Shown: positions 1 through 64,000, numbered from the stretch's first letter. The stretch is DNA of 64,000 nt from Candidatus Buchananbacteria bacterium (GCA_013359225.1 JABWCG010000001.1:497627-561626), one strand, 5' to 3'. Numbers and translations: made by a program. The notes: generated by a model not told the origin, from the letters alone.

Positions 1-2011
1 GCAACACCACCAAATCATTGTCTTCACTGCCTAAAATTGACACATCATACTCATCTCCCTCAATATATTCCTCAATCAAAGCGGGGCTGCCGACATCAAC
101 AATGATTTTTTTTAACTGTTCGCGCAACGCTTCTTTGGTTGTCACGACTGAATCGTTGCTGATACCGATTGAGTTGTCGGTATTCGCCGGCTTGACAATT
201 AAGGGGTAGCGTAAATTTTCATCAATATCGTCATCAATAGTATACGCATAATCCCAGCGCGGGGTTGGAATTTTATGGTATGCTAAAAGCTTTTTAACTC
301 TAATCTTATCAATACACAAACTTAATGTTGAGGGATTTGATCCGGTATATGGAATTTGCAGGATATCGAATAATGAAGCGGCATGAGGTTCAAGCAGACT
401 TGAATTATTAATTCGTTCGCAGACATTAAAAACTAAATCAACATCGCTGGCGCTGAGTTCTTTAAATGCCTTTTCAATATCATTAAAATTGAAAAAAGTT
501 GTTTTGTAGCCGCGCTGCACCAACGCATCTTGGATATTTCGGCCAACAGTCGCCAATTCGTTTTCAACCGCGCCGTCCGACTCATCATAAATGTTGCAGG
601 CAATGCCAATGTGAAGCTTGCGCTTATCTTCAGGAGTAATGCGGCGGAATTTTTCGATTTTTGCAGCATGAATCAAAAGACTTGAGGTCAACGAGGCTTG
701 AGAAAAACTGTTTTTACGCAATGTTTTTCCGATTGAAGACTCTGAAGCAAATCGCGCAACTTCAAACTGCACGCAGCGCAGTGCTTTTTTCAGATTGTCT
801 TGAGCATCCGGCATGCTGTATCCGGAAACGGTAACCCAGCCCAAATATTCGTACCCTTCCGGCGGCACCAAAACTGCGTCTGCTACTTTTTTAAAGAAAT
901 GAACTTCCTCTAAAAATTTGTACTGTTTCAACTCGGCTTTTACTTCCAGCTTTGACAAAATGCCTGAATAATCGGACAAAAAATATGAACCGGCCATATA
1001 CTTCTTTGGCATTTCCGGCCGTTCAATTTTCGGGATATACATCCCCAAGGCAATCTTGACGGCATTCTCAATCAGATCCACCCCCCAGGCACCCTTTACA
1101 AATGAATACACCTCGTCGCCACCCATGCGTAAATTGACTTCAATCGGCACTGGTCCGGTTGGCGTTGATTTCGCCTCAAAATGAATAACGCCGTTTTGAA
1201 CACCAATTTTTTCCAGCACTTCTTCCGCCAGCGAAACCAAATCAGCTTTGATCTTTTCTGATAACCCCGAAGGAATTGACTGGCCAGTCTCAATAAAAAA
1301 CGGCTCTTTAGTTTGGTAGTTGTCAGAAATTGAATGAAATTTAATTTTGCCGTTTTGTAGCACAATATCAATATCTACCTCATCTCCGGCGATATATTCT
1401 TCAGCTAAAATATCAAAACCGTCAGACAATGCCGACTCCACGTGAGTAGACATATTCTTACGAATGTAATCATAGGTGTGAAGCATTTCTTCTTTGTTTT
1501 CAACTTTGACGACATACGCACTGCTCGCACCAAATACCGGCTTAATCACCAATGGGAAACGCAAATCTTCAGGTAAATTATGAATATCGGCGGCCGATTT
1601 GATCAAAATATGTTTTGGCGCCGGCAAACCGGTTTCGCGGCAAAATTCTCGGAACAGGAATTTATTTCGCACCTTGCGCGCCACGGCGTAAGGAATGCCT
1701 ATAAAATTAAACCTGTCGGCAATCCGGGAAGCCAACAAGACATCATCTTCCCAAAAAGTTACAACCCCATCAATTTTTACTTCAGGATGGTCGGCAATGA
1801 AAGCCTTCAAGGCGCCGGCGACTTCGGCATAACTATTTTTTTCGGTTAAAATCCAATGATCAACATACGGCTGAGCCCAGTTTTTTTCTTTATTCAAACA
1901 GACAATTTTTAAACCAAGTTTTTTTAATTTCTGCAAAATAAATCGCTTTTTGATTGAACCGGTGTTCACCAGTAAAATCGTCTTATCTTGAAGCGTGGAA
2001 ATATTTTTCAT
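1..2011 (-). CDS. Tandem ATP-grasp ligase fusion. The N-terminal module is amino-acid-ligase-like and the C-terminal module is D-Ala-D-Ala-ligase-like. The 3' end runs off the window.
   Basis: Absent from the ORF track because there is no stop codon inside the window. Manual minus-strand translation from ATG 2011-2009 (MKNISTLQDKTILLVNTGSIKKRFILQKLKKLGLKIVCL...) stays open to position 1, giving more than 670 aa. Module 1 has ATP-grasp motifs: FPLVIKPVFGASSAYVVKV, EEYIAGDEVDIDIV and HFEAK...PIEVNLRMGGDEV. Module 2 is Ddl-like: VFNVCE...LLEPHAASLFDILQIPYTGSNPSTLSLCIDKIRVKKLL...YPLIVKPANTDNSIGIS...IEEYIEGDEYDVSILG. Confidence 0.6.
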   Translation of the reverse strand, partial: MKNISTLQDKTILLVNTGSIKKRFILQKLKKLGLKIVCLNKEKNWAQPYVDHWILTEKNSYAEVAGALKAFIADHPEVKIDGVVTFWEDDVLLASRIADRFNFIGIPYAVARKVRNKFLFREFCRETGLPAPKHILIKSAADIHNLPEDLRFPLVIKPVFGASSAYVVKVENKEEMLHTYDYIRKNMSTHVESALSDGFDILAEEYIAGDEVDIDIVLQNGKIKFHSISDNYQTKEPFFIETGQSIPSGLSEKIKADLVSLAEEVLEKIGVQNGVIHFEAKSTPTGPVPIEVNLRMGGDEVYSFVKGAWGVDLIENAVKIALGMYIPKIERPEMPKKYMAGSYFLSDYSGILSKLEVKAELKQYKFLEEVHFFKKVADAVLVPPEGYEYLGWVTVSGYSMPDAQDNLKKALRCVQFEVARFASESSIGKTLRKNSFSQASLTSSLLIHAAKIEKFRRITPEDKRKLHIGIACNIYDESDGAVENELATVGRNIQDALVQRGYKTTFFNFNDIEKAFKELSASDVDLVFNVCERINNSSLLEPHAASLFDILQIPYTGSNPSTLSLCIDKIRVKKLLAYHKIPTPRWDYAYTIDDDIDENLRYPLIVKPANTDNSIGISNDSVVTTKEALREQLKKIIVDVGSPALIEEYIEGDEYDVSILGSEDNDLVVL

Positions 2012-2015
2012 ACGA

Positions 2016-3401
2016 TTAAAGCTTTTTTATCTCCTCCTGATAAATATGAATCAATTTTTCTTTAATAAATTCAGGAATAGTGGCCGTCTCATGAATAGTC
2101 AAAAATTTTTCACGCAACTCTGGCTCCCGTTTTTCTGCTTCAACCAAATATTCCTCTTTAAATAAATCAATTAGTGCTCCCCGCGCCCCCCGGCGATATG
2201 CAAACAAAAACGACAGTAACTGTTCATCACGAACTGCTGTCGGTTTTTCATACACCCGTTTAACATTTTTATTAAATAAGGGGTACAAGTCTTTATATTC
2301 TTGCTTAAAGAAATCACGATTGAAACCAATCTGCTCTGCCCGACCGCCGACGGCGACAAGATACAAAAATGCTTTGGCACACATTGGACAGCCATAGCAC
2401 CATTTGTCAGGGTCAGTTTCTTTAGGCGAACACGACATCATGTACTTTAACAGTTTTGGATAACGATTCACCAAAAGTGCCATTTCAACGATGTTATAAA
2501 TTGGTTCAACCAGACTTGCAATCTGAATCTTGCCGGATGTCAAACAATCAAAAAGACGATTTTCTTCTTTAGCGTATAAAATACTCTGATCAAATGACGG
2601 ATAAATCTTATATGAACCGTCCGGATAGTAATCACTAAAATTAGCCTCATTGCCAAATAATAAATATTTGGCGCGATAGTAACAGGCAAACGGCGCCAAC
2701 TCCAGTGCAAATGCCAGCATACCGTTGGTGTTCTCCAAATCTTCAACTTTTCGCGCGAACTTTAGATCAAAAAATATCTCATCAATATTGTCAGTCAGAA
2801 AATCAATTGAAACATTTTCCTCCGCGGTGAAATCAGCTATGATGGCATTCTTGAATTTTTCTTCTGCGCTGTTTAACTCCTCCATTTCTTTAACGTATAC
2901 TAATCGGAAGCTGAGTCCTAATTCCTGAGCCAGACCATACGACAACAAGCTGTCTTTACCAAACGACAAAGCTAAAATCGCTTTGTCGTTTTCAGTAGTA
3001 ACCGCAATTGTCCCGTTGGTTAAATCAGTTTGTTTAAAAATTTCTTTTTCTTCGTTATCCCGATACATGTCTAGTAGCTCAGCAATGCTAACATTACTTA
3101 AATAAGCTAAGCGCGGAATGTCTCCCACAATACCGTAGCTGACCAATTCTTTATTTATCGGTCTAGACAATCGATAAGGCAAAACTTCGTCAGTCTGCAA
3201 TGAAAGCGATTTGGTCCGGCAATAAATAAAATTCTCTGCCAAAACCCGTTTAGCCTTTTGGTCCAAAGTCCGATAGATGGCCAGAGGATATTTAACCGTA
3301 TACCCTCTGCCCAAAATTTCAACACGAAAACCATCTTCATCAATATGATAAGAGATGTCTGTTCCCTCAACTTCAAAACGTTGACCCTGATCAGTTGTCA
3401 T
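2016..3401 (-). CDS. PP-loop ATP pyrophosphatase superfamily protein of unknown specificity (adenine-nucleotide alpha-hydrolase fold).
   Basis: 461-aa ORF with a SFGKDS motif (SGGxDS-type PP-loop) about 140 residues in. A C-terminal Cys cluster reads WCYGCPMCAKAF. Its stop lies 4 nt upstream of the ATP-grasp start. Confidence 0.5.
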   Translation of the reverse strand: MTTDQGQRFEVEGTDISYHIDEDGFRVEILGRGYTVKYPLAIYRTLDQKAKRVLAENFIYCRTKSLSLQTDEVLPYRLSRPINKELVSYGIVGDIPRLAYLSNVSIAELLDMYRDNEEKEIFKQTDLTNGTIAVTTENDKAILALSFGKDSLLSYGLAQELGLSFRLVYVKEMEELNSAEEKFKNAIIADFTAEENVSIDFLTDNIDEIFFDLKFARKVEDLENTNGMLAFALELAPFACYYRAKYLLFGNEANFSDYYPDGSYKIYPSFDQSILYAKEENRLFDCLTSGKIQIASLVEPIYNIVEMALLVNRYPKLLKYMMSCSPKETDPDKWCYGCPMCAKAFLYLVAVGGRAEQIGFNRDFFKQEYKDLYPLFNKNVKRVYEKPTAVRDEQLLSFLFAYRRGARGALIDLFKEEYLVEAEKREPELREKFLTIHETATIPEFIKEKLIHIYQEEIKKL

Positions 3402-3445
3402 GAAAACCTGTACAATCGTTGAAATAAAAAGCTTTTAGTCCTTAA

Positions 3446-3474
3446 ATTATAAGAGTTATTAAAAAATAAAACAA
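3446..3474 (-). promoter_or_regulatory. Candidate sigma-70 promoter for the PP-loop/ATP-grasp operon.
   Basis: On the minus strand, TTGTTT (-35, 3469-3474), a 17-nt spacer and TATAAT (-10, 3446-3451) lie about 45 nt upstream of ATG 3401. Confidence 0.3.
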
Positions 3475-3532
3475 TAGCTTTTGGCCCAAAAATGGCCTGA
3501 CTACCAAATTTAAATATAATAAAAGAGCCATC

Positions 3533-3608
3533 TGCTCTGGGGGTGGGATTCGAACCCACAACCAATGGATTAACAGTCCACTGCTCTACCATTGAGCTAC
3601 CCCAGAGC
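3533..3608 (-). tRNA. tRNA-Asn (anticodon GTT).
   Basis: 76-nt cloverleaf read on the minus strand: GCTCTGGGGTAGCTCAATGGTAGAGC...GGACTGTTAATCC...GGGTTCGAATCCCACCCCCAGAGCA. The anticodon loop CTGTTAA gives GTT. A 10-bp perfect inverted repeat (3522-3531 / 3611-3620) flanks the gene. Confidence 0.85.
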
Positions 3609-3631
3609 ACATGGCTCTTTCTTTAAAATAA

Positions 3632-4864
3632 CTAGTAGTCTTTTAATTTATCAATCAAATGATGCTTTTCAATTTTTTCCAGAGCCTTAGCCTCAATCTG
3701 TCTAATGCGCTCACGAGTAACATCAAACTCCTGACCGACTTCTTCTAATGTATGAGACACTCCGTCTTTCAAGCCAAACCGCATTTCCAAGATTTTCTGC
3801 TCACGCGGCGTCAGGTTCTGGATTACCTCGTTAACATAATCGCGAAGCAGCTGTAATGCCGCCGCCCGATCCGGGGTAACGGTTCGAACATCTTCAATAA
3901 AGTCTTCCAAGGTACTATCCTCATCGTCTTCACCAACCGAAGTCTCAATGGAAATGGTGTCTTGACTTATTTTAATAATATGAAGAACTTTGTCAAGCGT
4001 TTCACCCATTTCAGCGGCAATTTCTTCCGGCAAGGGCTCGCGGCCTAAATCCTGAATCAGCTGGCGTTCAGCCTGCTTAAACTTATTAATTGTTTCAACC
4101 ATATGCACCGGAATGCGGATTGTCCGCGACTGGTCGGCCAAGGCCCGGGTGATTGCCTGTCTGATCCACCATGTGGCATAAGTTGAAAATTTATAGCCGC
4201 GACGGTAGTCAAATTTCTCAACCGCCCGAAACAAACCAATATTGCCCTCTTGGATTAAATCCAATAAGGATAAACTCTTACCGGTAAACCGTTTGGCAAT
4301 TGAAACAACCAACCGCAAGTTGGCTTCAATCAATCGGCGTTTAGCTTCCTTATCGCCACGTTCGGCTTTTTTGGCCAAAGTGATTTCTTCTTCCGGCTTC
4401 AATAGCGGCACTTTTCCGATTTCACGCAAATACATTTGGATTGAATCAGCAGAAATATCGGAAATATCAATCCGCTTTTTCTGCTTGTTATTCAAGCCCA
4501 CCTTAGTTAAAATCTCATTTCGCTTTTCATCACTATCAAGCAGCCCAGTTTCTGATTCAATAATTGTGACGCCCAACTGATCAACTTTATACAAAAAGAA
4601 TTCATACTCGTCCAAATATTCTTCAACTTCCGGAAAAGCATACAATAATTCCGTTTCCGTAATAAACGTTCTGGTTCGACCCTTATTAAGCAGCTTTTCA
4701 ATAAGCTGCTCGTTTGGCCGCGACTTACTTTTACGCACACCCTTAAGGTCAACTTTCTTTTTTGAAACCTTTTCGGCCTTCTTGCCTTTTTTAGCCACCG
4801 GTTTTGCTTTGGCTGCTTTTTTGGCAGCTGGTTTTTTTATTGTCGACTTCTTTTTAGGTGACAT
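3632..4864 (-). CDS. rpoD: RNA polymerase primary sigma factor (sigma-70 family).
   Basis: Region 2 and region 4 motifs are present: [29 protein letters not shown] and [27 protein letters not shown]. The N-terminus is Lys-rich. It sits in the classic dnaG-rpoD arrangement. Confidence 0.9.
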
Positions 4865-4887
4865 GAAATAAAAAATTATTTTAAAAT

Positions 4888-6675
4888 TTAGCCCAATATA
4901 TTAAGTTTGGTGAGCACCTGGGTATATTCCGCCATCAAGGCTTTAACTTTCTCATCCTGTTTATCGTCTTCCGCCTGCTTAATCTGGGTGCTGATGCGCC
5001 TCAAGCTTTCTGAGTAATACGCTTTTTTGGCAAAATTAATTGATGTCATAAGTTCCCGACTAATGGCATCAGAATCAAAATCAAAAAAATCCTTCTCAAT
5101 TAAGAGAACGAGTTTATCTGCTAGTTGGTCCAGTTTACTCTCTTTAAGCACTGCCTGAAAACTGGAATAATCAAATGCTTTAACATCTCCTTGAATGTTT
5201 TCAGTATAATAAATTATCAATCGTTTGTAAAGGTCTTGTAGAGTTGCTTCTTCAATAATGTCAGGACTCAGGTTATTCACCAAATATTCAAGGTTGTCAG
5301 GATACTTTAAGGCGATACCGATAATTTGTTCAACCAGCATCAATGATCGACTCCGAACCCTGGCTTTAGCTTCTTGAATGGTTCGAGTTTGCGGTTTTGG
5401 TTCACCAGGTGTCAAAGAATCGCGCAAAATGTTTTCAGCAACATTAAGCCGGCCGGCCAATTTTTGCAGCCAATGGGTTTGCTCAATTTTATTGCCAATT
5501 TTTGCAATAACCGGCAATAAAATTTTGGCTGCTTGTTTTTTATCCTCAACTTTTTCCAAACTTAAATTCGCAAAAGTCTGACTAAAATAATAATCCATGA
5601 TTGATCTGGCTTCAGTCACGGCCTTAAACCAGTCTTGCGGATTGTTTTTAATACACGCATCCGGATCTTTGCCGCTGGGTAGAATAATCACCCTAACACT
5701 CATCTCTTCTGCCAAAGCCAAGTCAATACCTCTTTTAGCGGCGACCTGGCCGGCGGCATCGGCATCAAAAGCCATTGCCAAATTTTTAGTATAGCGTTTT
5801 AAAATTCTGATCTGATCAAGCGTCAGCGCTGTCCCGGAGCTAGCAATCACGTTTTTGGTTCCGGCCTGATACGCCGACAGGGCGTCCATTTGTCCCTCAA
5901 CAATAATAGCCGAGTCTTTGCTTTTAATTTCATTTTTGGCTTTGTCCAGGTTAAACAAGGCTAAACTTTTGTTATACACTATTGTTTGGGGAGTATTGAT
6001 ATATTTTCCGCCCTTTTCATCCGCCTTAAGCGTCCGACCGGAAAAACCAATAGTACTGCCATGCAAATCGTTAATCGGAAACATCAGACGGTCGCGAAAT
6101 CGATCATAAAATCCTTGTCCCCGCTCCTTTTTTACCGACAGCCCGGCCAAAAAAATATCTTGATCCGTAAACTTTTTTGATTTTAAAAATTGTATTACCG
6201 CGTCCCAGGAATCAACAGCATACCCGATTTGAAACTCGCTAACCATCTGTTCGCTCACCCCGCGGCGTTTAAGGTATTCGCGAGCCTTAACAGCTTGGGC
6301 CGATTCCAAAAGCGTTTGGTGCCAAAATCGGCTGGCTGATTGCAAAATATCCAACAGTCTATTTTTCTGGCTTTCCAGTTTCGGATCTTGTGCCACCAAC
6401 GTCACACCCGCCTTCTGGGCAAGAATTCGCAGGGCTTCAATAAATTCAATGTTTTCCATCTTTTGAACAAAACTCAAAATATCGCCACCCTCATTACAAC
6501 CAAAACAATGCCAAATCTGCTTATCTTTAGACACCATAAAAGACGGACTCTTTTCATTATGAAAAGGGCACAAAGCCCTCCAATTATTCGGCCCGGCTGG
6601 TTTGAGCCTGATATATTCAGAAATCAGCTCAACGATGTCAATTCTGGCCTTTATTTCTTCAATTTGTCCTGGCAT
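4888..6675 (-). CDS. dnaG: DNA primase.
   Basis: Zn-ribbon [30 protein letters not shown], a TOPRIM region ([11 protein letters not shown]) and a position immediately upstream of rpoD. Confidence 0.9.
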
Positions 6676-6719
6676 AGAGCATACTCATTTTACTGAATTG
6701 ACCTAATTTAAGCAAGAAA

Positions 6720-6748
6720 TTGACTAATCAAGACTTTTTTGCTTTAAT
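6720..6748 (+). promoter_or_regulatory. Candidate promoter for tRNA-Ser(TGA) and the P-type ATPase.
   Basis: TTGACT (6720-6725), a 17-nt spacer and TTTAAT (6743-6748), about 22 nt upstream of the tRNA 5' end. Confidence 0.3.
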
Positions 6749-6770
6749 ACATTAGTATCTCCTGCAGAAC

Positions 6771-6858
6771 GGAAGGGTGACAGAGTGGTCGAATGTGACG
6801 GTCTTGAAAACCGTTGAGGCGCAAAACGTCTCCGTGGGTTCGAATCCCACCCCTTCCG
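6771..6858 (+). tRNA. tRNA-Ser (anticodon TGA).
   Basis: GGAAGGGTGACAGAGTGGTCGAATG...CTTGAAAACCG...long variable arm...GGGTTCGAATCCCACCCCTTCCG. The anticodon loop CTTGAAA gives TGA. The 88-nt length and long variable arm are Ser-type. Direct repeat TCCTGCAGAA flanks both ends. Confidence 0.85.
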
Positions 6859-6944
6859 TCCTGCAGAAGATCTCCAAACACCCGACTGATATCATTCTGT
6901 CGGGTTTTTTGATAAAATTAAATCAGTATTACTCTTACGACTCT

Positions 6945-9482
6945 ATGGAAAAAAACACCTCGCCCTTTGAATACGCCACCATCAATATTAAGGAATTGCT
7001 TAGTGTCCTTAATACCAGTCAAACCAAAGGTCTTGACAGCAAAGAAGCTAAAAAAAGGTCTTCTCAGGCGGGCCCCAACCAGTTGGAAAATCATCAAACA
7101 AAATGGTGGCATATTTTAGGCAGACAGTTTAAATCTCCTTTTATCTACTTACTAATCGCCGCCGGGCTGGTGGCGTTCTCACTGGGCGGGCAGCTTGATG
7201 CCGCGTTTATTTTTATTTTTATTTTTATTAATACTGTACTTGGTTTCTACCAAGAATTTCGGTCCGATCGATCACTGAAACTACTTAAGAATTATTTAGT
7301 AGCTCACACCACTGTTATTCGTTCAGGCCACCACGAAAATATTGATGTTCGGCAACTCGTCGTCGGCGATGTCGTTGATCTAAAATCAGGTGACATTGTT
7401 CCGGCCGACTGTCGAGTTTTAAAAACGGAAGGCTTAAGTGTCAATGAATCAATCCTGACCGGTGAATCAATAACCGTCAACAAAATTCCGGAAGTCTTAG
7501 ACCAAAAACCGACTGAAATTTATCAAGCAAGAAATATCATTTTTGCCGGTACTACAATTGCGTCCGGATCAGTGAAAGCCGTAGTCGTCGGTATTGGCCG
7601 TGCGACCACAATTGGCTCCATTGCCAAACTAACGGCCGAAACCGCCAAGGAAAGTGAATTTTCTAAGGGCATCGGCAAACTAAGCTCATTTATCCTGCGC
7701 TTAGTATCTTTGACGATTGTAATCGTTTTTTTGGCAAACATTATCGTCAAAGGTGACCAAGTCAACGTTGGCCAGCTTTTGGTTTTCTCCATCGCCTTAG
7801 CCGTATCCGTCATCCCTGAAGCACTGCCGGTTGTCTCCACTTTTTCGCTATCGCGCGGCGCATTATTACTGGCAAAAAAGAAGGTAGTTGTGAAACGACT
7901 GTCAGCGATTGAAGACTTGGGCGGCATTGATGTGCTGTGTACCGACAAAACCGGTACCATCACCGAAAACCGCCTAACCATCGTTGATCAACTAAAGGCT
8001 CAAAATCATAACCATCTTGTGGCCTATGGCGCGCTGAGTGCTCCTGAGCTAAAAACTAAAAAATCAGCCGACCCATTTGATACCGCCTTCAGTTTGGCGT
8101 TAACTGCTGAGGATAAAAAATTTATCAGATCCTGCAAACTAGTTGAAGAAATCCCATTTGATCCGATTAGAAGGCGAAACAGCGTCTTGGTAAAACATGA
8201 AAACAAAAATCTTTTGATCGTCCGCGGCGCTCCGGAGGAATTAATCAAACTCAGCATCAAAAAAAAATCTGGCGCATACCACGCTTGGATTAAAGATCAA
8301 GGCAAGCTCGGTCGCCGCGTTTTAGCTTTGGCCACCAAAGAGCTTGGCGAAAATCAAACCGTTGATCTCTTTGCTCAAGAACACGATCTTGATCTGGCTG
8401 GCTTTATCGCCTTTGAAGATCCAATCAAATCTACCACCAAACAGGCGGTAACCAAGGCCCGTGATTTGGGAGTTCAGGTTAAAATTATTACCGGCGACGC
8501 ACCGGAAGTAGCCGGCGCCGTAGCCGTTCATATTGGGCTAATTGACGACCCGACAAAAGTTATTACCGGCGACCAGTTTAATGATTTAGATCCGGAACAA
8601 CAAAAACACGCCGCCGAAACATACGCAGTCTTTGCCCGAATTTCACCGGAACAAAAACACCAGATTGTTTCATTATTGGATCAGACCCGTAGCGTCGGCT
8701 TTTTGGGCGAAGGAGTCAACGACGCTCCCGCACTCAAAGCCGCAACCGTTTCCCTGGTTGTTCAAAGCGGCTCGGATATTTCACGCGAAGCCGCCGACGT
8801 CATCCTGCTACAAAAAAGTCTGGCGGTGATTATTGATGGCATTCAGGAAGGCCGACAAGTCTTTGCCAACACTCTTAAATACATTCGGGCGACGCTTTCC
8901 TCAAACTTTGGTAATTTTTATGCGGTTGCTATCAGCTCGCTTTTTATTGATTTTCTACCGATGCTTCCTGTCCAAATCCTACTGTTAAATCTATTGTCTG
9001 ATTTCCCAATGATCAGTATTGCCGCTGACACTACCGGCCCTGAGGATGTTGCCCGACCCCAGCGCTACAACATTAAAGAGTTGGCGATGACTTCAAGCCT
9101 ACACGGCATTATTAGCACCGTCTTTGATTTTATTTTCTTTGCCCTATACTTTCGCATTTCCGCCGACGTACTGCAAACCAACTGGTTTGTCGCCAGCATT
9201 ATCACCGAACTCGTATTCTTATTTTCAATTCGGACCAAAAAATTTGCATTAACGGCCCCGCGTCCCGCACCGTTGATTATTTGGCTTTCAAGCCTGGCGT
9301 TTATGGCGACGTTGATTATACCGTTTACCGCCATCGGACACGATGTCTTCCACTTTGTTTCACCGTCGATTAATCACCTGGCCACGATCCTTATTTTAAC
9401 CGCCGTCTACTTTATGGTTAACGAAATCGTTAAACTGTTTTACCAGCGAATCTTCAACAACCAGCTTGAAAAAACCGCCTAA
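6945..9482 (+). CDS. Cation-transporting P-type ATPase (Ca2+/Mg2+-type P2/P3 family).
   Basis: Phosphorylation motif CTDKTGTIT, hinge GEGVNDAPALK and a PEAL variant of the PEGL motif, with multiple TM helices. The ORF-track start at 6777 overlaps the tRNA. ATG at 6945 (MEKNTSPFEY) is the likely true start. Confidence 0.85.
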   Translation: MEKNTSPFEYATINIKELLSVLNTSQTKGLDSKEAKKRSSQAGPNQLENHQTKWWHILGRQFKSPFIYLLIAAGLVAFSLGGQLDAAFIFIFIFINTVLGFYQEFRSDRSLKLLKNYLVAHTTVIRSGHHENIDVRQLVVGDVVDLKSGDIVPADCRVLKTEGLSVNESILTGESITVNKIPEVLDQKPTEIYQARNIIFAGTTIASGSVKAVVVGIGRATTIGSIAKLTAETAKESEFSKGIGKLSSFILRLVSLTIVIVFLANIIVKGDQVNVGQLLVFSIALAVSVIPEALPVVSTFSLSRGALLLAKKKVVVKRLSAIEDLGGIDVLCTDKTGTITENRLTIVDQLKAQNHNHLVAYGALSAPELKTKKSADPFDTAFSLALTAEDKKFIRSCKLVEEIPFDPIRRRNSVLVKHENKNLLIVRGAPEELIKLSIKKKSGAYHAWIKDQGKLGRRVLALATKELGENQTVDLFAQEHDLDLAGFIAFEDPIKSTTKQAVTKARDLGVQVKIITGDAPEVAGAVAVHIGLIDDPTKVITGDQFNDLDPEQQKHAAETYAVFARISPEQKHQIVSLLDQTRSVGFLGEGVNDAPALKAATVSLVVQSGSDISREAADVILLQKSLAVIIDGIQEGRQVFANTLKYIRATLSSNFGNFYAVAISSLFIDFLPMLPVQILLLNLLSDFPMISIAADTTGPEDVARPQRYNIKELAMTSSLHGIISTVFDFIFFALYFRISADVLQTNWFVASIITELVFLFSIRTKKFALTAPRPAPLIIWLSSLAFMATLIIPFTAIGHDVFHFVSPSINHLATILILTAVYFMVNEIVKLFYQRIFNNQLEKTA

Positions 9483-9536
9483 ATTATTTATAATAATGAA
9501 GTCTTAATCACCTAAAGAGTATTTAACTATAAATAT

Positions 9537-10331
9537 ATGAAACTAAAGACAATCAAGGAAATGTTTGATTTCAAAGGACAAACGGTTGTCGTAACCGGTG
9601 GCGCCAAAGGAATCGGCTATGGTATTGTCGAACGTTTCGTTGAAGCCGGCGCGAATGTAGTCATCAGCGATATTGACGACCAAACTGGTGAAACCAAAGC
9701 AAAATCATTAGGAAAAAAAGTTGCCTACATCCATACCGACGTCAGCCAAGAATCTGACGTTCAAAATTTAATTAAAACAACCGTTGAACGGTTTGGCAGT
9801 CTTGATGTCTTTGTTAATAACGCCGGGATCTTTCCGACGATGCCGGCTCTGGACATGGATGTTGAACTGTGGGAAAAAATTCAAGCCGTTAATCTGCGCG
9901 GTGTGTTTCTTTGCAGTAAAGAAGCTGCTAAAATTATGGTCGCCAAATCAGGCGGCGTCATCGTTAATATTGCTTCTATTGACGCACTCCACCCAAGCCA
10001 GCCGGGACTTTCTGCCTACGACGCTTCAAAACACGGCGTTTGGGGTTTCACCAAAAATTTTGCCCTGGAGGTGGCGCCAAAAAATATCCGGGTTAACGCC
10101 ATTGCTCCGGGAGGGATTGTCACCGAAGGCGTTGAAGCAATGACCCAAGGAGCAATCAAGGTATCTGACGCTCAAAGTGATACGATCAAACAGTTTGCCG
10201 CCAGAATTCCGATGGGCCGCATGGGTATACCAGACGACATCGCTAGTGTCACCTTATTTTTAGCCTCTGACGCCGCACGTTATATGACCGGCAGCATTGT
10301 CGTAGTTGACGGCGGTTATTTATTGACCTAA
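9537..10331 (+). CDS. Short-chain dehydrogenase/reductase (FabG-like).
   Basis: TGGAKGIGYGI Rossmann motif, NNAG, and a YDASK catalytic Tyr/Lys pair. Length is 264 aa. Confidence 0.85.
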   Translation: MKLKTIKEMFDFKGQTVVVTGGAKGIGYGIVERFVEAGANVVISDIDDQTGETKAKSLGKKVAYIHTDVSQESDVQNLIKTTVERFGSLDVFVNNAGIFPTMPALDMDVELWEKIQAVNLRGVFLCSKEAAKIMVAKSGGVIVNIASIDALHPSQPGLSAYDASKHGVWGFTKNFALEVAPKNIRVNAIAPGGIVTEGVEAMTQGAIKVSDAQSDTIKQFAARIPMGRMGIPDDIASVTLFLASDAARYMTGSIVVVDGGYLLT

Positions 10332-10332
10332 T

Positions 10333-10887
10333 ATGAGAATCTATAAGATTGCCCTATTTATTGCCGTTTTTCTGGGACTACTGATCACGAGTTTTGTTCT
10401 GCTTAAAAAAGAAGCCGACGAACCGGAAATGCGCTATGACGTTACTGTCAACGACTTTTCGTCTTGCGCCGAGGCCGGCAATATCGTGTTGGAATCATAC
10501 CCCCGACAATGTAAAACAACTGACGGCCGAAGTTTCACCGAAGATATCGGCAACGCGCTTGAGAAAGAAAGTCTTATTCGGGCTTCTTCACCTCGGCCAA
10601 ATGATCTTATTACTAGTCCGGTAAAAATTTCCGGCGACGCTCGCGGCACTTGGTTTTTTGAAGCCAGCTTTCCCATTGTCCTGTTGGATGGTAACGGTGA
10701 TGTTGTTGTCCAGCATTTCGCCCAAGCCAAAACCGATTGGATGACTGAAAATTTTGTAGCGTTTGAGTCAGAAGTAGTGTTCACCAAACCAACCACCAAA
10801 AACGGATTGCTGATACTAAAAAAAGATAACCCGTCGGGTTTACCAGAATATGACGATGAATTAATAATCCCAATCCGTTTTGAATAG
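10333..10887 (+). CDS. Hypothetical membrane-anchored extracytoplasmic protein.
   Basis: An N-terminal TM/signal anchor (IALFIAVFLGLLITSFVLL) is followed by a hydrophilic domain. No motifs were recognised. Confidence 0.5.
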   Translation: MRIYKIALFIAVFLGLLITSFVLLKKEADEPEMRYDVTVNDFSSCAEAGNIVLESYPRQCKTTDGRSFTEDIGNALEKESLIRASSPRPNDLITSPVKISGDARGTWFFEASFPIVLLDGNGDVVVQHFAQAKTDWMTENFVAFESEVVFTKPTTKNGLLILKKDNPSGLPEYDDELIIPIRFE

Positions 10888-10904
10888 TGTAAGTAAATAA
10901 ATCT

Positions 10905-10992
10905 GGAGAGATCGCATAGTGGTCTAGTGCGCACGCTTGGAAAGCGTGTAACCCGCAAGGGTTCGGGGGTTCGAATCCCCCTCTCTCCGCCA
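10905..10992 (+). tRNA. tRNA-Ser (anticodon GGA).
   Basis: GGAGAGATCGCATAGTGGTCTAGTGCGCACGCTTGGAAAGCGTG...long variable arm...GGGGGTTCGAATCCCCCTCTCTCCGCCA. The anticodon loop TTGGAAA gives GGA. CCA appears to be encoded. Confidence 0.85.
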
Positions 10993-11031
10993 GGACAATT
11001 TTTTAAAAGGAGTCGGGGCAGAATTATACAT

Positions 11032-11478
11032 ATGAAAAAAACTACGCTTCATAATCAGTGGCTTGTTAAAGCGCCTGTCGAAGATGTATTCAGACTAATA
11101 ACAGACTTCGAACAATTTCCAAAGCATTTCCCGAAGGTTGCCAAATCAATACAAATCAAAAAACAAGAGGGAAATTATTTAGAGATGGATGCAATCGTGG
11201 GGTCATTTGGCAAAGAATTTCCAGTAAGAATGAAAACTGAAATCCTTTCCGGCAAAGGGTTTATTTCAGACAATGATAGTTTTAAGTTTGGAACTTCTGG
11301 GCATGAAGAGTTATTGCTTTCCAAACATCCAGACGGTACCTTAATTGATTACACCTATCGTGTTTCAATTCATAAGGCATGGCTAAGAATAGTTGCGACG
11401 CCATTGATCCGCTGGTATTCAATGAAGTATTGGGAAAAAGCTGTGATAAATGAATTAAAAAAGGCACTTGAAAAGTAG
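11032..11478 (+). CDS. SRPBCC (START/polyketide-cyclase-like) family protein.
   Basis: ORF-track start 10927 lies inside the tRNA. ATG at 11032 is preceded by AAAAGGAG. The product is about 148 aa and its fold call is by composition and length only. Confidence 0.55.
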   Translation: MKKTTLHNQWLVKAPVEDVFRLITDFEQFPKHFPKVAKSIQIKKQEGNYLEMDAIVGSFGKEFPVRMKTEILSGKGFISDNDSFKFGTSGHEELLLSKHPDGTLIDYTYRVSIHKAWLRIVATPLIRWYSMKYWEKAVINELKKALEK

Positions 11479-11541
11479 CTGTCTAAATTCTAAAATTTCC
11501 AACCTATTCTGCCTTATTCCTGAAAATTCTTATCAATCACC

Positions 11542-11898
11542 ATGAATGACAGCACTAAAACTATAACTTTTGAAGATTTTGAAAAAGTGGACATTCGCGT
11601 TGGGAAAATTATTGAAATCTCTGATTTCCCCGAAGCGCGCAAACCGGCATACAAGCTCAAAATTGATTTTGGTCCGCAAATCGGGATCAAACAATCAAGT
11701 GTACAGGCAGTGGGCGCTCATACGAAAGAAAATCTTCTCAATTCGCTAGTGTGCTGCGTGGTAAATTTTCCGCCCAAACAAGTGGGTCCGTTTCAGTCGC
11801 AGGTCCTTACTCTTGGCTTTAAAAATACCGCCGGTGACGGCTGGGTTCTGATTGAACCAAAAAGTGACACCATAACGCTGGGAAGTAAGTTAGCTTGA
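11542..11898 (+). CDS. tRNA-binding domain protein (CsaA / Myf-domain type).
   Basis: KVDIRVGKIIEI...KLKIDFG...VVNFPPKQVGPFQSQVL matches the EMAP/CsaA tRNA-binding OB fold. Confidence 0.7.
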   Translation: MNDSTKTITFEDFEKVDIRVGKIIEISDFPEARKPAYKLKIDFGPQIGIKQSSVQAVGAHTKENLLNSLVCCVVNFPPKQVGPFQSQVLTLGFKNTAGDGWVLIEPKSDTITLGSKLA

Positions 11899-11933
11899 CT
11901 TCATCAGACACCCAAACGTATTTTCGTTTTAAA

Positions 11934-11958
11934 AAGCCCCGCTAGCAAGCGGGGCTTT
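11934..11958. terminator. Bidirectional rho-independent terminator hairpin.
   Basis: AAGCCCCGC-TAGCAA-GCGGGGCTT, a GC-rich 9-bp stem with A/T runs on both sides, lies between convergent genes 11542-11898 (+) and 11982-12719 (-). Confidence 0.6.
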
Positions 11959-11981
11959 AATGATATACAACCTTATACGGT

Positions 11982-12719
11982 TTAAAGCATTGAATCAATA
12001 ATTTGCTGGAAGGTGGCAATTGGATAAGCTCCCTTGACCAACTGATCATTAACGAAGGTTCCCGGAGTACCAGTAATACCAGCGGCTTGCGCTTCAGCGG
12101 CTTGCTGGTTAACTTTTCCGGCAAATTTACCAGTGTCTAAACAGCTGTCAAACTGAGACTGGTTTAAACCAAGCGTCTTGGCATAACCCTTAAGACTGGT
12201 CACATCCAAAGCACTTTGGTTAGCAAACATTAAATCATGCATTTCCCAAAACTTACCTTGTTCAGCAGCACATTCGGAAGCTTCAGCAGCTTTCTGGGCC
12301 TGCGGATGAATTGAATTGAGCGGGAAATGGCGGTAGACCAATCGAACGTCATCACCATATTGTTCAAGAACCTGTTCTAGCGTCGGCACGTGGCGCTGAC
12401 AGAACGGACACTGAAAATCGGAGTATTCAAGCAAAGTGATCTTTGCATTCTTATTGCCCTTGATATGGTCACTGTCTGTGACCGGAGCAGTTTTTGAAAC
12501 ATCTCCAGAAGCCTCTGGAGTTGGGGTCGGAGTTGGGGTCGGATTAACGTTGGCGTTAACTGCAACGTTAGTATTTTTGGCCGGAGCGTTATTGCTTGGT
12601 GATCCGCCGGCCAAAAGGACGACGAAACCAATAACGCTAACAATGGCAATCCCCCAACCAAGCCCTAAAACCAAACTCTGCTTAGACGACATATCAAAAA
12701 AATCTTTTTTGTCTGGCAT
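11982..12719 (-). CDS. DsbA-family thiol:disulfide oxidoreductase, membrane-anchored, with a Pro-Thr linker.
   Basis: N-terminal TM, a (PT)n linker NPTPTPTPTPE, and a CPFC active site in a thioredoxin fold (FQCPFCQRH). Confidence 0.8.
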   Translation of the reverse strand: MPDKKDFFDMSSKQSLVLGLGWGIAIVSVIGFVVLLAGGSPSNNAPAKNTNVAVNANVNPTPTPTPTPEASGDVSKTAPVTDSDHIKGNKNAKITLLEYSDFQCPFCQRHVPTLEQVLEQYGDDVRLVYRHFPLNSIHPQAQKAAEASECAAEQGKFWEMHDLMFANQSALDVTSLKGYAKTLGLNQSQFDSCLDTGKFAGKVNQQAAEAQAAGITGTPGTFVNDQLVKGAYPIATFQQIIDSML

Positions 12720-12786
12720 AATTTTTTTCTTAACTTGGTTAGTTAATTAATTATAAGTTACTTAATTGTACCAAAACCATTAAAAG

Positions 12787-14253
12787 CTAGTCAATTTTTG
12801 GCTTTCGCTTGTACCAATCGCACGCCTGCTCATAATTATACGCAGCTTTTAAGATTGTTGTTTCATCAAATTGCTTGCCAATCAACTGGAGTCCAACCGG
12901 CAGTTCCACCGCCCCGTCTTTAGGCTTAACAAATCCACACGGCACCGAAACAGCACAAACGCCCGCAATATTAACCGAAACCGTAAAAATATCGGCCAGG
13001 TACATTGTCAGTGGATCAGCAGTTTTTTCTCCAAGCCTAAACGCAACCGTCGGTGAAGTTGGCGTCAATAAACAGTCAACTTGCTCAAAAGCCCGGTCAA
13101 AATCCTGTTTAACCAGCGTTCTGACTTTCTGCGCCTTCAAATAATACGCATCATAATAACCGGAAGACAACGTATATGTTCCAAGCATAATTCGCCGTCT
13201 GATTTCCGCACCAAAACCCTGGGCTCTAGTTTCTAAATAATTATCAAGTAAATTTTTAGCATTGGCCGAATACCCGTAGCGAACACCGTCATACCGAGCG
13301 AGATTAGAACTTAACTCAGATGGCATAATAATATAGTACACTGCTAAACCGTACATCGCATGAGGCAAACTGACTTCCACCATTTCCGCACCTAAATCTT
13401 TTAACTTATCAATTGCTTTACGAACCGTTTTTTCCACTTCTGGATCCATACCATCAATAAAATATTCTTTCGGTACACCAATTTTAAGGCCTTTAATATC
13501 ACGTTTTATTTCTGAAGCGTAATCAGGAACCGGCACATCCAAAGTGGTTGAATCATACTCATCGCGACCAGCCAGCTGACCCAACAAAATCGCTGAATCC
13601 TCGACTGTCTTGGTTAGCGGTCCGACTTGGTCAAGTGAAGAAGCCATGGCAATAACTCCATAGCGCGATACTCGTCCATATGTCGGTTTTAAACCAACTA
13701 AGTTCGTTAAAGCAGCCGGTTGCCTGATTGAACCACCAGTATCAGTACCAAGCGAATAAATACATTGATGGGAGGCTGTTGCCGCAACCGAACCGCCGGA
13801 GCTACCACCTGGTACCCGCTCCAAATCCCAAGGATTTTTCGTTTTGGCAAAATATGAAGTTTCTGTTGAAGAACCACAGGCAAATTCGTCCATGTTGACC
13901 TTGCCTAGCATCACGCCAGATTGCTCCTGAATTTTTTCAATCACGGTCGCGGAATATGGCGGGATGTAATTCTCTAAAATTTTTGAGCTACAAGTCGTTC
14001 GCACGCCCTTGGTGCAAAAAATATCTTTGGCGGCATACGGAATTCCCGTTAACGGTTTTGAAAAATCTGCCCTCTGGTCGGCCTCCTTAGCCTGCGCCAA
14101 TGCCGAATCTTCAGTCAACGTCAAAAAAGCCTCAATTTTTTTATCGGTCTTTTTGATTTCGTCAAAACAAGCTTTAGTCAGCTCAACACTGCTAAATTCT
14201 TTTTTTTGCAAACCACTGCTTGCTTGAGCAATTGTTAATTCGTTAAGCTTCAT
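12787..14253 (-). CDS. gatA: Glu-tRNA(Gln) amidotransferase subunit A.
   Basis: Amidase signature GGSSGGS. Length is 488 aa. It lies immediately downstream of gatC. Confidence 0.9.
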
Positions 14254-14254
14254 C

Positions 14255-14545
14255 TTAAAAAACTGATTTAGTTCTGATCAAATTATCTTCAGAGTCCGGT
14301 GCCAACTGAATCATCTGCCCCCGGGCTTTTTTATCAAACTCTTTAACCTCATCAGGGCGCATCACATTTTCCAGACCGGTCACCTGGGCGGTTGGTTCAA
14401 CGCCGGTTGTATCAATCTTTTGCAACTGTTCAACATACTCCAAAATCGAAGAAAGCTGAGCAGTAAACTTCTCAACCTCTTGATCATTCAAACCAAGTCT
14501 GGCTAAATGAGCGATGTGTTTTACTTCTTGGGCCGTTAAAGACAT
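14255..14545 (-). CDS. gatC: Glu-tRNA(Gln) amidotransferase subunit C.
   Basis: 96 aa, begins [19 protein letters not shown], and directly precedes gatA. Confidence 0.8.
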
Positions 14546-14607
14546 AAATAAAGCTTTTTATTACCTCTATAGTATATAGACAAATACCTGGATTGGCAAG
14601 CCTGTTT

Positions 14608-16644
14608 TTAGGCTCTAGATTCAAGCAAATCAAGCAATTCATCCTCGGAAATCACCCGAACTCCCAAGGCCTTAGCTTTGGCCAATTTTGAGCCTGGCGC
14701 CTCGCCAGCCACTACATAATCGGTGTGTTTAGAAACAGCCGACACCCAGTCACCGCCCGCGGCCCTGATTCGTTCTTTGACTTCGTCGCGACTCATTGAA
14801 GCGAGGGTCCCGGTGACCACAATTTTTTTACCCATCAGCTTTGTGGCGGTTACTCTCTTTTCCGGCGAAGTGATTTTTACACCCAAAGCCAACAATTCAG
14901 AAATTAATTTTTGATTTTCTTTCTCCTGAAACCATTGATAGATGCTTTGGGTCACTACCGGACCAATATCCGGCAATGCCTCAAGGTCCTGCCGCTTGGA
15001 AGACGCTATTTTTTCAATCGAACCAAAATGCTTAGCCAAATCAATTGCGGTCTCCTCGCCGACATGCTGGATACCCAACGCGTAGATGAACCGAGCTAAT
15101 GGTATATTTTTTGCCCGATTAATTGCTGTAACCAGATTGTCAGCCGATTTGTCAGCAAAGCGTTCTAGACTAACCAAATCGTCTTTTTCCAGCCGAAAAA
15201 TATCGGCCGGGGTTTTTAACAAACCCTCCTCCATTAACTGAGCAATAATCTTTTCCCCCAGGCCATCAATATTAAATGCCTTCTTGGACACAAAATGGAC
15301 CATGCGACGCTGCTGCTGAGCAAAACATTTTGGATTGCTACAGTACCAATCAACGCTTTGAGTTTCACCTTTTTGAGAAATCTTTTTTTGCTCTACTGCA
15401 AAACCACACTCCGGACACCGCCGAGGCATCTTAAACGGTTTTTCACCGCCGGTTCTCATTTTATCCAAAACCGAAACAACTTCGGGAATAATATCGCCGG
15501 CCTTTCTGATAACCACCGTGTCACCAATTTTTACGCCCAAGCGCTTGATTTGATCTTCATTATGAAGTGTTGCCCGCTTAACCGTCGTACCGGCCAATTT
15601 AACCGGGCGCAAATGAGCTACCGGCGTCAAAGTGCCCAAGCGGCCAACCTGAACCTGAATGTCTTCAATAACCGTAGTCACTTCCTCGGCCGGAAACTTA
15701 TACGCCACCGCCCAACGCGGTGCCTTGCCGACATATCCCAATTGCCGCTGTAAATCAACATCGTTAATTTTTACGACAACTCCGTCAATCCAATACGGCT
15801 CGGCCGCACGGCGGTGCTGCCATTGATCATGAAACGCCAAAACGTCTTTTAAATTTTTACAAATTTTATAATGTGGATTTACCTTAAAACCCAATTTTTT
15901 CAATGCCTCAAGTTCGTCGCGCTGGGTTGTTGGTCGTAATTCTTTGCCGCCCGACCAATCATAGACAAAACAATCAAGTTTGCGCTGAGCAACCACTTTC
16001 GGATCAAGTTGACGGATTGTTCCGGCAGCCGCATTGCGCGGGTTGGCAAACTCAGGCAGACCGTCGCGAAGGCGCTGTTTATTGATTTCCACCAATTGTT
16101 TTTCGCTCAACCAAATTTCTCCCTCAACAATCACATCAACAGGCTTAGTAAGTTTAAGCGGAATGCTTTGAATCGTTTTAATATTCTGAGTCACATCTTC
16201 GCCGATCAAACCGTCGCCCCTGGTGGCCGCAACCTTCAACAAACCTTTTTCGTATGTTAACACCACGTGCAATCCGTCAATCTTTAACTCACAAACATAC
16301 TCCAACTCCAAACCGGAATTGCCAGATTTCTCTAAAATTTTTAAGCTACGTTCTTCCCAATCGCGTAACTCACTTTCTGAAAACACGTCATTAAAAGACC
16401 ATTGTCGAACTTGATGTTCCACTTTAGTAAATTTGTCCAGCGGCTTGCCGCCGATTCGAGATAACGGTGAATCATCACGCTTGAGTTCCGGAAACTGTTT
16501 TTCCAATCCTGCCAATTCCCGCTGTAATGAATCATAAATTGCATCAGTAACTGTCGGATCATCCAAAACGTGATAGCGGTAACGCAAATCATCAATCTGC
16601 TCAACCAGCTTATCAATTCTTTTTTTTGCCGTTTGTTTATCCAT
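14608..16644 (-). CDS. ligA: NAD-dependent DNA ligase.
   Basis: Adenylation motif KIDGL (CELKIDGLHVVLTYEKG), a Zn finger CPECG...C, a HhH region and a C-terminal BRCT. Length is 678 aa. Confidence 0.9.
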   Translation of the reverse strand: MDKQTAKKRIDKLVEQIDDLRYRYHVLDDPTVTDAIYDSLQRELAGLEKQFPELKRDDSPLSRIGGKPLDKFTKVEHQVRQWSFNDVFSESELRDWEERSLKILEKSGNSGLELEYVCELKIDGLHVVLTYEKGLLKVAATRGDGLIGEDVTQNIKTIQSIPLKLTKPVDVIVEGEIWLSEKQLVEINKQRLRDGLPEFANPRNAAAGTIRQLDPKVVAQRKLDCFVYDWSGGKELRPTTQRDELEALKKLGFKVNPHYKICKNLKDVLAFHDQWQHRRAAEPYWIDGVVVKINDVDLQRQLGYVGKAPRWAVAYKFPAEEVTTVIEDIQVQVGRLGTLTPVAHLRPVKLAGTTVKRATLHNEDQIKRLGVKIGDTVVIRKAGDIIPEVVSVLDKMRTGGEKPFKMPRRCPECGFAVEQKKISQKGETQSVDWYCSNPKCFAQQQRRMVHFVSKKAFNIDGLGEKIIAQLMEEGLLKTPADIFRLEKDDLVSLERFADKSADNLVTAINRAKNIPLARFIYALGIQHVGEETAIDLAKHFGSIEKIASSKRQDLEALPDIGPVVTQSIYQWFQEKENQKLISELLALGVKITSPEKRVTATKLMGKKIVVTGTLASMSRDEVKERIRAAGGDWVSAVSKHTDYVVAGEAPGSKLAKAKALGVRVISEDELLDLLESRA

Positions 16645-16646
16645 AC

Positions 16647-17579
16647 TTATTTCACAATTTCTTCTTCTGAGAAAATCACAAAGTCGTACAGTCCGGAAAG
16701 CGGCGGCCTAATCGGCGTACGCACTTTAAGCTCTTGGTGCGAACTGCCAAAATCAGCCTGAGAGTTGATAATCAACCGGCTTGGAATATCAAGCCGATTA
16801 CTAATCGGATCAACATCAGTTGCCTTATTAAAAATTGACAAGTTAAACTGCCCGGCCGCGGCATCCGGCAAAATTGAATTACTTACCCTTAGAATATATG
16901 AACAATTCGGATTAATCGACGGGTCGCCGCTATAAACATTCACTAAATAGGTTGAAGATCCGCTACTGTTGATAATAATATCTCCGCGAGTAATCGCCGG
17001 CTCAGGCGGCGTAAATACGTTTGGATTGCAGTCCAGCGTCCCGCCGACTAGCCAGGTGACATTGCTTAATTCAGCTGCCAGCGTACTGCCTGGCGTGCCG
17101 GTTATTTCAAAAGATTCCATTCCGACTTCAAAACCAGCCACCTGATATGGATTGAATAAATCAATTTGGAATGATTCGCCAATATTCAAAAAAATTGAGA
17201 CTTGCTTTTCATTAGTTACTGCAATATCCCACTGCCCGGGCAAGCCGGATAAGTTGCCCTCGTTTAAACTAATACATGGCACCGAATTACTGGGCGTAGT
17301 CAACGAACAGTACCCGGTAATCTGGCAAGTGGAGCCGGACTGAATTTTTGAGCAGTCTTCGGGTTTGACCGCTTCCTTGCGTCTTGTTTCATATAGCGCG
17401 CGTTCGGCACCACTTTCGGCCAAATAATATGATTGAATCGACTGATCAATCAGTCGGGATTGCCGAATTTCACTAATAATCAAATTACTAAAAACAACCG
17501 CCGTCGCTAATACCGAGGCGATAATTAAGATAGCCAGAATTAATACCATGCCCGATTGTTTTTTTTCTGTTCTTGCCAT
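16647..17579 (-). CDS. PilX-like minor pilin / pilus assembly protein.
   Basis: N-terminal TM followed by a PilX_N-like segment VVFSNLIISEIRQSRLIDQSIQSYYLAESGAERAL. It sits within the minor-pilin block. Confidence 0.5.
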   Translation of the reverse strand: MARTEKKQSGMVLILAILIIASVLATAVVFSNLIISEIRQSRLIDQSIQSYYLAESGAERALYETRRKEAVKPEDCSKIQSGSTCQITGYCSLTTPSNSVPCISLNEGNLSGLPGQWDIAVTNEKQVSIFLNIGESFQIDLFNPYQVAGFEVGMESFEITGTPGSTLAAELSNVTWLVGGTLDCNPNVFTPPEPAITRGDIIINSSGSSTYLVNVYSGDPSINPNCSYILRVSNSILPDAAAGQFNLSIFNKATDVDPISNRLDIPSRLIINSQADFGSSHQELKVRTPIRPPLSGLYDFVIFSEEEIVK

Positions 17580-17582
17580 AGC

Positions 17583-18338
17583 TTAACGCTTATACACACG
17601 GCTTGATGTCGTGGTTTGAAGGAAAATTCTTTTTTGATCTTCAGGTTTGCCGCCAACTGATTCAAACCCCAAAACCATTGTTACCCTCGGCTGGACATCA
17701 AACGGCAAACAAAGACCGAGGTTGTCGTCGGCGCCTCCCAATGCGGCGTCATCGCAGCTTTGTGTCCCGCATGAAGACAACACATCAGCGTCCGGGTTAC
17801 AAATGCAAAATCCCGTCAGACCGGAATTATCATTGACCGTACAACTGATTGTATTGTTCAAACAGCCATTCGCCGCCGGTTTTAATGAGTCGTTGCACCT
17901 TTCCTCGGCAAACGGATTTGTCACCGGATCAATATAAAAACGCAGGCTGACAATTTTTACTTCATTAACATCAGTCATTGCCGACTCCTGGCCATTTGCT
18001 AATAATTTCACTTCGCCGCCGGATAAATAAAAAATATAATTATTGCCGTCCTGATCAATCAACGACAATTCTTGTTCAAAACCGGCAATCCCGGTTTCAC
18101 CATCGCCGTCATATACATAACTATAATCAATTTCCGATGTCCGGATTTTACGGACAATCGTCTCGGCAACATACCGCAAATTTGCCAGGGTCTGCTGGCG
18201 AAGTGAAGACTGGCGCTGAGAATTAAGCGCCAATAAAAAAACATTTACAATCACCACCATTAGTATCGAAAAAATACCAAGAACAACTAGCATCTCAATC
18301 AGGGTGAACCCTTGGTTTTTTTGTTTATTTCCACTCAT
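17583..18338 (-). CDS. Type IV minor pilin / pseudopilin (PilW-like).
   Basis: Prepilin N-methylation leader GFTLIEMLVVLGIFSIL. Confidence 0.6.
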   Translation of the reverse strand: MSGNKQKNQGFTLIEMLVVLGIFSILMVVIVNVFLLALNSQRQSSLRQQTLANLRYVAETIVRKIRTSEIDYSYVYDGDGETGIAGFEQELSLIDQDGNNYIFYLSGGEVKLLANGQESAMTDVNEVKIVSLRFYIDPVTNPFAEERCNDSLKPAANGCLNNTISCTVNDNSGLTGFCICNPDADVLSSCGTQSCDDAALGGADDNLGLCLPFDVQPRVTMVLGFESVGGKPEDQKRIFLQTTTSSRVYKR

Positions 18339-18891
18339 ACATCAAAGCTTCAACGGCGACTTGGCGGTTTCGACCGCTTTCCTGCCAGGTCACGACTGAC
18401 CGCGCCTTAAGGCCAATTTTCTGTTCGCCGCTGTCACAACTGGTTTTAATTAAATCTTCGCCATCACTATTTTGACAAATTGATTGTAAACCAATTCTTC
18501 GAGAAAATAAGGAAGGTTGACCAAGCGCCGGATCGTGGCTGTAAACACCGCTTGTTGAGAGGTACAGCCGATCTTTACCTGGCACAATATTAAAATCTAG
18601 CTCCCAGCTGTTATTAGCCTCACTAAAAACGACCAGCGCTTCCGAACCGCCAACAAGACCAGCATCCCAATTAGTGCCGGAAAGCCAATTAGAATCTCTG
18701 ATATTTCTAATAACTTCAAGACCTTCACGCGCCAAATTATTACCAACAACTTGCAGTTCGCTTTGGCGCTGGCCAATCACATTTGAGGTCGTCAGAGCTA
18801 ATACCGCCGAAACAACCATAACCATAATTCCAATAGCAAAAACAGCTTCTAATAATCCCTGGCCTCTTTGCTGTTTAATCCCGACGGTCAT
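18325..18891 (-). CDS. PilV-like minor pilin.
   Basis: Leader QRGQGLLEAVFAIGIMVMVV is PilV-type. It has a 14-nt overlap with the downstream gene. Confidence 0.55.
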   Translation of the reverse strand: MTVGIKQQRGQGLLEAVFAIGIMVMVVSAVLALTTSNVIGQRQSELQVVGNNLAREGLEVIRNIRDSNWLSGTNWDAGLVGGSEALVVFSEANNSWELDFNIVPGKDRLYLSTSGVYSHDPALGQPSLFSRRIGLQSICQNSDGEDLIKTSCDSGEQKIGLKARSVVTWQESGRNRQVAVEALMYEWK

Positions 18892-19480
18892 ATAAATTTC
18901 CGGTTACGCCCCCGCTCAACAATGAAACCATAAAAAATGCCTGCTGATTAGTACGGGAACTTTTTATTACCCCTCCAATATGCTTAAAATCGCTGCCGGC
19001 GTCATAATTGGCGACTGCGCCGCCAGTCTCGTCAAAAATTACTTCCAAATAATTGCCCGCGTCTTCCCAGCCGCTTTGACACGGTAATGTCGTAATCTCG
19101 TCAGTAACCGCACCACATAAATCAATGAGGGTAATATCTTTAAAATTAAGCGTTTGTGCTGGAATCAATTCACCATCCGAAAAACCGTTTGCTGACTGAT
19201 CTAAAGCTGCATACATCTGCGCCGTACTAGGCGAATTCAAATTCAAATAAACACCATATCCACCGTCAGGAAAAGACTGATTAGCTAATAGCTGACCCCC
19301 CAAACTGTAGTTACGAGCGACTTTAAAAAGATTAACTAGCCGCTTGTTTGAAACGTCAATCTCGCCGCTGAATTGCGCTGTCCGAAAATTAGCCAGCACA
19401 TAGCTAAACATAATAATGATGATAACAGCCGCCACCATCAGATCAATAAGCGTAAATCCGCGCGAAGTAGTCTGTTTCAT
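18875..19480 (-). CDS. Type IV minor pilin (FimT/GspH-like).
   Basis: Prepilin leader SRGFTLIDLMVAAVIIII. Its start overlaps pilD by 4 nt. Confidence 0.6.
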   Translation of the reverse strand: MKQTTSRGFTLIDLMVAAVIIIIMFSYVLANFRTAQFSGEIDVSNKRLVNLFKVARNYSLGGQLLANQSFPDGGYGVYLNLNSPSTAQMYAALDQSANGFSDGELIPAQTLNFKDITLIDLCGAVTDEITTLPCQSGWEDAGNYLEVIFDETGGAVANYDAGSDFKHIGGVIKSSRTNQQAFFMVSLLSGGVTGNLYDRRD

Positions 19481-20232
19481 CGATAGAATAAATTAAAATA
19501 CCAATTAATTAATTCCCGGCCGTACAGCATGGTAATAAAGGTTGCTAATGTTAAAAACGGACCAAATGGAACTTCCGAAGACATTTTCTTTTTTTTCAAC
19601 ATCATTAAAAAGACGCCAACTGTCGCGCCAGTCAAATAAGCAATAAACAAGGCAACAAGTACAAATTTCCAGCCAAGCATTAATCCCATTACTGCACCGA
19701 GCCTGATATCTCCATCACCAACCCATCGTCCGCCTGAAATAAAATACTGGGCTGCAAAAAAACCGGCACCTATTGCGGACCCCAATAGCAAATCCGCAAG
19801 CCCGGCCCCAAGATAGATATTCCCCAAAAATGCCACAATCATCGCCGGAACGCTCACCCGGTCCAAAATCAAATAATGCTTCAGGTCATAAACAAATAAA
19901 ACCATCAAAAAAGAGGAGAAAACTGAATAAATAAAAAATTTAGCACCCAAACCAAACACTGTATAAATCCAAACAAACATCAAAGCAGTGGCTAATTCAA
20001 CCATGGGGTACTGCCAAGAAATTGATTGATGACAATTTCGGCACCGTCCGCGCAAAATGATAAAACTAATAACCGGGATGTTGTCATACCAATTTATCTG
20101 ATATTTGCATTTTGGGCACTCTGACCGTCCGGACCAAAAAGATTTTTTTTTGCCAAGCCGAGCAATAACAACGTTCAAAAAACTACCGATAATCAAACCA
20201 AAAATAAATAATATAGACTCAAACATACTCAT
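19477..20232 (-). CDS. pilD: Prepilin peptidase (A24 family).
   Basis: N-terminal tetra-Cys Zn motif CPKCKYQINWYDNIPVISFIILRGRCRNC and a polytopic membrane domain containing GDGDI. Confidence 0.85.
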   Translation of the reverse strand: MSMFESILFIFGLIIGSFLNVVIARLGKKKSFWSGRSECPKCKYQINWYDNIPVISFIILRGRCRNCHQSISWQYPMVELATALMFVWIYTVFGLGAKFFIYSVFSSFLMVLFVYDLKHYLILDRVSVPAMIVAFLGNIYLGAGLADLLLGSAIGAGFFAAQYFISGGRWVGDGDIRLGAVMGLMLGWKFVLVALFIAYLTGATVGVFLMMLKKKKMSSEVPFGPFLTLATFITMLYGRELINWYFNLFYR

Positions 20233-20272
20233 ATTTTACCCTAAAAACCACCTTTCAAGCAAATAAGAAACA

Positions 20273-20303
20273 ATTAGGGCCTTGCTATCTAGCAAGGCCC
20301 TAA
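20273..20303 (-). terminator. Rho-independent terminator after pilin 1.
   Basis: Perfect hairpin TTAGGGCCTTGC-TATC-TAGCAAGGCCCTAA, followed on the minus strand by a T-rich tract, sits 30 nt after the pilin stop. Confidence 0.6.
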
Positions 20304-20333
20304 TTTAGGAAAGTCAAACCATTGTCAGGCTAT

Positions 20334-20801
20334 TTACTGAATACCATCGGGAGTAGCCGTGTGAGCGGTTCCGGTCAAACCACCGGTTTGCCCCTCAAGC
20401 GTGAAAGTAATATTGTATGACGGACAGGGTTCGGAAGTACAGTTTCCGCCGCCACCGGCCGCTACTGATTCATACGTGTATGCCGCACCGCCCGGCGTTG
20501 GGTTTGAAGGAACCAAACCCATATAAATCGGGTCAGCACAAGTAGTATCAAAGCCACCGGAACCAAGACAGGTAACATCCGTACCTAAAGTGTAACCGTC
20601 ACCGTCATCAACCGGGTAACTGCTGCTATCATTGAAATAAAGCTCCAGCGCTGTCTGAACTTGTTTAATGTCGGCAACGCGCTTCGCGTCTCTGGCCTTT
20701 TCTCGGGCCGAATTTAAAGCTACTACCGCCAATGTTGACAGTAAACCAATAATGGCAATAACCACCAACAATTCAATAAGAGTAAAACCTCGTTTTTTCA
20801 T
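20334..20801 (-). CDS. pilA: Type IV major pilin paralog 1 (PilA-like).
   Basis: Class III signal MKKRG|[16 protein letters not shown] with Glu+5. The ORF-track extension MKGGEK is actually the RBS AAAGGAGGTG, so the true ATG is at 20801. The C-terminal region is Gly/Thr-rich with 4 Cys. Confidence 0.85.
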   Translation of the reverse strand: MKKRGFTLIELLVVIAIIGLLSTLAVVALNSAREKARDAKRVADIKQVQTALELYFNDSSSYPVDDGDGYTLGTDVTCLGSGGFDTTCADPIYMGLVPSNPTPGGAAYTYESVAAGGGGNCTSEPCPSYNITFTLEGQTGGLTGTAHTATPDGIQ

Positions 20802-20882
20802 CTTTTCACCTCCTTTCATGGAAAAGAAATTATCAATTATATTAACTTACTAACAGTATACCACAAAAGCGACTTTTGGTAA

Positions 20883-22724
20883 CTAATTACCAGACCATTC
20901 CTTGCGATATTGGATAAACCGGTGATATTCATGATTAAACGGCGCCGTGTCAAAATCAATCGCTTTTACCAAATAATCTTGTGATTTAACACGATCACCT
21001 TCCACTAAATAAATGGCCGCCAAGTTATAAAAATAGTGGCCAATTAATCCGTCATCAGCCGGGTTCTGATGAATCAAATCTTTAACCTCTAAAAGATTTC
21101 GCATTGTCCCAAAATAGTACTGTTGATTAGCTCGCCGTGCCTCTGCCAGCGACGGATAAGCACGATAGGCATAGCCGTTTGGCAGCGAAAACTTTTTTTC
21201 GTTATTATTTTCACTTGTTAATGGATAGTTGGCATATAGCGGCCGGTCTTTAACGCTGTCAACCATGGTGAAAAACGTGCGGCGGCGATCTTCAAAACTC
21301 AACTTATAGTGTTCATCAGGAATTTTAACGTTAACGGTTTTATAAAAGAAATTTTGCTCTGAAATAATATCAACATCGGGCCGGAAATTTTCAACCATCT
21401 TAAAGTAAATCAGCGCAAAAATTTCCGTATCGGTCTGTAGGCTTCCGTCGTAGGCAAAATAATAAATGCTGTTTGGTTCCAGGCTGGACAACAGACCCTT
21501 GGTATAATCATACGTCAACCAATAATCGCTTAAATCATTTTGTCCAAAATTCATTGCCACAAAGCTGACCGGCAGGCTTAATAAGATAATCAATAAAGTA
21601 GCTTGGACTACCGCCTTAAGCTTGGCGTTGTTCTTAATAGTATTTAGTAGAAATTGATATAGATAATCAATAATAATGGCTAGCCACCAGACTAAAACAA
21701 AATAAGCCGGCAAATAGTACACTCGGTACGTGTGGTCTATTCCTAATGCAAAACCGTATTTTCTTAAATAAATCAGACCAAAGCTGTTAAGTAAAAAAAT
21801 GCCGACCGTTAGAGCTGCCAACGGCATATTTTTCTTCCAAAAGTACACTACGCCGCCGGCCGCTAGAATAATTGTTGGCCAAAAAAACTGCCGGTAAATA
21901 TCATACAAAAATGACAACACAATGCCCGTCTTGGAATAGGAGCTACTGAAAGGATTAAGATCGCCATATTTAGCCCTGGTAATGTGTGCAACAACATCTT
22001 GCCAGGTAGTAATCGGTCCCCAATTATAAACCGCTTGTTGCCACGCTCGGATCGGAATATATAAATACACCGACAATCCAAGACAAAACAACCCAAACAT
22101 TTTAACAATTAACCGCCAGTTAAAAATGATTTTTTTATTAACTAACAAAATAAACAAAGTAAACGCCGGGGCTAAAACAATTGACATCGTATGATTAGTC
22201 AAGCAAAGACCATATAGTAGCGAAAACCAATACAAGTATTTATCTTTTTGGTCTTGTTGCCATATCATTAGTAGGTAAATCAGTAAAGCGACAAAAAAAG
22301 TGTTTAATGTATACACTTCCGCCGTCACGCTTTGCGACCAAAAAATCAGGCTAAACGGCAACAACAAACTGACTAAAAAAGAAATAACATATCGGCTGAT
22401 TGTTTTTTGAATTATCAAATACAGCATAACAGCTGTCAGCGCGCCGAAAACTGCTGACATTAAATTAATCCTCCAACCCAATGTGCCGAAAGGAATAAAC
22501 GAAAAAATTTTACCAATCAACAGATACAGCGGAAACCCAGGCGGGTGAGGAATTCCCAATACATGAATGGCGGTCACAAACTCCGGACCGTCTTCGTTTG
22601 TAATGGTCGGAGCCAGCGTAAGTAAATACACCGCCATCACAGCGGTAAAAACCAGACTGGCACCAATAAAATTTTTGCGTAATAAAGTCTTCATTAATCC
22701 GCCTGAAAAATAATAAAATGCCAC
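20883..22724 (-). CDS. DUF2723 / GT-C-fold (PMT/ArnT-like) polytopic membrane glycosyltransferase.
   Basis: 613 aa with many TM helices and a C-terminal soluble domain. The likely true start is ATG 22694, which forms TAATG stop/start coupling with the methyltransferase. Confidence 0.55.
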   Translation of the reverse strand: MAFYYFSGGLMKTLLRKNFIGASLVFTAVMAVYLLTLAPTITNEDGPEFVTAIHVLGIPHPPGFPLYLLIGKIFSFIPFGTLGWRINLMSAVFGALTAVMLYLIIQKTISRYVISFLVSLLLPFSLIFWSQSVTAEVYTLNTFFVALLIYLLMIWQQDQKDKYLYWFSLLYGLCLTNHTMSIVLAPAFTLFILLVNKKIIFNWRLIVKMFGLFCLGLSVYLYIPIRAWQQAVYNWGPITTWQDVVAHITRAKYGDLNPFSSSYSKTGIVLSFLYDIYRQFFWPTIILAAGGVVYFWKKNMPLAALTVGIFLLNSFGLIYLRKYGFALGIDHTYRVYYLPAYFVLVWWLAIIIDYLYQFLLNTIKNNAKLKAVVQATLLIILLSLPVSFVAMNFGQNDLSDYWLTYDYTKGLLSSLEPNSIYYFAYDGSLQTDTEIFALIYFKMVENFRPDVDIISEQNFFYKTVNVKIPDEHYKLSFEDRRRTFFTMVDSVKDRPLYANYPLTSENNNEKKFSLPNGYAYRAYPSLAEARRANQQYYFGTMRNLLEVKDLIHQNPADDGLIGHYFYNLAAIYLVEGDRVKSQDYLVKAIDFDTAPFNHEYHRFIQYRKEWSGN

Positions 22725-23335
22725 ATATTAAAAATTATTTTTTTGCTGGTCACTTGTTTGAAGCCGGCGTCAAGAAAAATACCAAAACCCTCTTTCTTAA
22801 AGTCGTGAACATGCACATCTTCCCAGACCTGTCCTTTCCACTTAAGCCAAAACCACCAGACAATTTTAAACAGCCAATTCTCATTAGGAATAGCAATAAT
22901 AAAATAGCCACCTGGCTTTAATAATCTTTTTACCTCTGCTAAAACCGCTTTAGTATCAGGCAGGTGTTCCATGACGTCAAAACAAGTAGCCGCAATAAAA
23001 TAGTCGTCCGAAAAAAGTTTATCGGCCGGAAAATCAGCACGAACGAATTGAATATGAGGAAAGCGGGATTTGGCATACTCAATAGCTGATCCTGAAATGT
23101 CTACGCCGATTACCGGGCAACCACTCGCCGCTTGCACCACGTTAGTTAAATCTCCGCTATGACACCCTAAATCTAAAATAGTGCCTGTTAGTCGAAGCTT
23201 TTTAATTTCTTTGGTGATAATTTTAAAGCGTCGATGATGCCAGTACCGTTGCAAAAGATTTTTTTTAATCCCACGCTCGTAATAATCAACCGGAACGGCA
23301 TTATGGATCCGGTCTAAGTCTTCTTTAGTGACCAT
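22694..23335 (-). CDS. Class I SAM-dependent methyltransferase.
   Basis: Motif I ILDLGCHSGDLT and a methyltransferase type-11 architecture. Length is 213 aa. Confidence 0.75.
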   Translation of the reverse strand: MVTKEDLDRIHNAVPVDYYERGIKKNLLQRYWHHRRFKIITKEIKKLRLTGTILDLGCHSGDLTNVVQAASGCPVIGVDISGSAIEYAKSRFPHIQFVRADFPADKLFSDDYFIAATCFDVMEHLPDTKAVLAEVKRLLKPGGYFIIAIPNENWLFKIVWWFWLKWKGQVWEDVHVHDFKKEGFGIFLDAGFKQVTSKKIIFNMWHFIIFQAD

Positions 23336-25578
23336 AGTTTATATCTTGCTTTATTAACTTTTGAATAATCAAAAACGAAAAATACAACCAAAAGCAATAG
23401 CGTCAATGCGGTGATATTCCTTCCCATTATAAACGATTTTGGCTGATATTGAAATTTAACCTGGTGCTGTCCTGACGGAATAACTACCCCACTAAATGCG
23501 TTATTGGTTCGAATAATCTCCTGCGGCCGGCCGTCAATTGTCGCCTGCCAACCCGGATAAAAAGTTTTACTAACCACCAATAATTTCGGGGAGTTAACAA
23601 CGACATCAAAAATCATTTCTTGATTTTGATAATCAATAACCGTGGCGTGATCCGACTCACTAAATCCAGAGTCAACTGCTATCTCAGTTTCTACCAGCGC
23701 CCGATCCTGGAATGAAAAATCTGTTCCAAACATCATGCTTAACGCCGACTCTTCGTCCGCAACCGTCTGAACGGTGCCAATCAAAAATGCGCGCGGAAGG
23801 AAAAACTTATTTTCATATATTTTTAACGGCGGCAAAAAATGCTGTCTGATTTCTTCTGCCAAGACCAGGTTATCTGACTTGATTTCATAAAAACTTAAAA
23901 TGTACTTCACGTTCTGCATTCCCAAAACTTTCAGGGTTTGGTCCGGCAAACTGATCCATCCGTCCCGATGAACAAAAAAACTCTGATCAATCCCGGAAAA
24001 TATGTGGGCCAGCCGGGCGTCAAGCTGTCCGCCCTCATTCCATCCCCGATCATTATAAAGCTCAACATTAAAAAGCATGCTCAAATTTGGCTGAAGTAAT
24101 TCCCGTTCTTCCAAAAATAGCGCCATATTATTTTGCCAACCTTCGGAAAATTCGTAGGATTTCATCCAAGATAACTGATAAAAAAAGCTCGCCGTTCTGG
24201 CAAGCTCATTTTTTTGATGAAGAAATTCAGCGCTTTTTGGCATAGTAAAATACTCTGAGGGAAGAAAACCAACGTACTTTGACGCCATGAAAAATAAATC
24301 TGTTACTAATATAAGAATGACTATCATTGGCAAACCGATCCTCAAAAATTTTGACTTACTGTATTTTTTCGTTGCCGTTAGAAATCTTTTAAACTTGTCA
24401 TATATCACGTCAAAGCCGATGGCGGCAAAAATTGATAAACAAAAAGTTAATACCAATAAAAACCTTTGAGAAAATCGAAACATTTTCATCCCCGGAACTA
24501 TCTGCCAAGTCCAAAAATGCACCGGACTGAATTTACCCAAAATCAAAAGGAATGAAGCAATCGCAAGCAGCACTAGCACATAGTCAAGGGTACGTTTCCT
24601 AAATCCCTGATATAAATAATAAACCGCTAATAACAAGGAGATAATGCCAAAATAAAGACTACTTTCCCAAAAGCTGATGCCGGATCGGCTGTCAAAATTT
24701 CCGGTTGCCGGATTGCCGAAAAGGTAGGGTGAAAAAATAGTCAGCAACTGCGACGGTCTGAAGTTTAAAGCTACAGCAGTGTCATAATTAATCCACTCAT
24801 TTCTAGTTGAGATCCGCGAAAGCTCATACGTCGGCAAAAATTGAATTGCACAAAGGCCAAAAGTTAAAATACCTACTAATAGCCATGAACCAAAAATCAT
24901 TTTTATAGATCCTACGATGCCTTTTCTGCCGGGAATTGAGATATACCGCAAGACAAAATAAACAAAGCTTGCCACGATCGTGATATAGCTGATTTGAGGA
25001 TGACCGGCAAAAAATTGAATTGCAAAAACCAGGCTTAATAAAACCAAGTATTTCTTGTTATACTGCTGCAAAATTTTTTCAATCACGTACCATGCCAACG
25101 GCAGCCAAATTGCCGCATTAATCAGATTCAAATGTTTAATTCTAAAAACAAAAAAACCGCTATAGCTAAAAGCGATTGCAGCTAACAGAGCAGCTGAACT
25201 GCTCAAACGAATCACCCTGGCATATAAGTAAGTAAATACTGACCCCAAAAAAAAGTTCGCAACAAAACTACACAGTACCGCCAATCCTAATGGTAAAAAA
25301 ATAAAAAATAAAATATTTACAGGGTAAAATACGCCGCTTTGACCTTCCGCCAGGATCGGCCAACCGTTTCCTAATAGATTTGTCCAAAGCGGAAACTCGC
25401 CCCGACGAAATGAGTCGGCAACCGCGTCACGAAATGGAATATTAAGCTCCGTCAAATCACTGCCCGAATAATCTCCGGCATACGGAATGGTGCCCGTCAA
25501 CAATTGGGGTAAAAATAAAAAAGCTGCCAATGCCAGCAACACCAGTAACGGCCAAATTTTCTTCCAAACCAATAGCAT
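23314..25578 (-). CDS. YfhO-family polytopic membrane protein (GT-C-type glycosyltransferase).
   Basis: 754 aa. The N-terminal region LLTGTIPYAGDYSGSDLTELNIPFRDAVADSFRRGEFPLWTN... and more than 12 TM helices match YfhO proteins. Confidence 0.6.
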   Translation of the reverse strand: MLLVWKKIWPLLVLLALAAFLFLPQLLTGTIPYAGDYSGSDLTELNIPFRDAVADSFRRGEFPLWTNLLGNGWPILAEGQSGVFYPVNILFFIFLPLGLAVLCSFVANFFLGSVFTYLYARVIRLSSSAALLAAIAFSYSGFFVFRIKHLNLINAAIWLPLAWYVIEKILQQYNKKYLVLLSLVFAIQFFAGHPQISYITIVASFVYFVLRYISIPGRKGIVGSIKMIFGSWLLVGILTFGLCAIQFLPTYELSRISTRNEWINYDTAVALNFRPSQLLTIFSPYLFGNPATGNFDSRSGISFWESSLYFGIISLLLAVYYLYQGFRKRTLDYVLVLLAIASFLLILGKFSPVHFWTWQIVPGMKMFRFSQRFLLVLTFCLSIFAAIGFDVIYDKFKRFLTATKKYSKSKFLRIGLPMIVILILVTDLFFMASKYVGFLPSEYFTMPKSAEFLHQKNELARTASFFYQLSWMKSYEFSEGWQNNMALFLEERELLQPNLSMLFNVELYNDRGWNEGGQLDARLAHIFSGIDQSFFVHRDGWISLPDQTLKVLGMQNVKYILSFYEIKSDNLVLAEEIRQHFLPPLKIYENKFFLPRAFLIGTVQTVADEESALSMMFGTDFSFQDRALVETEIAVDSGFSESDHATVIDYQNQEMIFDVVVNSPKLLVVSKTFYPGWQATIDGRPQEIIRTNNAFSGVVIPSGQHQVKFQYQPKSFIMGRNITALTLLLLVVFFVFDYSKVNKARYKLWSLKKT

Positions 25579-25584
25579 TAGTTA

Positions 25585-25620
25585 ATTATATCATCTTTTA
25601 TTTAGCAAATAAACAAAATA
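25585..25620 (-). promoter_or_regulatory. Candidate promoter for the glycosylation cassette.
   Basis: Minus-strand TGATATAAT extended -10 with an upstream TTGTTT, between the pilin-2 terminator and the YfhO start. Confidence 0.25.
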
Positions 25621-25645
25621 AATCCCCCGCAAAACGCGGGGGATT
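25621..25645 (-). terminator. Rho-independent terminator after pilin 2.
   Basis: AATCCCCCGC-AAAA-CGCGGGGGATT followed by a T-run on the minus strand. Confidence 0.6.
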
Positions 25646-25667
25646 GGAAGCTTCCTGCATTTTAAAA

Positions 25668-26147
25668 TTACTGAATTCCGTCTGGGCTAGCAGTATGAGC
25701 GGTTCCGGACAAACCACCAGTCTGACCCTCTAAAGTAAAGGTAAGGCTGTAGGTGCTATTTGTCGAAGCAGTGTAGACGTAATCTGCGCCTCCCGGGCCA
25801 GGGTTAGTAGGCACTAAGCCCATGTAAGTTGTTCCACTCGGACAAGCTGCTGCTGAACCGACGAAACCACAGCTAGTACCGTTAGCACAAGCTGAACCAT
25901 CTCCGCGATAACATAGTACGTCTGATGAAGCAGTTAAACCCAAAGTTGCGGTCTGCACCGGATAACCACCGGCATCGTTGAAGTAAAGCTCCAACGCAGT
26001 CTGCACTTGTTTGATATCGGCAACACGTTTAGCGTCTCGGGCTTTCTCACGAGCTGAGTTCAATGCCACGACCGCTAAAGTTGATAGTAAACCAATAATG
26101 GCAATAACCACCAACAATTCAATTAATGTAAAACCTCGTTTTCTCAT
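25668..26147 (-). CDS. pilA: Type IV major pilin paralog 2.
   Basis: The first ~55 aa are identical to paralog 1 ([58 protein letters not shown]). The C-terminus is conserved ([22 protein letters not shown]) and the middle differs. The RBS is AAGGAAAGGGGGTG. Confidence 0.85.
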
Positions 26148-26170
26148 TTCGTCACCCCCTTTCCTTGGTC

Positions 26171-26193
26171 TCGTTCAAACAAATTTTGAACGA
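26171..26193. repeat. Inverted repeat hairpin between pilin 3 and pilin 2.
   Basis: TCGTTCAA-ACAAATT-TTGAACGA followed by a T-run on the plus strand. This is terminator-shaped in the orientation opposite to the genes. Confidence 0.4.
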
Positions 26194-26259
26194 ATTTTTG
26201 TTTATTTTTTAGTTATCAACAACCAAATATATTATACCAAAAAAATGAAAACTCAACAA

Positions 26260-26682
26260 CTAATACCCGTGAATCTCTTGCGGTCCACCATCTTCAAGAT
26301 AGTAAGTTATGGTAAACTCTTGTCCGTCGCTGTTATAACCATACACATGTTCATTCAAATTAAGCGGATCAATTGGCACGGTTGCCATATATAACTTACC
26401 CGTTTCAGTACCATTCAACGCTGGCGTTAACGCCGTAACCCAGTTAGCCTGAGCATTTTCCGGCAAAAGGTCAGCTAAAGGAAACCTTAAATTATCATCA
26501 AAGTATAAATAAAGTGCTAACTGGACCTGAGACGTGTCAGCCTTGCGTTTAGCGTCTCGAGCCCGAGTTCGAGCGATATTCACCGAGACCGTTGAGAGGC
26601 TAGATAAAATTCCGATAATACTGATAACGACCAACAACTCCACCAAAGTAAAGCCCCGTTTTTTTGATGTTGTTTTAAACAT
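26260..26682 (-). CDS. Type IV pilin paralog 3.
   Basis: Class III leader KKRG|FTLVELLVVISIIGIL with a divergent C-terminus. Length is 140 aa. It sits 18 nt downstream of pilC. Confidence 0.75.
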   Translation of the reverse strand: MFKTTSKKRGFTLVELLVVISIIGILSSLSTVSVNIARTRARDAKRKADTSQVQLALYLYFDDNLRFPLADLLPENAQANWVTALTPALNGTETGKLYMATVPIDPLNLNEHVYGYNSDGQEFTITYYLEDGGPQEIHGY

Positions 26683-26700
26683 AGTGCACCTTTCGATTAT

Positions 26701-27906
26701 TTATAAACTGGAAGCTAAATTATAAATTGGCAAAATAATAGCTGAAACCAACGCACCGACCGCTAGGCCCATCAACAACATAATCAACGGCTCAAGTAAC
26801 GTGACTAGATTGTTGACCATATTGTCTACTTCCCGACTGTAGAAATTAGCAATCTTGTCCAAAATTTCATCGATTCGGCCGGTTTTTTCTCCCAGACTTA
26901 ACATCTGCGACACCATCGGCGGTACTTCCCGAGTTCTCAAAAATACCGTAGCAATTGGATTACCATCTTCAACCTCTTCGGCTGTTTCACGAATTAAGTT
27001 GCGATAGACTGAATTGCCGACGACATCAGAAACAATCTGAAGACTTTTTGTCAGCGCAACGCCGCCGGTTGTTAAAGTGTACAAACTTCGTGCAAACCGC
27101 ACTAGAATAATTTTTTGAAACAGTTTGCCAAATATCGGCAATTTCAGAATCATTCTGTCCCATAGCAACTTCCCCTGATCGGTCCGGATCATTGCCTTGA
27201 CGCCGGCAAATAAACCGATGATCGCTGCAAGAATTGCCCACCAAAAACTGGTAAAAAAGTTACTGGTAAAAATCAAAATCTTAGTGGTTAAAGGAAGCTC
27301 AACTCCGGTTTCTGTTAAAATAGAAGTTAATTGCGGAATGACAAAAATCATCATCAATGTTCCGACAATCAATAAACCACCCACAATAAAAACCGGGTAA
27401 ATCATCGCTCCTCTGATTTTAGAGGACAAGTCGTAATCTTTTTCCTGCTGGTCAGCGAGGTAATTTAATACTTCATCAAGCTTACCAGACGTCTCGCCCG
27501 AACGGATAATATTAATAAAAAAATCATTAAAAATTTGCGGATGTCGCGATAACGCCGCCGACAGCTTAGCGCCGCCCTCAACATCATCGGCAACTTCTGA
27601 AACAACTGTTTTTAACACTGGACTTTCAGTCTGGCTGGTTAAAATACGTAATCCCTGAACCAGCGGGATTGTCGCTGAAACAATCACCGAAAGTTGTCGG
27701 GAAAAAATCACTAAATCCTTAATTTTTACCCGATTTAAAATTTTTAAAGACCGCTCCTGTAGGCCCATTTTTTCCACCTCAAGCGATAAAATGGTTAAAT
27801 CACGATCAACTAAAATTTCAGCCGCAACATCCTGGGACGCGGCCTGAATCATTCCTTCAATAACTTCATTATTTTCGTCAGTAGCTTTATAGCGAAAATA
27901 GGGCAT
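26701..27906 (-). CDS. pilC: Type IV pilus platform protein (GspF family).
   Basis: 401 aa with two GspF repeats and three TM segments. Confidence 0.85.
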   Translation of the reverse strand: MPYFRYKATDENNEVIEGMIQAASQDVAAEILVDRDLTILSLEVEKMGLQERSLKILNRVKIKDLVIFSRQLSVIVSATIPLVQGLRILTSQTESPVLKTVVSEVADDVEGGAKLSAALSRHPQIFNDFFINIIRSGETSGKLDEVLNYLADQQEKDYDLSSKIRGAMIYPVFIVGGLLIVGTLMMIFVIPQLTSILTETGVELPLTTKILIFTSNFFTSFWWAILAAIIGLFAGVKAMIRTDQGKLLWDRMILKLPIFGKLFQKIILVRFARSLYTLTTGGVALTKSLQIVSDVVGNSVYRNLIRETAEEVEDGNPIATVFLRTREVPPMVSQMLSLGEKTGRIDEILDKIANFYSREVDNMVNNLVTLLEPLIMLLMGLAVGALVSAIILPIYNLASSL

Positions 27907-27915
27907 AATAACAAA

Positions 27916-28989
27916 TTAAGCTTTAGCCATTGCCCGGAAACTTTCCGGATCAATCGCGTATTCAATCGCTTTATCAATTAATACCTGCCCCGACCGCACT
28001 AACTCTGCTAGAGACTGGTCAAGACTCGACATACCTTCAGCCCGTGAACTTTGTAAAATAGTATCAAGCTGTTTAATCCGACCCTGAGAGATTAATGACC
28101 GGACTGCCTCGGTAGCAATCAACACCTCTGTTGCCAACACTAATCCTCCGCCGGCTCGTGGAACTAATCGCTGGACAATCACCGCCAGCAAACTTTCAGA
28201 CAATAAAAGCTGACCGCGCTGTTTTTCTTCGCCCTTAAACGCCGCAAAAATTTCTTCAATCGTTTGAACTGCTGAAGTAGTGTCCATATTCAAAAAAGCC
28301 AGTCTGCCAGAATTGGCGAATTCCAGAATCAACGGAATTACTTCTGGCTCCTGATTCGCTTCAACGGCCACTACGTCAACATCAGCCTGCTGCGCCGAAC
28401 GCAGAGCACTGGTAAAGCTTAACGTGTCCTTACCGACTTCTCGCTGTTCAACAATACTTTGTTGGTTGGTAAAAATATATTCAATCGGCTTTTCAATTGT
28501 CACAATATTTTCCGCCCGGCTTTTATTGATTTCTTCAATCATTGAAGCGATAGTTGTTGTCCGTCCCGATCCATAGGGGCCGGCGACCACAATCAGGCCG
28601 GAAGTCTTATCGACCAAGCCATAGACTGACTTTGGTAAACCTAAATTAATCAATAACGGCGAACGCTCCGGAATCAGTCGCAGGTTGGCAGACAAAAACC
28701 CTTTCTGAAAAAAGAAACTGATTTTCAACCGAAATTTTTTTGCGACTTCTTTAGTAAAAACAACTGTCCGATCCTGGGCCAATTTTTCTTTTTGTTCAGC
28801 CTCAAGCCATTCCTCAGCCAATGATTTAATGAGGCTGTCGGTAATAATTGGTTCATCTCGCAGCTCCACCAACGAATCATCAATCCGAAAAGCCGGATAG
28901 CTGTTAACACTCAAATGAATCGTCGTCGCCTTTCGCTTCGCCGCCGCCGTCAAAATTTTATTGACAAAAATATTAGCTGAACTGTCCAT
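27916..28989 (-). CDS. pilT: Twitching-motility retraction ATPase.
   Basis: Walker A GLIVVAGPYGSGRTTT and a PilT-length hexameric secretion ATPase (357 aa). Confidence 0.8.
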   Translation of the reverse strand: MDSSANIFVNKILTAAAKRKATTIHLSVNSYPAFRIDDSLVELRDEPIITDSLIKSLAEEWLEAEQKEKLAQDRTVVFTKEVAKKFRLKISFFFQKGFLSANLRLIPERSPLLINLGLPKSVYGLVDKTSGLIVVAGPYGSGRTTTIASMIEEINKSRAENIVTIEKPIEYIFTNQQSIVEQREVGKDTLSFTSALRSAQQADVDVVAVEANQEPEVIPLILEFANSGRLAFLNMDTTSAVQTIEEIFAAFKGEEKQRGQLLLSESLLAVIVQRLVPRAGGGLVLATEVLIATEAVRSLISQGRIKQLDTILQSSRAEGMSSLDQSLAELVRSGQVLIDKAIEYAIDPESFRAMAKA

Positions 28990-28994
28990 AAAAC

Positions 28995-29381
28995 TTATTC
29001 GCCAATTGCTTGGTTAATTTTTTTAACAACCTCTGAAGGCATAAAATGGGCTTTAATCAAATAATCGCTTGCACCCAAATCAAGCCCACGTTTTACCTCG
29101 TCTTTTTGGCTTAAATTAGTTAATAAAACAACCGGAATATTTTTAATTTCTTTATCAGATTTTATTTTTGATAAAACCTCAAACCCATCCATCTTTGGCA
29201 AAATGATATCCAAAAGAATCAAGTCAGGTTTTTTCTCCTTAGCCATTTTAAAACCTTTTTCCCCATCATTAGCCAAAAAAACTTCATAGCCTTCCAAACT
29301 TAACTTGGTAGCATAAAGTTCTGCTAAAAATTCATCATCCTCCACTAACAGAATTGTTTTACTTTTTGCCATAATATTCAT
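28995..29381 (-). CDS. Single-domain CheY-like response regulator (PilH/PilG-like).
   Basis: Receiver motifs LLVEDDE, LILLDIILPKMDGFEV and a conserved K. It sits between pilB and pilT. Confidence 0.75.
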   Translation of the reverse strand: MNIMAKSKTILLVEDDEFLAELYATKLSLEGYEVFLANDGEKGFKMAKEKKPDLILLDIILPKMDGFEVLSKIKSDKEIKNIPVVLLTNLSQKDEVKRGLDLGASDYLIKAHFMPSEVVKKINQAIGE

Positions 29382-29412
29382 TACTAATTAATTTTTAACA
29401 TTGTAGCAATTA

Positions 29413-31158
29413 TTAATTTAATTGGGAAACTCTCATTACTTCGTCCAGCGTTGTTTCAGCTTTCAGCGCTTTAATCAGGCAATCTTGAGTCAGTGTAATA
29501 AAATTCTGGCTCTTTAACATTTTGTTGATTTCAATAGTATTACCGCCGCGGTTAATGGCTTCTCGAACTTCGGGAGTAATTTCTAAAATTTCTGATACGG
29601 CAGTTCGGCCTTGATAACCAAGATTACCACAACTGGCGCAGCCAGCACCTTTATAAAACACCGGCTTGTCAATATCAATTCCTTCTAACCCTTCTAAATA
29701 TTTCTTGGGAATCTGGCTTAACTCACTTTTAACTTTTTTCATCATTAGCTCGGGAACTTTTGTTTCCTGTTTGCAGTTTGGGCACAGCTTTCGCGCCAAT
29801 CGTTGAGCAATAACCACGTTCATGACTGACGACAACAAAAATGGTTCAGCGCCTAAGTCGATTAATCGGGGAATTGCACCAACTGAATTGTTAGTATGCA
29901 GCGTTGAAAGCATTAAGTGTCCGGTTAAGCTCGCATGAATAACTAATTCTGTTGTTTCCTTGTCTCTAATTTCTCCCAACATCACCACATTGGGATCTTG
30001 ACGCAAAATTGCCCGCAAACCAGAAGCGAAGGTATAATTGATTTCCTGATTAATCTGTGACTGGTTAACTCCATCAACATAATACTCAATCGGGTCTTCG
30101 AGCGTCACAATATTTATTCCGTCTTTGTTAATCATGGTCAAGATGGTATATAACGTCGTTGTTTTACCAGAACCAGTCGGACCAGTAAGCAGCAGCAAGC
30201 CGTTTGGTTTTTTAATCGCCTCTTTTATGGTTTCAATATGAATACTATTAAAACCAAGCTGATCTAAAGAAGGAATTTGGGCATTTGAATCCAAAATACG
30301 CAAAACAACTTTTTCGCCTTCAAATAACGGCAAAGTTGAAACACGAAAATCAATATCGCGGCCTTCAATATTCAACCGAATCCGGCCATCCTGAGGTTTT
30401 CGGGTTTCATCCAATTTTAAATTTGCCAACACTTTAATGCGCGCCACAATCGCCGAATGAATATATTTTGGTAAAACCAAAGAAGTTCGCAAGATACCGT
30501 CAATACGGTAGCGGACTTTCGTGTCTTTTGTGGTTGGCTCAATGTGAATGTCTGAAGCCCGGCCATCAATCGCGTGGCGAACAATTACTAAAACCATTTT
30601 AGAAACCGGCGCACTCTTAATAACCTCTTCCATCTCCTTCAAAGATTCCTCCGCGGTCTTTTCAACCACTTGTTGCTGTTCATTAATTCCGGCCAAAGCT
30701 TGTTTTACCTCTTCGCCCAACGCCTGATATTGCCGCAAACCTAAGCGAAAACTGGTTGGTGAAATGATGAAATATCTAATTTTTAATCCAGCCTTCTGAG
30801 CTAAAAATTCAACTGCTTCAATCGCTTTAAAATTTTGAGGGTTCACCAAACCAACTCGCAACTCCGACCCTTCTTTTTCAAAGGGTATCATTTGATAGTT
30901 TTCAGCAACCTCCTTAGGAATCAAATTCAAAACTTTTTTGTCAATCGTTTTATTTTGAAAATCGGCAACTGGCGTATTTAAAATTTTTGATTTGGTCGCC
31001 AACAGCTCTTTGTCGGTAATCAATCGTTCCTCAATAATAAGTTCTTCGGGAGTTTTTCGAACTTCCGAAGATTTTTTAAGCAAATCGTCAGCCGCCTGCC
31101 GAGTCAACAGATTACCGGCGACCAATGCTTCAACAAGTTGGGATTGATTTCTTAACAT
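29413..31158 (-). CDS. pilB: Type IV pilus assembly ATPase (GspE family).
   Basis: Walker A LLLTGPTGSGKTTTLY, a tetracysteine CPNC...CASC and N-terminal T2SE_N domains. Length is 581 aa. Confidence 0.9.
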   Translation of the reverse strand: MLRNQSQLVEALVAGNLLTRQAADDLLKKSSEVRKTPEELIIEERLITDKELLATKSKILNTPVADFQNKTIDKKVLNLIPKEVAENYQMIPFEKEGSELRVGLVNPQNFKAIEAVEFLAQKAGLKIRYFIISPTSFRLGLRQYQALGEEVKQALAGINEQQQVVEKTAEESLKEMEEVIKSAPVSKMVLVIVRHAIDGRASDIHIEPTTKDTKVRYRIDGILRTSLVLPKYIHSAIVARIKVLANLKLDETRKPQDGRIRLNIEGRDIDFRVSTLPLFEGEKVVLRILDSNAQIPSLDQLGFNSIHIETIKEAIKKPNGLLLLTGPTGSGKTTTLYTILTMINKDGINIVTLEDPIEYYVDGVNQSQINQEINYTFASGLRAILRQDPNVVMLGEIRDKETTELVIHASLTGHLMLSTLHTNNSVGAIPRLIDLGAEPFLLSSVMNVVIAQRLARKLCPNCKQETKVPELMMKKVKSELSQIPKKYLEGLEGIDIDKPVFYKGAGCASCGNLGYQGRTAVSEILEITPEVREAINRGGNTIEINKMLKSQNFITLTQDCLIKALKAETTLDEVMRVSQLN

Positions 31159-31166
31159 TTAAAAAA

Positions 31167-31478
31167 TTACTGCTCAAGGATACTAAAAGGTATGGATTGA
31201 AAGGGGTTTGGCCTCCCGAGTGCGCCAATTTCCACCGGCAAATTGCCATTTTCCTCTAATCTAGTATACGGTTCCTGAGATAAAAAGCTGGTTTCAAATT
31301 TTGTATTAATAGTCGGAACAACCAATGGTGTCACTTGAATCTCGGTTATTGCACTCGGCCGCATTAAATCTTTCAAAAAATTATCGTAAACCAAATAAGC
31401 AGTTACGCCAACTAAAACAGCCATAACTGAAAGAAGAAAAATTTTCTTTGGTCCTCTGATTTTCTTTGGCAACAGCAT
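31167..31478 (-). CDS. Small membrane-anchored T4P-associated protein (possible PilP analog).
   Basis: 103 aa with a single N-terminal TM. It lies between pilO and pilB. Confidence 0.4.
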   Translation of the reverse strand: MLLPKKIRGPKKIFLLSVMAVLVGVTAYLVYDNFLKDLMRPSAITEIQVTPLVVPTINTKFETSFLSQEPYTRLEENGNLPVEIGALGRPNPFQSIPFSILEQ

Positions 31479-31484
31479 AGGTTT

Positions 31485-32102
31485 TTACTCGGTATAGTAA
31501 GTGAATAAATTAACCGTGTAATCAGTTGATTCTGAATCAAAATAAACCGCATTAACATCAAACAGCCGTAGATTATTTTCCAAATCATCCAAAAAACCCT
31601 TGACCTCCCCGTACGTATTAGATTTTTGAACACCCACCAAAGTCAAACTGATATTCATTTTTTTAATGGTACTGGGGTTGATTTTCTCTTTACTTTTAGT
31701 AGCATCTTCCGCCGCCTCAGTGATCGTAATACCGGAAAGCAAAAAGTTATTTTTTTCTGCTAATGCCTCAAGCTGAACAAAAAGTCCAGCAACATCTTTT
31801 TCTCCGGGCAAAATCTTTTGCAATTTCGCTATTTGGGATTGATTAACCTGAGTGAAATTTCGGTTTAATTCTTCCAGTTGCTTAAGGTAGTCTTTCCGTT
31901 TTTCAAGCTCCTCTGCTAATGTTTTGGTGTTATAACTTCCACCAACACCAACCTGCTGGTATTTTGGTTCTAAAATAAAATAGTAACTCGTCCCAATAAT
32001 GATAATAATAACGATTAGAGTTAACCATTTATGATACTTAAGCAATGCCAATTTCAATTGACTGTTTTTTTCTGTTTTTTTCTGTTCAATATTCTTTGCC
32101 AT
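31485..32102 (-). CDS. pilO: Type IV pilus assembly protein PilO-like.
   Basis: N-terminal TM plus a coiled coil, downstream of pilN. Confidence 0.55.
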   Translation of the reverse strand: MAKNIEQKKTEKNSQLKLALLKYHKWLTLIVIIIIIGTSYYFILEPKYQQVGVGGSYNTKTLAEELEKRKDYLKQLEELNRNFTQVNQSQIAKLQKILPGEKDVAGLFVQLEALAEKNNFLLSGITITEAAEDATKSKEKINPSTIKKMNISLTLVGVQKSNTYGEVKGFLDDLENNLRLFDVNAVYFDSESTDYTVNLFTYYTE

Positions 32103-32105
32103 AAA

Positions 32106-33356
32106 TTAATTACCAGGTTTCAAAAACACTCCCGGCTGAAACTCTAAATTAATGTTGAAATTAACACCAAAGTTATCTCCAGTTTCAAAATCAAATTCTG
32201 TTGACGCTGAATCAATCCTAACCGATTTAACAAAATCAGTTGCTTCCTGAAAAGCGACTAATTGTCGGGCGACTGATTCATAATCTTTACCGACTGCCGC
32301 AAGCACGAGCTTATCCTGACCAGTCATCGCAAAATTTGTGAAATACACCTCATCAACGGTATTTTTTTCTAACAGGGCAAAAAATTTGGTCCAGTAAACA
32401 TGGTTATCTAACAAATCCTTAACTGTCTTCAATCGCTGCTGAAGATCAAGGGCGGCATCTTTACTGGCTTGGGCGCTGGTGATTTGTTTATCAAGATTAG
32501 AAATTTCTGTTTCAAAATCATTAATCTGTTTGGTGATATTAAATTGGTACCAGGTAATACTAAAGTAAGCCCCAACCACCAAAAGTACCACCACAAAAAT
32601 TAAAATAGCGCTCATGGTTAGCTTTCTGGGCAGTTCCAGCTCCGGATGTTTTGACAGCTCTTCAGGAATCAAATTAACGTCTAAGAATCCGGCCGCAGGA
32701 CCCTTAGATTTTTTATCCTTATGATGTTTTTTAAACCGGCTAGTTTTTTCTTGTTTACTTTCGGTTTTAGCCTCAGGGGTTTTATTGTCATTTATATCTT
32801 CAACTCTTGATTCGGCGGGTAGCTGTTTTTTACGGCCAAATGAAAAAACAAACCATTTCTTTTTTTCTTTTTTTTCAGCCTTGTCCTGTTGAGGCTTTTT
32901 AGACTCTATTTCCTCCACCACGGTTTCAGATGGCTTGACGGGCTTGAACGTAACTTCTTCAACCGGCCGAAACGAACTATCACGGGCAACCGACTCATCC
33001 AAACTTGATTTTTTAGCCTGACTAACGGATGATTGGGTGTTAACTTCCGGCTCATTTTCTTTCAAAGAAATTTTTGGAATAGTAAACTCCGTTCTAACAG
33101 CTCGCTTGGTTGCTTCAATATCCGAAGGGCTAATGTCCGACTCTTTAGCGGCAAAAGACATATTCGGCTTTTCTACTTTTTTAGCAAACAAGCGGCTCAT
33201 TAAAGATGGCTTGGAAGCCTTTAGCGGCTGAGTAATTTTATTGCTAGTTGGCGACGACATTGAAACGCTAAAAATCTTAGGCTTTTTGCGAACCGCTTCA
33301 AGCTCTTTTTTTTCCCTTGCTCTCAAATCGTCTGGTAGTAAATTAATTTCTGGCAT
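32106..33356 (-). CDS. pilN: PilN-like protein with a long Lys/Glu-rich N-terminal extension.
   Basis: Begins MPEINLLPDDL, the PilN INLLP signature. A TM sits around residue 260 and a Lys-rich low-complexity insert is present. Confidence 0.6.
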   Translation of the reverse strand: MPEINLLPDDLRAREKKELEAVRKKPKIFSVSMSSPTSNKITQPLKASKPSLMSRLFAKKVEKPNMSFAAKESDISPSDIEATKRAVRTEFTIPKISLKENEPEVNTQSSVSQAKKSSLDESVARDSSFRPVEEVTFKPVKPSETVVEEIESKKPQQDKAEKKEKKKWFVFSFGRKKQLPAESRVEDINDNKTPEAKTESKQEKTSRFKKHHKDKKSKGPAAGFLDVNLIPEELSKHPELELPRKLTMSAILIFVVVLLVVGAYFSITWYQFNITKQINDFETEISNLDKQITSAQASKDAALDLQQRLKTVKDLLDNHVYWTKFFALLEKNTVDEVYFTNFAMTGQDKLVLAAVGKDYESVARQLVAFQEATDFVKSVRIDSASTEFDFETGDNFGVNFNINLEFQPGVFLKPGN

Positions 33357-33359
33357 ATA

Positions 33360-34544
33360 TTATTCAATATCGCGCATTGCTAAACCAATGGCAACTGAAA
33401 ATCGTGGGCCAATTTCATCAAGCACCGGCTTTAATTCTTCCGGATAAATTACCCGTGCCCACGGATCACCCAAAAACACTCTCAGGCCCAAGGAGCTGGA
33501 CAGGTATTCGGGCAAATTAAGCAACAATGACGACCCGCCGGTCAAAACTATTTTTTCAATATTTTTTTGTCCTTGGTTTTTATACAGATTCAAACTATAC
33601 CTGAGCTCATCAATAATCGGCGTTAAGGTTTGTTCAATCGTTTTAGGAACGCTTCCCTGTCCCTTACGATCCGGACTCATGCCAATATCATATTTAAACT
33701 GTTCCGCCCGGCTCAAGCTGACATTTAAACTGTTTGCAATCGCTTTGGTAATCGTCAAACCGCCAACATCAATACTGCGATTCAAAATTGGAATACTATT
33801 AACCACAACTGAAATGTTAGTTACCACCGAACCAATGTCAACCACCATCAGGGCCGATTTATCGTTTCCAACCAACGACCTGATTAAAGCAAATGATTCC
33901 GTATCAAGGCTTAATAAATTCAAACCACTGCCCTTAAAAATATCAATGTAGCGCTTCACCAAATCTTTAGGCGCCGCTGTCAAAAGTATTTTAGTGTATT
34001 TTTTCGGGGTCGTGCTTTTAATTTTCAAAAAACCCTTAGTTCGCAATTCACCAACAGAATCGAGATTATCAGAACCATTACCGTTTTGATTTTTAGCGTC
34101 AGTGACCTGATCACCGTCGAAATCTTCCAAAATTTTCCAGTCTAAAATCATTTCCTCGATTGGTAACGGAATGACCTTTTTTGCCTCCCACTTAACCGCC
34201 GTAGCCAAATCTTTTTTTGCCATCCCTGGCAGATTCAAAATTGAAGAAAAAACCGAATAGGCCGGCAACGAAGTCACCGCTTTTGTTGTCGTCACCTGAG
34301 CCTGAGAATACACCTGTTTAATCAGTTTTGAAGTTTCATTCTTCGAATCGCCGCCTTCCTTGTTCTCGGACTTGTCAATTTCCCGATCAATAAACCCATA
34401 GGTAACCAGGCGTGGACGGCCACCTTCATTTTTTAGTTCTACTATTTTGATGCTGTTCGTATCTACATCAACACCTAAATAACTTTGTGAAGAAGAAAAT
34501 AATCCCATAGTTACGTTTATCTGGAAAATGTTTCTGATCGCCAA
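33360..34544 (-). CDS. pilM: Type IV pilus assembly ATPase-fold protein PilM.
   Basis: Actin-like fold segments LGVDVDTNSIKIVEL and VVDIGSVVTNISVV. Alternative start ATG 34508 would avoid overlap with the upstream gene. Confidence 0.75.
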   Translation of the reverse strand: MAIRNIFQINVTMGLFSSSQSYLGVDVDTNSIKIVELKNEGGRPRLVTYGFIDREIDKSENKEGGDSKNETSKLIKQVYSQAQVTTTKAVTSLPAYSVFSSILNLPGMAKKDLATAVKWEAKKVIPLPIEEMILDWKILEDFDGDQVTDAKNQNGNGSDNLDSVGELRTKGFLKIKSTTPKKYTKILLTAAPKDLVKRYIDIFKGSGLNLLSLDTESFALIRSLVGNDKSALMVVDIGSVVTNISVVVNSIPILNRSIDVGGLTITKAIANSLNVSLSRAEQFKYDIGMSPDRKGQGSVPKTIEQTLTPIIDELRYSLNLYKNQGQKNIEKIVLTGGSSLLLNLPEYLSSSLGLRVFLGDPWARVIYPEELKPVLDEIGPRFSVAIGLAMRDIE

Positions 34545-36979
34545 ATCGGTAAACTCTGAGCAAAATCCGCCATTCCCGGAGGCGTATTCGCCAACAGTCG
34601 ACCGTCATAAATAATAATTTCAGAGCCCTTAAAGGTCGCCTCTTGATCACCGAGCGGGAATTCTCGTTCAAGGAAAAACTTCCTGGCCATCATTAATCCG
34701 GAAACCGTCAAACGATTCTGACAGGCGGTTGAATTATAGCAACTGTGGATTTCACCACATCCCGGTACTGATACTCCCTCTTCCTGACTGCAGCTATTCT
34801 GACCGTCACCAATAACGATAAAGTTTCCAGCCAGCTCACTAACCCCTGGCGCAATGTATAAATCACCCCGAACGATCCACGCTACGGAAGCTAAATTGCG
34901 AAATCTTGTTAAGGCATCCGAATCGTCATAACTGCTATTGGCATTAATGGTAAGGTCACCATTAACAATAATTGTGCCGGCCGCATTAACAAAATTGGTG
35001 CTATTTAAAAACTCAACAAAATTATTAATAGTCAAATCTCCGTCACGATAATAAATCTTTCCGTCCATCGGCTGAGTAATGTCGCTTTGACTGTTAATTT
35101 TTACCACTGTACGCCCAATCTCGTTGACGCAAGTATTCCCTGAAGTCGGCACACAAATCAAGCTGTCTAAATCAAGTTTGCCTAAAATATTTGAATACCT
35201 GGTTTCTGGCGTTGGGAAGTTAATCGGACCAAAATAGGGGCTGACAACATCCTGGCCACGAGCTGATCTGAAATTGACAATACCGCCGCCGGACAAAATT
35301 CGATACGTAGCGTTGTAGCTTGGCGAACCACTGCCGGTTAAGCCTTCTTTGGCATAAATATCCCCATATTTCGTTTGTAGCCATGGCGGAACAGTAAAAC
35401 CGTTAGAACCAAATTCAATCCAACCAAGTCCCCGGAGAGTGCCGGCGCCATCCAAAAATGAATTCCAGGCAAACCCACCCAAACCAAAACGCTGCTCAAT
35501 AAAACAGCTATCTCCTGTTGGACAGTCGCTATCGGCCTGGCAGGCCACGGCTGTTTGTCCTTGGGAAACAACATTACTGACGTCGTAATATACCGTTACT
35601 TCTACCGAATCAACCTCTGCGCCGCTTGGAACCCAATCGTCACCCCTAATTCGATATGCAACACCAAAATTTGAATTGTTAACGTCTTGCGGGGTCAAAT
35701 TAGTTCCCCAAGTATTGCCGGCCCCGCCGTAGGTTACAAAATCAAGCGCACCATTAGGCAGATTGTCGCCAACCGCCTGATTTGTTCCGGCAACCACCTG
35801 GCCATTAACTACTAAACTGACATCATAATCTTTGACAAACGTTCCCGCAGGAGCAGCATTATAGATAATTTCTAAATACGGATCCTGCCCAGTCCCCGCC
35901 TGTTCTGAAGTGTATATCCCAACGTCGGACACTCCGAAACCACCACTAGGTTGCACACCCGATATATCGTGGCCTTCGCGTAGCCCAAGCTTGGTATAAC
36001 CAGTTTTATTAATCCACGAAATGCCGGTGGTGTTAAACGGCAAAGAAAAAACCGGATTGGTTCCAATATCTGTACCAAATACTCTGCTACTTCCTTCAAC
36101 CGGACTATTAATGGCGCCACACAAACCAAAATCAGCAGCGCCCAAGCTACTAACCGACGACTGGGTTGATTGTACAACCGTGACAAAGCCCCATTCGTCA
36201 GGATATAAAAAGTTAACGGCTGAATTTAACACCAGCGCCGCTGAATTAATTGTCGCGTCGTCAGGCAAGGCTGAGGTGTCAAACGGGAAAAACGCCCGAT
36301 ACAAAAACCTATTGCTATTAAAAGGTGATTCGCCGCCGCCAGTATAGGCGTAAGCACCAGTATGATCAGACGAAGTGCCGGCAGTCGCAGTCCGAACCGT
36401 TTCCCAGGTGGTTGTATCAGTACCGGAATAAACAACGTAACCGTCACCCGCCAACGCGTTAATGTCCACCACAACGGCCAAAACTTTCTGACCAAATAAA
36501 GTTTTAACATGATCCAGAAGCGTTAGCTTGGTTTGAGCCACAAAGGCTTCAGGTGTGGTGGTGGCTGTTTCAATCTGATACCAGTCGCGGCCATTTTTCT
36601 CAAACGCCGGTGCGGTATAAAACTTAGTGATGTATTCCTCCTCTTTCTTACCATTATCAGCTTCTTGGATTCCCTTAAGAAAAGTCTGGGAATTGCTAGT
36701 TCGCTTGGTAATATCTTCCGTCAAGCCTTTGTAGACTTCCTGCGGCACCTTAACCTCTGAAACGTAATTATAGACTACAACCGAATCAGTGTCGGCTGCA
36801 TCAATAATTCCGTATGCTAAAATTTTTTCCTTAGGTGATTTCAAAATCTCATTTTCGCTCAAACCTCGCTGCTGATCGTAGTGCTGCCAAAGAGTTATGC
36901 CGATTATAAGCAACAGCGCTACTATTACTAGGCTGATGATAATGATAATTTTTTTTCCAAGGCTAATCGACATAGTCAA
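34517..36979 (-). CDS. Large (820 aa) membrane-anchored extracellular protein that is T4P-associated; candidate adhesin.
   Basis: N-terminal TM and no catalytic motifs. It shares GW-type motifs (LGWIEFGSNGF) with the adjacent 319-aa protein. Confidence 0.5.
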   Translation of the reverse strand: MTMSISLGKKIIIIISLVIVALLLIIGITLWQHYDQQRGLSENEILKSPKEKILAYGIIDAADTDSVVVYNYVSEVKVPQEVYKGLTEDITKRTSNSQTFLKGIQEADNGKKEEEYITKFYTAPAFEKNGRDWYQIETATTTPEAFVAQTKLTLLDHVKTLFGQKVLAVVVDINALAGDGYVVYSGTDTTTWETVRTATAGTSSDHTGAYAYTGGGESPFNSNRFLYRAFFPFDTSALPDDATINSAALVLNSAVNFLYPDEWGFVTVVQSTQSSVSSLGAADFGLCGAINSPVEGSSRVFGTDIGTNPVFSLPFNTTGISWINKTGYTKLGLREGHDISGVQPSGGFGVSDVGIYTSEQAGTGQDPYLEIIYNAAPAGTFVKDYDVSLVVNGQVVAGTNQAVGDNLPNGALDFVTYGGAGNTWGTNLTPQDVNNSNFGVAYRIRGDDWVPSGAEVDSVEVTVYYDVSNVVSQGQTAVACQADSDCPTGDSCFIEQRFGLGGFAWNSFLDGAGTLRGLGWIEFGSNGFTVPPWLQTKYGDIYAKEGLTGSGSPSYNATYRILSGGGIVNFRSARGQDVVSPYFGPINFPTPETRYSNILGKLDLDSLICVPTSGNTCVNEIGRTVVKINSQSDITQPMDGKIYYRDGDLTINNFVEFLNSTNFVNAAGTIIVNGDLTINANSSYDDSDALTRFRNLASVAWIVRGDLYIAPGVSELAGNFIVIGDGQNSCSQEEGVSVPGCGEIHSCYNSTACQNRLTVSGLMMARKFFLEREFPLGDQEATFKGSEIIIYDGRLLANTPPGMADFAQSLPIWRSETFSR

Positions 36980-36991
36980 AAATCTTTTTGA

Positions 36992-37951
36992 TCAATAAGA
37001 CGCTTTCACTTTAAATTTAACTTTAACACCGGTGATCACGGCGTTTGTCGGAATATTAAATCCGAAATTACTGGACCATAAACCATCAGATAATTGCTGA
37101 GTACTTGGCGTGGTGACAGTCTGAGCAACACTGCCGTCTTCGGTAGCGGCATTTTGCGGATTAGTCCACGCCGCCGAAGCACTTTCACTGTGACTAGTAA
37201 CCGTGCCGGAAGTTTTAACTGTTGAATAGCTGTTGGTGACCACGGCATCAGGCAAATTAACAGGTGTGCTGCACGTTCCACCAAAGTCCCCCTCGGTTAG
37301 GCGCACCTGATAATCAGACGAGCTACAATTATCATCACAACCCAAAGAAATTAAGCCGTTGTCGCCCAAAGCAATGGCCTTAGCCCAGCCAACAATCGGC
37401 GGATTATCGGTACCGTTGGCGGTAGCAGTAGCTGCCCAACCGCCGGATGGAATCAATGAACCATAATCAGCCGGATTGCACCCGCCAGTGGCAAATTCAC
37501 AAATACGGGACGGATCACACTGTTGACCAAAACAAACCCAACCGATGCTGTCGGCCCAGGAAAATCCGGTAACCTGATTATTGGCATCAATTTGAGTGTA
37601 ATAGGTTACTGTCTGATCGGTACAAGCGGAAGTTGAAACCCCTGGCGCCAGATATTTCCAATCGCAGTTATCGCTATTCAAAGACAGCCAGCCAAAATTT
37701 TCACTCCAGGCCCAGCCCATTAACTTGGCGCCACAGCTTGCTGTACAGCGCGGCGTATCCCCAGACTCGTCGCACTTCTCAAATAACCCGTCGCTGTTTG
37801 GCGATTGTACAATACCGTCACCACACACAGCGGGTGGCGGGGTTACTGTTTGAGCCTGCACTAAAATTGCTCCGGCTAACGCCGTAACAGTCAGCAGACA
37901 AAAAGTTAACGCGACTCTTTTAATCATTGGTGTTTGTTTTGAAGTTAACAC
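36992..37951 (-). CDS. Secreted Cys/Trp-rich repeat protein.
   Basis: Signal peptide plus a motif repeated three times: GWAWSENFGWLSL, GFSWADSIGWVCF and GWAKAIALGDNGLISLGC. It has many Cys. Confidence 0.5.
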   Translation of the reverse strand: MLTSKQTPMIKRVALTFCLLTVTALAGAILVQAQTVTPPPAVCGDGIVQSPNSDGLFEKCDESGDTPRCTASCGAKLMGWAWSENFGWLSLNSDNCDWKYLAPGVSTSACTDQTVTYYTQIDANNQVTGFSWADSIGWVCFGQQCDPSRICEFATGGCNPADYGSLIPSGGWAATATANGTDNPPIVGWAKAIALGDNGLISLGCDDNCSSSDYQVRLTEGDFGGTCSTPVNLPDAVVTNSYSTVKTSGTVTSHSESASAAWTNPQNAATEDGSVAQTVTTPSTQQLSDGLWSSNFGFNIPTNAVITGVKVKFKVKASY

Positions 37952-37983
37952 TATAAAACCTTAGATTATTTTTAATCTTGGCT

Positions 37984-40900
37984 TTATTTAGTGCCCTTTA
38001 ACTCATCTAGCTGGACTTGCAGTTTCACAATCTGTTCTTGCTGTTCTTTGATAGCATTTAACATAGCGTAAATAATTGAATTCTGATTTAGCCCGAGATA
38101 CCCCTTGTCGTCGTACGAAACCGCTTCGGGAATTATTGGCTCAACGTCCTGAGCAATCAAACCAACCTGCTGTTTAGTTGAAAGGTTATACGGGTTACCA
38201 GCCTTGAAACTAAAGACCACCGGATTTAAAGCTAACACTTCATCAAGACCATACTGGTATCGGCCGGCAATATTTTTCAACCGAGCGTCTGATTTCGGAT
38301 CAGTACCTTCGCAGATACCCGAAATATTACAGGTTTCGTCAGTGGCACAAGTACCGCAAGTACCACCACAACCATTATCACCACATTCTTTGCCGGAACA
38401 ATTTGGTGTACAGGCTGAAACAATACCGCCAGACCAGCTGGTTTTACATTCGCCGTTAGCAAAACAAAGTTTATCAACGTACACACCACGACCGCCCGTA
38501 AAGTACCCTGAGTATCCCGTGGAATTGGTAACTGATCCCTGGACACCAATACCGTTAGGCGTAGCCGAAAAACCAAAGACACCAACACCATAACCGCCGG
38601 TACCACCGACGTTTTGAGCCAAGGAGCCCCAGACTGAGTCTCCCACGCCAGCTACGCTATCTTGAGTATTATTAGTACCGACCACCGCTTCAGTGCTCTG
38701 CCCAGAAATCGCTGTACGTAATCGAACAGCTGCATGAGTAGCAGTGCCAATACCAACACTACCATCTTTATCAATTTCCATTCTAACCTGTGGCGGCACC
38801 GCGCCAGTCGCGCCGGTTCGCGGTTGAGTAAAGAATCTAATTTTACTGCCGCCGCTAGAAGAATTAGTATAGCGCCCAGACACAAAATCAACCACGCCAT
38901 AATTGGCATCACTAGTATTCCAATAAGTGTTAACCAATAAACCGTCATATTCACCAGAATTAGGATAAGTCTTTTCACCAGCATTAGCACCGCTGTAAAT
39001 ATGAAGTTCGGCGTTAGGGGTAGCGGTATGGATACCGACATTGCCAACGTTCGCATTATAGATATTGTTACCCGAAGTTACCCAGGTAGGCTTATTGAAC
39101 AAAATGGCGTTAATGATCATCTGAACATCTACCGCATTAACACTGCCGTCACGATTAAGATCAGACCTTGAACGGTAAATTGTGGTACAGCTGGCAACAC
39201 CAAGCGTACAATTAACCACGATTGTTTGATCTGCCTCATCTACCTTACCGTCAGCATTAACATCATAACCTAAACCGCCCGGAGTTGAACTGCCACCGGC
39301 AGCACCAATACAATTGCCACTGCCGTCACAGATTGTTCCGTTTGCTTTAATGTTGCCGGCTACGTGTAATTTGTTCCCTGAGGTATTAGTTGGCACTATA
39401 CCAAGACCAACATTGCCGTTCGTTGATATTAAGAAGAAATTCTGCCAACCAGCTTGGGCCGTAGTCAAGTTATCTTGGCGATAAATTCTAAACAACTTAT
39501 TGTAATTTGAGCTACTTGGGTAATAATAGTTATCCATCACCCAAACGTCTGAAGTCAGCGGATTACTTGGACCATTACCTAAAGTCATGCGAGCTCCATC
39601 AAGACCACTGGCTAATATCTGCCCATCAACATGAAGATCAGACACCGGGTTAGTTACGCCAATACCGGTATTGCCATTAGGATTGATATTAAAGGCCTCA
39701 ACATGAGAACCATTTGCCGCCCCGGTGTAATAGTTAATCCGAAACGCATTATCAAGCGTGACACCAGCATCATCCTTACCACTTCGGTGCCAAATGCCCC
39801 AATATTGATTACCAGTACCCCAACCGATACCGTTATCCCACAAACGAATACCGGAATAAGCGTATGGCGGACGATTGGCATAGGTAGTGCCGCTATAGGT
39901 GTCAAGCGCATTGCCGTTCACCGCATTAATAGTTAATCCGTTATTACCGCTATCCATGACCGTACCGTCATTCCAGTTTCCGCCGGAAGTGTTAATTCCG
40001 ATTCGACCGTCATTTTTAATAACAAGTGGAGTTTTTCTGCCGGTATTCGCATTAGCCCCAGCTGCCGCGTCAGGTACCACGCTAAACATCCAGTCTCCCC
40101 ATTCTTTCATTTCAATTGTTCCCGAAGGGCCGCGTCTGGTTTTTTTCATCGTATCAGTTGCCGCGTCATAATATTCATTCACCCGAAAACCGCCACCAAA
40201 AATAGCACCATAACTAGAACGATTGGAATTGTTAAGTTCTGCCACGGTTGATGGAAACGCAAGGCTTTCGTTATAATAGGCTTCAATTTCCGCCTGGCCG
40301 CCACCCGTTGTCGGGTTTGATCTAAAGAAAGTAGTGCCGGCCACATCAAGTCGCGCTTGAGGGTTGGTTACACCGATACCCACAAAACCAAACTTATTGT
40401 TGTCAGCGGTGTTAATCCAAATACCCTGCCCGCCCGGATAGGTTGGGTTGGCGACAACTAAAGCAAATTTCTCATTGATATCTGAAAAACGGCTGTTCGG
40501 ACCAACATTACCGACAATACCCGAAGCATTTTGTCCCAATAACTCAATACGAGAAATTTTATCCGGACCTTCGTCAATTAATATCTGCGGCACGCCCGAA
40601 CTTCTAAATGGCCTGGTAGCCGACATTGCTGCCGGTAGCCCTGCGCTTTGCAGCTGGGCAACAGTCAGGCCGCACTGGGTAATCCCGGCGGAAGTTAGAC
40701 AAAGGTCGGTGTGAGCGTCAATCGTACCGCGGGCGCTTAGCCTGTTTAAAGCAATTTCACCGTTGGTAATAGCAAACGTATTACTGTCAGACAGGGTCGT
40801 TAATGCCTTGTCTTGAGAGAGTTTAATACCAATTGAATCAGCTCCTGTTACATTCATTCGTCCTAAATATGTCGCTGAACCAGCACCGGTACCGGGAACA

Positions 40901-41688
40901 AACACTCCACCCTCACCAATACAATTGCCAGTGCCGTCACAAATTGTTCCCGAAGCTGTAATATTGCCCGTAACGCTCAATGGCTGATTGGCAACAATTT
41001 GATCTCGCTTTAAGGTCAATACCGCCTGGTCATTACCGCTCGACAAATAATTCAAGTTATTTACAAACACCAACTGGTCGTTGGTATCATCACCCCACTT
41101 AACAATCAATTGATCACCATCGCCGCTTCCAGTACCGCCCTGAGCCACCGTGCCTTCAGCAAAAGACGGATATACTTCAAACCAGTCATTCAAAAAATGA
41201 AACTGCGTTTTGCCGCTGTTATAAACGCGCAAACCAAGATCGTTAGGATCGTCACCACCGTCGTTATAAATCCAACCGCGGCTGTCCTGGCTCCAAAAAC
41301 TGCCACCACCAGTAACACCATCCCAAGAGCTAACACAGCTTGCCGCATCATAAGGCGGTAAACATACCTGGGGAGTTTTGATCGCACCCTGACCGATAAT
41401 TACTTCATTAGAAGTGCCTTCCGCGACAATGACCTGGCTTTCAACCTTAGCCGGACCGGTAATATTAATTTGGGCATTTTGCCGCTGGCTGGAGCTGTTA
41501 AAAATAAACCCGGGAGGGTTACCTTCCGGTGGGTTACCCGGAGGCCCTTGGTATTGAGCCAAAACCACCGCACTGGTAACAAAAAAAGTGACAGCAAACA
41601 CCGTCACCATTACGACCACTGAACTAAACTTTGTTGTTAGTTTAACTTGGTTTTTCATAAATTTACCCACGATTCTCGTTACAAACAC
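37984..41688 (-). CDS. Giant (1234 aa) surface fibre protein with a C-terminal phage tail-fibre-type intramolecular chaperone (peptidase S74) domain and dockerin-like Ca-binding repeats.
   Basis: The N-terminus has a TM anchor. GTICDG(T/S)GNCIG occurs twice. Dockerin/EF-hand-like pairs are DVNADGKVDEAD and DLNRDGSVNAVD. A Cys-rich knot precedes SDARLKNIAGRYQYGLDEVLALNPVVFSFK...VGLIAQDVEPIIPEAV...YLGLNQNSIIYAMLNAIKEQQEQIVKLQ, which matches the S74 autoproteolytic chaperone consensus. Confidence 0.75.
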   Translation of the reverse strand: MFVTRIVGKFMKNQVKLTTKFSSVVVMVTVFAVTFFVTSAVVLAQYQGPPGNPPEGNPPGFIFNSSSQRQNAQINITGPAKVESQVIVAEGTSNEVIIGQGAIKTPQVCLPPYDAASCVSSWDGVTGGGSFWSQDSRGWIYNDGGDDPNDLGLRVYNSGKTQFHFLNDWFEVYPSFAEGTVAQGGTGSGDGDQLIVKWGDDTNDQLVFVNNLNYLSSGNDQAVLTLKRDQIVANQPLSVTGNITASGTICDGTGNCIGEGGVFVPGTGAGSATYLGRMNVTGADSIGIKLSQDKALTTLSDSNTFAITNGEIALNRLSARGTIDAHTDLCLTSAGITQCGLTVAQLQSAGLPAAMSATRPFRSSGVPQILIDEGPDKISRIELLGQNASGIVGNVGPNSRFSDINEKFALVVANPTYPGGQGIWINTADNNKFGFVGIGVTNPQARLDVAGTTFFRSNPTTGGGQAEIEAYYNESLAFPSTVAELNNSNRSSYGAIFGGGFRVNEYYDAATDTMKKTRRGPSGTIEMKEWGDWMFSVVPDAAAGANANTGRKTPLVIKNDGRIGINTSGGNWNDGTVMDSGNNGLTINAVNGNALDTYSGTTYANRPPYAYSGIRLWDNGIGWGTGNQYWGIWHRSGKDDAGVTLDNAFRINYYTGAANGSHVEAFNINPNGNTGIGVTNPVSDLHVDGQILASGLDGARMTLGNGPSNPLTSDVWVMDNYYYPSSSNYNKLFRIYRQDNLTTAQAGWQNFFLISTNGNVGLGIVPTNTSGNKLHVAGNIKANGTICDGSGNCIGAAGGSSTPGGLGYDVNADGKVDEADQTIVVNCTLGVASCTTIYRSRSDLNRDGSVNAVDVQMIINAILFNKPTWVTSGNNIYNANVGNVGIHTATPNAELHIYSGANAGEKTYPNSGEYDGLLVNTYWNTSDANYGVVDFVSGRYTNSSSGGSKIRFFTQPRTGATGAVPPQVRMEIDKDGSVGIGTATHAAVRLRTAISGQSTEAVVGTNNTQDSVAGVGDSVWGSLAQNVGGTGGYGVGVFGFSATPNGIGVQGSVTNSTGYSGYFTGGRGVYVDKLCFANGECKTSWSGGIVSACTPNCSGKECGDNGCGGTCGTCATDETCNISGICEGTDPKSDARLKNIAGRYQYGLDEVLALNPVVFSFKAGNPYNLSTKQQVGLIAQDVEPIIPEAVSYDDKGYLGLNQNSIIYAMLNAIKEQQEQIVKLQVQLDELKGTK

Positions 41689-41741
41689 CGAGAATCTATA
41701 TTAATCTATGATTAAAAATTATGGTTTAGGGAAAAAATACT

Positions 41742-41770
41742 TTTGACCAAACCCCCTGTTTATTATATAA
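41742..41770 (+). promoter_or_regulatory. Near-consensus sigma-70 promoter for lemA.
   Basis: TTGACC (41742-41747), a 17-nt spacer and TATAAT (41765-41770), about 105 nt upstream of ATG 41876. Confidence 0.45.
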
Positions 41771-41875
41771 TCTATTTAAACAAAAATAAAATTTCCGTAT
41801 TTAAATTTTACCATAAAACTTAATTTTGAGCAATTAATTTAGCTTCCTAAAACAGGAGCAAGGAGAAAAGAACTT

Positions 41876-42430
41876 ATGAACAATACATTATGGATAATTT
41901 TGGGGGTCGTAGCCGTTATTGCGGTGTGGCTTATTGGGGTTTTTAATAGCTTAATTAGGCTAAAAATTAGAACCCAGGAAGCTTTTTCAGACATTGACGT
42001 CCAATTAAAACGTCGGCACGACTTAATCCCAAATTTAATTGAAACAGTAAAGGGATATGCACAACATGAGAAAGGTTTATTTGAAAAAGTGACTCAGGCT
42101 CGGGCTGCCGCTATCAACGCCAAGGGTGCTGCCGAAAAAGGCCAGGCGGAAAACATGCTAACCGACGCACTGAAGTCCGTTTTCGCTGTTGCCGAGAATT
42201 ATCCAGACCTCAAAGCTTCACAAAACTTTTTACAGCTTCAAGATGAGCTATCTGATACTGAAAACAAAATTCAAGCCGCCAGACGATTCTACAACGGCAA
42301 CGCCCGAGACTTTAACATTAAGATTGAAGTATTTCCTAATAATCTCGTAGCCGGCATGTTAGGCTTCACTAAATTTGAATTCTTCCAAGCAGACGAAACT
42401 GAACGAAAAAACGTCGAAGTTAAATTCTAA
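41876..42430 (+). CDS. lemA: LemA family protein.
   Basis: N-terminal TM plus the LemA domain (DIDVQLKRRHDLIPNLIETVKGYAQHEK...). Confidence 0.85.
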   Translation: MNNTLWIILGVVAVIAVWLIGVFNSLIRLKIRTQEAFSDIDVQLKRRHDLIPNLIETVKGYAQHEKGLFEKVTQARAAAINAKGAAEKGQAENMLTDALKSVFAVAENYPDLKASQNFLQLQDELSDTENKIQAARRFYNGNARDFNIKIEVFPNNLVAGMLGFTKFEFFQADETERKNVEVKF

Positions 42431-42484
42431 CTTGAAACTTAAATCTTAAAACTTGAAACCAGCCGTTCAAGTTTAACGTTTCAA
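42431..42484. repeat. Cluster of CTTGAAAC / GTTTCAAG motifs forming a hairpin-capable intergenic element.
   Basis: CTTGAAAC at 42431 and 42452, and its reverse complement GTTTCAAG at 42477, with ACTTGAA...TTCAAGT pairing. Lies between lemA and the M48 gene. Confidence 0.4.
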
Positions 42485-42501
42485 GCTTCCAACAAAACTC
42501 A

Positions 42502-43398
42502 ATGTACCAACAAATTGATAGCAATAAGAAAAAAACCTTTTTATTAATGGCGATTTTTTTCGCTGTGGTGCTTTTAGCCGGATTTGCCTTTGGTGAGTAT
42601 TCCGGTAGCAGCTTTATTGGTGTTGGTGTGGCGGCCATTATTTCTTTAGTAATGGCCGGTACTAGCTACTACCACGGTGACCAAATTGCGCTGGCGACTG
42701 CTGGTGCCAAAGGACCAATTAATAAAACTGACAACCCGTACCTTTACCGGATTGTTGAAAATTTAGCCATTGCTTCGGGTTTACCCATGCCAAAAGTCTA
42801 CATCATTCCCGATCAGGCGATTAATGCTTTTGCCACTGGCCGAAACCCGCAGCACGCTTCCGTCGCCGTCACCACCGGCGCCATTGAAAAACTGGAAAAC
42901 GAGGAGCTTGAAGGTGTTATGGCTCATGAACTGTCCCACATCAAAAATTATGACATTCTATTGATGACGGTAGTAATTGTCTTAGTCGGGCTGCTTGCGC
43001 TCTTGTCTGACTGGTTTTTACGGATCCAACTGTTTGGATCGCGACGCGATTCAGACAACAACCATAACGGGCAACTTCAAATTATCCTAATAGTAATTGG
43101 CGTGGTACTACTAATAATTTCTCCGATTCTGGCAAAAATTATCCAGTTAGCAATTTCTCGCAAGCGTGAATTCTTAGCTGACGCTTCTGGTGCGTTAATA
43201 ACCCGCTATCCGGAAGGGCTCGCTAAAGCGCTGGAAAAAATTGACGGCGAGAGCATGTCGATCAGACGGGCTAATAATGCCACCGCTCACCTATATATTG
43301 CCAGCCCCTTTGGCCGGACCAAACACATGATGTCAAAATTATTTGCCACTCATCCACCAATTGAAGAGCGCGTTACGGCATTGCGTAAAATGATTTAA
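42502..43398 (+). CDS. htpX: M48-family Zn metallopeptidase (HtpX-like), partner of LemA.
   Basis: HEXXH motif HELSHIKNYD, TM helices, and a LemA-M48 gene pair. Confidence 0.8.
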   Translation: MYQQIDSNKKKTFLLMAIFFAVVLLAGFAFGEYSGSSFIGVGVAAIISLVMAGTSYYHGDQIALATAGAKGPINKTDNPYLYRIVENLAIASGLPMPKVYIIPDQAINAFATGRNPQHASVAVTTGAIEKLENEELEGVMAHELSHIKNYDILLMTVVIVLVGLLALLSDWFLRIQLFGSRRDSDNNHNGQLQIILIVIGVVLLIISPILAKIIQLAISRKREFLADASGALITRYPEGLAKALEKIDGESMSIRRANNATAHLYIASPFGRTKHMMSKLFATHPPIEERVTALRKMI

Positions 43399-43401
43399 AC
43401 T

Positions 43402-45888
43402 ATGTCTTCTATTTTTGAAAAATTTAGCACTCACTCAAAAAATGCCATCAAGCAGGCGTTTAGTTTTGCGTTAGCGGCCGGACACAAAGAAATCACTCCG
43501 CAGCATCTGCTCTACGGCTTAAGTCTGCAAAAAGGCAGCATTGCCTCACAGATTTTGACTAAGTCAAAACTTGATAAAACCTACATCAAAGAGCAACTAA
43601 CCACCCTTAATCAAGCCAATAAAACCATTACTAATATTGATCTTGCGCCGACCACTAAACGGATTTTGGAAAAATCATTTCTGCTAGCAAGCCTCAACCG
43701 CCACAAATATATTGGCACTGAGCATTTACTGGCATCGCTTCTGGACACCAATGACCCAACTATTACGGATTTTTTCAAGCAGCAACGTATTAATTCTGAC
43801 GACATCAAACAGCAGATCAGGGTAATTTTTAACAGCACCTCAAAATTTCCCGATCTTGGCGACGCCATCAACTATTTTCGCGATGAAAGTAAACCGGAAA
43901 ATTATTTTCAGCCGCCAACACAGGTGGCGACGCCATCATTAACTCTGGAAGTTTTTGCCACAAATTTAACCGACCCAAAAATTCAAAAAAATATTGACCC
44001 GGTTATCGGCCGGCAGGAAGAAATAAGCCGCGTTATTCAAATTTTGTCGCGCCGAAACAAAAATAACCCACTCCTACTCGGCGACCCAGGAGTCGGCAAA
44101 ACTGCCATCGTGGAAGGGCTGGCTAAAAAAATCCTTGACAATGACGTGCCTGAAGTTCTAATCGGCAAAAAAATCTACGCCCTAGACCTTAGTCTGGTTG
44201 TTGCCGGTACCAGTTTTCGAGGCGAATTTGAAAACCGCCTCAAACAAATTATCGGTGAAGTTAAAGCTAATCCGGACATTATTTTATTTATCGATGAAAT
44301 CCACAATATCATCGGTGTTGGTTCAGCAACCGGTTCAATGGATGCAGCTAATATTCTCAAACCAGCCTTAGCCCGAGGTGAAATAAAGTGCATTGGTGCC
44401 ACCACGCTGGACGACTATAAAAAACAGCTTGAAACTGATCCGGCGCTTGAACGACGCTTCCAACCGGTCACGGTTAATCAGCCAGACGTAGAAAAAACCA
44501 TTGAAATTCTCAAGGGCGTCAAAATTAATTATGAAATTTTTCATCAGGTTGCCATTAGTAATGAAGCAATCATTGCTGCCGCGACACTTTCTGACCGCTA
44601 TATCAATGATCGGTTTTTGCCCGACAAAGCAATTGATCTTATTGACGAAGCAGCCTCAGAAACCAAAATTAAGACGGTTGCCAATCCGCTAACCAAAAAA
44701 ATCTGGGAAATTGAACGCAACTTACGGCAAACAGCTGAAAAAAAACAGCAGGCGGTTAAAGAAGAAAAATTCAACTTAGCCTTGAAATTCCGCGATCAGG
44801 AACAGGAGTTGATCACTGAATTAAAAACCTTACGCGAAAAACAACTTCATAGTAAAAGAAAACTGCCGGAAATCGGGCCGGAAAATATCGCTAGAATCGT
44901 CTCAAAAATTACGGGCATTCCCCTCTCTGACCTAGTGGTCAAAGAAAAGGCCAATCTCCTAAAAATTGAAAAATCATTATCAAAAAAAATTGTTGATCAA
45001 GACGAAGCTGTGTCGGCGATTGCGCAATTCATCAGGCGATCGCGCACCGGCATTGCTAACGCCAATCGCCCCATTGGCTCATTTATTTTTCTTGGACCTT
45101 CCGGCGTCGGCAAAACTGAACTGGCTAAATCTCTGGCCCAAGTAGTATTCGGCAGCGCTCAGAGTTTAATAAAAATAGACATGTCGGAATTCGCCGAGAG
45201 TTTTAACATTTCAAAATTAATCGGCGCGCCGGCCGGCTACGTCGGCTACAAAGAAACCACCAAACTAACCGACGCTGTACGCCGCCGGCCATATTCGGTG
45301 GTACTGTTTGACGAAATTGAAAAAGCTCATCCACAAGTTTTTAATCTAATGTTACAGATTCTTGAAGATGGGTACCTCACTGACGGTGCTGGTAAAAAAA
45401 TTAACTTCCGCAACACGATTATCATCATGACCTCAAACCTTGGATCAGACGAATTTAACCGCCAGGGAGCTTTAGGTTTTCAAGAAACAACCCCGGCGGC
45501 GAAACAACAAATTGAAAAAAACTTTAGCGAAATCCAGCAGGGAGTGTTTAAAAAACTCAAAAATAAATTCCCGCCGGAATTCTTAAGCCGAATTGACAAA
45601 ACTATCGTTTTTCAACCACTCAGTGAAAAAGCGATGACTAAAATCGCCAAACTTCATCTTGAAGAGCTTAAAGATCGTTTAAACAAACAAAGTCTTACCC
45701 TTATCATTAATCCAAAAGTAGCCACGTATATTGCTAAACATAGCTACAGTCCGGAAATCGGTGCTAGAGCAATCCGCAAAAACATCCAAGATCTTATTGA
45801 GAACCCTATTGCCACCAAAATTCTAACCCAAAAAGATGTTACTAAAAAAATCTCTATCACCGTTAAAGATAATAAAATAATTATCTAG
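43402..45888 (+). CDS. clpC: Clp/Hsp100 AAA+ chaperone, ClpC-like.
   Basis: Clp_N repeats. Two Walker A motifs are present: GDPGVGKT and [12 protein letters not shown]. The middle domain is short. Length is 828 aa. Confidence 0.85.
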
Positions 45889-45892
45889 TCAC

Positions 45893-46843
45893 ATGGCCAG
45901 CCCAGCCAGACAACTTCCTGAGGATTTATCTACCCAACCAAACAACCAGGCCACAGTGTCTGATAATATTATTAGTTTTGATAGCGCTCAGCGTGATCGC
46001 GAACTCTCGCGACAACTTAAAGCCATTCAATTAGATGCCAAAAGGGCAGCTAGTGAACTTATTGACCAAAAAATTACAGACAATTTGTCAGCTGTCAGCC
46101 AACGCTATCAAGACTATACCGGGCAAAATCCAACTGAAGCTATTCAAAGGATTGTTGCCGGGAAAAGTAACATCAAAGATGAAATATCTCAGGGTCTTAG
46201 CGGCGCGGCTGAAAAAATGGCGCCAAAGCTAGAGCAGGCAACTGTTAATGCCTTAAAACAGGCAAAACAAAAAGCGGAATCTCACGCGTCCGAATCAGAT
46301 CAAAAATTTTTAGCTGAGCTAAAAACATCTGCCGGCAGACTAGAAAAATTATCTTCGCTAGAAGACGGCCATCTAAAAAATCTCCGGGCATACTATGAGG
46401 GTCTTCGCCTTGCCTATATTTTACGGTCGGATATCGCAAAAGATAATTTTGATGGCATTACCTTTATTTTCGTCTTAACCTTAAGTATCGTAAAAGACTT
46501 GGTTATTGATGTGCCAAGCGTTACCGCTGAAACGGCCACGGTAGGGATTGCTGCAATCCTAACCACTCTCCTAAAAGGAATTATCGGCTTCGCTGTATCG
46601 GGATTTCTTTTCTTCTTTTATTTTGGAAGAAGCTCCTGGACTAAAAGATGGCTAGTCCGGCGGTTTTTAGGGACTATTGTAATTGAAATCACTCCATGGC
46701 TAAGCCTTATTCCCAGCTATACTTTAATGGCTATATTCCTCAAATTAAAAATGGACAAAAAAAATAACGAACGGCAAAAAGAACTGGAACAGGTTGAAAA
46801 AAGAAACAAAAAACTTAAACGACAACTCGATAAGGCCAGCTAG
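45893..46843 (+). CDS. Hypothetical membrane protein with a coiled coil.
   Basis: Soluble N-terminal coiled coil, C-terminal TM helices and a Lys-rich tail. Confidence 0.45.
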   Translation: MASPARQLPEDLSTQPNNQATVSDNIISFDSAQRDRELSRQLKAIQLDAKRAASELIDQKITDNLSAVSQRYQDYTGQNPTEAIQRIVAGKSNIKDEISQGLSGAAEKMAPKLEQATVNALKQAKQKAESHASESDQKFLAELKTSAGRLEKLSSLEDGHLKNLRAYYEGLRLAYILRSDIAKDNFDGITFIFVLTLSIVKDLVIDVPSVTAETATVGIAAILTTLLKGIIGFAVSGFLFFFYFGRSSWTKRWLVRRFLGTIVIEITPWLSLIPSYTLMAIFLKLKMDKKNNERQKELEQVEKRNKKLKRQLDKAS

Positions 46844-46845
46844 AC

Positions 46846-48201
46846 TTGTATTACTTATTTTCTGAGCCAAAATATGGTATACTGAGTGTAACGGATTTGA
46901 CTAAAAGTCTTAACTTACACATTATCATGTCTTTTAACTGGAAAAGAATTATTATCCTAATAATTTTTATCCTAACTGTTATTCTGGCGGGATATCTTCT
47001 TTATTATCTCTTTTTACGCCCGGCGGTTCCAACCGGCCCAAGCGGGGGTGGTGTTGGAAATGTTAATACCGCTCCAGGCGGATTGCCGCCAACCGGCACC
47101 AACGTCAATATTCCCATTGGCGGCAACATTAATGGTTCGCTTCCCGGCACCAACGTTTCAACCTCAAGTCAGGCTATACCGCCACAAGCACCAACTACCG
47201 GCCCTACCCCAACCGAAGTCGCGAACGGCGGGCTGACCAAAAGTAATCAGCTAACTTCTGTTCCCGCTTTCCAACCGACTATGACTGCTGACGGCACTGG
47301 AGTTATCTACTATGATAAAACCACCGGCCTCTTTAATAAAATTGGCAGTGACGGCAAGACCACTGCATTAAGTGAAAAAGTATTCTTTGAAGTACAAAAT
47401 ATCACTTGGTCGCCAAACCGCAATAAAGTTGTTCTTGAATATCCTGATGGCTCAAATATCGTATATGACTTCCAAACCGGACGACAAGTCAGCTTGCCAA
47501 AACATTGGAAAGATTTTGACTTTTCTCCCAGCGGTCAACAATTGGTTGTAAAAAGCATGGGTGACAGCGAAGAAAACCGCTGGCTAGCAGTCACTAACAC
47601 TGACGGCTCACAGGCTAAAAAAATTGAGCACCTTGGAGATAAAGATGCCTCTGTCTATCCGTCCTGGTCACCAAACAACCAGGTAATTGCCATGTATACT
47701 GAATACAAAAATTTTGACCAACAAAATTTGTACTTTCTTGGCCAAAATGATGAAAATTTCAAATCAACCATTATTGAAGGTCGTGGACTTCAAACCAAGT
47801 GGTCAACCAAGGGAGATAAATTGCTTTACAGTGTTGACTCTTCAACATCAAATAACAAACCAACACTTTGGATAGTTGACGCCCAAGGAGAAAATATTGG
47901 CAGCAACCGCCAGAATTTAAAAATCGAAACCTGGGCCGATAAATGCACGTTCGCGGACAACGCCACTATTTATTGCGCTGTACCAACTTCCTTGCCTGCT
48001 GCTGCCGGACTTTTCCCTGACCAGGCCGACACCTCTCCAACCGATATCTATAAGATTGATCTAGCAACCGGCCTTCGCTCAAAAATCGCCACTCCTTCTG
48101 GGGATGCCAACATTGACAGCTTAATGGTCAGCCAAGACGGAAATTATCTTTACTTCACCAATAAAACTGACGGCCGTCTCTACAACTTGCGGCTTCAGTA
48201 A
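46846..48201 (+). CDS. Membrane-anchored TolB/PD40-like beta-propeller protein.
   Basis: Likely start at ATG 46927 (MSFNWKRIIILIIF). A Pro/Gly/Thr linker is followed by repeated SPNRNKVV / FSPSGQQLVV / SWSPNNQVIA blades. Confidence 0.5.
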   Translation: MYYLFSEPKYGILSVTDLTKSLNLHIIMSFNWKRIIILIIFILTVILAGYLLYYLFLRPAVPTGPSGGGVGNVNTAPGGLPPTGTNVNIPIGGNINGSLPGTNVSTSSQAIPPQAPTTGPTPTEVANGGLTKSNQLTSVPAFQPTMTADGTGVIYYDKTTGLFNKIGSDGKTTALSEKVFFEVQNITWSPNRNKVVLEYPDGSNIVYDFQTGRQVSLPKHWKDFDFSPSGQQLVVKSMGDSEENRWLAVTNTDGSQAKKIEHLGDKDASVYPSWSPNNQVIAMYTEYKNFDQQNLYFLGQNDENFKSTIIEGRGLQTKWSTKGDKLLYSVDSSTSNNKPTLWIVDAQGENIGSNRQNLKIETWADKCTFADNATIYCAVPTSLPAAAGLFPDQADTSPTDIYKIDLATGLRSKIATPSGDANIDSLMVSQDGNYLYFTNKTDGRLYNLRLQ

Positions 48202-48206
48202 AATCT

Positions 48207-49547
48207 ATGGGCAAAATCACCGAAATTTACATTTGCTCAAATTGTGACAGTCAATCGCCTAAATGGCAGGGCCGCTGCCCTGAATGCGGTCAGTGGGGAA
48301 CATTGGAAAAATCGCTCCAGCCTTCCCAAGCCAGTTCTCGCGCTACCCAAAACAACTTTCCCGCAGCGAAAGTTGTTTCGTTTTCCGACATCAAAACTGG
48401 CGACTACGAAAGGCTAAAAACAACCATTGACGAGTTTGACCGCGTTTTAGGCGGTGGTTTTGTTCGTGGTTCGTTAATTTTACTTGGCGGAGAACCCGGT
48501 ATTGGCAAATCAACGCTGGTACTACAAATTAGCGAAAAAGTTACCCAGCCGGTGTTATATGTTTCCGGAGAAGAATCAGCACAGCAGATTAAAACTAGAA
48601 TTGATCGGCTCAACATTAATTACCAAAATATCCGGTTTGTCGGCGAAACCAATATTGAGTCGATTATCGGGGCCATCAGTGAACAAAAGCCAGCGTTAGC
48701 AATTATTGATTCTATCCAAACAATCTATTCAAATGAATCACCTTCCGGCGCCGGCAGCATCAATCAAGTCCGAATTTGCACCACTAAATTACTTGAAGTG
48801 GCCAAAAAAAATAACATCACTATTATGATTATCGGCCACGTCACCAAGTTTGGGGAGGTTGCCGGTCCAAAAACTCTTGAACACTTAGTCGATACTGTCT
48901 TATACCTTGAGGGCGATCAGTACCATTCGTTTCGTATCCTGCGAACTGCTAAAAATCGCTTTGGTTCTACGTCCGAAGTCGGCATCTTTGAAATGCAAAG
49001 CCACGGGTTAGCCGAAATTAAAAACCCGTCTGCAATCTTCCTTGATGAGCAAAAACCAGCCGAAGGATCAGTTATTACTGCCACCCTTGAAGGTTCGCGA
49101 ATTTTCATGCTTGAAGTCCAAGCTCTCACCAGCCTAACGGTCTTTGGATATCCTCAGCGTAAAACCAACGGCTTTGATCTAAACCGTCTGCAGCTTTTAT
49201 GTGCAACACTGTCCCGACGAGCCGGCCAGAAGCTAGCTAACCAGGATATTTATCTTAATTTAGTTGGCGGCTTAAAAGTTTCCGAACCGGCGATTGATTT
49301 AGCGGTCTGTCTGGCAATTGTTTCCGCCCTAAAGAATAAATCACTTGATCATAGTATGGTCGTTTTTGGCGAAGTAGGTTTGGGCGGCGAAGTTCGGCCA
49401 GTAAACCAAGCCGCTAAAAGAATTAGCGAGGCGGAAAAATTAGGCTTTAAAAACATTATCATTCCCGAAAGTGGCGAAAAAATAAACTCTAAAATAAAAA
49501 TCAGCCGAGTCAAGAACTTAGCCGATGCCATTAAACTTATGATCTAG
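48207..49547 (+). CDS. radA: DNA repair protein RadA/Sms.
   Basis: Zn finger CSNCDSQSPKWQGRCPECGQWG, Walker A GGEPGIGKST and a Lon-like C-terminal domain. Confidence 0.9.
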   Translation: MGKITEIYICSNCDSQSPKWQGRCPECGQWGTLEKSLQPSQASSRATQNNFPAAKVVSFSDIKTGDYERLKTTIDEFDRVLGGGFVRGSLILLGGEPGIGKSTLVLQISEKVTQPVLYVSGEESAQQIKTRIDRLNINYQNIRFVGETNIESIIGAISEQKPALAIIDSIQTIYSNESPSGAGSINQVRICTTKLLEVAKKNNITIMIIGHVTKFGEVAGPKTLEHLVDTVLYLEGDQYHSFRILRTAKNRFGSTSEVGIFEMQSHGLAEIKNPSAIFLDEQKPAEGSVITATLEGSRIFMLEVQALTSLTVFGYPQRKTNGFDLNRLQLLCATLSRRAGQKLANQDIYLNLVGGLKVSEPAIDLAVCLAIVSALKNKSLDHSMVVFGEVGLGGEVRPVNQAAKRISEAEKLGFKNIIIPESGEKINSKIKISRVKNLADAIKLMI

Positions 49548-49549
49548 CT

Positions 49550-51622
49550 TTATTCCGGATGAACGAGTGCTAGAAAATCTTTTAGTTTATACTTCAAATC
49601 AGGATAACCATCTAAACGGTTATCTTTTTTAACTATTCCTTCGGCCGCAATTTTCGCCTCTTGAATTAGCCGATAATCGGTTAACGTCGCCAGTTTAAAT
49701 TCTGGAAAGCCAGACTGGGTTGTCCCATAGACTTCACCAGGGCCGCGCAGTTCAAGATCTAATTCAGCCAACTCAAAACCATCTTTAGCGCTGACCATCG
49801 CCCGTAGACGCGCTGCGGTCTTTTGGCTATTTTGTTCCGAAACCAAAAAACAATATGACTGATAGCTACTCCTGCCAACGCGGCCACGGAATTGATGTAA
49901 TTGAGCCAGACCAAAACGATCTGCACCCTCAATCAACATAACACTCGCATTTGGCACATCAACCCCCACTTCCACCACTGAGGTCGCAACTAAAATTTTG
50001 CTTTTGTTAGCCAAAAAATCAGCCATAATTCGTTCTTTATCCATTGATTTGAGCTTTCCATGAAGCATTGAAATAGTTAAATCAGAAAAAACAGTACCAC
50101 TAAGACGCTCATACTCTTCAGTCACTGACCGAACCCCTAATGTATCAGACGGATCAATTAATGGACAAATAATAAACGCCTGGCGACCCTGATCAATCTG
50201 CTGCCGAATAAATTCATACGCTTCGTTCCTCTTAGAGCCTTCAACCAGCTTAGTAATAATTTTTTTTCTTTCCTTAGGCATCTCTCGGATGATTGACAGG
50301 TCTAAATCACCATATAACGCTAAAGCTAGACTTCGAGGAATCGGCGTTGCCGTCATTGACAAAAGATGGGGCGTAGTTGCACTGTTGCCAGAGTTCTCCC
50401 TAAGATGTTTGCGCTGAGTTACACCAAAACGATGCTGTTCATCAATAACTGCCAGCGCCAAACTATTAAATTTCACACTCTCCTGAATTAACGCATGTGT
50501 TCCAACAATAATTTTGACTTCACCAGAGTTAATACCCGATAGCATTTTTGACTGGGAAACTTTTTCGTTATTAATTAGCTTCTGAGATCGAGTCAATAAA
50601 CCGGTTTTGATGTTTGAATTGGAAAAAAGTTTGCTGATTGTCTGGTAATGTTGGCTCGCTAAAATTTCAGTCGGGCTCATTAAAACACTCTGCTTTTCAT
50701 TTCTAGCCACATTCAACATTGCTAACAACGCTACTAGAGTTTTCCCCGACCCGACGTCCCCCTCTAGTAAGCGATTCATGGGTCGCGACTGTTGCAAATC
50801 AGAAATTATCTGCCACGCTGCTTTACGCTGATCATTAGTTAGACTGAAGGGAAGTTGAGAAATAAAATCTTTTGTTTCTTGTTCTTTAAACAAAACAACT
50901 TCGGCAGTTTCTTGCCTAATTTCCGAACGGTTGATCATTACCCGCAACTCAAATAAGAACAGTTCGTTGAATTTTAGCCGGCGAATTGCTTGATCAAGCA
51001 ATTGCTGATTATCGGGAAAATGAATCTGTCGCAATGCCTCTGATAAACTCATTAATCGATATGATGTAATAATTTCTGGAGGCAAAAAATCAACTACCTG
51101 ATCCACCGCCACGAGCGCTGATTTAATTAAAAATCGAATTTGTTTAGCAGTTAAACTATGAGTCAAAGGATAAATAGGAACAATTCTGGCAGTATGGGTG
51201 GTTGAACCATTAGTTACCTTCTCATAAACCGGGTTAGTCATTTGAAACCCGTAACGACCGAAGTCAACCTTGCCGGAGAAGTACACCTCATCTCCGATTT
51301 GTAACGTCTTTGCCAAAAATGGCTGATTAAACCAAACAATCTTTAAGGATCCGGACTCGTCAGCCACTAAACCTTCTGTCAAAATTTTTCTTTTAGCCAG
51401 ACTACGACGGCTGCTTAAGAGCTGAATTTTAACCTTAATAGTTGAAAGTTCTCCGGTTTTAAGCTCACTGATTTTTGATATTTTACTTAAATCTTCCCAC
51501 CGCCAAGGATAATAAAAAATGAGATCGTTGACGGTCTCAATTTCTAGTCTTTTTAAGCGATCAGCAGTCGTCTTTCCAACGCGCGTGATCTGTGATACTG
51601 GCGTGGTCAATGTTAACTTCAT
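49550..51622 (-). CDS. recG: ATP-dependent DNA helicase RecG.
   Basis: Helicase motifs GDVGSGKT and DEQHRFG with an N-terminal wedge domain. Length is 690 aa. Confidence 0.9.
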   Translation of the reverse strand: MKLTLTTPVSQITRVGKTTADRLKRLEIETVNDLIFYYPWRWEDLSKISKISELKTGELSTIKVKIQLLSSRRSLAKRKILTEGLVADESGSLKIVWFNQPFLAKTLQIGDEVYFSGKVDFGRYGFQMTNPVYEKVTNGSTTHTARIVPIYPLTHSLTAKQIRFLIKSALVAVDQVVDFLPPEIITSYRLMSLSEALRQIHFPDNQQLLDQAIRRLKFNELFLFELRVMINRSEIRQETAEVVLFKEQETKDFISQLPFSLTNDQRKAAWQIISDLQQSRPMNRLLEGDVGSGKTLVALLAMLNVARNEKQSVLMSPTEILASQHYQTISKLFSNSNIKTGLLTRSQKLINNEKVSQSKMLSGINSGEVKIIVGTHALIQESVKFNSLALAVIDEQHRFGVTQRKHLRENSGNSATTPHLLSMTATPIPRSLALALYGDLDLSIIREMPKERKKIITKLVEGSKRNEAYEFIRQQIDQGRQAFIICPLIDPSDTLGVRSVTEEYERLSGTVFSDLTISMLHGKLKSMDKERIMADFLANKSKILVATSVVEVGVDVPNASVMLIEGADRFGLAQLHQFRGRVGRSSYQSYCFLVSEQNSQKTAARLRAMVSAKDGFELAELDLELRGPGEVYGTTQSGFPEFKLATLTDYRLIQEAKIAAEGIVKKDNRLDGYPDLKYKLKDFLALVHPE

Positions 51623-51636
51623 TGTGACAAAACTAA

Positions 51637-51713
51637 TGGCGTCCCCGGCAGGGTTCGAACCTGCGACCTCAAGCTCCGCAAGCTTGCGCTCTATCCAACT
51701 GAGCTACGAGGAC
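51637..51713 (-). tRNA. tRNA-Arg (anticodon GCG; CCA encoded).
   Basis: Minus-strand read GTCCTCGTAGCTCAGTTGGATAGAGCGCAAGCTTGCGGAGCTTGAGGTCGCAGGTTCGAACCCTGCCGGGGACGCCA. The loop TTGCGGA gives the anticodon. Confidence 0.75.
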
Positions 51714-51718
51714 AGAAA

Positions 51719-52222
51719 TTATAACTTCAGCATCCGCGAAGTCTGATCCGATACCGGTTCATCTTCACGATCAATATCTTCTTCTAAGTATTGGAGTAAA
51801 ACCTCTCTGATTTTGACCGGATCCTGATCATTTAAAGCAACAGGAATTCTTGGCTCAAAAAAACTTTTTGGTTCAAAATAGAGTGTTTTTACTTCCGGCG
51901 GATTAAATATAATATAAAAATTTTTTAATCGCTTATACTCATAAAACTTTTTACCGACCACAATTCCATCTTCGGCAATCTTGAACTCAATTTCCTGATT
52001 ATTACGCTGCAACATTACAATTGTCAAGGCGGCGATAATAATGATCAGGCCGAACAAAAAATTCGAACTAATAATTGAATACCCAACCAAAAAGACAACT
52101 GCTGCCCCAGCCCAAAAATACCAGCTCTTGCTTCTTTCGTGCTGAGCAAACTCATGAAATTGCCAACTAAAATGAACCTGGCCGTAGTCTTTTTGTTCTT
52201 GGTTTTGTCCTTGGTTTTCCAT
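51719..52222 (-). CDS. Hypothetical membrane protein (two TM helices plus a soluble C-terminal domain).
   Basis: 167 aa with no recognised motif. It is flanked by tRNAs. Confidence 0.4.
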   Translation of the reverse strand: MENQGQNQEQKDYGQVHFSWQFHEFAQHERSKSWYFWAGAAVVFLVGYSIISSNFLFGLIIIIAALTIVMLQRNNQEIEFKIAEDGIVVGKKFYEYKRLKNFYIIFNPPEVKTLYFEPKSFFEPRIPVALNDQDPVKIREVLLQYLEEDIDREDEPVSDQTSRMLKL

Positions 52223-52255
52223 AGTTGGTTAACACGGTGATTACCCCTCACTCAA

Positions 52256-52342
52256 CGGAGAGGGCGGGATTCGAACCCGCGAACCCTTTTTGGGGGTTAA
52301 CACGTTAGCAGTGTGCCGCATTCGACCACTCTGCCACCTCTC
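52256..52342 (-). tRNA. tRNA-Ser (anticodon GCT).
   Basis: Minus-strand read GGAGAGGTGGCAGAGTGGTCGAATGCGGCACACTGCTAACGTG...long variable arm...GGGTTCGAATCCCGCCCTCTCCG. A 7-bp inverted repeat CCCCTCA/TGAGGGG flanks the gene. Confidence 0.85.
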
Positions 52343-52444
52343 CATTGACTGAGGGGCACCGCTAATTTATAAGCAGTGAACCGTATTAATTTCTCCTATA
52401 AAACTATCATAGTATAACACTTCAAAACTGCTCTTGTAAAGTCC

Positions 52445-53110
52445 CTAATTTTTCGCTATAACTAAGGCCCAAACCCTTTTAGCACCGGCCTGTTTAAGCA
52501 CTCTAGAAAGCTCATCAATCGTCGAACCGGTAGTAAGAACGTCGTCAATAACTAATACTCTTTTTCCTTTCACAGCCTGCGCATCAATCAAACTAAAAAC
52601 ATTTTTTATGTTTTGCCTTCTTTCTAGGGCATCGTTTCCGACCTGAGGTTCTCGATTTTTTCTAATCAAAATATTATTTTCAAAGTTAATATCTGCCTGC
52701 CGGGCAACTGTTGCGGCCAACATATCTGCCTGATTAAAGCCCCGAAACAATAAACGTTTTTTCGAAATTGGCATCGGAACGACCAAATCAATTTTGGGCA
52801 ACGCCTGATTGAGAATCAAACGGGTCAGATATTGTTCCAAAATTATTTCAAGACTCAAGCCAAGCTCCCTGACAAATCGGTATTTAAAATGGTAAATGAT
52901 CTTTTGCAACAACGGATCGTTAAAATCGGAAATCACCCAAACTCCGTCGGTATAATCAGTAACAAAATAACTATTGCTAATATCCGGATTAATTTTTATT
53001 TTTTTTAAACAATCACTGCAAACTAATTCATTATCTTTGTTACATCCCAAACATTGCCGGGGAAAAAATAAATCCAAAATCTTTTCTCGTATCAACATAG
53101 CATATACCAA
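52445..53110 (-). CDS. comFC: ComF-family phosphoribosyltransferase-domain protein.
   Basis: N-terminal Cys pairs CLGC...CSDC and the PRTase motif VLVIDDVLTTGSTI. Confidence 0.8.
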   Translation of the reverse strand: MVYAMLIREKILDLFFPRQCLGCNKDNELVCSDCLKKIKINPDISNSYFVTDYTDGVWVISDFNDPLLQKIIYHFKYRFVRELGLSLEIILEQYLTRLILNQALPKIDLVVPMPISKKRLLFRGFNQADMLAATVARQADINFENNILIRKNREPQVGNDALERRQNIKNVFSLIDAQAVKGKRVLVIDDVLTTGSTIDELSRVLKQAGAKRVWALVIAKN

Positions 53111-53134
53111 GCGCTACGTTGATTTTATTACTGT

Positions 53135-53728
53135 TTATTGCCACTCGGCCGCGTCCACTTTCCAAGCACCATCAACTTGAGTCATTGACAACTTTAACTT
53201 TTGATAAAAAGCTCTTGGATTGTCAGTTGAGACAATTGATTCAGACCTCTGTGTTGAAACAATCACTTCCGCACGATTAAAATCCTGATCAAATTCTGAA
53301 ATCTCGGCGGCAATTGCCTTTGTGGTGACACCATAATATTCGGAGTTATCCGCCTGGCGCTGAGAAAGTTTAAAATTCTCCACCCAAGCTTTCATTTTAG
53401 CCGTCATCAAATCCGCTGAGTCATCAAGATTGCTGAAATAAACTTCGTTTGAGTAGCTTCCAAAACGTTCAGCAAAAGTAAAGGCGATAGCTTTCAATTC
53501 TGCCTGGGAATCTTTTTGTTCTTCGGGCACGCCGGTAGTGTCTGGCAAACCAGCCGAAGCAGTCGGTAAAGTCGCTGGAACTTGAATTTCACTTGGGTTT
53601 TGATTAACATTCTGATTTACCGGATTGTTAAGATTGGCTCTGGTAAACCACCACCACAAAAAAGCTGCAATAACTCCGATGATGACAACAGTGATAACTC
53701 CGATGATAATTTTTTTTCTTCTCGTCAT
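53135..53728 (-). CDS. Hypothetical membrane-anchored extracytoplasmic protein.
   Basis: N-terminal TM (IIIGVITVVIIGVIAAFLWWWF) and Asn/Gln-rich spacers. Confidence 0.4.
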   Translation of the reverse strand: MTRRKKIIIGVITVVIIGVIAAFLWWWFTRANLNNPVNQNVNQNPSEIQVPATLPTASAGLPDTTGVPEEQKDSQAELKAIAFTFAERFGSYSNEVYFSNLDDSADLMTAKMKAWVENFKLSQRQADNSEYYGVTTKAIAAEISEFDQDFNRAEVIVSTQRSESIVSTDNPRAFYQKLKLSMTQVDGAWKVDAAEWQ

Positions 53729-53762
53729 ATATTTCTAATTAGCTTCCTAAATATTAGCCCGC

Positions 53763-55655
53763 TTACTGCTGAGTCATTGACTCATTAAATTCTTTCTTTG
53801 CCTCCTCAATCTCCAAAATCTGACGTGGATCGGAAGTAATTAACTGATCTTCAGTATAGGATGCTACTACCTTAATCGCTGCATGCTTATCGCCGGCAAA
53901 AAATATTCCTTCACCAACGCCAGACTCCAACAATAAATATTTTTCACCCTCAGTAAGAATGAAGGTTTTTTGCACCAAATCAATAGCTGCCGGGGACTGG
54001 CGCATCAATAACTGGATTGAAGAGTTATTAACAATTGCCTGGCCATACGGCGAAAGCAAAAAGTCATTAACGTCTTGGGTAATATTCGTCACACCTAAAT
54101 AATATTTGCGACATCGCTTTACCAATGCGTAAATAAATTTAGCAGAATCTTCATTTTGCATTAACCACCATGCCTCATCAATAATCAATACCCGCTTCTT
54201 GAGCTCTGACCGGACCACATTCCAAATGTAGTTAACAATCGTATAAATAGCCATCGGCCGCAACTCATCTTCAAGATCTCGAACTGAAAAAACCACAAGC
54301 TGATTTTTAGTATCAACGTTTGTAGGACTGTTAAATAACCCGGAGAAAGTCCCCTGAGTATACTTTTTAAGTCGAAGCGCTAAATCACCTCCGCCCTCCA
54401 TACCTTCCAAAACATCCTGAAAATCCTGCATGATCGGCGGCTCAATCTTACTGAGATCGGAGTCGGACGTAATGTCTTTTTTGGCATACGTTTCTAACAG
54501 CGCTCGGTCAATGATGGAATCCTCTTGATGAGACAATTCTCCCAGCATCAATCTGATCAGACCTTTGATGGTGATTACCGCCCCACGAATGACATCAGAG
54601 GCTCGCTGTTCACCAACCGCCCGCGGCAGATCAAATGGGTTGATTTTACTTTCAGAACTTAATGAAATATTAACATACGTTCCACCAACGGCATCAGACA
54701 AATGTTTATATTCGCGCTCTGGGTCAATAACAATAACATCTGTTCCCATCATCATCGTTCGCAAAACTTCCAGTTTGATAGCATAACTCTTTCCGGCACC
54801 AGACGTGGCAAACACCACCGTATTGGCGTTTTGCAAGGAAAAACGGTCAAATAAAATCAAACTATTATTATGTCGGTTGATGCCATACAAAATTCCCTCG
54901 TCAGAAGTCAATTCTGATGAGATAAACGGAAACGATGAAGCAACCGGTGAAGAGTTCATGTTAAAACCAATCATCAGCTCATCATTGCCAAGTGGTAAAG
55001 TTGAATTAAAACCCTGTTCAGCCTGATACAACACTTTTTTTGAAAATACCAATCGTGAACCAAACAGAGACTCCACATCGCCAGTCAGGTTATCAAGCTC
55101 TTCTTTAGTATTTGCGTACAACGTGACATACAAACCAAACTGGAAAAAATGTTCAACTCCCTGAGTCAAATCGTCGCGCAGTTTTTCAATATCGCGCAAT
55201 GCAGTTTCACGAATCGGATCGCGCGGCGCTCCTTTCTCGCGATCGGCCAGGATTTGAGCCTCTAGAGCACCAACCTTATTGCGCAACTGTTTTAAAATAA
55301 TATTTGATTTCACCGGGTAAAAAAACATCGCAATATCCAGTGCCACGCTTAAATTAATGATTGGGGCAAACCAGCCAACTGCAATATATCGCGGATAACC
55401 GATAACAAAAAGTGTTCGAACAAAACGATCACCCAACTTAATGAAAGTCGGCGTCACTTCCAGCGCTGCCGGAGAAATTAGATCTTTAATTGAAACAACG
55501 CCTTCCCGATATATTCTTTCTTCCTCAAGCACTGATTTTGCTTCCAAAATTTCTTCCTGCTCTTTAACCTTTTTCTGCTCAGGCGAAAGCACTTGTTCAA
55601 CCGGCTGATCCTCCAAAGCCTGCTGCCTAATTAAATCTTTTGGTTTAATAGCCAT
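53763..55655 (-). CDS. VirB4/TrbE-family conjugative T4SS ATPase, ATPase portion.
   Basis: Walker A FATSGAGKSY and the VirB4-type Walker B VLIIDEAWWLM. Length is 630 aa. It is in-frame with the upstream ORF across one TAA. Confidence 0.75.
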   Translation of the reverse strand: MAIKPKDLIRQQALEDQPVEQVLSPEQKKVKEQEEILEAKSVLEEERIYREGVVSIKDLISPAALEVTPTFIKLGDRFVRTLFVIGYPRYIAVGWFAPIINLSVALDIAMFFYPVKSNIILKQLRNKVGALEAQILADREKGAPRDPIRETALRDIEKLRDDLTQGVEHFFQFGLYVTLYANTKEELDNLTGDVESLFGSRLVFSKKVLYQAEQGFNSTLPLGNDELMIGFNMNSSPVASSFPFISSELTSDEGILYGINRHNNSLILFDRFSLQNANTVVFATSGAGKSYAIKLEVLRTMMMGTDVIVIDPEREYKHLSDAVGGTYVNISLSSESKINPFDLPRAVGEQRASDVIRGAVITIKGLIRLMLGELSHQEDSIIDRALLETYAKKDITSDSDLSKIEPPIMQDFQDVLEGMEGGGDLALRLKKYTQGTFSGLFNSPTNVDTKNQLVVFSVRDLEDELRPMAIYTIVNYIWNVVRSELKKRVLIIDEAWWLMQNEDSAKFIYALVKRCRKYYLGVTNITQDVNDFLLSPYGQAIVNNSSIQLLMRQSPAAIDLVQKTFILTEGEKYLLLESGVGEGIFFAGDKHAAIKVVASYTEDQLITSDPRQILEIEEAKKEFNESMTQQ

Positions 55656-55658
55656 AAG

Positions 55659-56336
55659 TTATTCAACTCGTAATTTGTTTATCTCAACCAATTTTTCCCG
55701 GCTGGAAACATCCGGATTATAGGTATTATAATATAGTTCAATTAAGCTCTGCGTGTCTAACACTACTGCCTTTAAACTCATACTTGATAATCCGGTAATA
55801 ACATGTTCGACTCTCTGAAACAAAGCATGCCGCCGTTTCATAAACTCCGATTGCGTTAACTTGACCTCTTGAGCCGCCGAAAATACACCCAAAAACCGCT
55901 TAAACCAGGATTTCTGTTTATCAGAAATTGGGTCGTAAGGCACAACAACATAAAAACGCTTATTCATAATATCACCAATTTCAACCAGTTCACTGACATA
56001 CTGACGATATTCAGCCGTCTGCATCCGCAGCAATTCATTAGTCTGTTCTTTCTCAATCTTTTTCAAACGATTCAAGTAGCCGTCAATATCAAGTTTACGG
56101 GACTGGATTACAATCTGGAGCGGAAATTCTAGAAAGTTTAAAAACCCGATATACGCGGCAATAATGGCATTTTGTTCTTCTTCCGATTTCAAAGAAAAAT
56201 TAAGGCTCGACACCAGCACCACTGAACGCAAGGTCCCATCTTTAAGAATAACCGTATCCTCCTTGATTTCAGCAATATCAAGATAACCCTGAGCGGATGT
56301 TGTAATCTTTTTATTGGCAAGTTTCTTGGATTTCAT
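55659..56336 (-). CDS. VirB4-family N-terminal domain, encoded as a separate 225-aa ORF.
   Basis: GYLDIAEIKEDTVILKDGTLRSVVLVSSLNFSLKSEEEQNAIIAAYIGFLNFLEFPLQIVIQSRKLDID matches the CagE/TrbE/VirB N-domain pattern. It ends E-TAA-L-ATG, in-frame with the ATPase ORF. Confidence 0.55.
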   Translation of the reverse strand: MKSKKLANKKITTSAQGYLDIAEIKEDTVILKDGTLRSVVLVSSLNFSLKSEEEQNAIIAAYIGFLNFLEFPLQIVIQSRKLDIDGYLNRLKKIEKEQTNELLRMQTAEYRQYVSELVEIGDIMNKRFYVVVPYDPISDKQKSWFKRFLGVFSAAQEVKLTQSEFMKRRHALFQRVEHVITGLSSMSLKAVVLDTQSLIELYYNTYNPDVSSREKLVEINKLRVE

Positions 56337-56347
56337 AAATAGATTAA

Positions 56348-56806
56348 TTAAACAAGTTGCTGCAAACTACTTGGAGGTTCTTTTTCACCCTGATACACTC
56401 CGCCAGTGTCAACAATGAGCGCCATTTCAGCCAGCCGGGAAGCCCGAACCCGGTTTTTGGTTCTAATCTCCGGTGGCAGTGGCAAGGTCTCTTTCTTATT
56501 ATACCTTTTTAACTCTGAATTGGTAAAAGTTTTCTGCCAAACCCTAATCTTCGGCCTCTTAGAGGTCTGTAAAACATTTAAAATAAAATAATGGACCGGC
56601 CGACCGTTGATTTTAATAAAGGCAACGCCAAAAGTCAGAACAGAAATGACTACAAATAAAAAAAGAAAAAGGCTGAAATCAGACAATTTATAGGCGACAA
56701 AATCAAGTCCCGCGCCAACCAGCACAATAATAAACTGCCTGACCGTTACCGGGCCAATAATTTTATCTTCAACATCAATAAATTGTGGAACGACGAACTG
56801 TTGCAT
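56348..56806 (-). CDS. PrgI/VirB3-like small T4SS membrane protein.
   Basis: 152 aa beginning QQFVVPQFIDVEDKIIGPVTVRQFIIVLVGAGL, followed by a TM pair. It sits immediately upstream of the VirB4 genes. Confidence 0.5.
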   Translation of the reverse strand: MQQFVVPQFIDVEDKIIGPVTVRQFIIVLVGAGLDFVAYKLSDFSLFLFLFVVISVLTFGVAFIKINGRPVHYFILNVLQTSKRPKIRVWQKTFTNSELKRYNKKETLPLPPEIRTKNRVRASRLAEMALIVDTGGVYQGEKEPPSSLQQLV

Positions 56807-57931
56807 TTAATAGCGTAGTCTTTTATTTAAGTCAAAAATTGCTTCAAGCTCTTCTTCAGTTAAAGTCGGCAGGCCTTGTTGTGTGCGCTCGGCGATAACT
56901 TCCGAAACCGGCTTATGTTCTTCCATGCTTTGATCACCTAAAGAAAGGTACAGCCGGTTAACCTCGCTTTCCTTCCAAGCTTTGATGGCCTCAACCTTCT
57001 TAGGGAAGGATTCATCTTCTAATAAAGCAACTTTATCAAGTATCTTTTGAACTGCCATACTTGGTGTTGGTGACAAGCGCCTGAAGTCTTTGAGCGTCAT
57101 GGTTCGAATTTCCTCAATCGGACCAGTCAGCTTAGGTTTAAATTTAACATCTTCAATTTTTGGCTTTGACCCGATGGCACTAACTACCGGTCGACTCATC
57201 ACCGGTGCATCTGCTATCTGTGTTGGCGCCGGACTAATAGGTGGTTGTGCTGGTGTTGGTGGCGTTAAATCAGCAGGCATTTCCGGTTTAAAAAGGGGCT
57301 TAGCCTCAATAGGTTGCACCTCTTTAATAATTGGCTCTGCTAAAATTTTTTTTGCTTCTTCCTGGAGTTCCAAAAACTGATCAGTACTGATATTTTGTCG
57401 ATGACGATGGTCAAAATCCTGCAATTCCCGGCTAATTGCCGCCAAAATTTTATTAATCGTTTCAGTATCAAAAGCCGTTCCTTCGGTTAATCGAAATTCC
57501 TGCAGCGATTCCTTTGTTTGAAGGTGATTTCTAATTCCCCGCAAACGGGAACTCACAATACTACGAAATTTTTTCTCATCTTCCGGCGAAGTAAAATGTA
57601 ACTCCGCATTCTTAATTACCGAGCTAATTTCTTCTTCCAACCTCAATGGTTCACCAAACGATCGAGTTGGCTGAACCGGTGCTACAGCTTCTTCTACCTC
57701 AGGTTCAATGGTTAGCGGTTTACTCGCCACCGACGATTGGGACGTAGAATTTGTAAGCCCTTGACCAACTGGCTGCTCGTAATCCAAAACTTGGTCACCT
57801 CGCAAAATCTTCAAGTTTCCCTGCTCATCCTTAAAAATAATTTCATCATCAGGCACCGCTGCCTTAGCCTTCTGCTCTTGTTCAATCAGGCTGAAAAAAT
57901 CATCTGTTTTTTGAGTCAAATTCTGGACCAT
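56807..57931 (-). CDS. Hypothetical Pro-rich protein.
   Basis: 374 aa with a PADLTPPTPAQPPISPAPTQ linker. It abuts the PrgI-like gene. Confidence 0.4.
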   Translation of the reverse strand: MVQNLTQKTDDFFSLIEQEQKAKAAVPDDEIIFKDEQGNLKILRGDQVLDYEQPVGQGLTNSTSQSSVASKPLTIEPEVEEAVAPVQPTRSFGEPLRLEEEISSVIKNAELHFTSPEDEKKFRSIVSSRLRGIRNHLQTKESLQEFRLTEGTAFDTETINKILAAISRELQDFDHRHRQNISTDQFLELQEEAKKILAEPIIKEVQPIEAKPLFKPEMPADLTPPTPAQPPISPAPTQIADAPVMSRPVVSAIGSKPKIEDVKFKPKLTGPIEEIRTMTLKDFRRLSPTPSMAVQKILDKVALLEDESFPKKVEAIKAWKESEVNRLYLSLGDQSMEEHKPVSEVIAERTQQGLPTLTEEELEAIFDLNKRLRY

Positions 57932-57949
57932 TATCGAAAGATAATTTAA

Positions 57950-59128
57950 TTATAATCCCGCCTGTTTTCGTAATGTGGCGGCCATATCAGTTTTTTCCCA
58001 AGTAAAATCAGGGTCAATTCTACCAAAATGACCATAGGCGGCAGTCTTTTTGTAGATTGGTCGTAGCAGGTTTAACGTCTTAATAATGCCCGCGGGCGTC
58101 AAATCGAAGTTTTTGCGTACTAAATTAGTTATCTTTTCATTACTAATTTTACCCGTACCAAAGGTGTCAACTAAAATGCTGATTGGCTCGGCAACGCCAA
58201 TGACATAAGCAACCTGAAGTTCGCATCGGTCTGCTAAGCCGGCGGCGACGATATTTTTTGCGACATATCGAGCCATGTATGAAGCGGAGCGATCAACTTT
58301 TGATGGGTCTTTGCCGGAAAAAGCGCCGCCACCGTGTGAACCATGGCCACCATAGGTGTCCACAATAATTTTACGTCCGGTCAAACCGGCATCAGCCGGC
58401 GGACCACACTTAATAAAGCGACCCGTAGCATTAACAAAAAATCTCGTCTTACTGTCAATATATTTTTTAGCAACCGGTTTAATAACTTTATTAAGGATAT
58501 CGCGTTCAACTTTTGCCTCATTAACATCTTCATTATGACTGGCCGCCACCACAATTGTGTCAATTCTTTTTGGTTTACCATCAACATATTCAACCGCCAC
58601 TTCAGCCTTACCGTCAGGACGTAGATACGGCAACACTTTTGTTTTTCTTAATTTTGCCAGTTGATGAGTAATTCGATGAGCCATAATAATTGGTAATGGC
58701 ATTAATTCCGGAGTGTCTTTACAGGCATATCCGAACATCAAGCCCTGGTCTCCAGCACCTTGCTTTTTGTATTTACCTCTACCAGCGTCAACCCCTTGGG
58801 CAATGTCAGGACTTTGCTCATCAATTGCAACCATAACGCCGCAGTCTTCCCAATGAAAACCAATCGCATGATCATCATACCCAATGCCCTTGATTGTTTG
58901 TCGAACAACGCTGGCAATATCAACATATCCCTTGGTTCTAATTTCTCCAGCTACCACCACCAAACCGGTAGTTGCTAAAGTTTCCACTCCGGCCCGAGAA
59001 TTTTTATCCTGCCGAAGCAATTCGTCTAAAATTGCATCCGAAATCTGGTCACATACTTTGTCCGGATGACCTTCGGTCACTGACTCAGAACTAAATATGT
59101 AACGATTCTGTTTTTTGGTCTCTTTCAT
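57950..59128 (-). CDS. metK: S-adenosylmethionine synthetase.
   Basis: [18 protein letters not shown] and [19 protein letters not shown] motifs. Confidence 0.9.
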
Positions 59129-59165
59129 GGTTTTTCCTTTTAACCCCCAACTTAGTATTTAAATT

Positions 59166-60542
59166 TTATTCAAACCAATTAAAGGTTTTTGAATTAACAT
59201 CAAAATATGCCATTTTATTATAACTTTTTTTACCCAAACTGACAAAAATATTCCCGATTTTCTGGCCAACCCTCGCCGCTTCGTTCGCCGGCATGTTCAA
59301 GCGCTGCTCTAAAATATAGCGCAAAAAGGTCCGGATAAACTTGGGCTGAGCCGGAGTAGTCTTGAATTCCAAAGCAAAATCGGCGCCATACTGTTTTTCC
59401 CAAGTCACCAACAAAAATTTATTTAATTTCTCATCTTCAACAACAAACTTTTCCAAATCATCGGCCTGCGCCAAAATTCGTAACAAGGCAACCGTTCTAA
59501 TGATATTTTTATTTTGCACGGCAACCATAAATTCTGATCTTAGCTGTTGATTGTTATCACCAATCTTTTTAGAAATCTTTTCCATTTCCTTATCAATAGC
59601 AGAAGCCATTTTGACGTCACCACGATACGCCGCAACAATTTCTTCTTGGACTTGAGTAGTCTGAACAGTTGAATTTTCTACGACGACCGGATTAACATCA
59701 GTGGGGTTCGTATCAATTGCCGGACCAGCACTTTCTGACGGTAGAATAAAATCATTTTCTGAAATTGTTTTGATTTTTTCCGGCAATGGGCTCTTGCGAC
59801 CAGTATTAGTATTAGTCAAATTAATAATAGTTCCGTTTTCAATAGCCTTAATTTGTCCGTCGGCATCAATAAATACCAAATCATTCTCAACTCCTTCCGG
59901 TGTCATCGAAGAGGTTGTTAGGCGAAATAACAGCTTAAGCAAATTCTTTACTTTTAACCTATCTGCTTCAGACATTTTCAAATAATTTTTATTCTTCATG
60001 GTGTATTCAGCAAAATCAAGGTCGGTTGCCCTCACCCCTTTATTTTTGAAATAATCTGTAATTATATTGGCAACGGTCGCGGATTTTTCTTCGCCGTCAA
60101 CAACAATTTTTTGGTTGCTAATCAATTCTGTGTTATCACGCAGATGGTTTAAAAGTCTTTGTTTGAATTTATCCCGATCGGTAATTGGCAACTGAATCAA
60201 AAAAGCATTTAATCGGTCAAATAATCCAATATCGTCATCGGCTAAAACTTTAGCAATATCTTTTTCAAATAATGAGGTAACCACATTGTCCGACCAGCGC
60301 GGCAAAGATGTGAACTTTAACCTCACATTAGCCAGATTCAGCCGGTCAATATTGCGGGGAGAAATTTTTTCATAGTTTTTGGCCTGGAGCTCATCAATAA
60401 TCTTACTTAATTTGTAGGACTGTAAAATTTCCAAATCAAAAACTAACTGCTGAGACAAGCCTTCAATTTGGTCAACCAGCTGATTCGGATTTTCACCGCT
60501 GGCAACCGACTGTGCAATTGTTTTTAATTCTGTTTCGTACAT
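59166..60542 (-). CDS. Hypothetical soluble protein.
   Basis: 458 aa with no recognised motifs. It lies in the same tight gene string. Confidence 0.4.
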   Translation of the reverse strand: MYETELKTIAQSVASGENPNQLVDQIEGLSQQLVFDLEILQSYKLSKIIDELQAKNYEKISPRNIDRLNLANVRLKFTSLPRWSDNVVTSLFEKDIAKVLADDDIGLFDRLNAFLIQLPITDRDKFKQRLLNHLRDNTELISNQKIVVDGEEKSATVANIITDYFKNKGVRATDLDFAEYTMKNKNYLKMSEADRLKVKNLLKLLFRLTTSSMTPEGVENDLVFIDADGQIKAIENGTIINLTNTNTGRKSPLPEKIKTISENDFILPSESAGPAIDTNPTDVNPVVVENSTVQTTQVQEEIVAAYRGDVKMASAIDKEMEKISKKIGDNNQQLRSEFMVAVQNKNIIRTVALLRILAQADDLEKFVVEDEKLNKFLLVTWEKQYGADFALEFKTTPAQPKFIRTFLRYILEQRLNMPANEAARVGQKIGNIFVSLGKKSYNKMAYFDVNSKTFNWFE

Positions 60543-60564
60543 TTGCTTTTAATTTCCAAAAAGA

Positions 60565-63500
60565 TTAAAGCTCTCTTGGCCCCGAGGGCGGATTTTTTTT
60601 GCCTTGACTGCGATACAACGCCCTAATTCCGTTATTAATTGAGGTTAATAAACCAGAAGTGCTGGTCGGGTCAAGCGTACCGCCTTGTCTGGCACGACCG
60701 AGTTCGCCGAGCGCCTGGGCAATCTGAGTTTTTGCGTTTTGGTTAACCTGATTCTGCGGTAACTTAGCAAGCGATGACTGCATTGAAGTTAAAACATTTT
60801 CAATGTCAGACAACGCCTGAACAACCTCTGTTGAGTCAAAACTTCCTTTCAAAGCCTCCTGAACTTCTTCCGTCCTTTGAGCAACTTCTTCTTGGGCGGC
60901 TTTCACATATTCTTGAGGATTAACTCGCGAAGCCGCAGCTTCTTGAGCCGCCGGAGACGTTTCCCGAGCCGCCTGACGAACGGCCGAACGAGCTGCCGCG
61001 CTTGGAACGCCGCGAATTGAATCAACCATTTCTTTTGCCCGCAAGGTATCAGAGGCGGCCTTGGCGTATTCATCAGCCGCTTTCTTTAATCGTTCACGAG
61101 CGCTGCTAATTTCTGTATCAATATAGTCGTTGCGCTGCAATTCCTGATTACCTTCATTAGTCAAACGTTTTGCTTCGCCCACATTACCGGCCGCTTCCGC
61201 CTGTTTTGCCCGATCGAATAGGGCTTTGGCCGAGGCTTCACGTTGCCGTTTTTCTGATTCCCGTTCCCGAATATATGATTCTTCGCTGGTTTTAACCGTA
61301 TCATACTGGGATCGTGCACCACGCAAAGTTGAACGTGACGAACGATAAGTCTGCAAAGCGTCAAGCTCTTCCTGTTTCATTGCGCCCTCTAAAACTTCGT
61401 CCACTTTACCGGCAACCTGACCGGCCCGAGTCTTGATTGCTGAAGCAACGGTTCCCACCCCGGCGCCAACCTTGTCAAAACCTTTACCAACCTTGCTACC
61501 AAAAGCTCTTGCGGCGGAAGCGGCTTCACTCATCTTTTCAACACTCGCCTCACCACGAGACTTAATACCCATACCCTCTAATACTGCTCGAGTCTTGTTA
61601 TTCATTGCATACACACCCTTGCCAACACCAGCCATTTCAGCCACTGCTTCACGCTTCAAATCTTGATTACTAATACCATAGCCATACCGCTTGCGCAAAT
61701 CAGCTTGAATATCGCGCCGCTGGCTGGCATTTAATGAATTCCAATATTCATCAAGCTGTTGATCCGACATACCCATTGTCGAAGCATGAGCTTCTTCGTG
61801 GCGCTTAATATCTTCGTGCTGGTCAGTACTGCTGGTGTTAAATACTCTAAGGGTTTTGGCACGGCCGAGGCCTTCACGAACCCGATTAACAGCGTTATCA
61901 ATTCCTTCGTCAGTCATATTGAGCCTACCTTCTTCTCTTCTGCTTAAGAGCTGTTTACGATAAACTTCGGCAATTTTACTAATTGTTAAAAATTTACTAG
62001 CTTCATCATAATAAGCACCACTCATACCCTCTTCAACTCCCAAGGCTGCACGAACTTCTTCATTATCAAAATTAAGTCCTACGCCTGCTTGTAACGCACC
62101 TTCCTCAACTTCCGCCGGCAAAACAATTTTATCTCTATCTCGCTTATTTAAGACATAATCGCGCCACCGGAAATCTTTTTCAGCTTCAAATTGTTCCGGA
62201 TTAAAGTCAGCACTTTCAAAAAAGTTAAGTCCGGCATCCTGGTAACGGTCAACCATTTCACGCGTCCGGTCATGCTTAGTGCGGTCAAAGTCCTGCGCCA
62301 TACGAGGTGCTGACGGTACAGCACCAACAGCCGGAGTCGGAGTCGGCTCCGGAGCAATTCCCGGAATATAGGTATTAGTTCTAATGTCGTTAATAATATT
62401 GTCGTACGCCACCTGGCCAATCTGGGCGGATTTCTTTTGTGCAATTTCAGCAGCCAGATTATTGGCAAATGTTTCAATACCACCATTCTTTTTGATATAC
62501 TCTACTTCATTTGGTCTATCAACACCATTTCGGCCGCCATATTTAAAGCCAATTGTGGCATATGCCAAACCTCTGATGTTATTAGCCAGCATAGTATTAC
62601 CTGACTGTTCAGCCACCCGAGCTGTTTCTAACATCACGTCCACGTTTTCATATAACCGATCTTTGATTTCGTTAGACGCCATGTGAAATTCCGCCACCAT
62701 AGCTTTCGGGTTACGCTCCAGGTTAATCATGGCAAATTCCGACATACCAGCACCCATCGTATGAGTTTTATTTGGATCCTTAATATCATGCGGCCGCACC
62801 TCTTCCAAAAATCCTTGCCAAGTAGCAGTTTGGATGAATCTACGTCCCTCTTTCTTAGCCGCATATTTCTCTGCAATATCCTGCTGCTCCAGATAGCGGC
62901 CTTTGTCTTTAGTCATTAATTCAAATTTGCCGTTTTGAATATTCTTATTGCCCATTTTATACAAAAAGCCATCTTTGTTTGCAAAACCAACTTCACCCAA
63001 GTCAAACGCCACCTCTGCTTGAAATTCTTCGCCATAATCTTTAAACATATGGCGAACCGCTTCCTGAACATTATGTGTTGTATATTTAATGTTGCCATTA
63101 GAATCTCGATCCAGTTTTCGGGCTTGTTTTTCGGCATCGGTCAGTCCGGCTAATCGGACGTCGTCATTTGTATAATTATCGCCAAAAACATCCTGAGCCT
63201 GTAAAACAATTTCGTTAGCATTGTGGTCAGCCGTTAACTGCCGCAATTTAGCAATGGCATACACTTCACGGCCGGCCTTAACTTTGCCGGTTTTATCCAA
63301 GTCTTCATTCCGTAATTTATTCAAAACTTCTTCGGCGTCAGTTGTGGTGTCGGCTAATAGCCGCTGTTCGGCTGCAACCTCTCCGGCCCGTGCCCGTCGC
63401 GTGGCATTAGTCGGATTTTGATTAAACGGAATTGTACGGTTAAATACGTCCGTTAACGCCTGAGTACCAAGCCGCATGCGTTCACCTTCAACTCGCTGCC

Positions 63501-64000
63501 CTCGGGCCTGCCATGCTGCCGGAATCGAGCGTAAACGTAATCCGCCTTCCCGACCCAACTGGTCAAACCCTCTTTTCCGGCCCCAGGAAGTCTCACCAAT
63601 TCTTCTAAACAACGGCGCATTAACTTTAGCAAATAAATCATCGGCTCGTTTACCTGTCCAACGAAGCGCTGTAGCCTGGCCGGGGATAAATTTGCCTCGT
63701 CTGATATTTGAAAAAGCCGCTCCCGCAAAACTGCCGCCAGCCGTACCCATTTGTTGGGCAATTACCAACCCCGCCATCAGCATACCAATACCGATAATTA
63801 AAGATAATAATTTATTAACGTCGCCAATGCCGCTAAAAATCGCCGTACTGCCGGTGCCGCTGTTTGATTGAGTAAACTCATTAACTAAATCGGCTCCAGT
63901 CCCCGTTAATCCGGACTCTGCGCCGGCCGTCACTGAAGTGCCATCCAAAGGTATATCAACAGAGACTTGTCCTTGTTCCACCACGGCAAAAGATAACCAC
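60565..64000 (-). CDS. Very large (more than 1139 aa) membrane-anchored coiled-coil protein with an HEEAH motif; the 5' end runs off the window.
   Basis: The ORF is open to the window end, so the track start is not a real ATG. One N-terminal TM (LLSLIIGIGMLMAGLVIA) is followed by a long charged alpha-helical region containing IKRHEEAHASTMGM. Confidence 0.45.
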   Translation of the reverse strand, partial: WLSFAVVEQGQVSVDIPLDGTSVTAGAESGLTGTGADLVNEFTQSNSGTGSTAIFSGIGDVNKLLSLIIGIGMLMAGLVIAQQMGTAGGSFAGAAFSNIRRGKFIPGQATALRWTGKRADDLFAKVNAPLFRRIGETSWGRKRGFDQLGREGGLRLRSIPAAWQARGQRVEGERMRLGTQALTDVFNRTIPFNQNPTNATRRARAGEVAAEQRLLADTTTDAEEVLNKLRNEDLDKTGKVKAGREVYAIAKLRQLTADHNANEIVLQAQDVFGDNYTNDDVRLAGLTDAEKQARKLDRDSNGNIKYTTHNVQEAVRHMFKDYGEEFQAEVAFDLGEVGFANKDGFLYKMGNKNIQNGKFELMTKDKGRYLEQQDIAEKYAAKKEGRRFIQTATWQGFLEEVRPHDIKDPNKTHTMGAGMSEFAMINLERNPKAMVAEFHMASNEIKDRLYENVDVMLETARVAEQSGNTMLANNIRGLAYATIGFKYGGRNGVDRPNEVEYIKKNGGIETFANNLAAEIAQKKSAQIGQVAYDNIINDIRTNTYIPGIAPEPTPTPAVGAVPSAPRMAQDFDRTKHDRTREMVDRYQDAGLNFFESADFNPEQFEAEKDFRWRDYVLNKRDRDKIVLPAEVEEGALQAGVGLNFDNEEVRAALGVEEGMSGAYYDEASKFLTISKIAEVYRKQLLSRREEGRLNMTDEGIDNAVNRVREGLGRAKTLRVFNTSSTDQHEDIKRHEEAHASTMGMSDQQLDEYWNSLNASQRRDIQADLRKRYGYGISNQDLKREAVAEMAGVGKGVYAMNNKTRAVLEGMGIKSRGEASVEKMSEAASAARAFGSKVGKGFDKVGAGVGTVASAIKTRAGQVAGKVDEVLEGAMKQEELDALQTYRSSRSTLRGARSQYDTVKTSEESYIRERESEKRQREASAKALFDRAKQAEAAGNVGEAKRLTNEGNQELQRNDYIDTEISSARERLKKAADEYAKAASDTLRAKEMVDSIRGVPSAAARSAVRQAARETSPAAQEAAASRVNPQEYVKAAQEEVAQRTEEVQEALKGSFDSTEVVQALSDIENVLTSMQSSLAKLPQNQVNQNAKTQIAQALGELGRARQGGTLDPTSTSGLLTSINNGIRALYRSQGKKNPPSGPREL

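Follow-up and report, generated by a model that had tools for sequence, protein, structure and literature searches.

A probable core chromosomal, non-conjugative type IV secretion locus with an extended VirB6-like protein in an ABY1 Patescibacterium

The 64,000-nucleotide stretch of a Candidatus Buchananbacteria genome analysed here (the window) carries on its minus strand, at 52445-64000, a single tight gene string that is most probably a core chromosomal, non-conjugative type IV secretion system (T4SS) locus of the ABY1 Patescibacteria (CPR), MPF-FATA-derived and vertically inherited. The string encodes a giant protein followed by a 458-aa protein, MetK, a 374-aa protein, a PrgI/VirB3-like protein, a 225-aa TrsD-like protein, a 630-aa VirB4, a 197-aa protein and ComFC (Table 1). 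The successive genes are separated by 22, 37, 18, 0, 11, 3, 34 and 24 nt, and no terminator-like site was found between genes on the minus strand within the string. The genes described in an initial annotation, made from the sequence alone, were recovered on this strand and in the same places by ORF calls and HMM matches. That annotation gave the gaps as 18-37 nt, a range that our measurements widen to 0-37 nt. It also placed comFC 0.6 kb downstream; the distance from VirB4 is indeed 652 nt, but the interval is not empty and holds the gene for the 197-aa protein.

Table 1. Features of the gene string, in window coordinates.
Feature	Position	Strand	Basis
C-terminal 1144 aa of extended VirB6/TrbL-like protein (candidate)	60565..>64000	-	P0001, TrbL match
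Last predicted TM helix of VirB6-like domain	63745..63819	-	hydropathy scan, translation VNKLLSLIIGIGMLMAGLVIAQQMG
Rare conserved HExxH-bearing domain in VirB6 tail	61564..62091	-	phmmer, alignment
HEEAH motif	61786..61800	-	translation
458-aa conserved soluble protein	59166..60542	-	relatives in same slot, AF2 model
Promoter-like site TTGTCA-17-TATAAT	59217..59245	-	consensus match 11/12
metK, S-adenosylmethionine synthetase	57950..59128	-	three Pfam domains
374-aa conserved soluble protein with Pro-rich linker	56807..57931	-	database homologues, AF2 model
PrgI/VirB3-like membrane protein	56348..56806	-	PF12666
TrsD-like protein, VirB4 N-terminal domain as its own gene	55659..56336	-	NCBIfam
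VirB4 ATPase, C-terminal catalytic part	53763..55655	-	NF045971, P-loop_TraG, Walker motifs
197-aa bitopic, putative VirB8/PrgL-like membrane protein	53135..53728	-	hhalign vs PrgL
ComFC, phosphoribosyltransferase-like competence protein of the ComF family; ends the string	52445..53110	-	TIGR00201, Pribosyltran

The T4SS assignment drew on VirB4 and PrgI homology, and this holds on HMM search. PrgI matches PF12666 at 37.4 bits (cut-off 27; E 3.9e-9), has a hydrophobic hairpin at residues 16-68, and its gene is found in 55-58 related loci. The 630-aa VirB4 matches NF045971 (CD1110 family) at 355.7 bits (cut-off 325) as well as P-loop_TraG, and it carries both the Walker A (ATSGAGKS) and the Walker B (VLIIDEAW) motif. 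The 225-aa N-terminal piece aligns with positions 92-234 of the NCBIfam model VirB4_plasma (E 5e-10) and with TrsD (E 3e-5), both below cut-off, and its orthologue in the related locus L081 matches the TraC-like family PF26593. Here the two ORFs lie in the same frame, parted by a TAA and one codon before the next ATG, an arrangement that the initial annotation called a split VirB4. In 54 of 54 loci the TrsD-like piece has its own ORF, with gaps of different length and in all three relative frames, which identifies the two-gene VirB4, on this comparison of loci, as the ancient normal arrangement of the lineage and not as damage. VirB4 is 68-89% identical to its orthologues in 55 loci (median over all loci, 76%). 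Within the clade of the window its identity (82-89%) exceeds that of MetK (61-82%), pointing to strong purifying selection on VirB4. In a neighbour-joining tree of the related loci, built without outgroups, it nests among the VirB4 proteins of Patescibacteria.

The 197-aa protein has an N-terminal TM segment at residues 3-31 (hydropathy), and its gene lies downstream of VirB4, in the position that prgL has in pCF10. A family profile of 36 sequences aligned with the C-terminal domain of pCF10 PrgL (hhalign Prob 84%, E 7.7e-6); as a control, 14 other pCF10 transfer proteins all remained at Prob 1.2% or less. The PrgL structure 7aed was recovered in the PDB profile search of the family at E 1.7. 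There is thus moderate evidence, from one profile comparison, for a putative VirB8/PrgL-like protein. ComFC matches TIGR00201 (comF) at E 3.7e-32, below cut-off, and combines a Pribosyltran domain with a double zinc ribbon. Its gene lies 24 nt from the VirB8-like gene and on the same strand in the clade of the window, and follows the 197-aa gene in 19-20 of the approximately 46 related loci that extend far enough.

The initial annotation saw no identifiable VirB6, yet the giant protein is best explained as one, with its polytopic domain just beyond the window edge. The part inside the window is 100% identical to a database protein of 1447 aa (P0001, 'Candidatus Buchananbacteria bacterium HUU49_02920'), of which the first ~303 aa fall off-window. 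The N-terminal 407 aa of P0001 match Pfam TrbL as the sole family, at 18.9 bits and E 0.0014, below the cut-off of 25.9. Orthologues with 47-55% identity (P0002, P0005 and the protein of locus L007) exceed that cut-off with 26.5-27.4 bits, and TrbL/TrbL_3 matches are on record (precomputed) for L081. Although its own TrbL match stays below cut-off, we thus assign the giant, by homology, as the VirB6 channel subunit of the machine in an extended VirB6/TrbL-like form. Hydropathy predicts approximately seven hydrophobic segments, only the last of which is visible in the window. In 11 of 11 homologues this last TM helix is preceded by an acidic loop (K+R 0-5, D+E 3-8) and followed by 40 aa of basic character (K+R 5-7, D+E 0-2). 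By the positive-inside rule, the tail of approximately 1000 aa that follows would therefore be cytoplasmic. It contains zero cysteine residues and has a charged, coiled-coil-like region at its end.

The 458-aa and 374-aa proteins both have zero TM segments by hydropathy and zero family matches in Pfam and NCBIfam, and the former also has zero PDB sequence matches. The AF2 model of the 458-aa protein (pLDDT 85) shows a pair of helical domains, with residues 245-295 as a disordered linker. That of the 374-aa protein (pLDDT 77) has a small beta unit and two helical domains, one spanning 98-198 and the other C-terminal (271-372, pLDDT ~96), with a Pro-rich disordered stretch between them (200-270). 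It had been suggested that structure prediction might reveal VirB6/TrbL, VirB8 or lytic domains in these proteins, but no known fold was matched: Foldseek returned no PDB or viral fold for the 458-aa model, and no PDB fold matched the 374-aa model. By direct sequence search, approximately 50 related loci encode a relative of the 458-aa protein immediately after the VirB6-like gene, marking the protein, as judged by this distribution, as specific to the locus. Of the 60 database homologues of the 374-aa protein, none carries a name beyond 'hypothetical'; the family is found in 58 related loci and its gene lies here immediately upstream of PrgI. Together with the VirB6 tail, the two lineage-specific proteins would most likely be cytoplasmic accessory parts of the machine, and the three may take the place of a coupling protein, which the locus lacks.

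The visible parts probably form a minimal cytoplasmic-membrane translocon consisting of the VirB6-like channel, PrgI/VirB3, VirB4 with its TrsD-like partner, and the VirB8/PrgL-like protein. By analogy with Southlakia epibionticum, the sole tested member, in which T4SS genes are essential for epibiotic growth on the host (PMC10633639, PMC12857230), such a machine would probably move macromolecules across host-cell contact. As to substrate and direction, we tentatively favour, at somewhat less than even chances, uptake of host nucleic acid that would be handed to ComFC, because the string ends in comFC and adjoins recG and radA, which lie within 5 kb. A survey of Patescibacteria T4SS (PMC12102498) found that ABY1 loci 'commonly include' comF, recG and radA and took this co-location as functional coordination. 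The DNA-uptake reading is weakened by S. epibionticum, where competence requires T4P and ComEC and can be separated from the essentiality of the T4SS (PMC12857230).

A machine working outward, as a pilus or adhesive structure or for effector export, with ComFC, RecG and RadA as neighbours through genome compaction only, is in our view only slightly less likely than uptake. Wang et al. 2023 (PMC10633639) proposed that the S. epibionticum T4SS, with no recognisable relaxase or coupling protein, 'may instead export proteins', and its essential cluster includes pilin genes (PMC10633639). A 2026 preprint describes tubular structures where parasite and host meet, possibly T4SS pili. Directly upstream, on the same strand, approximately half of the related loci encode a giant secreted protein, Cys-rich and CBM-bearing, in a position that would fit an adhesin or a substrate, and ComFC follows the string in under half of the loci that reach far enough. 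On the other hand, the part of the locus inside the window shows no VirB1-like hydrolase, VirB2-like pilin or adhesin gene, and the same-strand comFC adjoins the VirB8-like gene throughout the clade. The survey's reading of the comF, recG and radA neighbourhood also speaks against chance proximity.

The HEEAH motif in the VirB6 tail had been noted as a lone, possibly metallopeptidase-like site inside a low-complexity helical protein. It is the sole HExxH in the 1447-aa protein, with 0.005 occurrences expected from composition, but it sits in a small conserved domain. The domain is rare: phmmer against 1.84 billion representatives recovered 14 clusters, of which three are shorter fragments, the full-length carriers being 1007-1583 aa long with the domain ~635-1150 residues in. 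All 13 representatives covering the site keep HExxH, with identities as low as 26%. In 11 aligned homologues an Asn 12 residues before HExxH, the HExxH itself and a Glu 45 residues after the second His are invariant, and HExxH with the downstream Glu would form a gluzincin-like ligand pattern. An active zinc metallopeptidase acting on a T4SS substrate or machine component, which would make the giant an enzyme-channel fusion and not a scaffold, is suggested by this invariance and by the low chance expectation, yet we judge it unlikely. Searches of the domain against Pfam, NCBIfam and the PDB gave no significant match to a known peptidase family or a solved zincin; the best peptidase match, to Peptidase_M78, came from one member at E 0.1. 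The only PDB sequence matches are weak annexin-repeat resemblances (hhalign Prob 7%), which hint at an all-helical domain, and a close homologue, P0002, has HGMGH at the motif site. Moreover, the domain is present in one subclade and absent from the majority of VirB6-like proteins in the wider family, and is therefore not needed for core function.

A more elaborate version of the uptake reading, which we regard as quite improbable, would make the VirB6 tail and the 458-aa and 374-aa proteins a lineage-specific cytoplasmic platform replacing the coupling protein. The HExxH domain would then act on cargo, either as a new type of zincin-like enzyme or as a metal-dependent switch, and the machine would import host nucleic acid to the co-transcribed ComFC.

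All three S-AdoMet synthetase Pfam domains match MetK (E 1e-43 to 1e-68). A metK inside a T4SS string was remarked on as unusual, which is true in general, but in this clade it is fixed: 17 related loci have the gene in this position, among them all members of the VirB4 clade to which the window belongs. Most likely it is a housekeeping passenger fixed inside the operon. A promoter-like site lies ~90 nt upstream of the metK ATG, within the 3' end of the 458-aa gene, and is joint-best in 51600-64000 (11/12, tied with one other), being a consensus match only; the overall number of promoter-like sites in this interval is not above that in shuffled controls.

Synteny across related genomes indicates that the module is core. 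We compared 80 GTDB species loci, all from Patescibacteria, judging order where contigs are long enough. These repeat the order and strand seen here (VirB6-like, 458 family, metK in some loci, 374 family, PrgI, TrsD, VirB4, 197 family, ComFC in some loci), and this order is common to dozens of ABY1 Patescibacteria species across candidate phyla. The genes around the locus are core genes (RecG, RadA, ClpC, HtpX, LemA, tRNAs, RpoD, DnaG, LigA), and L081 has the same flanks of comF, a DUF5673 gene, recG and radA. As in the initial annotation, no relaxase, T4CP (VirD4/TcpA) or integrase was visible, with none among the 34 scanned of the 54 window ORFs of at least 120 aa. Nor was a relaxase, coupling protein or integrase found among the upstream neighbours sampled from three relatives, on which the upstream absence rests because the window ends inside the VirB6 gene; the giant CBM-bearing secreted protein or tRNA synthetases are encoded there. 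A T4CP gene may lie elsewhere in the genome. These results, with the PrgI and VirB4 matches, uphold the initial view of a chromosomal, non-conjugative T4SS-like module and not a mobile element. A decayed ICE that has lost relaxase, T4CP and integrase and whose VirB4 is broken by a stop could draw on the tRNA-Ser gene ~100 nt downstream of comFC, on the in-frame TAA interrupting VirB4 and on best-matching VirB4 models named for conjugative elements, but is scarcely credible given a two-ORF VirB4 in every locus and every relative frame with Walker motifs intact, its conservation above that of MetK, the gene order common to many species and candidate phyla, the same core genes flanking relatives, an unremarkable GC content and composition of the window, and the absence of mobility genes among the window ORFs scanned and the upstream neighbours sampled.

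Several known systems resemble the locus in part. In pCF10 the order VirB6 (PrgH), VirB3 (PrgI), VirB4 (PrgJ) and VirB8-like (PrgL) is the same as here, and pGO1 (Trs type) also has a separate TrsD gene upstream of VirB4. Unlike the Prg/Pcf system of pCF10 and the Trs/Tra systems of pGO1 and pIP501, the string has no relaxase, PcfC-type T4CP, PrgK-type hydrolase or LPXTG adhesin. Its VirB6-like protein is five times the length of PrgH, with no direct profile similarity to it, and the 458-aa and 374-aa proteins and metK stand between VirB6 and PrgI. In contrast to these Gram-positive plasmids, the locus is core chromosomal and not mobile. Helicobacter pylori ComB and archaeal Ced are likewise T4SS-derived, relaxase-less and tied to competence and recombination. 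Transformation of H. pylori also needs a ComF-family protein. However, ComB is a diderm VirB2-10-type system, and Ced proteins gave partial matches at P-loop level only (CedB, E 2e-11 over ~70 residues). Rickettsiales RvhB6 and the F-plasmid TraG VirB6-like N-terminal domain also have a polytopic part followed by a large hydrophilic domain, but their extended tails share no sequence similarity with the tail described here, which is predicted to be cytoplasmic, is cysteine-free, has a coiled-coil-like end and in one subclade carries the HExxH domain. The role of VirB6 extensions is given as unknown in a recent review (PMC12857230).

The T4SS of S. epibionticum ML1 (SEML1_0006-0019) is also of Gram-positive type, in a cluster without recognisable relaxase or coupling protein. 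It belongs to the Saccharimonadia and not to ABY1, its flanking genes differ, and its cluster includes a VirB2-like pilin array and, downstream of virB4, peptidase and lysozyme genes, none of which is visible here. The Patescibacteria T4SS surveyed by Quinonero-Coronel et al. (2025, Microb Genom; PMC12102498) form a monophyletic VirB4 clade nested in MPF-FATA, in which TrsD, PrgI and VirB6 are frequent, VirB8-like proteins occur almost only in ABY1, and relaxases are nearly absent. The survey describes separate TrsD and VirB4 and finds a T4CP elsewhere in the genome to be common. In its Table S1 Buchananbacteria are listed as ABY1 with VirB4, and the genome of the related locus L004 is in the dataset as ABY1 and VirB4-positive. 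The ABY1-type system and the locus share VirB4, a separate TrsD-like gene, PrgI/VirB3, VirB6, a VirB8/PrgL-like protein and a chromosomal location, both are without a relaxase or T4CP adjoining virB4, and nothing fundamental differs. The locus, with its comF, recG and radA neighbourhood, is thus of an already described kind. The main text and two supplementary files of the survey make no mention of metK in the locus, the 458-aa and 374-aa families, the ~1000-aa VirB6 tail with the HExxH domain, or the giant CBM protein upstream in relatives. What remains new is the rare HExxH domain, the fold-orphan 458-aa and 374-aa proteins, and a metK fixed in the locus across the clade.

A single minus-strand gene string occupies the final 11.6 kb of the window (52445-64000) and very probably encodes a minimal monoderm-type T4SS, core and chromosomal, made up of an extended VirB6, VirB3, TrsD plus VirB4, and a VirB8-like protein. 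All genes of the string described in the initial annotation were located. Its gaps needed a small correction: in gene order they measure 22, 37, 18, 0, 11, 3, 34 and 24 nt, a range of 0-37 rather than 18-37 nt. The 0.6 kb placed between VirB4 and ComFC was right as a distance, but this interval is not empty and houses the 197-aa ORF. No terminator-like sites were found between the string genes on the minus strand. Downstream of ComFC are a tRNA-Ser, a DUF5673 gene, a tRNA-Arg and RecG, and further on RadA, ClpC, HtpX and LemA. Elsewhere the window encodes RpoD, DnaG, a P-type ATPase, GatA, LigA, glycosyltransferases and type IV pilus genes, and GC content is uniform along it.

Features of the gene string and of the type IV pilus region, in window coordinates
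Feature	Coordinates	Strand	Place in string	Remarks
Giant ORF	60565..>64000	-	first	truncated by window edge
458-aa ORF	59166..60542	-	second, after giant	
metK		-	third	3/3 S-AdoMet synthetase domains matched
374-aa ORF	56807..57931	-	fourth, before PrgI	
PrgI		-	fifth	PF12666 score exceeds cut-off
225-aa ORF		-	sixth	matches VirB4 model positions 92-234 and TrsD family
630-aa VirB4		-	seventh	CD1110-family model, 355.7 bits vs cut-off 325; Walker A and B intact
197-aa ORF	53135..53728	-	eighth, between VirB4 and ComFC	
ComFC		-	ninth and last	
Type IV pilus gene cluster	25668-41688	-		PilB-like T2SSE ATPase and PilM
PilB-like T2SSE ATPase	29413..31158	-		
PilM	33360..34544	-		
1234-aa protein	37984..41688	-		Dockerin_1 and Peptidase_S74 (endosialidase chaperone) domains combined

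The initial annotation saw no identifiable VirB6. Based on matches to Pfam TrbL, including those of its orthologues, the giant protein is itself this component, an 'extended VirB6'. Within the window it matches, at 100% identity, a 1447-aa database protein annotated as hypothetical (HUU49_02920, 'Candidatus Buchananbacteria bacterium'); a signal peptide and some seven hydrophobic segments make up the ~303 off-window residues together with the first ~85 residues within the window. TrbL/VirB6 is the sole Pfam family matched by this N-terminal domain (18.9 bits, under the cut-off). For orthologues sharing 47-55% identity over the domain, the Pfam TrbL score is 26.5-27.4 bits, above the cut-off, and precomputed TrbL/TrbL_3 matches are on record for the related locus L081. 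A comparison of the VirB6-like profile with PrgH of the Gram-positive conjugative plasmid pCF10 gave no support (Prob 1.8%). In 11/11 homologues of the giant, an acidic loop precedes the last helix and a basic stretch of 40 residues follows it, so that the tail is predicted, on the positive-inside rule, to be cytoplasmic. Cysteine is absent from this 1060-aa tail. The last ~40 residues (about 60565-60700, minus strand; …GGxLDPxSxxGLLxxINxNLxxI…) are conserved in the homologues P0002 and P0093-P0101 although the preceding coiled-coil-like region varies, and may be a docking motif.

VirB4 is encoded by two ORFs, which in the window are in frame and separated by TAA, one codon and ATG. The same two-ORF arrangement occurs in 54/54 related loci reaching that point and a fused gene in none; the relatives' ORFs stand in all three relative frames, with a spacing of -47 to +509 nt. 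The split is of ancient origin and does not represent damage. An alternative genetic code or programmed readthrough was ruled out, as the stop is TAA, other ORFs are intact, and frames and spacing vary among relatives. TrsD has been described as remotely homologous to the N-terminus of VirB4 and as the most abundant T4SS component of Patescibacteria (PMC12102498), which is exactly the two-gene arrangement of the window.

The 197-aa protein, which has one N-terminal TM helix, is probably VirB8/PrgL-like. When a profile of its 36-sequence family was compared with pCF10 PrgL, hhalign aligned the C-terminal domain at a probability of 84% (E 7.7e-6), against at most 1.2% for 14 other pCF10 transfer proteins used as controls. 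The PrgL crystal structure was also listed in a PDB profile search with this family, not significantly (E 1.7). As in pCF10, where prgL lies downstream of VirB4, the 197-aa gene is found downstream of VirB4 in the window.

Searching one genome for each GTDB species with a VirB6-like protein profile gave 80 loci, every one of them in Patescibacteria: Buchanan-, Falkow-, Uhr-, Kerfeld- and Kuenenbacteria, and binned MAGs with placeholder names. Many of the contigs (those of L005, L009, L012 and others, from binchicken co-assembly MAGs) are titled 'uncultured Gammaproteobacteria bacterium'; such titles appear to be placeholders and not taxonomy. Where contigs suffice, one order recurs on one strand: VirB6-like, 458 family, [metK], 374 family, PrgI, TrsD, VirB4, 197 family, [ComFC]. 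Locus L081 also reproduces the ComFC, DUF5673, RecG and RadA flank. Between its ComFC and DUF5673 genes lies a 90-aa GIY-YIG gene (L081:15622-15894); since the window has none at the same place, it appears to be a small insertion of mobile DNA into a flank that otherwise agrees with the window. Within the window's clade, VirB4 identity is 82-89% versus 61-82% for metK, and median VirB4 identity over all loci is 76%. The synteny comparison proposed in the initial annotation thus finds both gene order and flank recurring across relatives, as would be expected of a core rather than an accessory locus.

Two alternatives were found upstream of the VirB6-like gene in relatives. The first is a Cys-rich (about 3%) CBM_4_9 protein of 2000-3300+ aa with a signal peptide, encoded directly upstream on the same strand (L001:3-9968, L007:116-9724, L034:762-7364 and 35 further loci), which could be an adhesin or a T4SS substrate. 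In the second, a ~230-aa membrane protein is encoded immediately upstream in non-Buchananbacteria loci (L034:9152-9862, L021:9097-9810 and 38 further), with tRNA synthetase genes before it. The N-terminus of this protein is long and polar, its C-terminal part has two hydrophobic helices, and it is without a Pfam match. A possible identity is the VirB2-like pilin that has been reported from Patescibacteria.

The tail of the VirB6-like protein carries the lone HEEAH motif (61786-61800) that the initial annotation had considered a possible metallopeptidase-like site. It is indeed the sole HExxH in the giant, with a chance expectation of 0.005. A full-library phmmer search with the 176 residues around it returned 14 clusters in 1.84 billion representatives. 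In the full-length cluster proteins (1007-1583 aa) the domain lies deep, 635-1150 residues from the start; 3/14 are shorter fragments. HExxH is kept in all 13 representatives covering the site, down to 26% identity, and an 11-sequence alignment has as invariant residues an Asn 12 residues upstream, the H, E and H of the motif, and a Glu 45 residues past the second His, a gluzincin-like ligand pattern. In the full-length giant the two His are H1037 and H1041, and the Glu lies at about residue 1087. No peptidase match was found for the domain in Pfam, NCBIfam or PDB, one close homologue of the giant has HGMGH in place of HExxH, and the domain is absent from most VirB6-like proteins of the wider family. 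Annexin repeats were the sole matches in a PDB profile search with the domain (61564-62091, minus strand), the best being annexin XII (whole-sequence E 8e-4; weak per repeat, E >= 15), and an hhalign comparison with annexin A5 reached Prob 7% across 35 columns. An annexin-like repeat was rejected on these weak per-repeat values and the low hhalign probability, and is kept as a faint lead. Given the missing peptidase match, the weak annexin resemblance, the HGMGH homologue and the frequent absence of the domain, we regard HEEAH as a real, selected site in a clade-specific domain and not as an established metallopeptidase. In the homologue P0104 the segment downstream of the motif is repeated twice.

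The 458-aa and 374-aa proteins occupy fixed slots across loci, the former family directly after VirB6 and the latter directly before PrgI. Neither contains TM segments, and database homologues of both are unnamed or labelled 'hypothetical'. Structure prediction, proposed in the initial annotation, gave confident AF2 models (pLDDT 85 and 77, respectively) in which helical domains are joined by a disordered linker, Pro-rich in the 374-aa protein, and the C-terminal helical domain is very well predicted; known folds were not matched. Foldseek found nothing in PDB for either protein, nor among viral models for the 458-aa protein; PDB sequence profiles likewise returned nothing for both, and 15 pCF10 transfer proteins gave no match. 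Paralogy of the two was considered and rejected: single-linkage clustering and iterated profiles merged them, but separated profiles are dissimilar (hhalign Prob 0.3%, BLASTP E 0.44). We treat them as separate families with at most a short beta motif in common. From their location and the absence of export signals, the most economical reading, held with low confidence, is that they are cytoplasmic accessory subunits.

The metK gene is found in the same slot in 17 loci, including all members of the window's VirB4 clade. No SAM riboswitch or other RNA element was found at metK; the Rfam matches are five tRNAs only. A sigma-70-like TTGTCA-17-TATAAT site (59217-59245, minus strand), within the 3'-terminal part of the 458-aa gene and ~90 nt upstream of the metK start, is the joint-best consensus match in the region (11/12, tied with one other) and may be an internal promoter. 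On the simplest reading, metK is a housekeeping gene long fixed within an operon that is in constitutive use in a compact genome; a functional tie to the T4SS is conceivable but unsupported.

Among the other window features, the pilus genes are adjoined by unannotated 820-aa and 319-aa ORFs, followed by the 1234-aa protein. Two adjoining plus-strand ORFs (316 and 451 aa; 45893-48201) between ClpC and RadA have no Pfam match at E<=0.001. The mechanical ORF of the P-type ATPase (6777-9482) opens with a GTG at 6777 that falls within a tRNA-Ser (6770-6861), which means that the gene really begins at a later position.

Only a few systems have proven essentiality for the epibiotic life of Patescibacteria, and the T4SS genes belong to these. 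Epibiotic growth of Southlakia epibionticum requires them, and a function in protein export or some other process has been suggested (Wang et al. 2023, PMC10633639); a 2025 review describes this essentiality as independent of ComEC-mediated competence (PMC12857230). Synteny and the match to the literature support the proposal in the initial annotation that the T4SS is chromosomal and non-conjugative and would serve host interaction or DNA uptake. The tight comFC link in the window's clade is one of few genomic hints to the substrate and, with recG and radA nearby, tilts us slightly towards uptake of host nucleic acid, which we suggest tentatively. Export of proteins or pilins is held to be only a little less likely. 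Decay of an ICE is a very unlikely origin of the locus; the upstream neighbours sampled in three relatives' loci included no relaxase, T4CP or integrase (the window itself ends inside the VirB6 gene).

VirB4 occurs in 2,417/3,035 Patescibacteria genomes (Quinonero-Coronel et al. 2025, PMC12102498), nearly all in one clade nested within MPF-FATA, the T4SS class of Gram-positive type. According to the same study, TrsD, PrgI/VirB3 and VirB6 are found near virB4, VirB8-like proteins are almost confined to the class ABY1, relaxases are almost absent, and ABY1 loci 'commonly include' comF, recG and radA; in its Table S1, Buchananbacteria appear under ABY1 with VirB4 present, among them the genome of the related locus L004. 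Three conserved unannotated partners stand out from the analysis: the VirB6 tail with HExxH, the 458-aa protein and the 374-aa protein. What remains of interest is the conserved site on that tail, together with the two fold-orphan partners. No new system type is added. By its match to the published features, the window locus is another example of an already described T4SS, ordinary for its lineage, and a clean representative of the ABY1 class with a readable minimal parts list.
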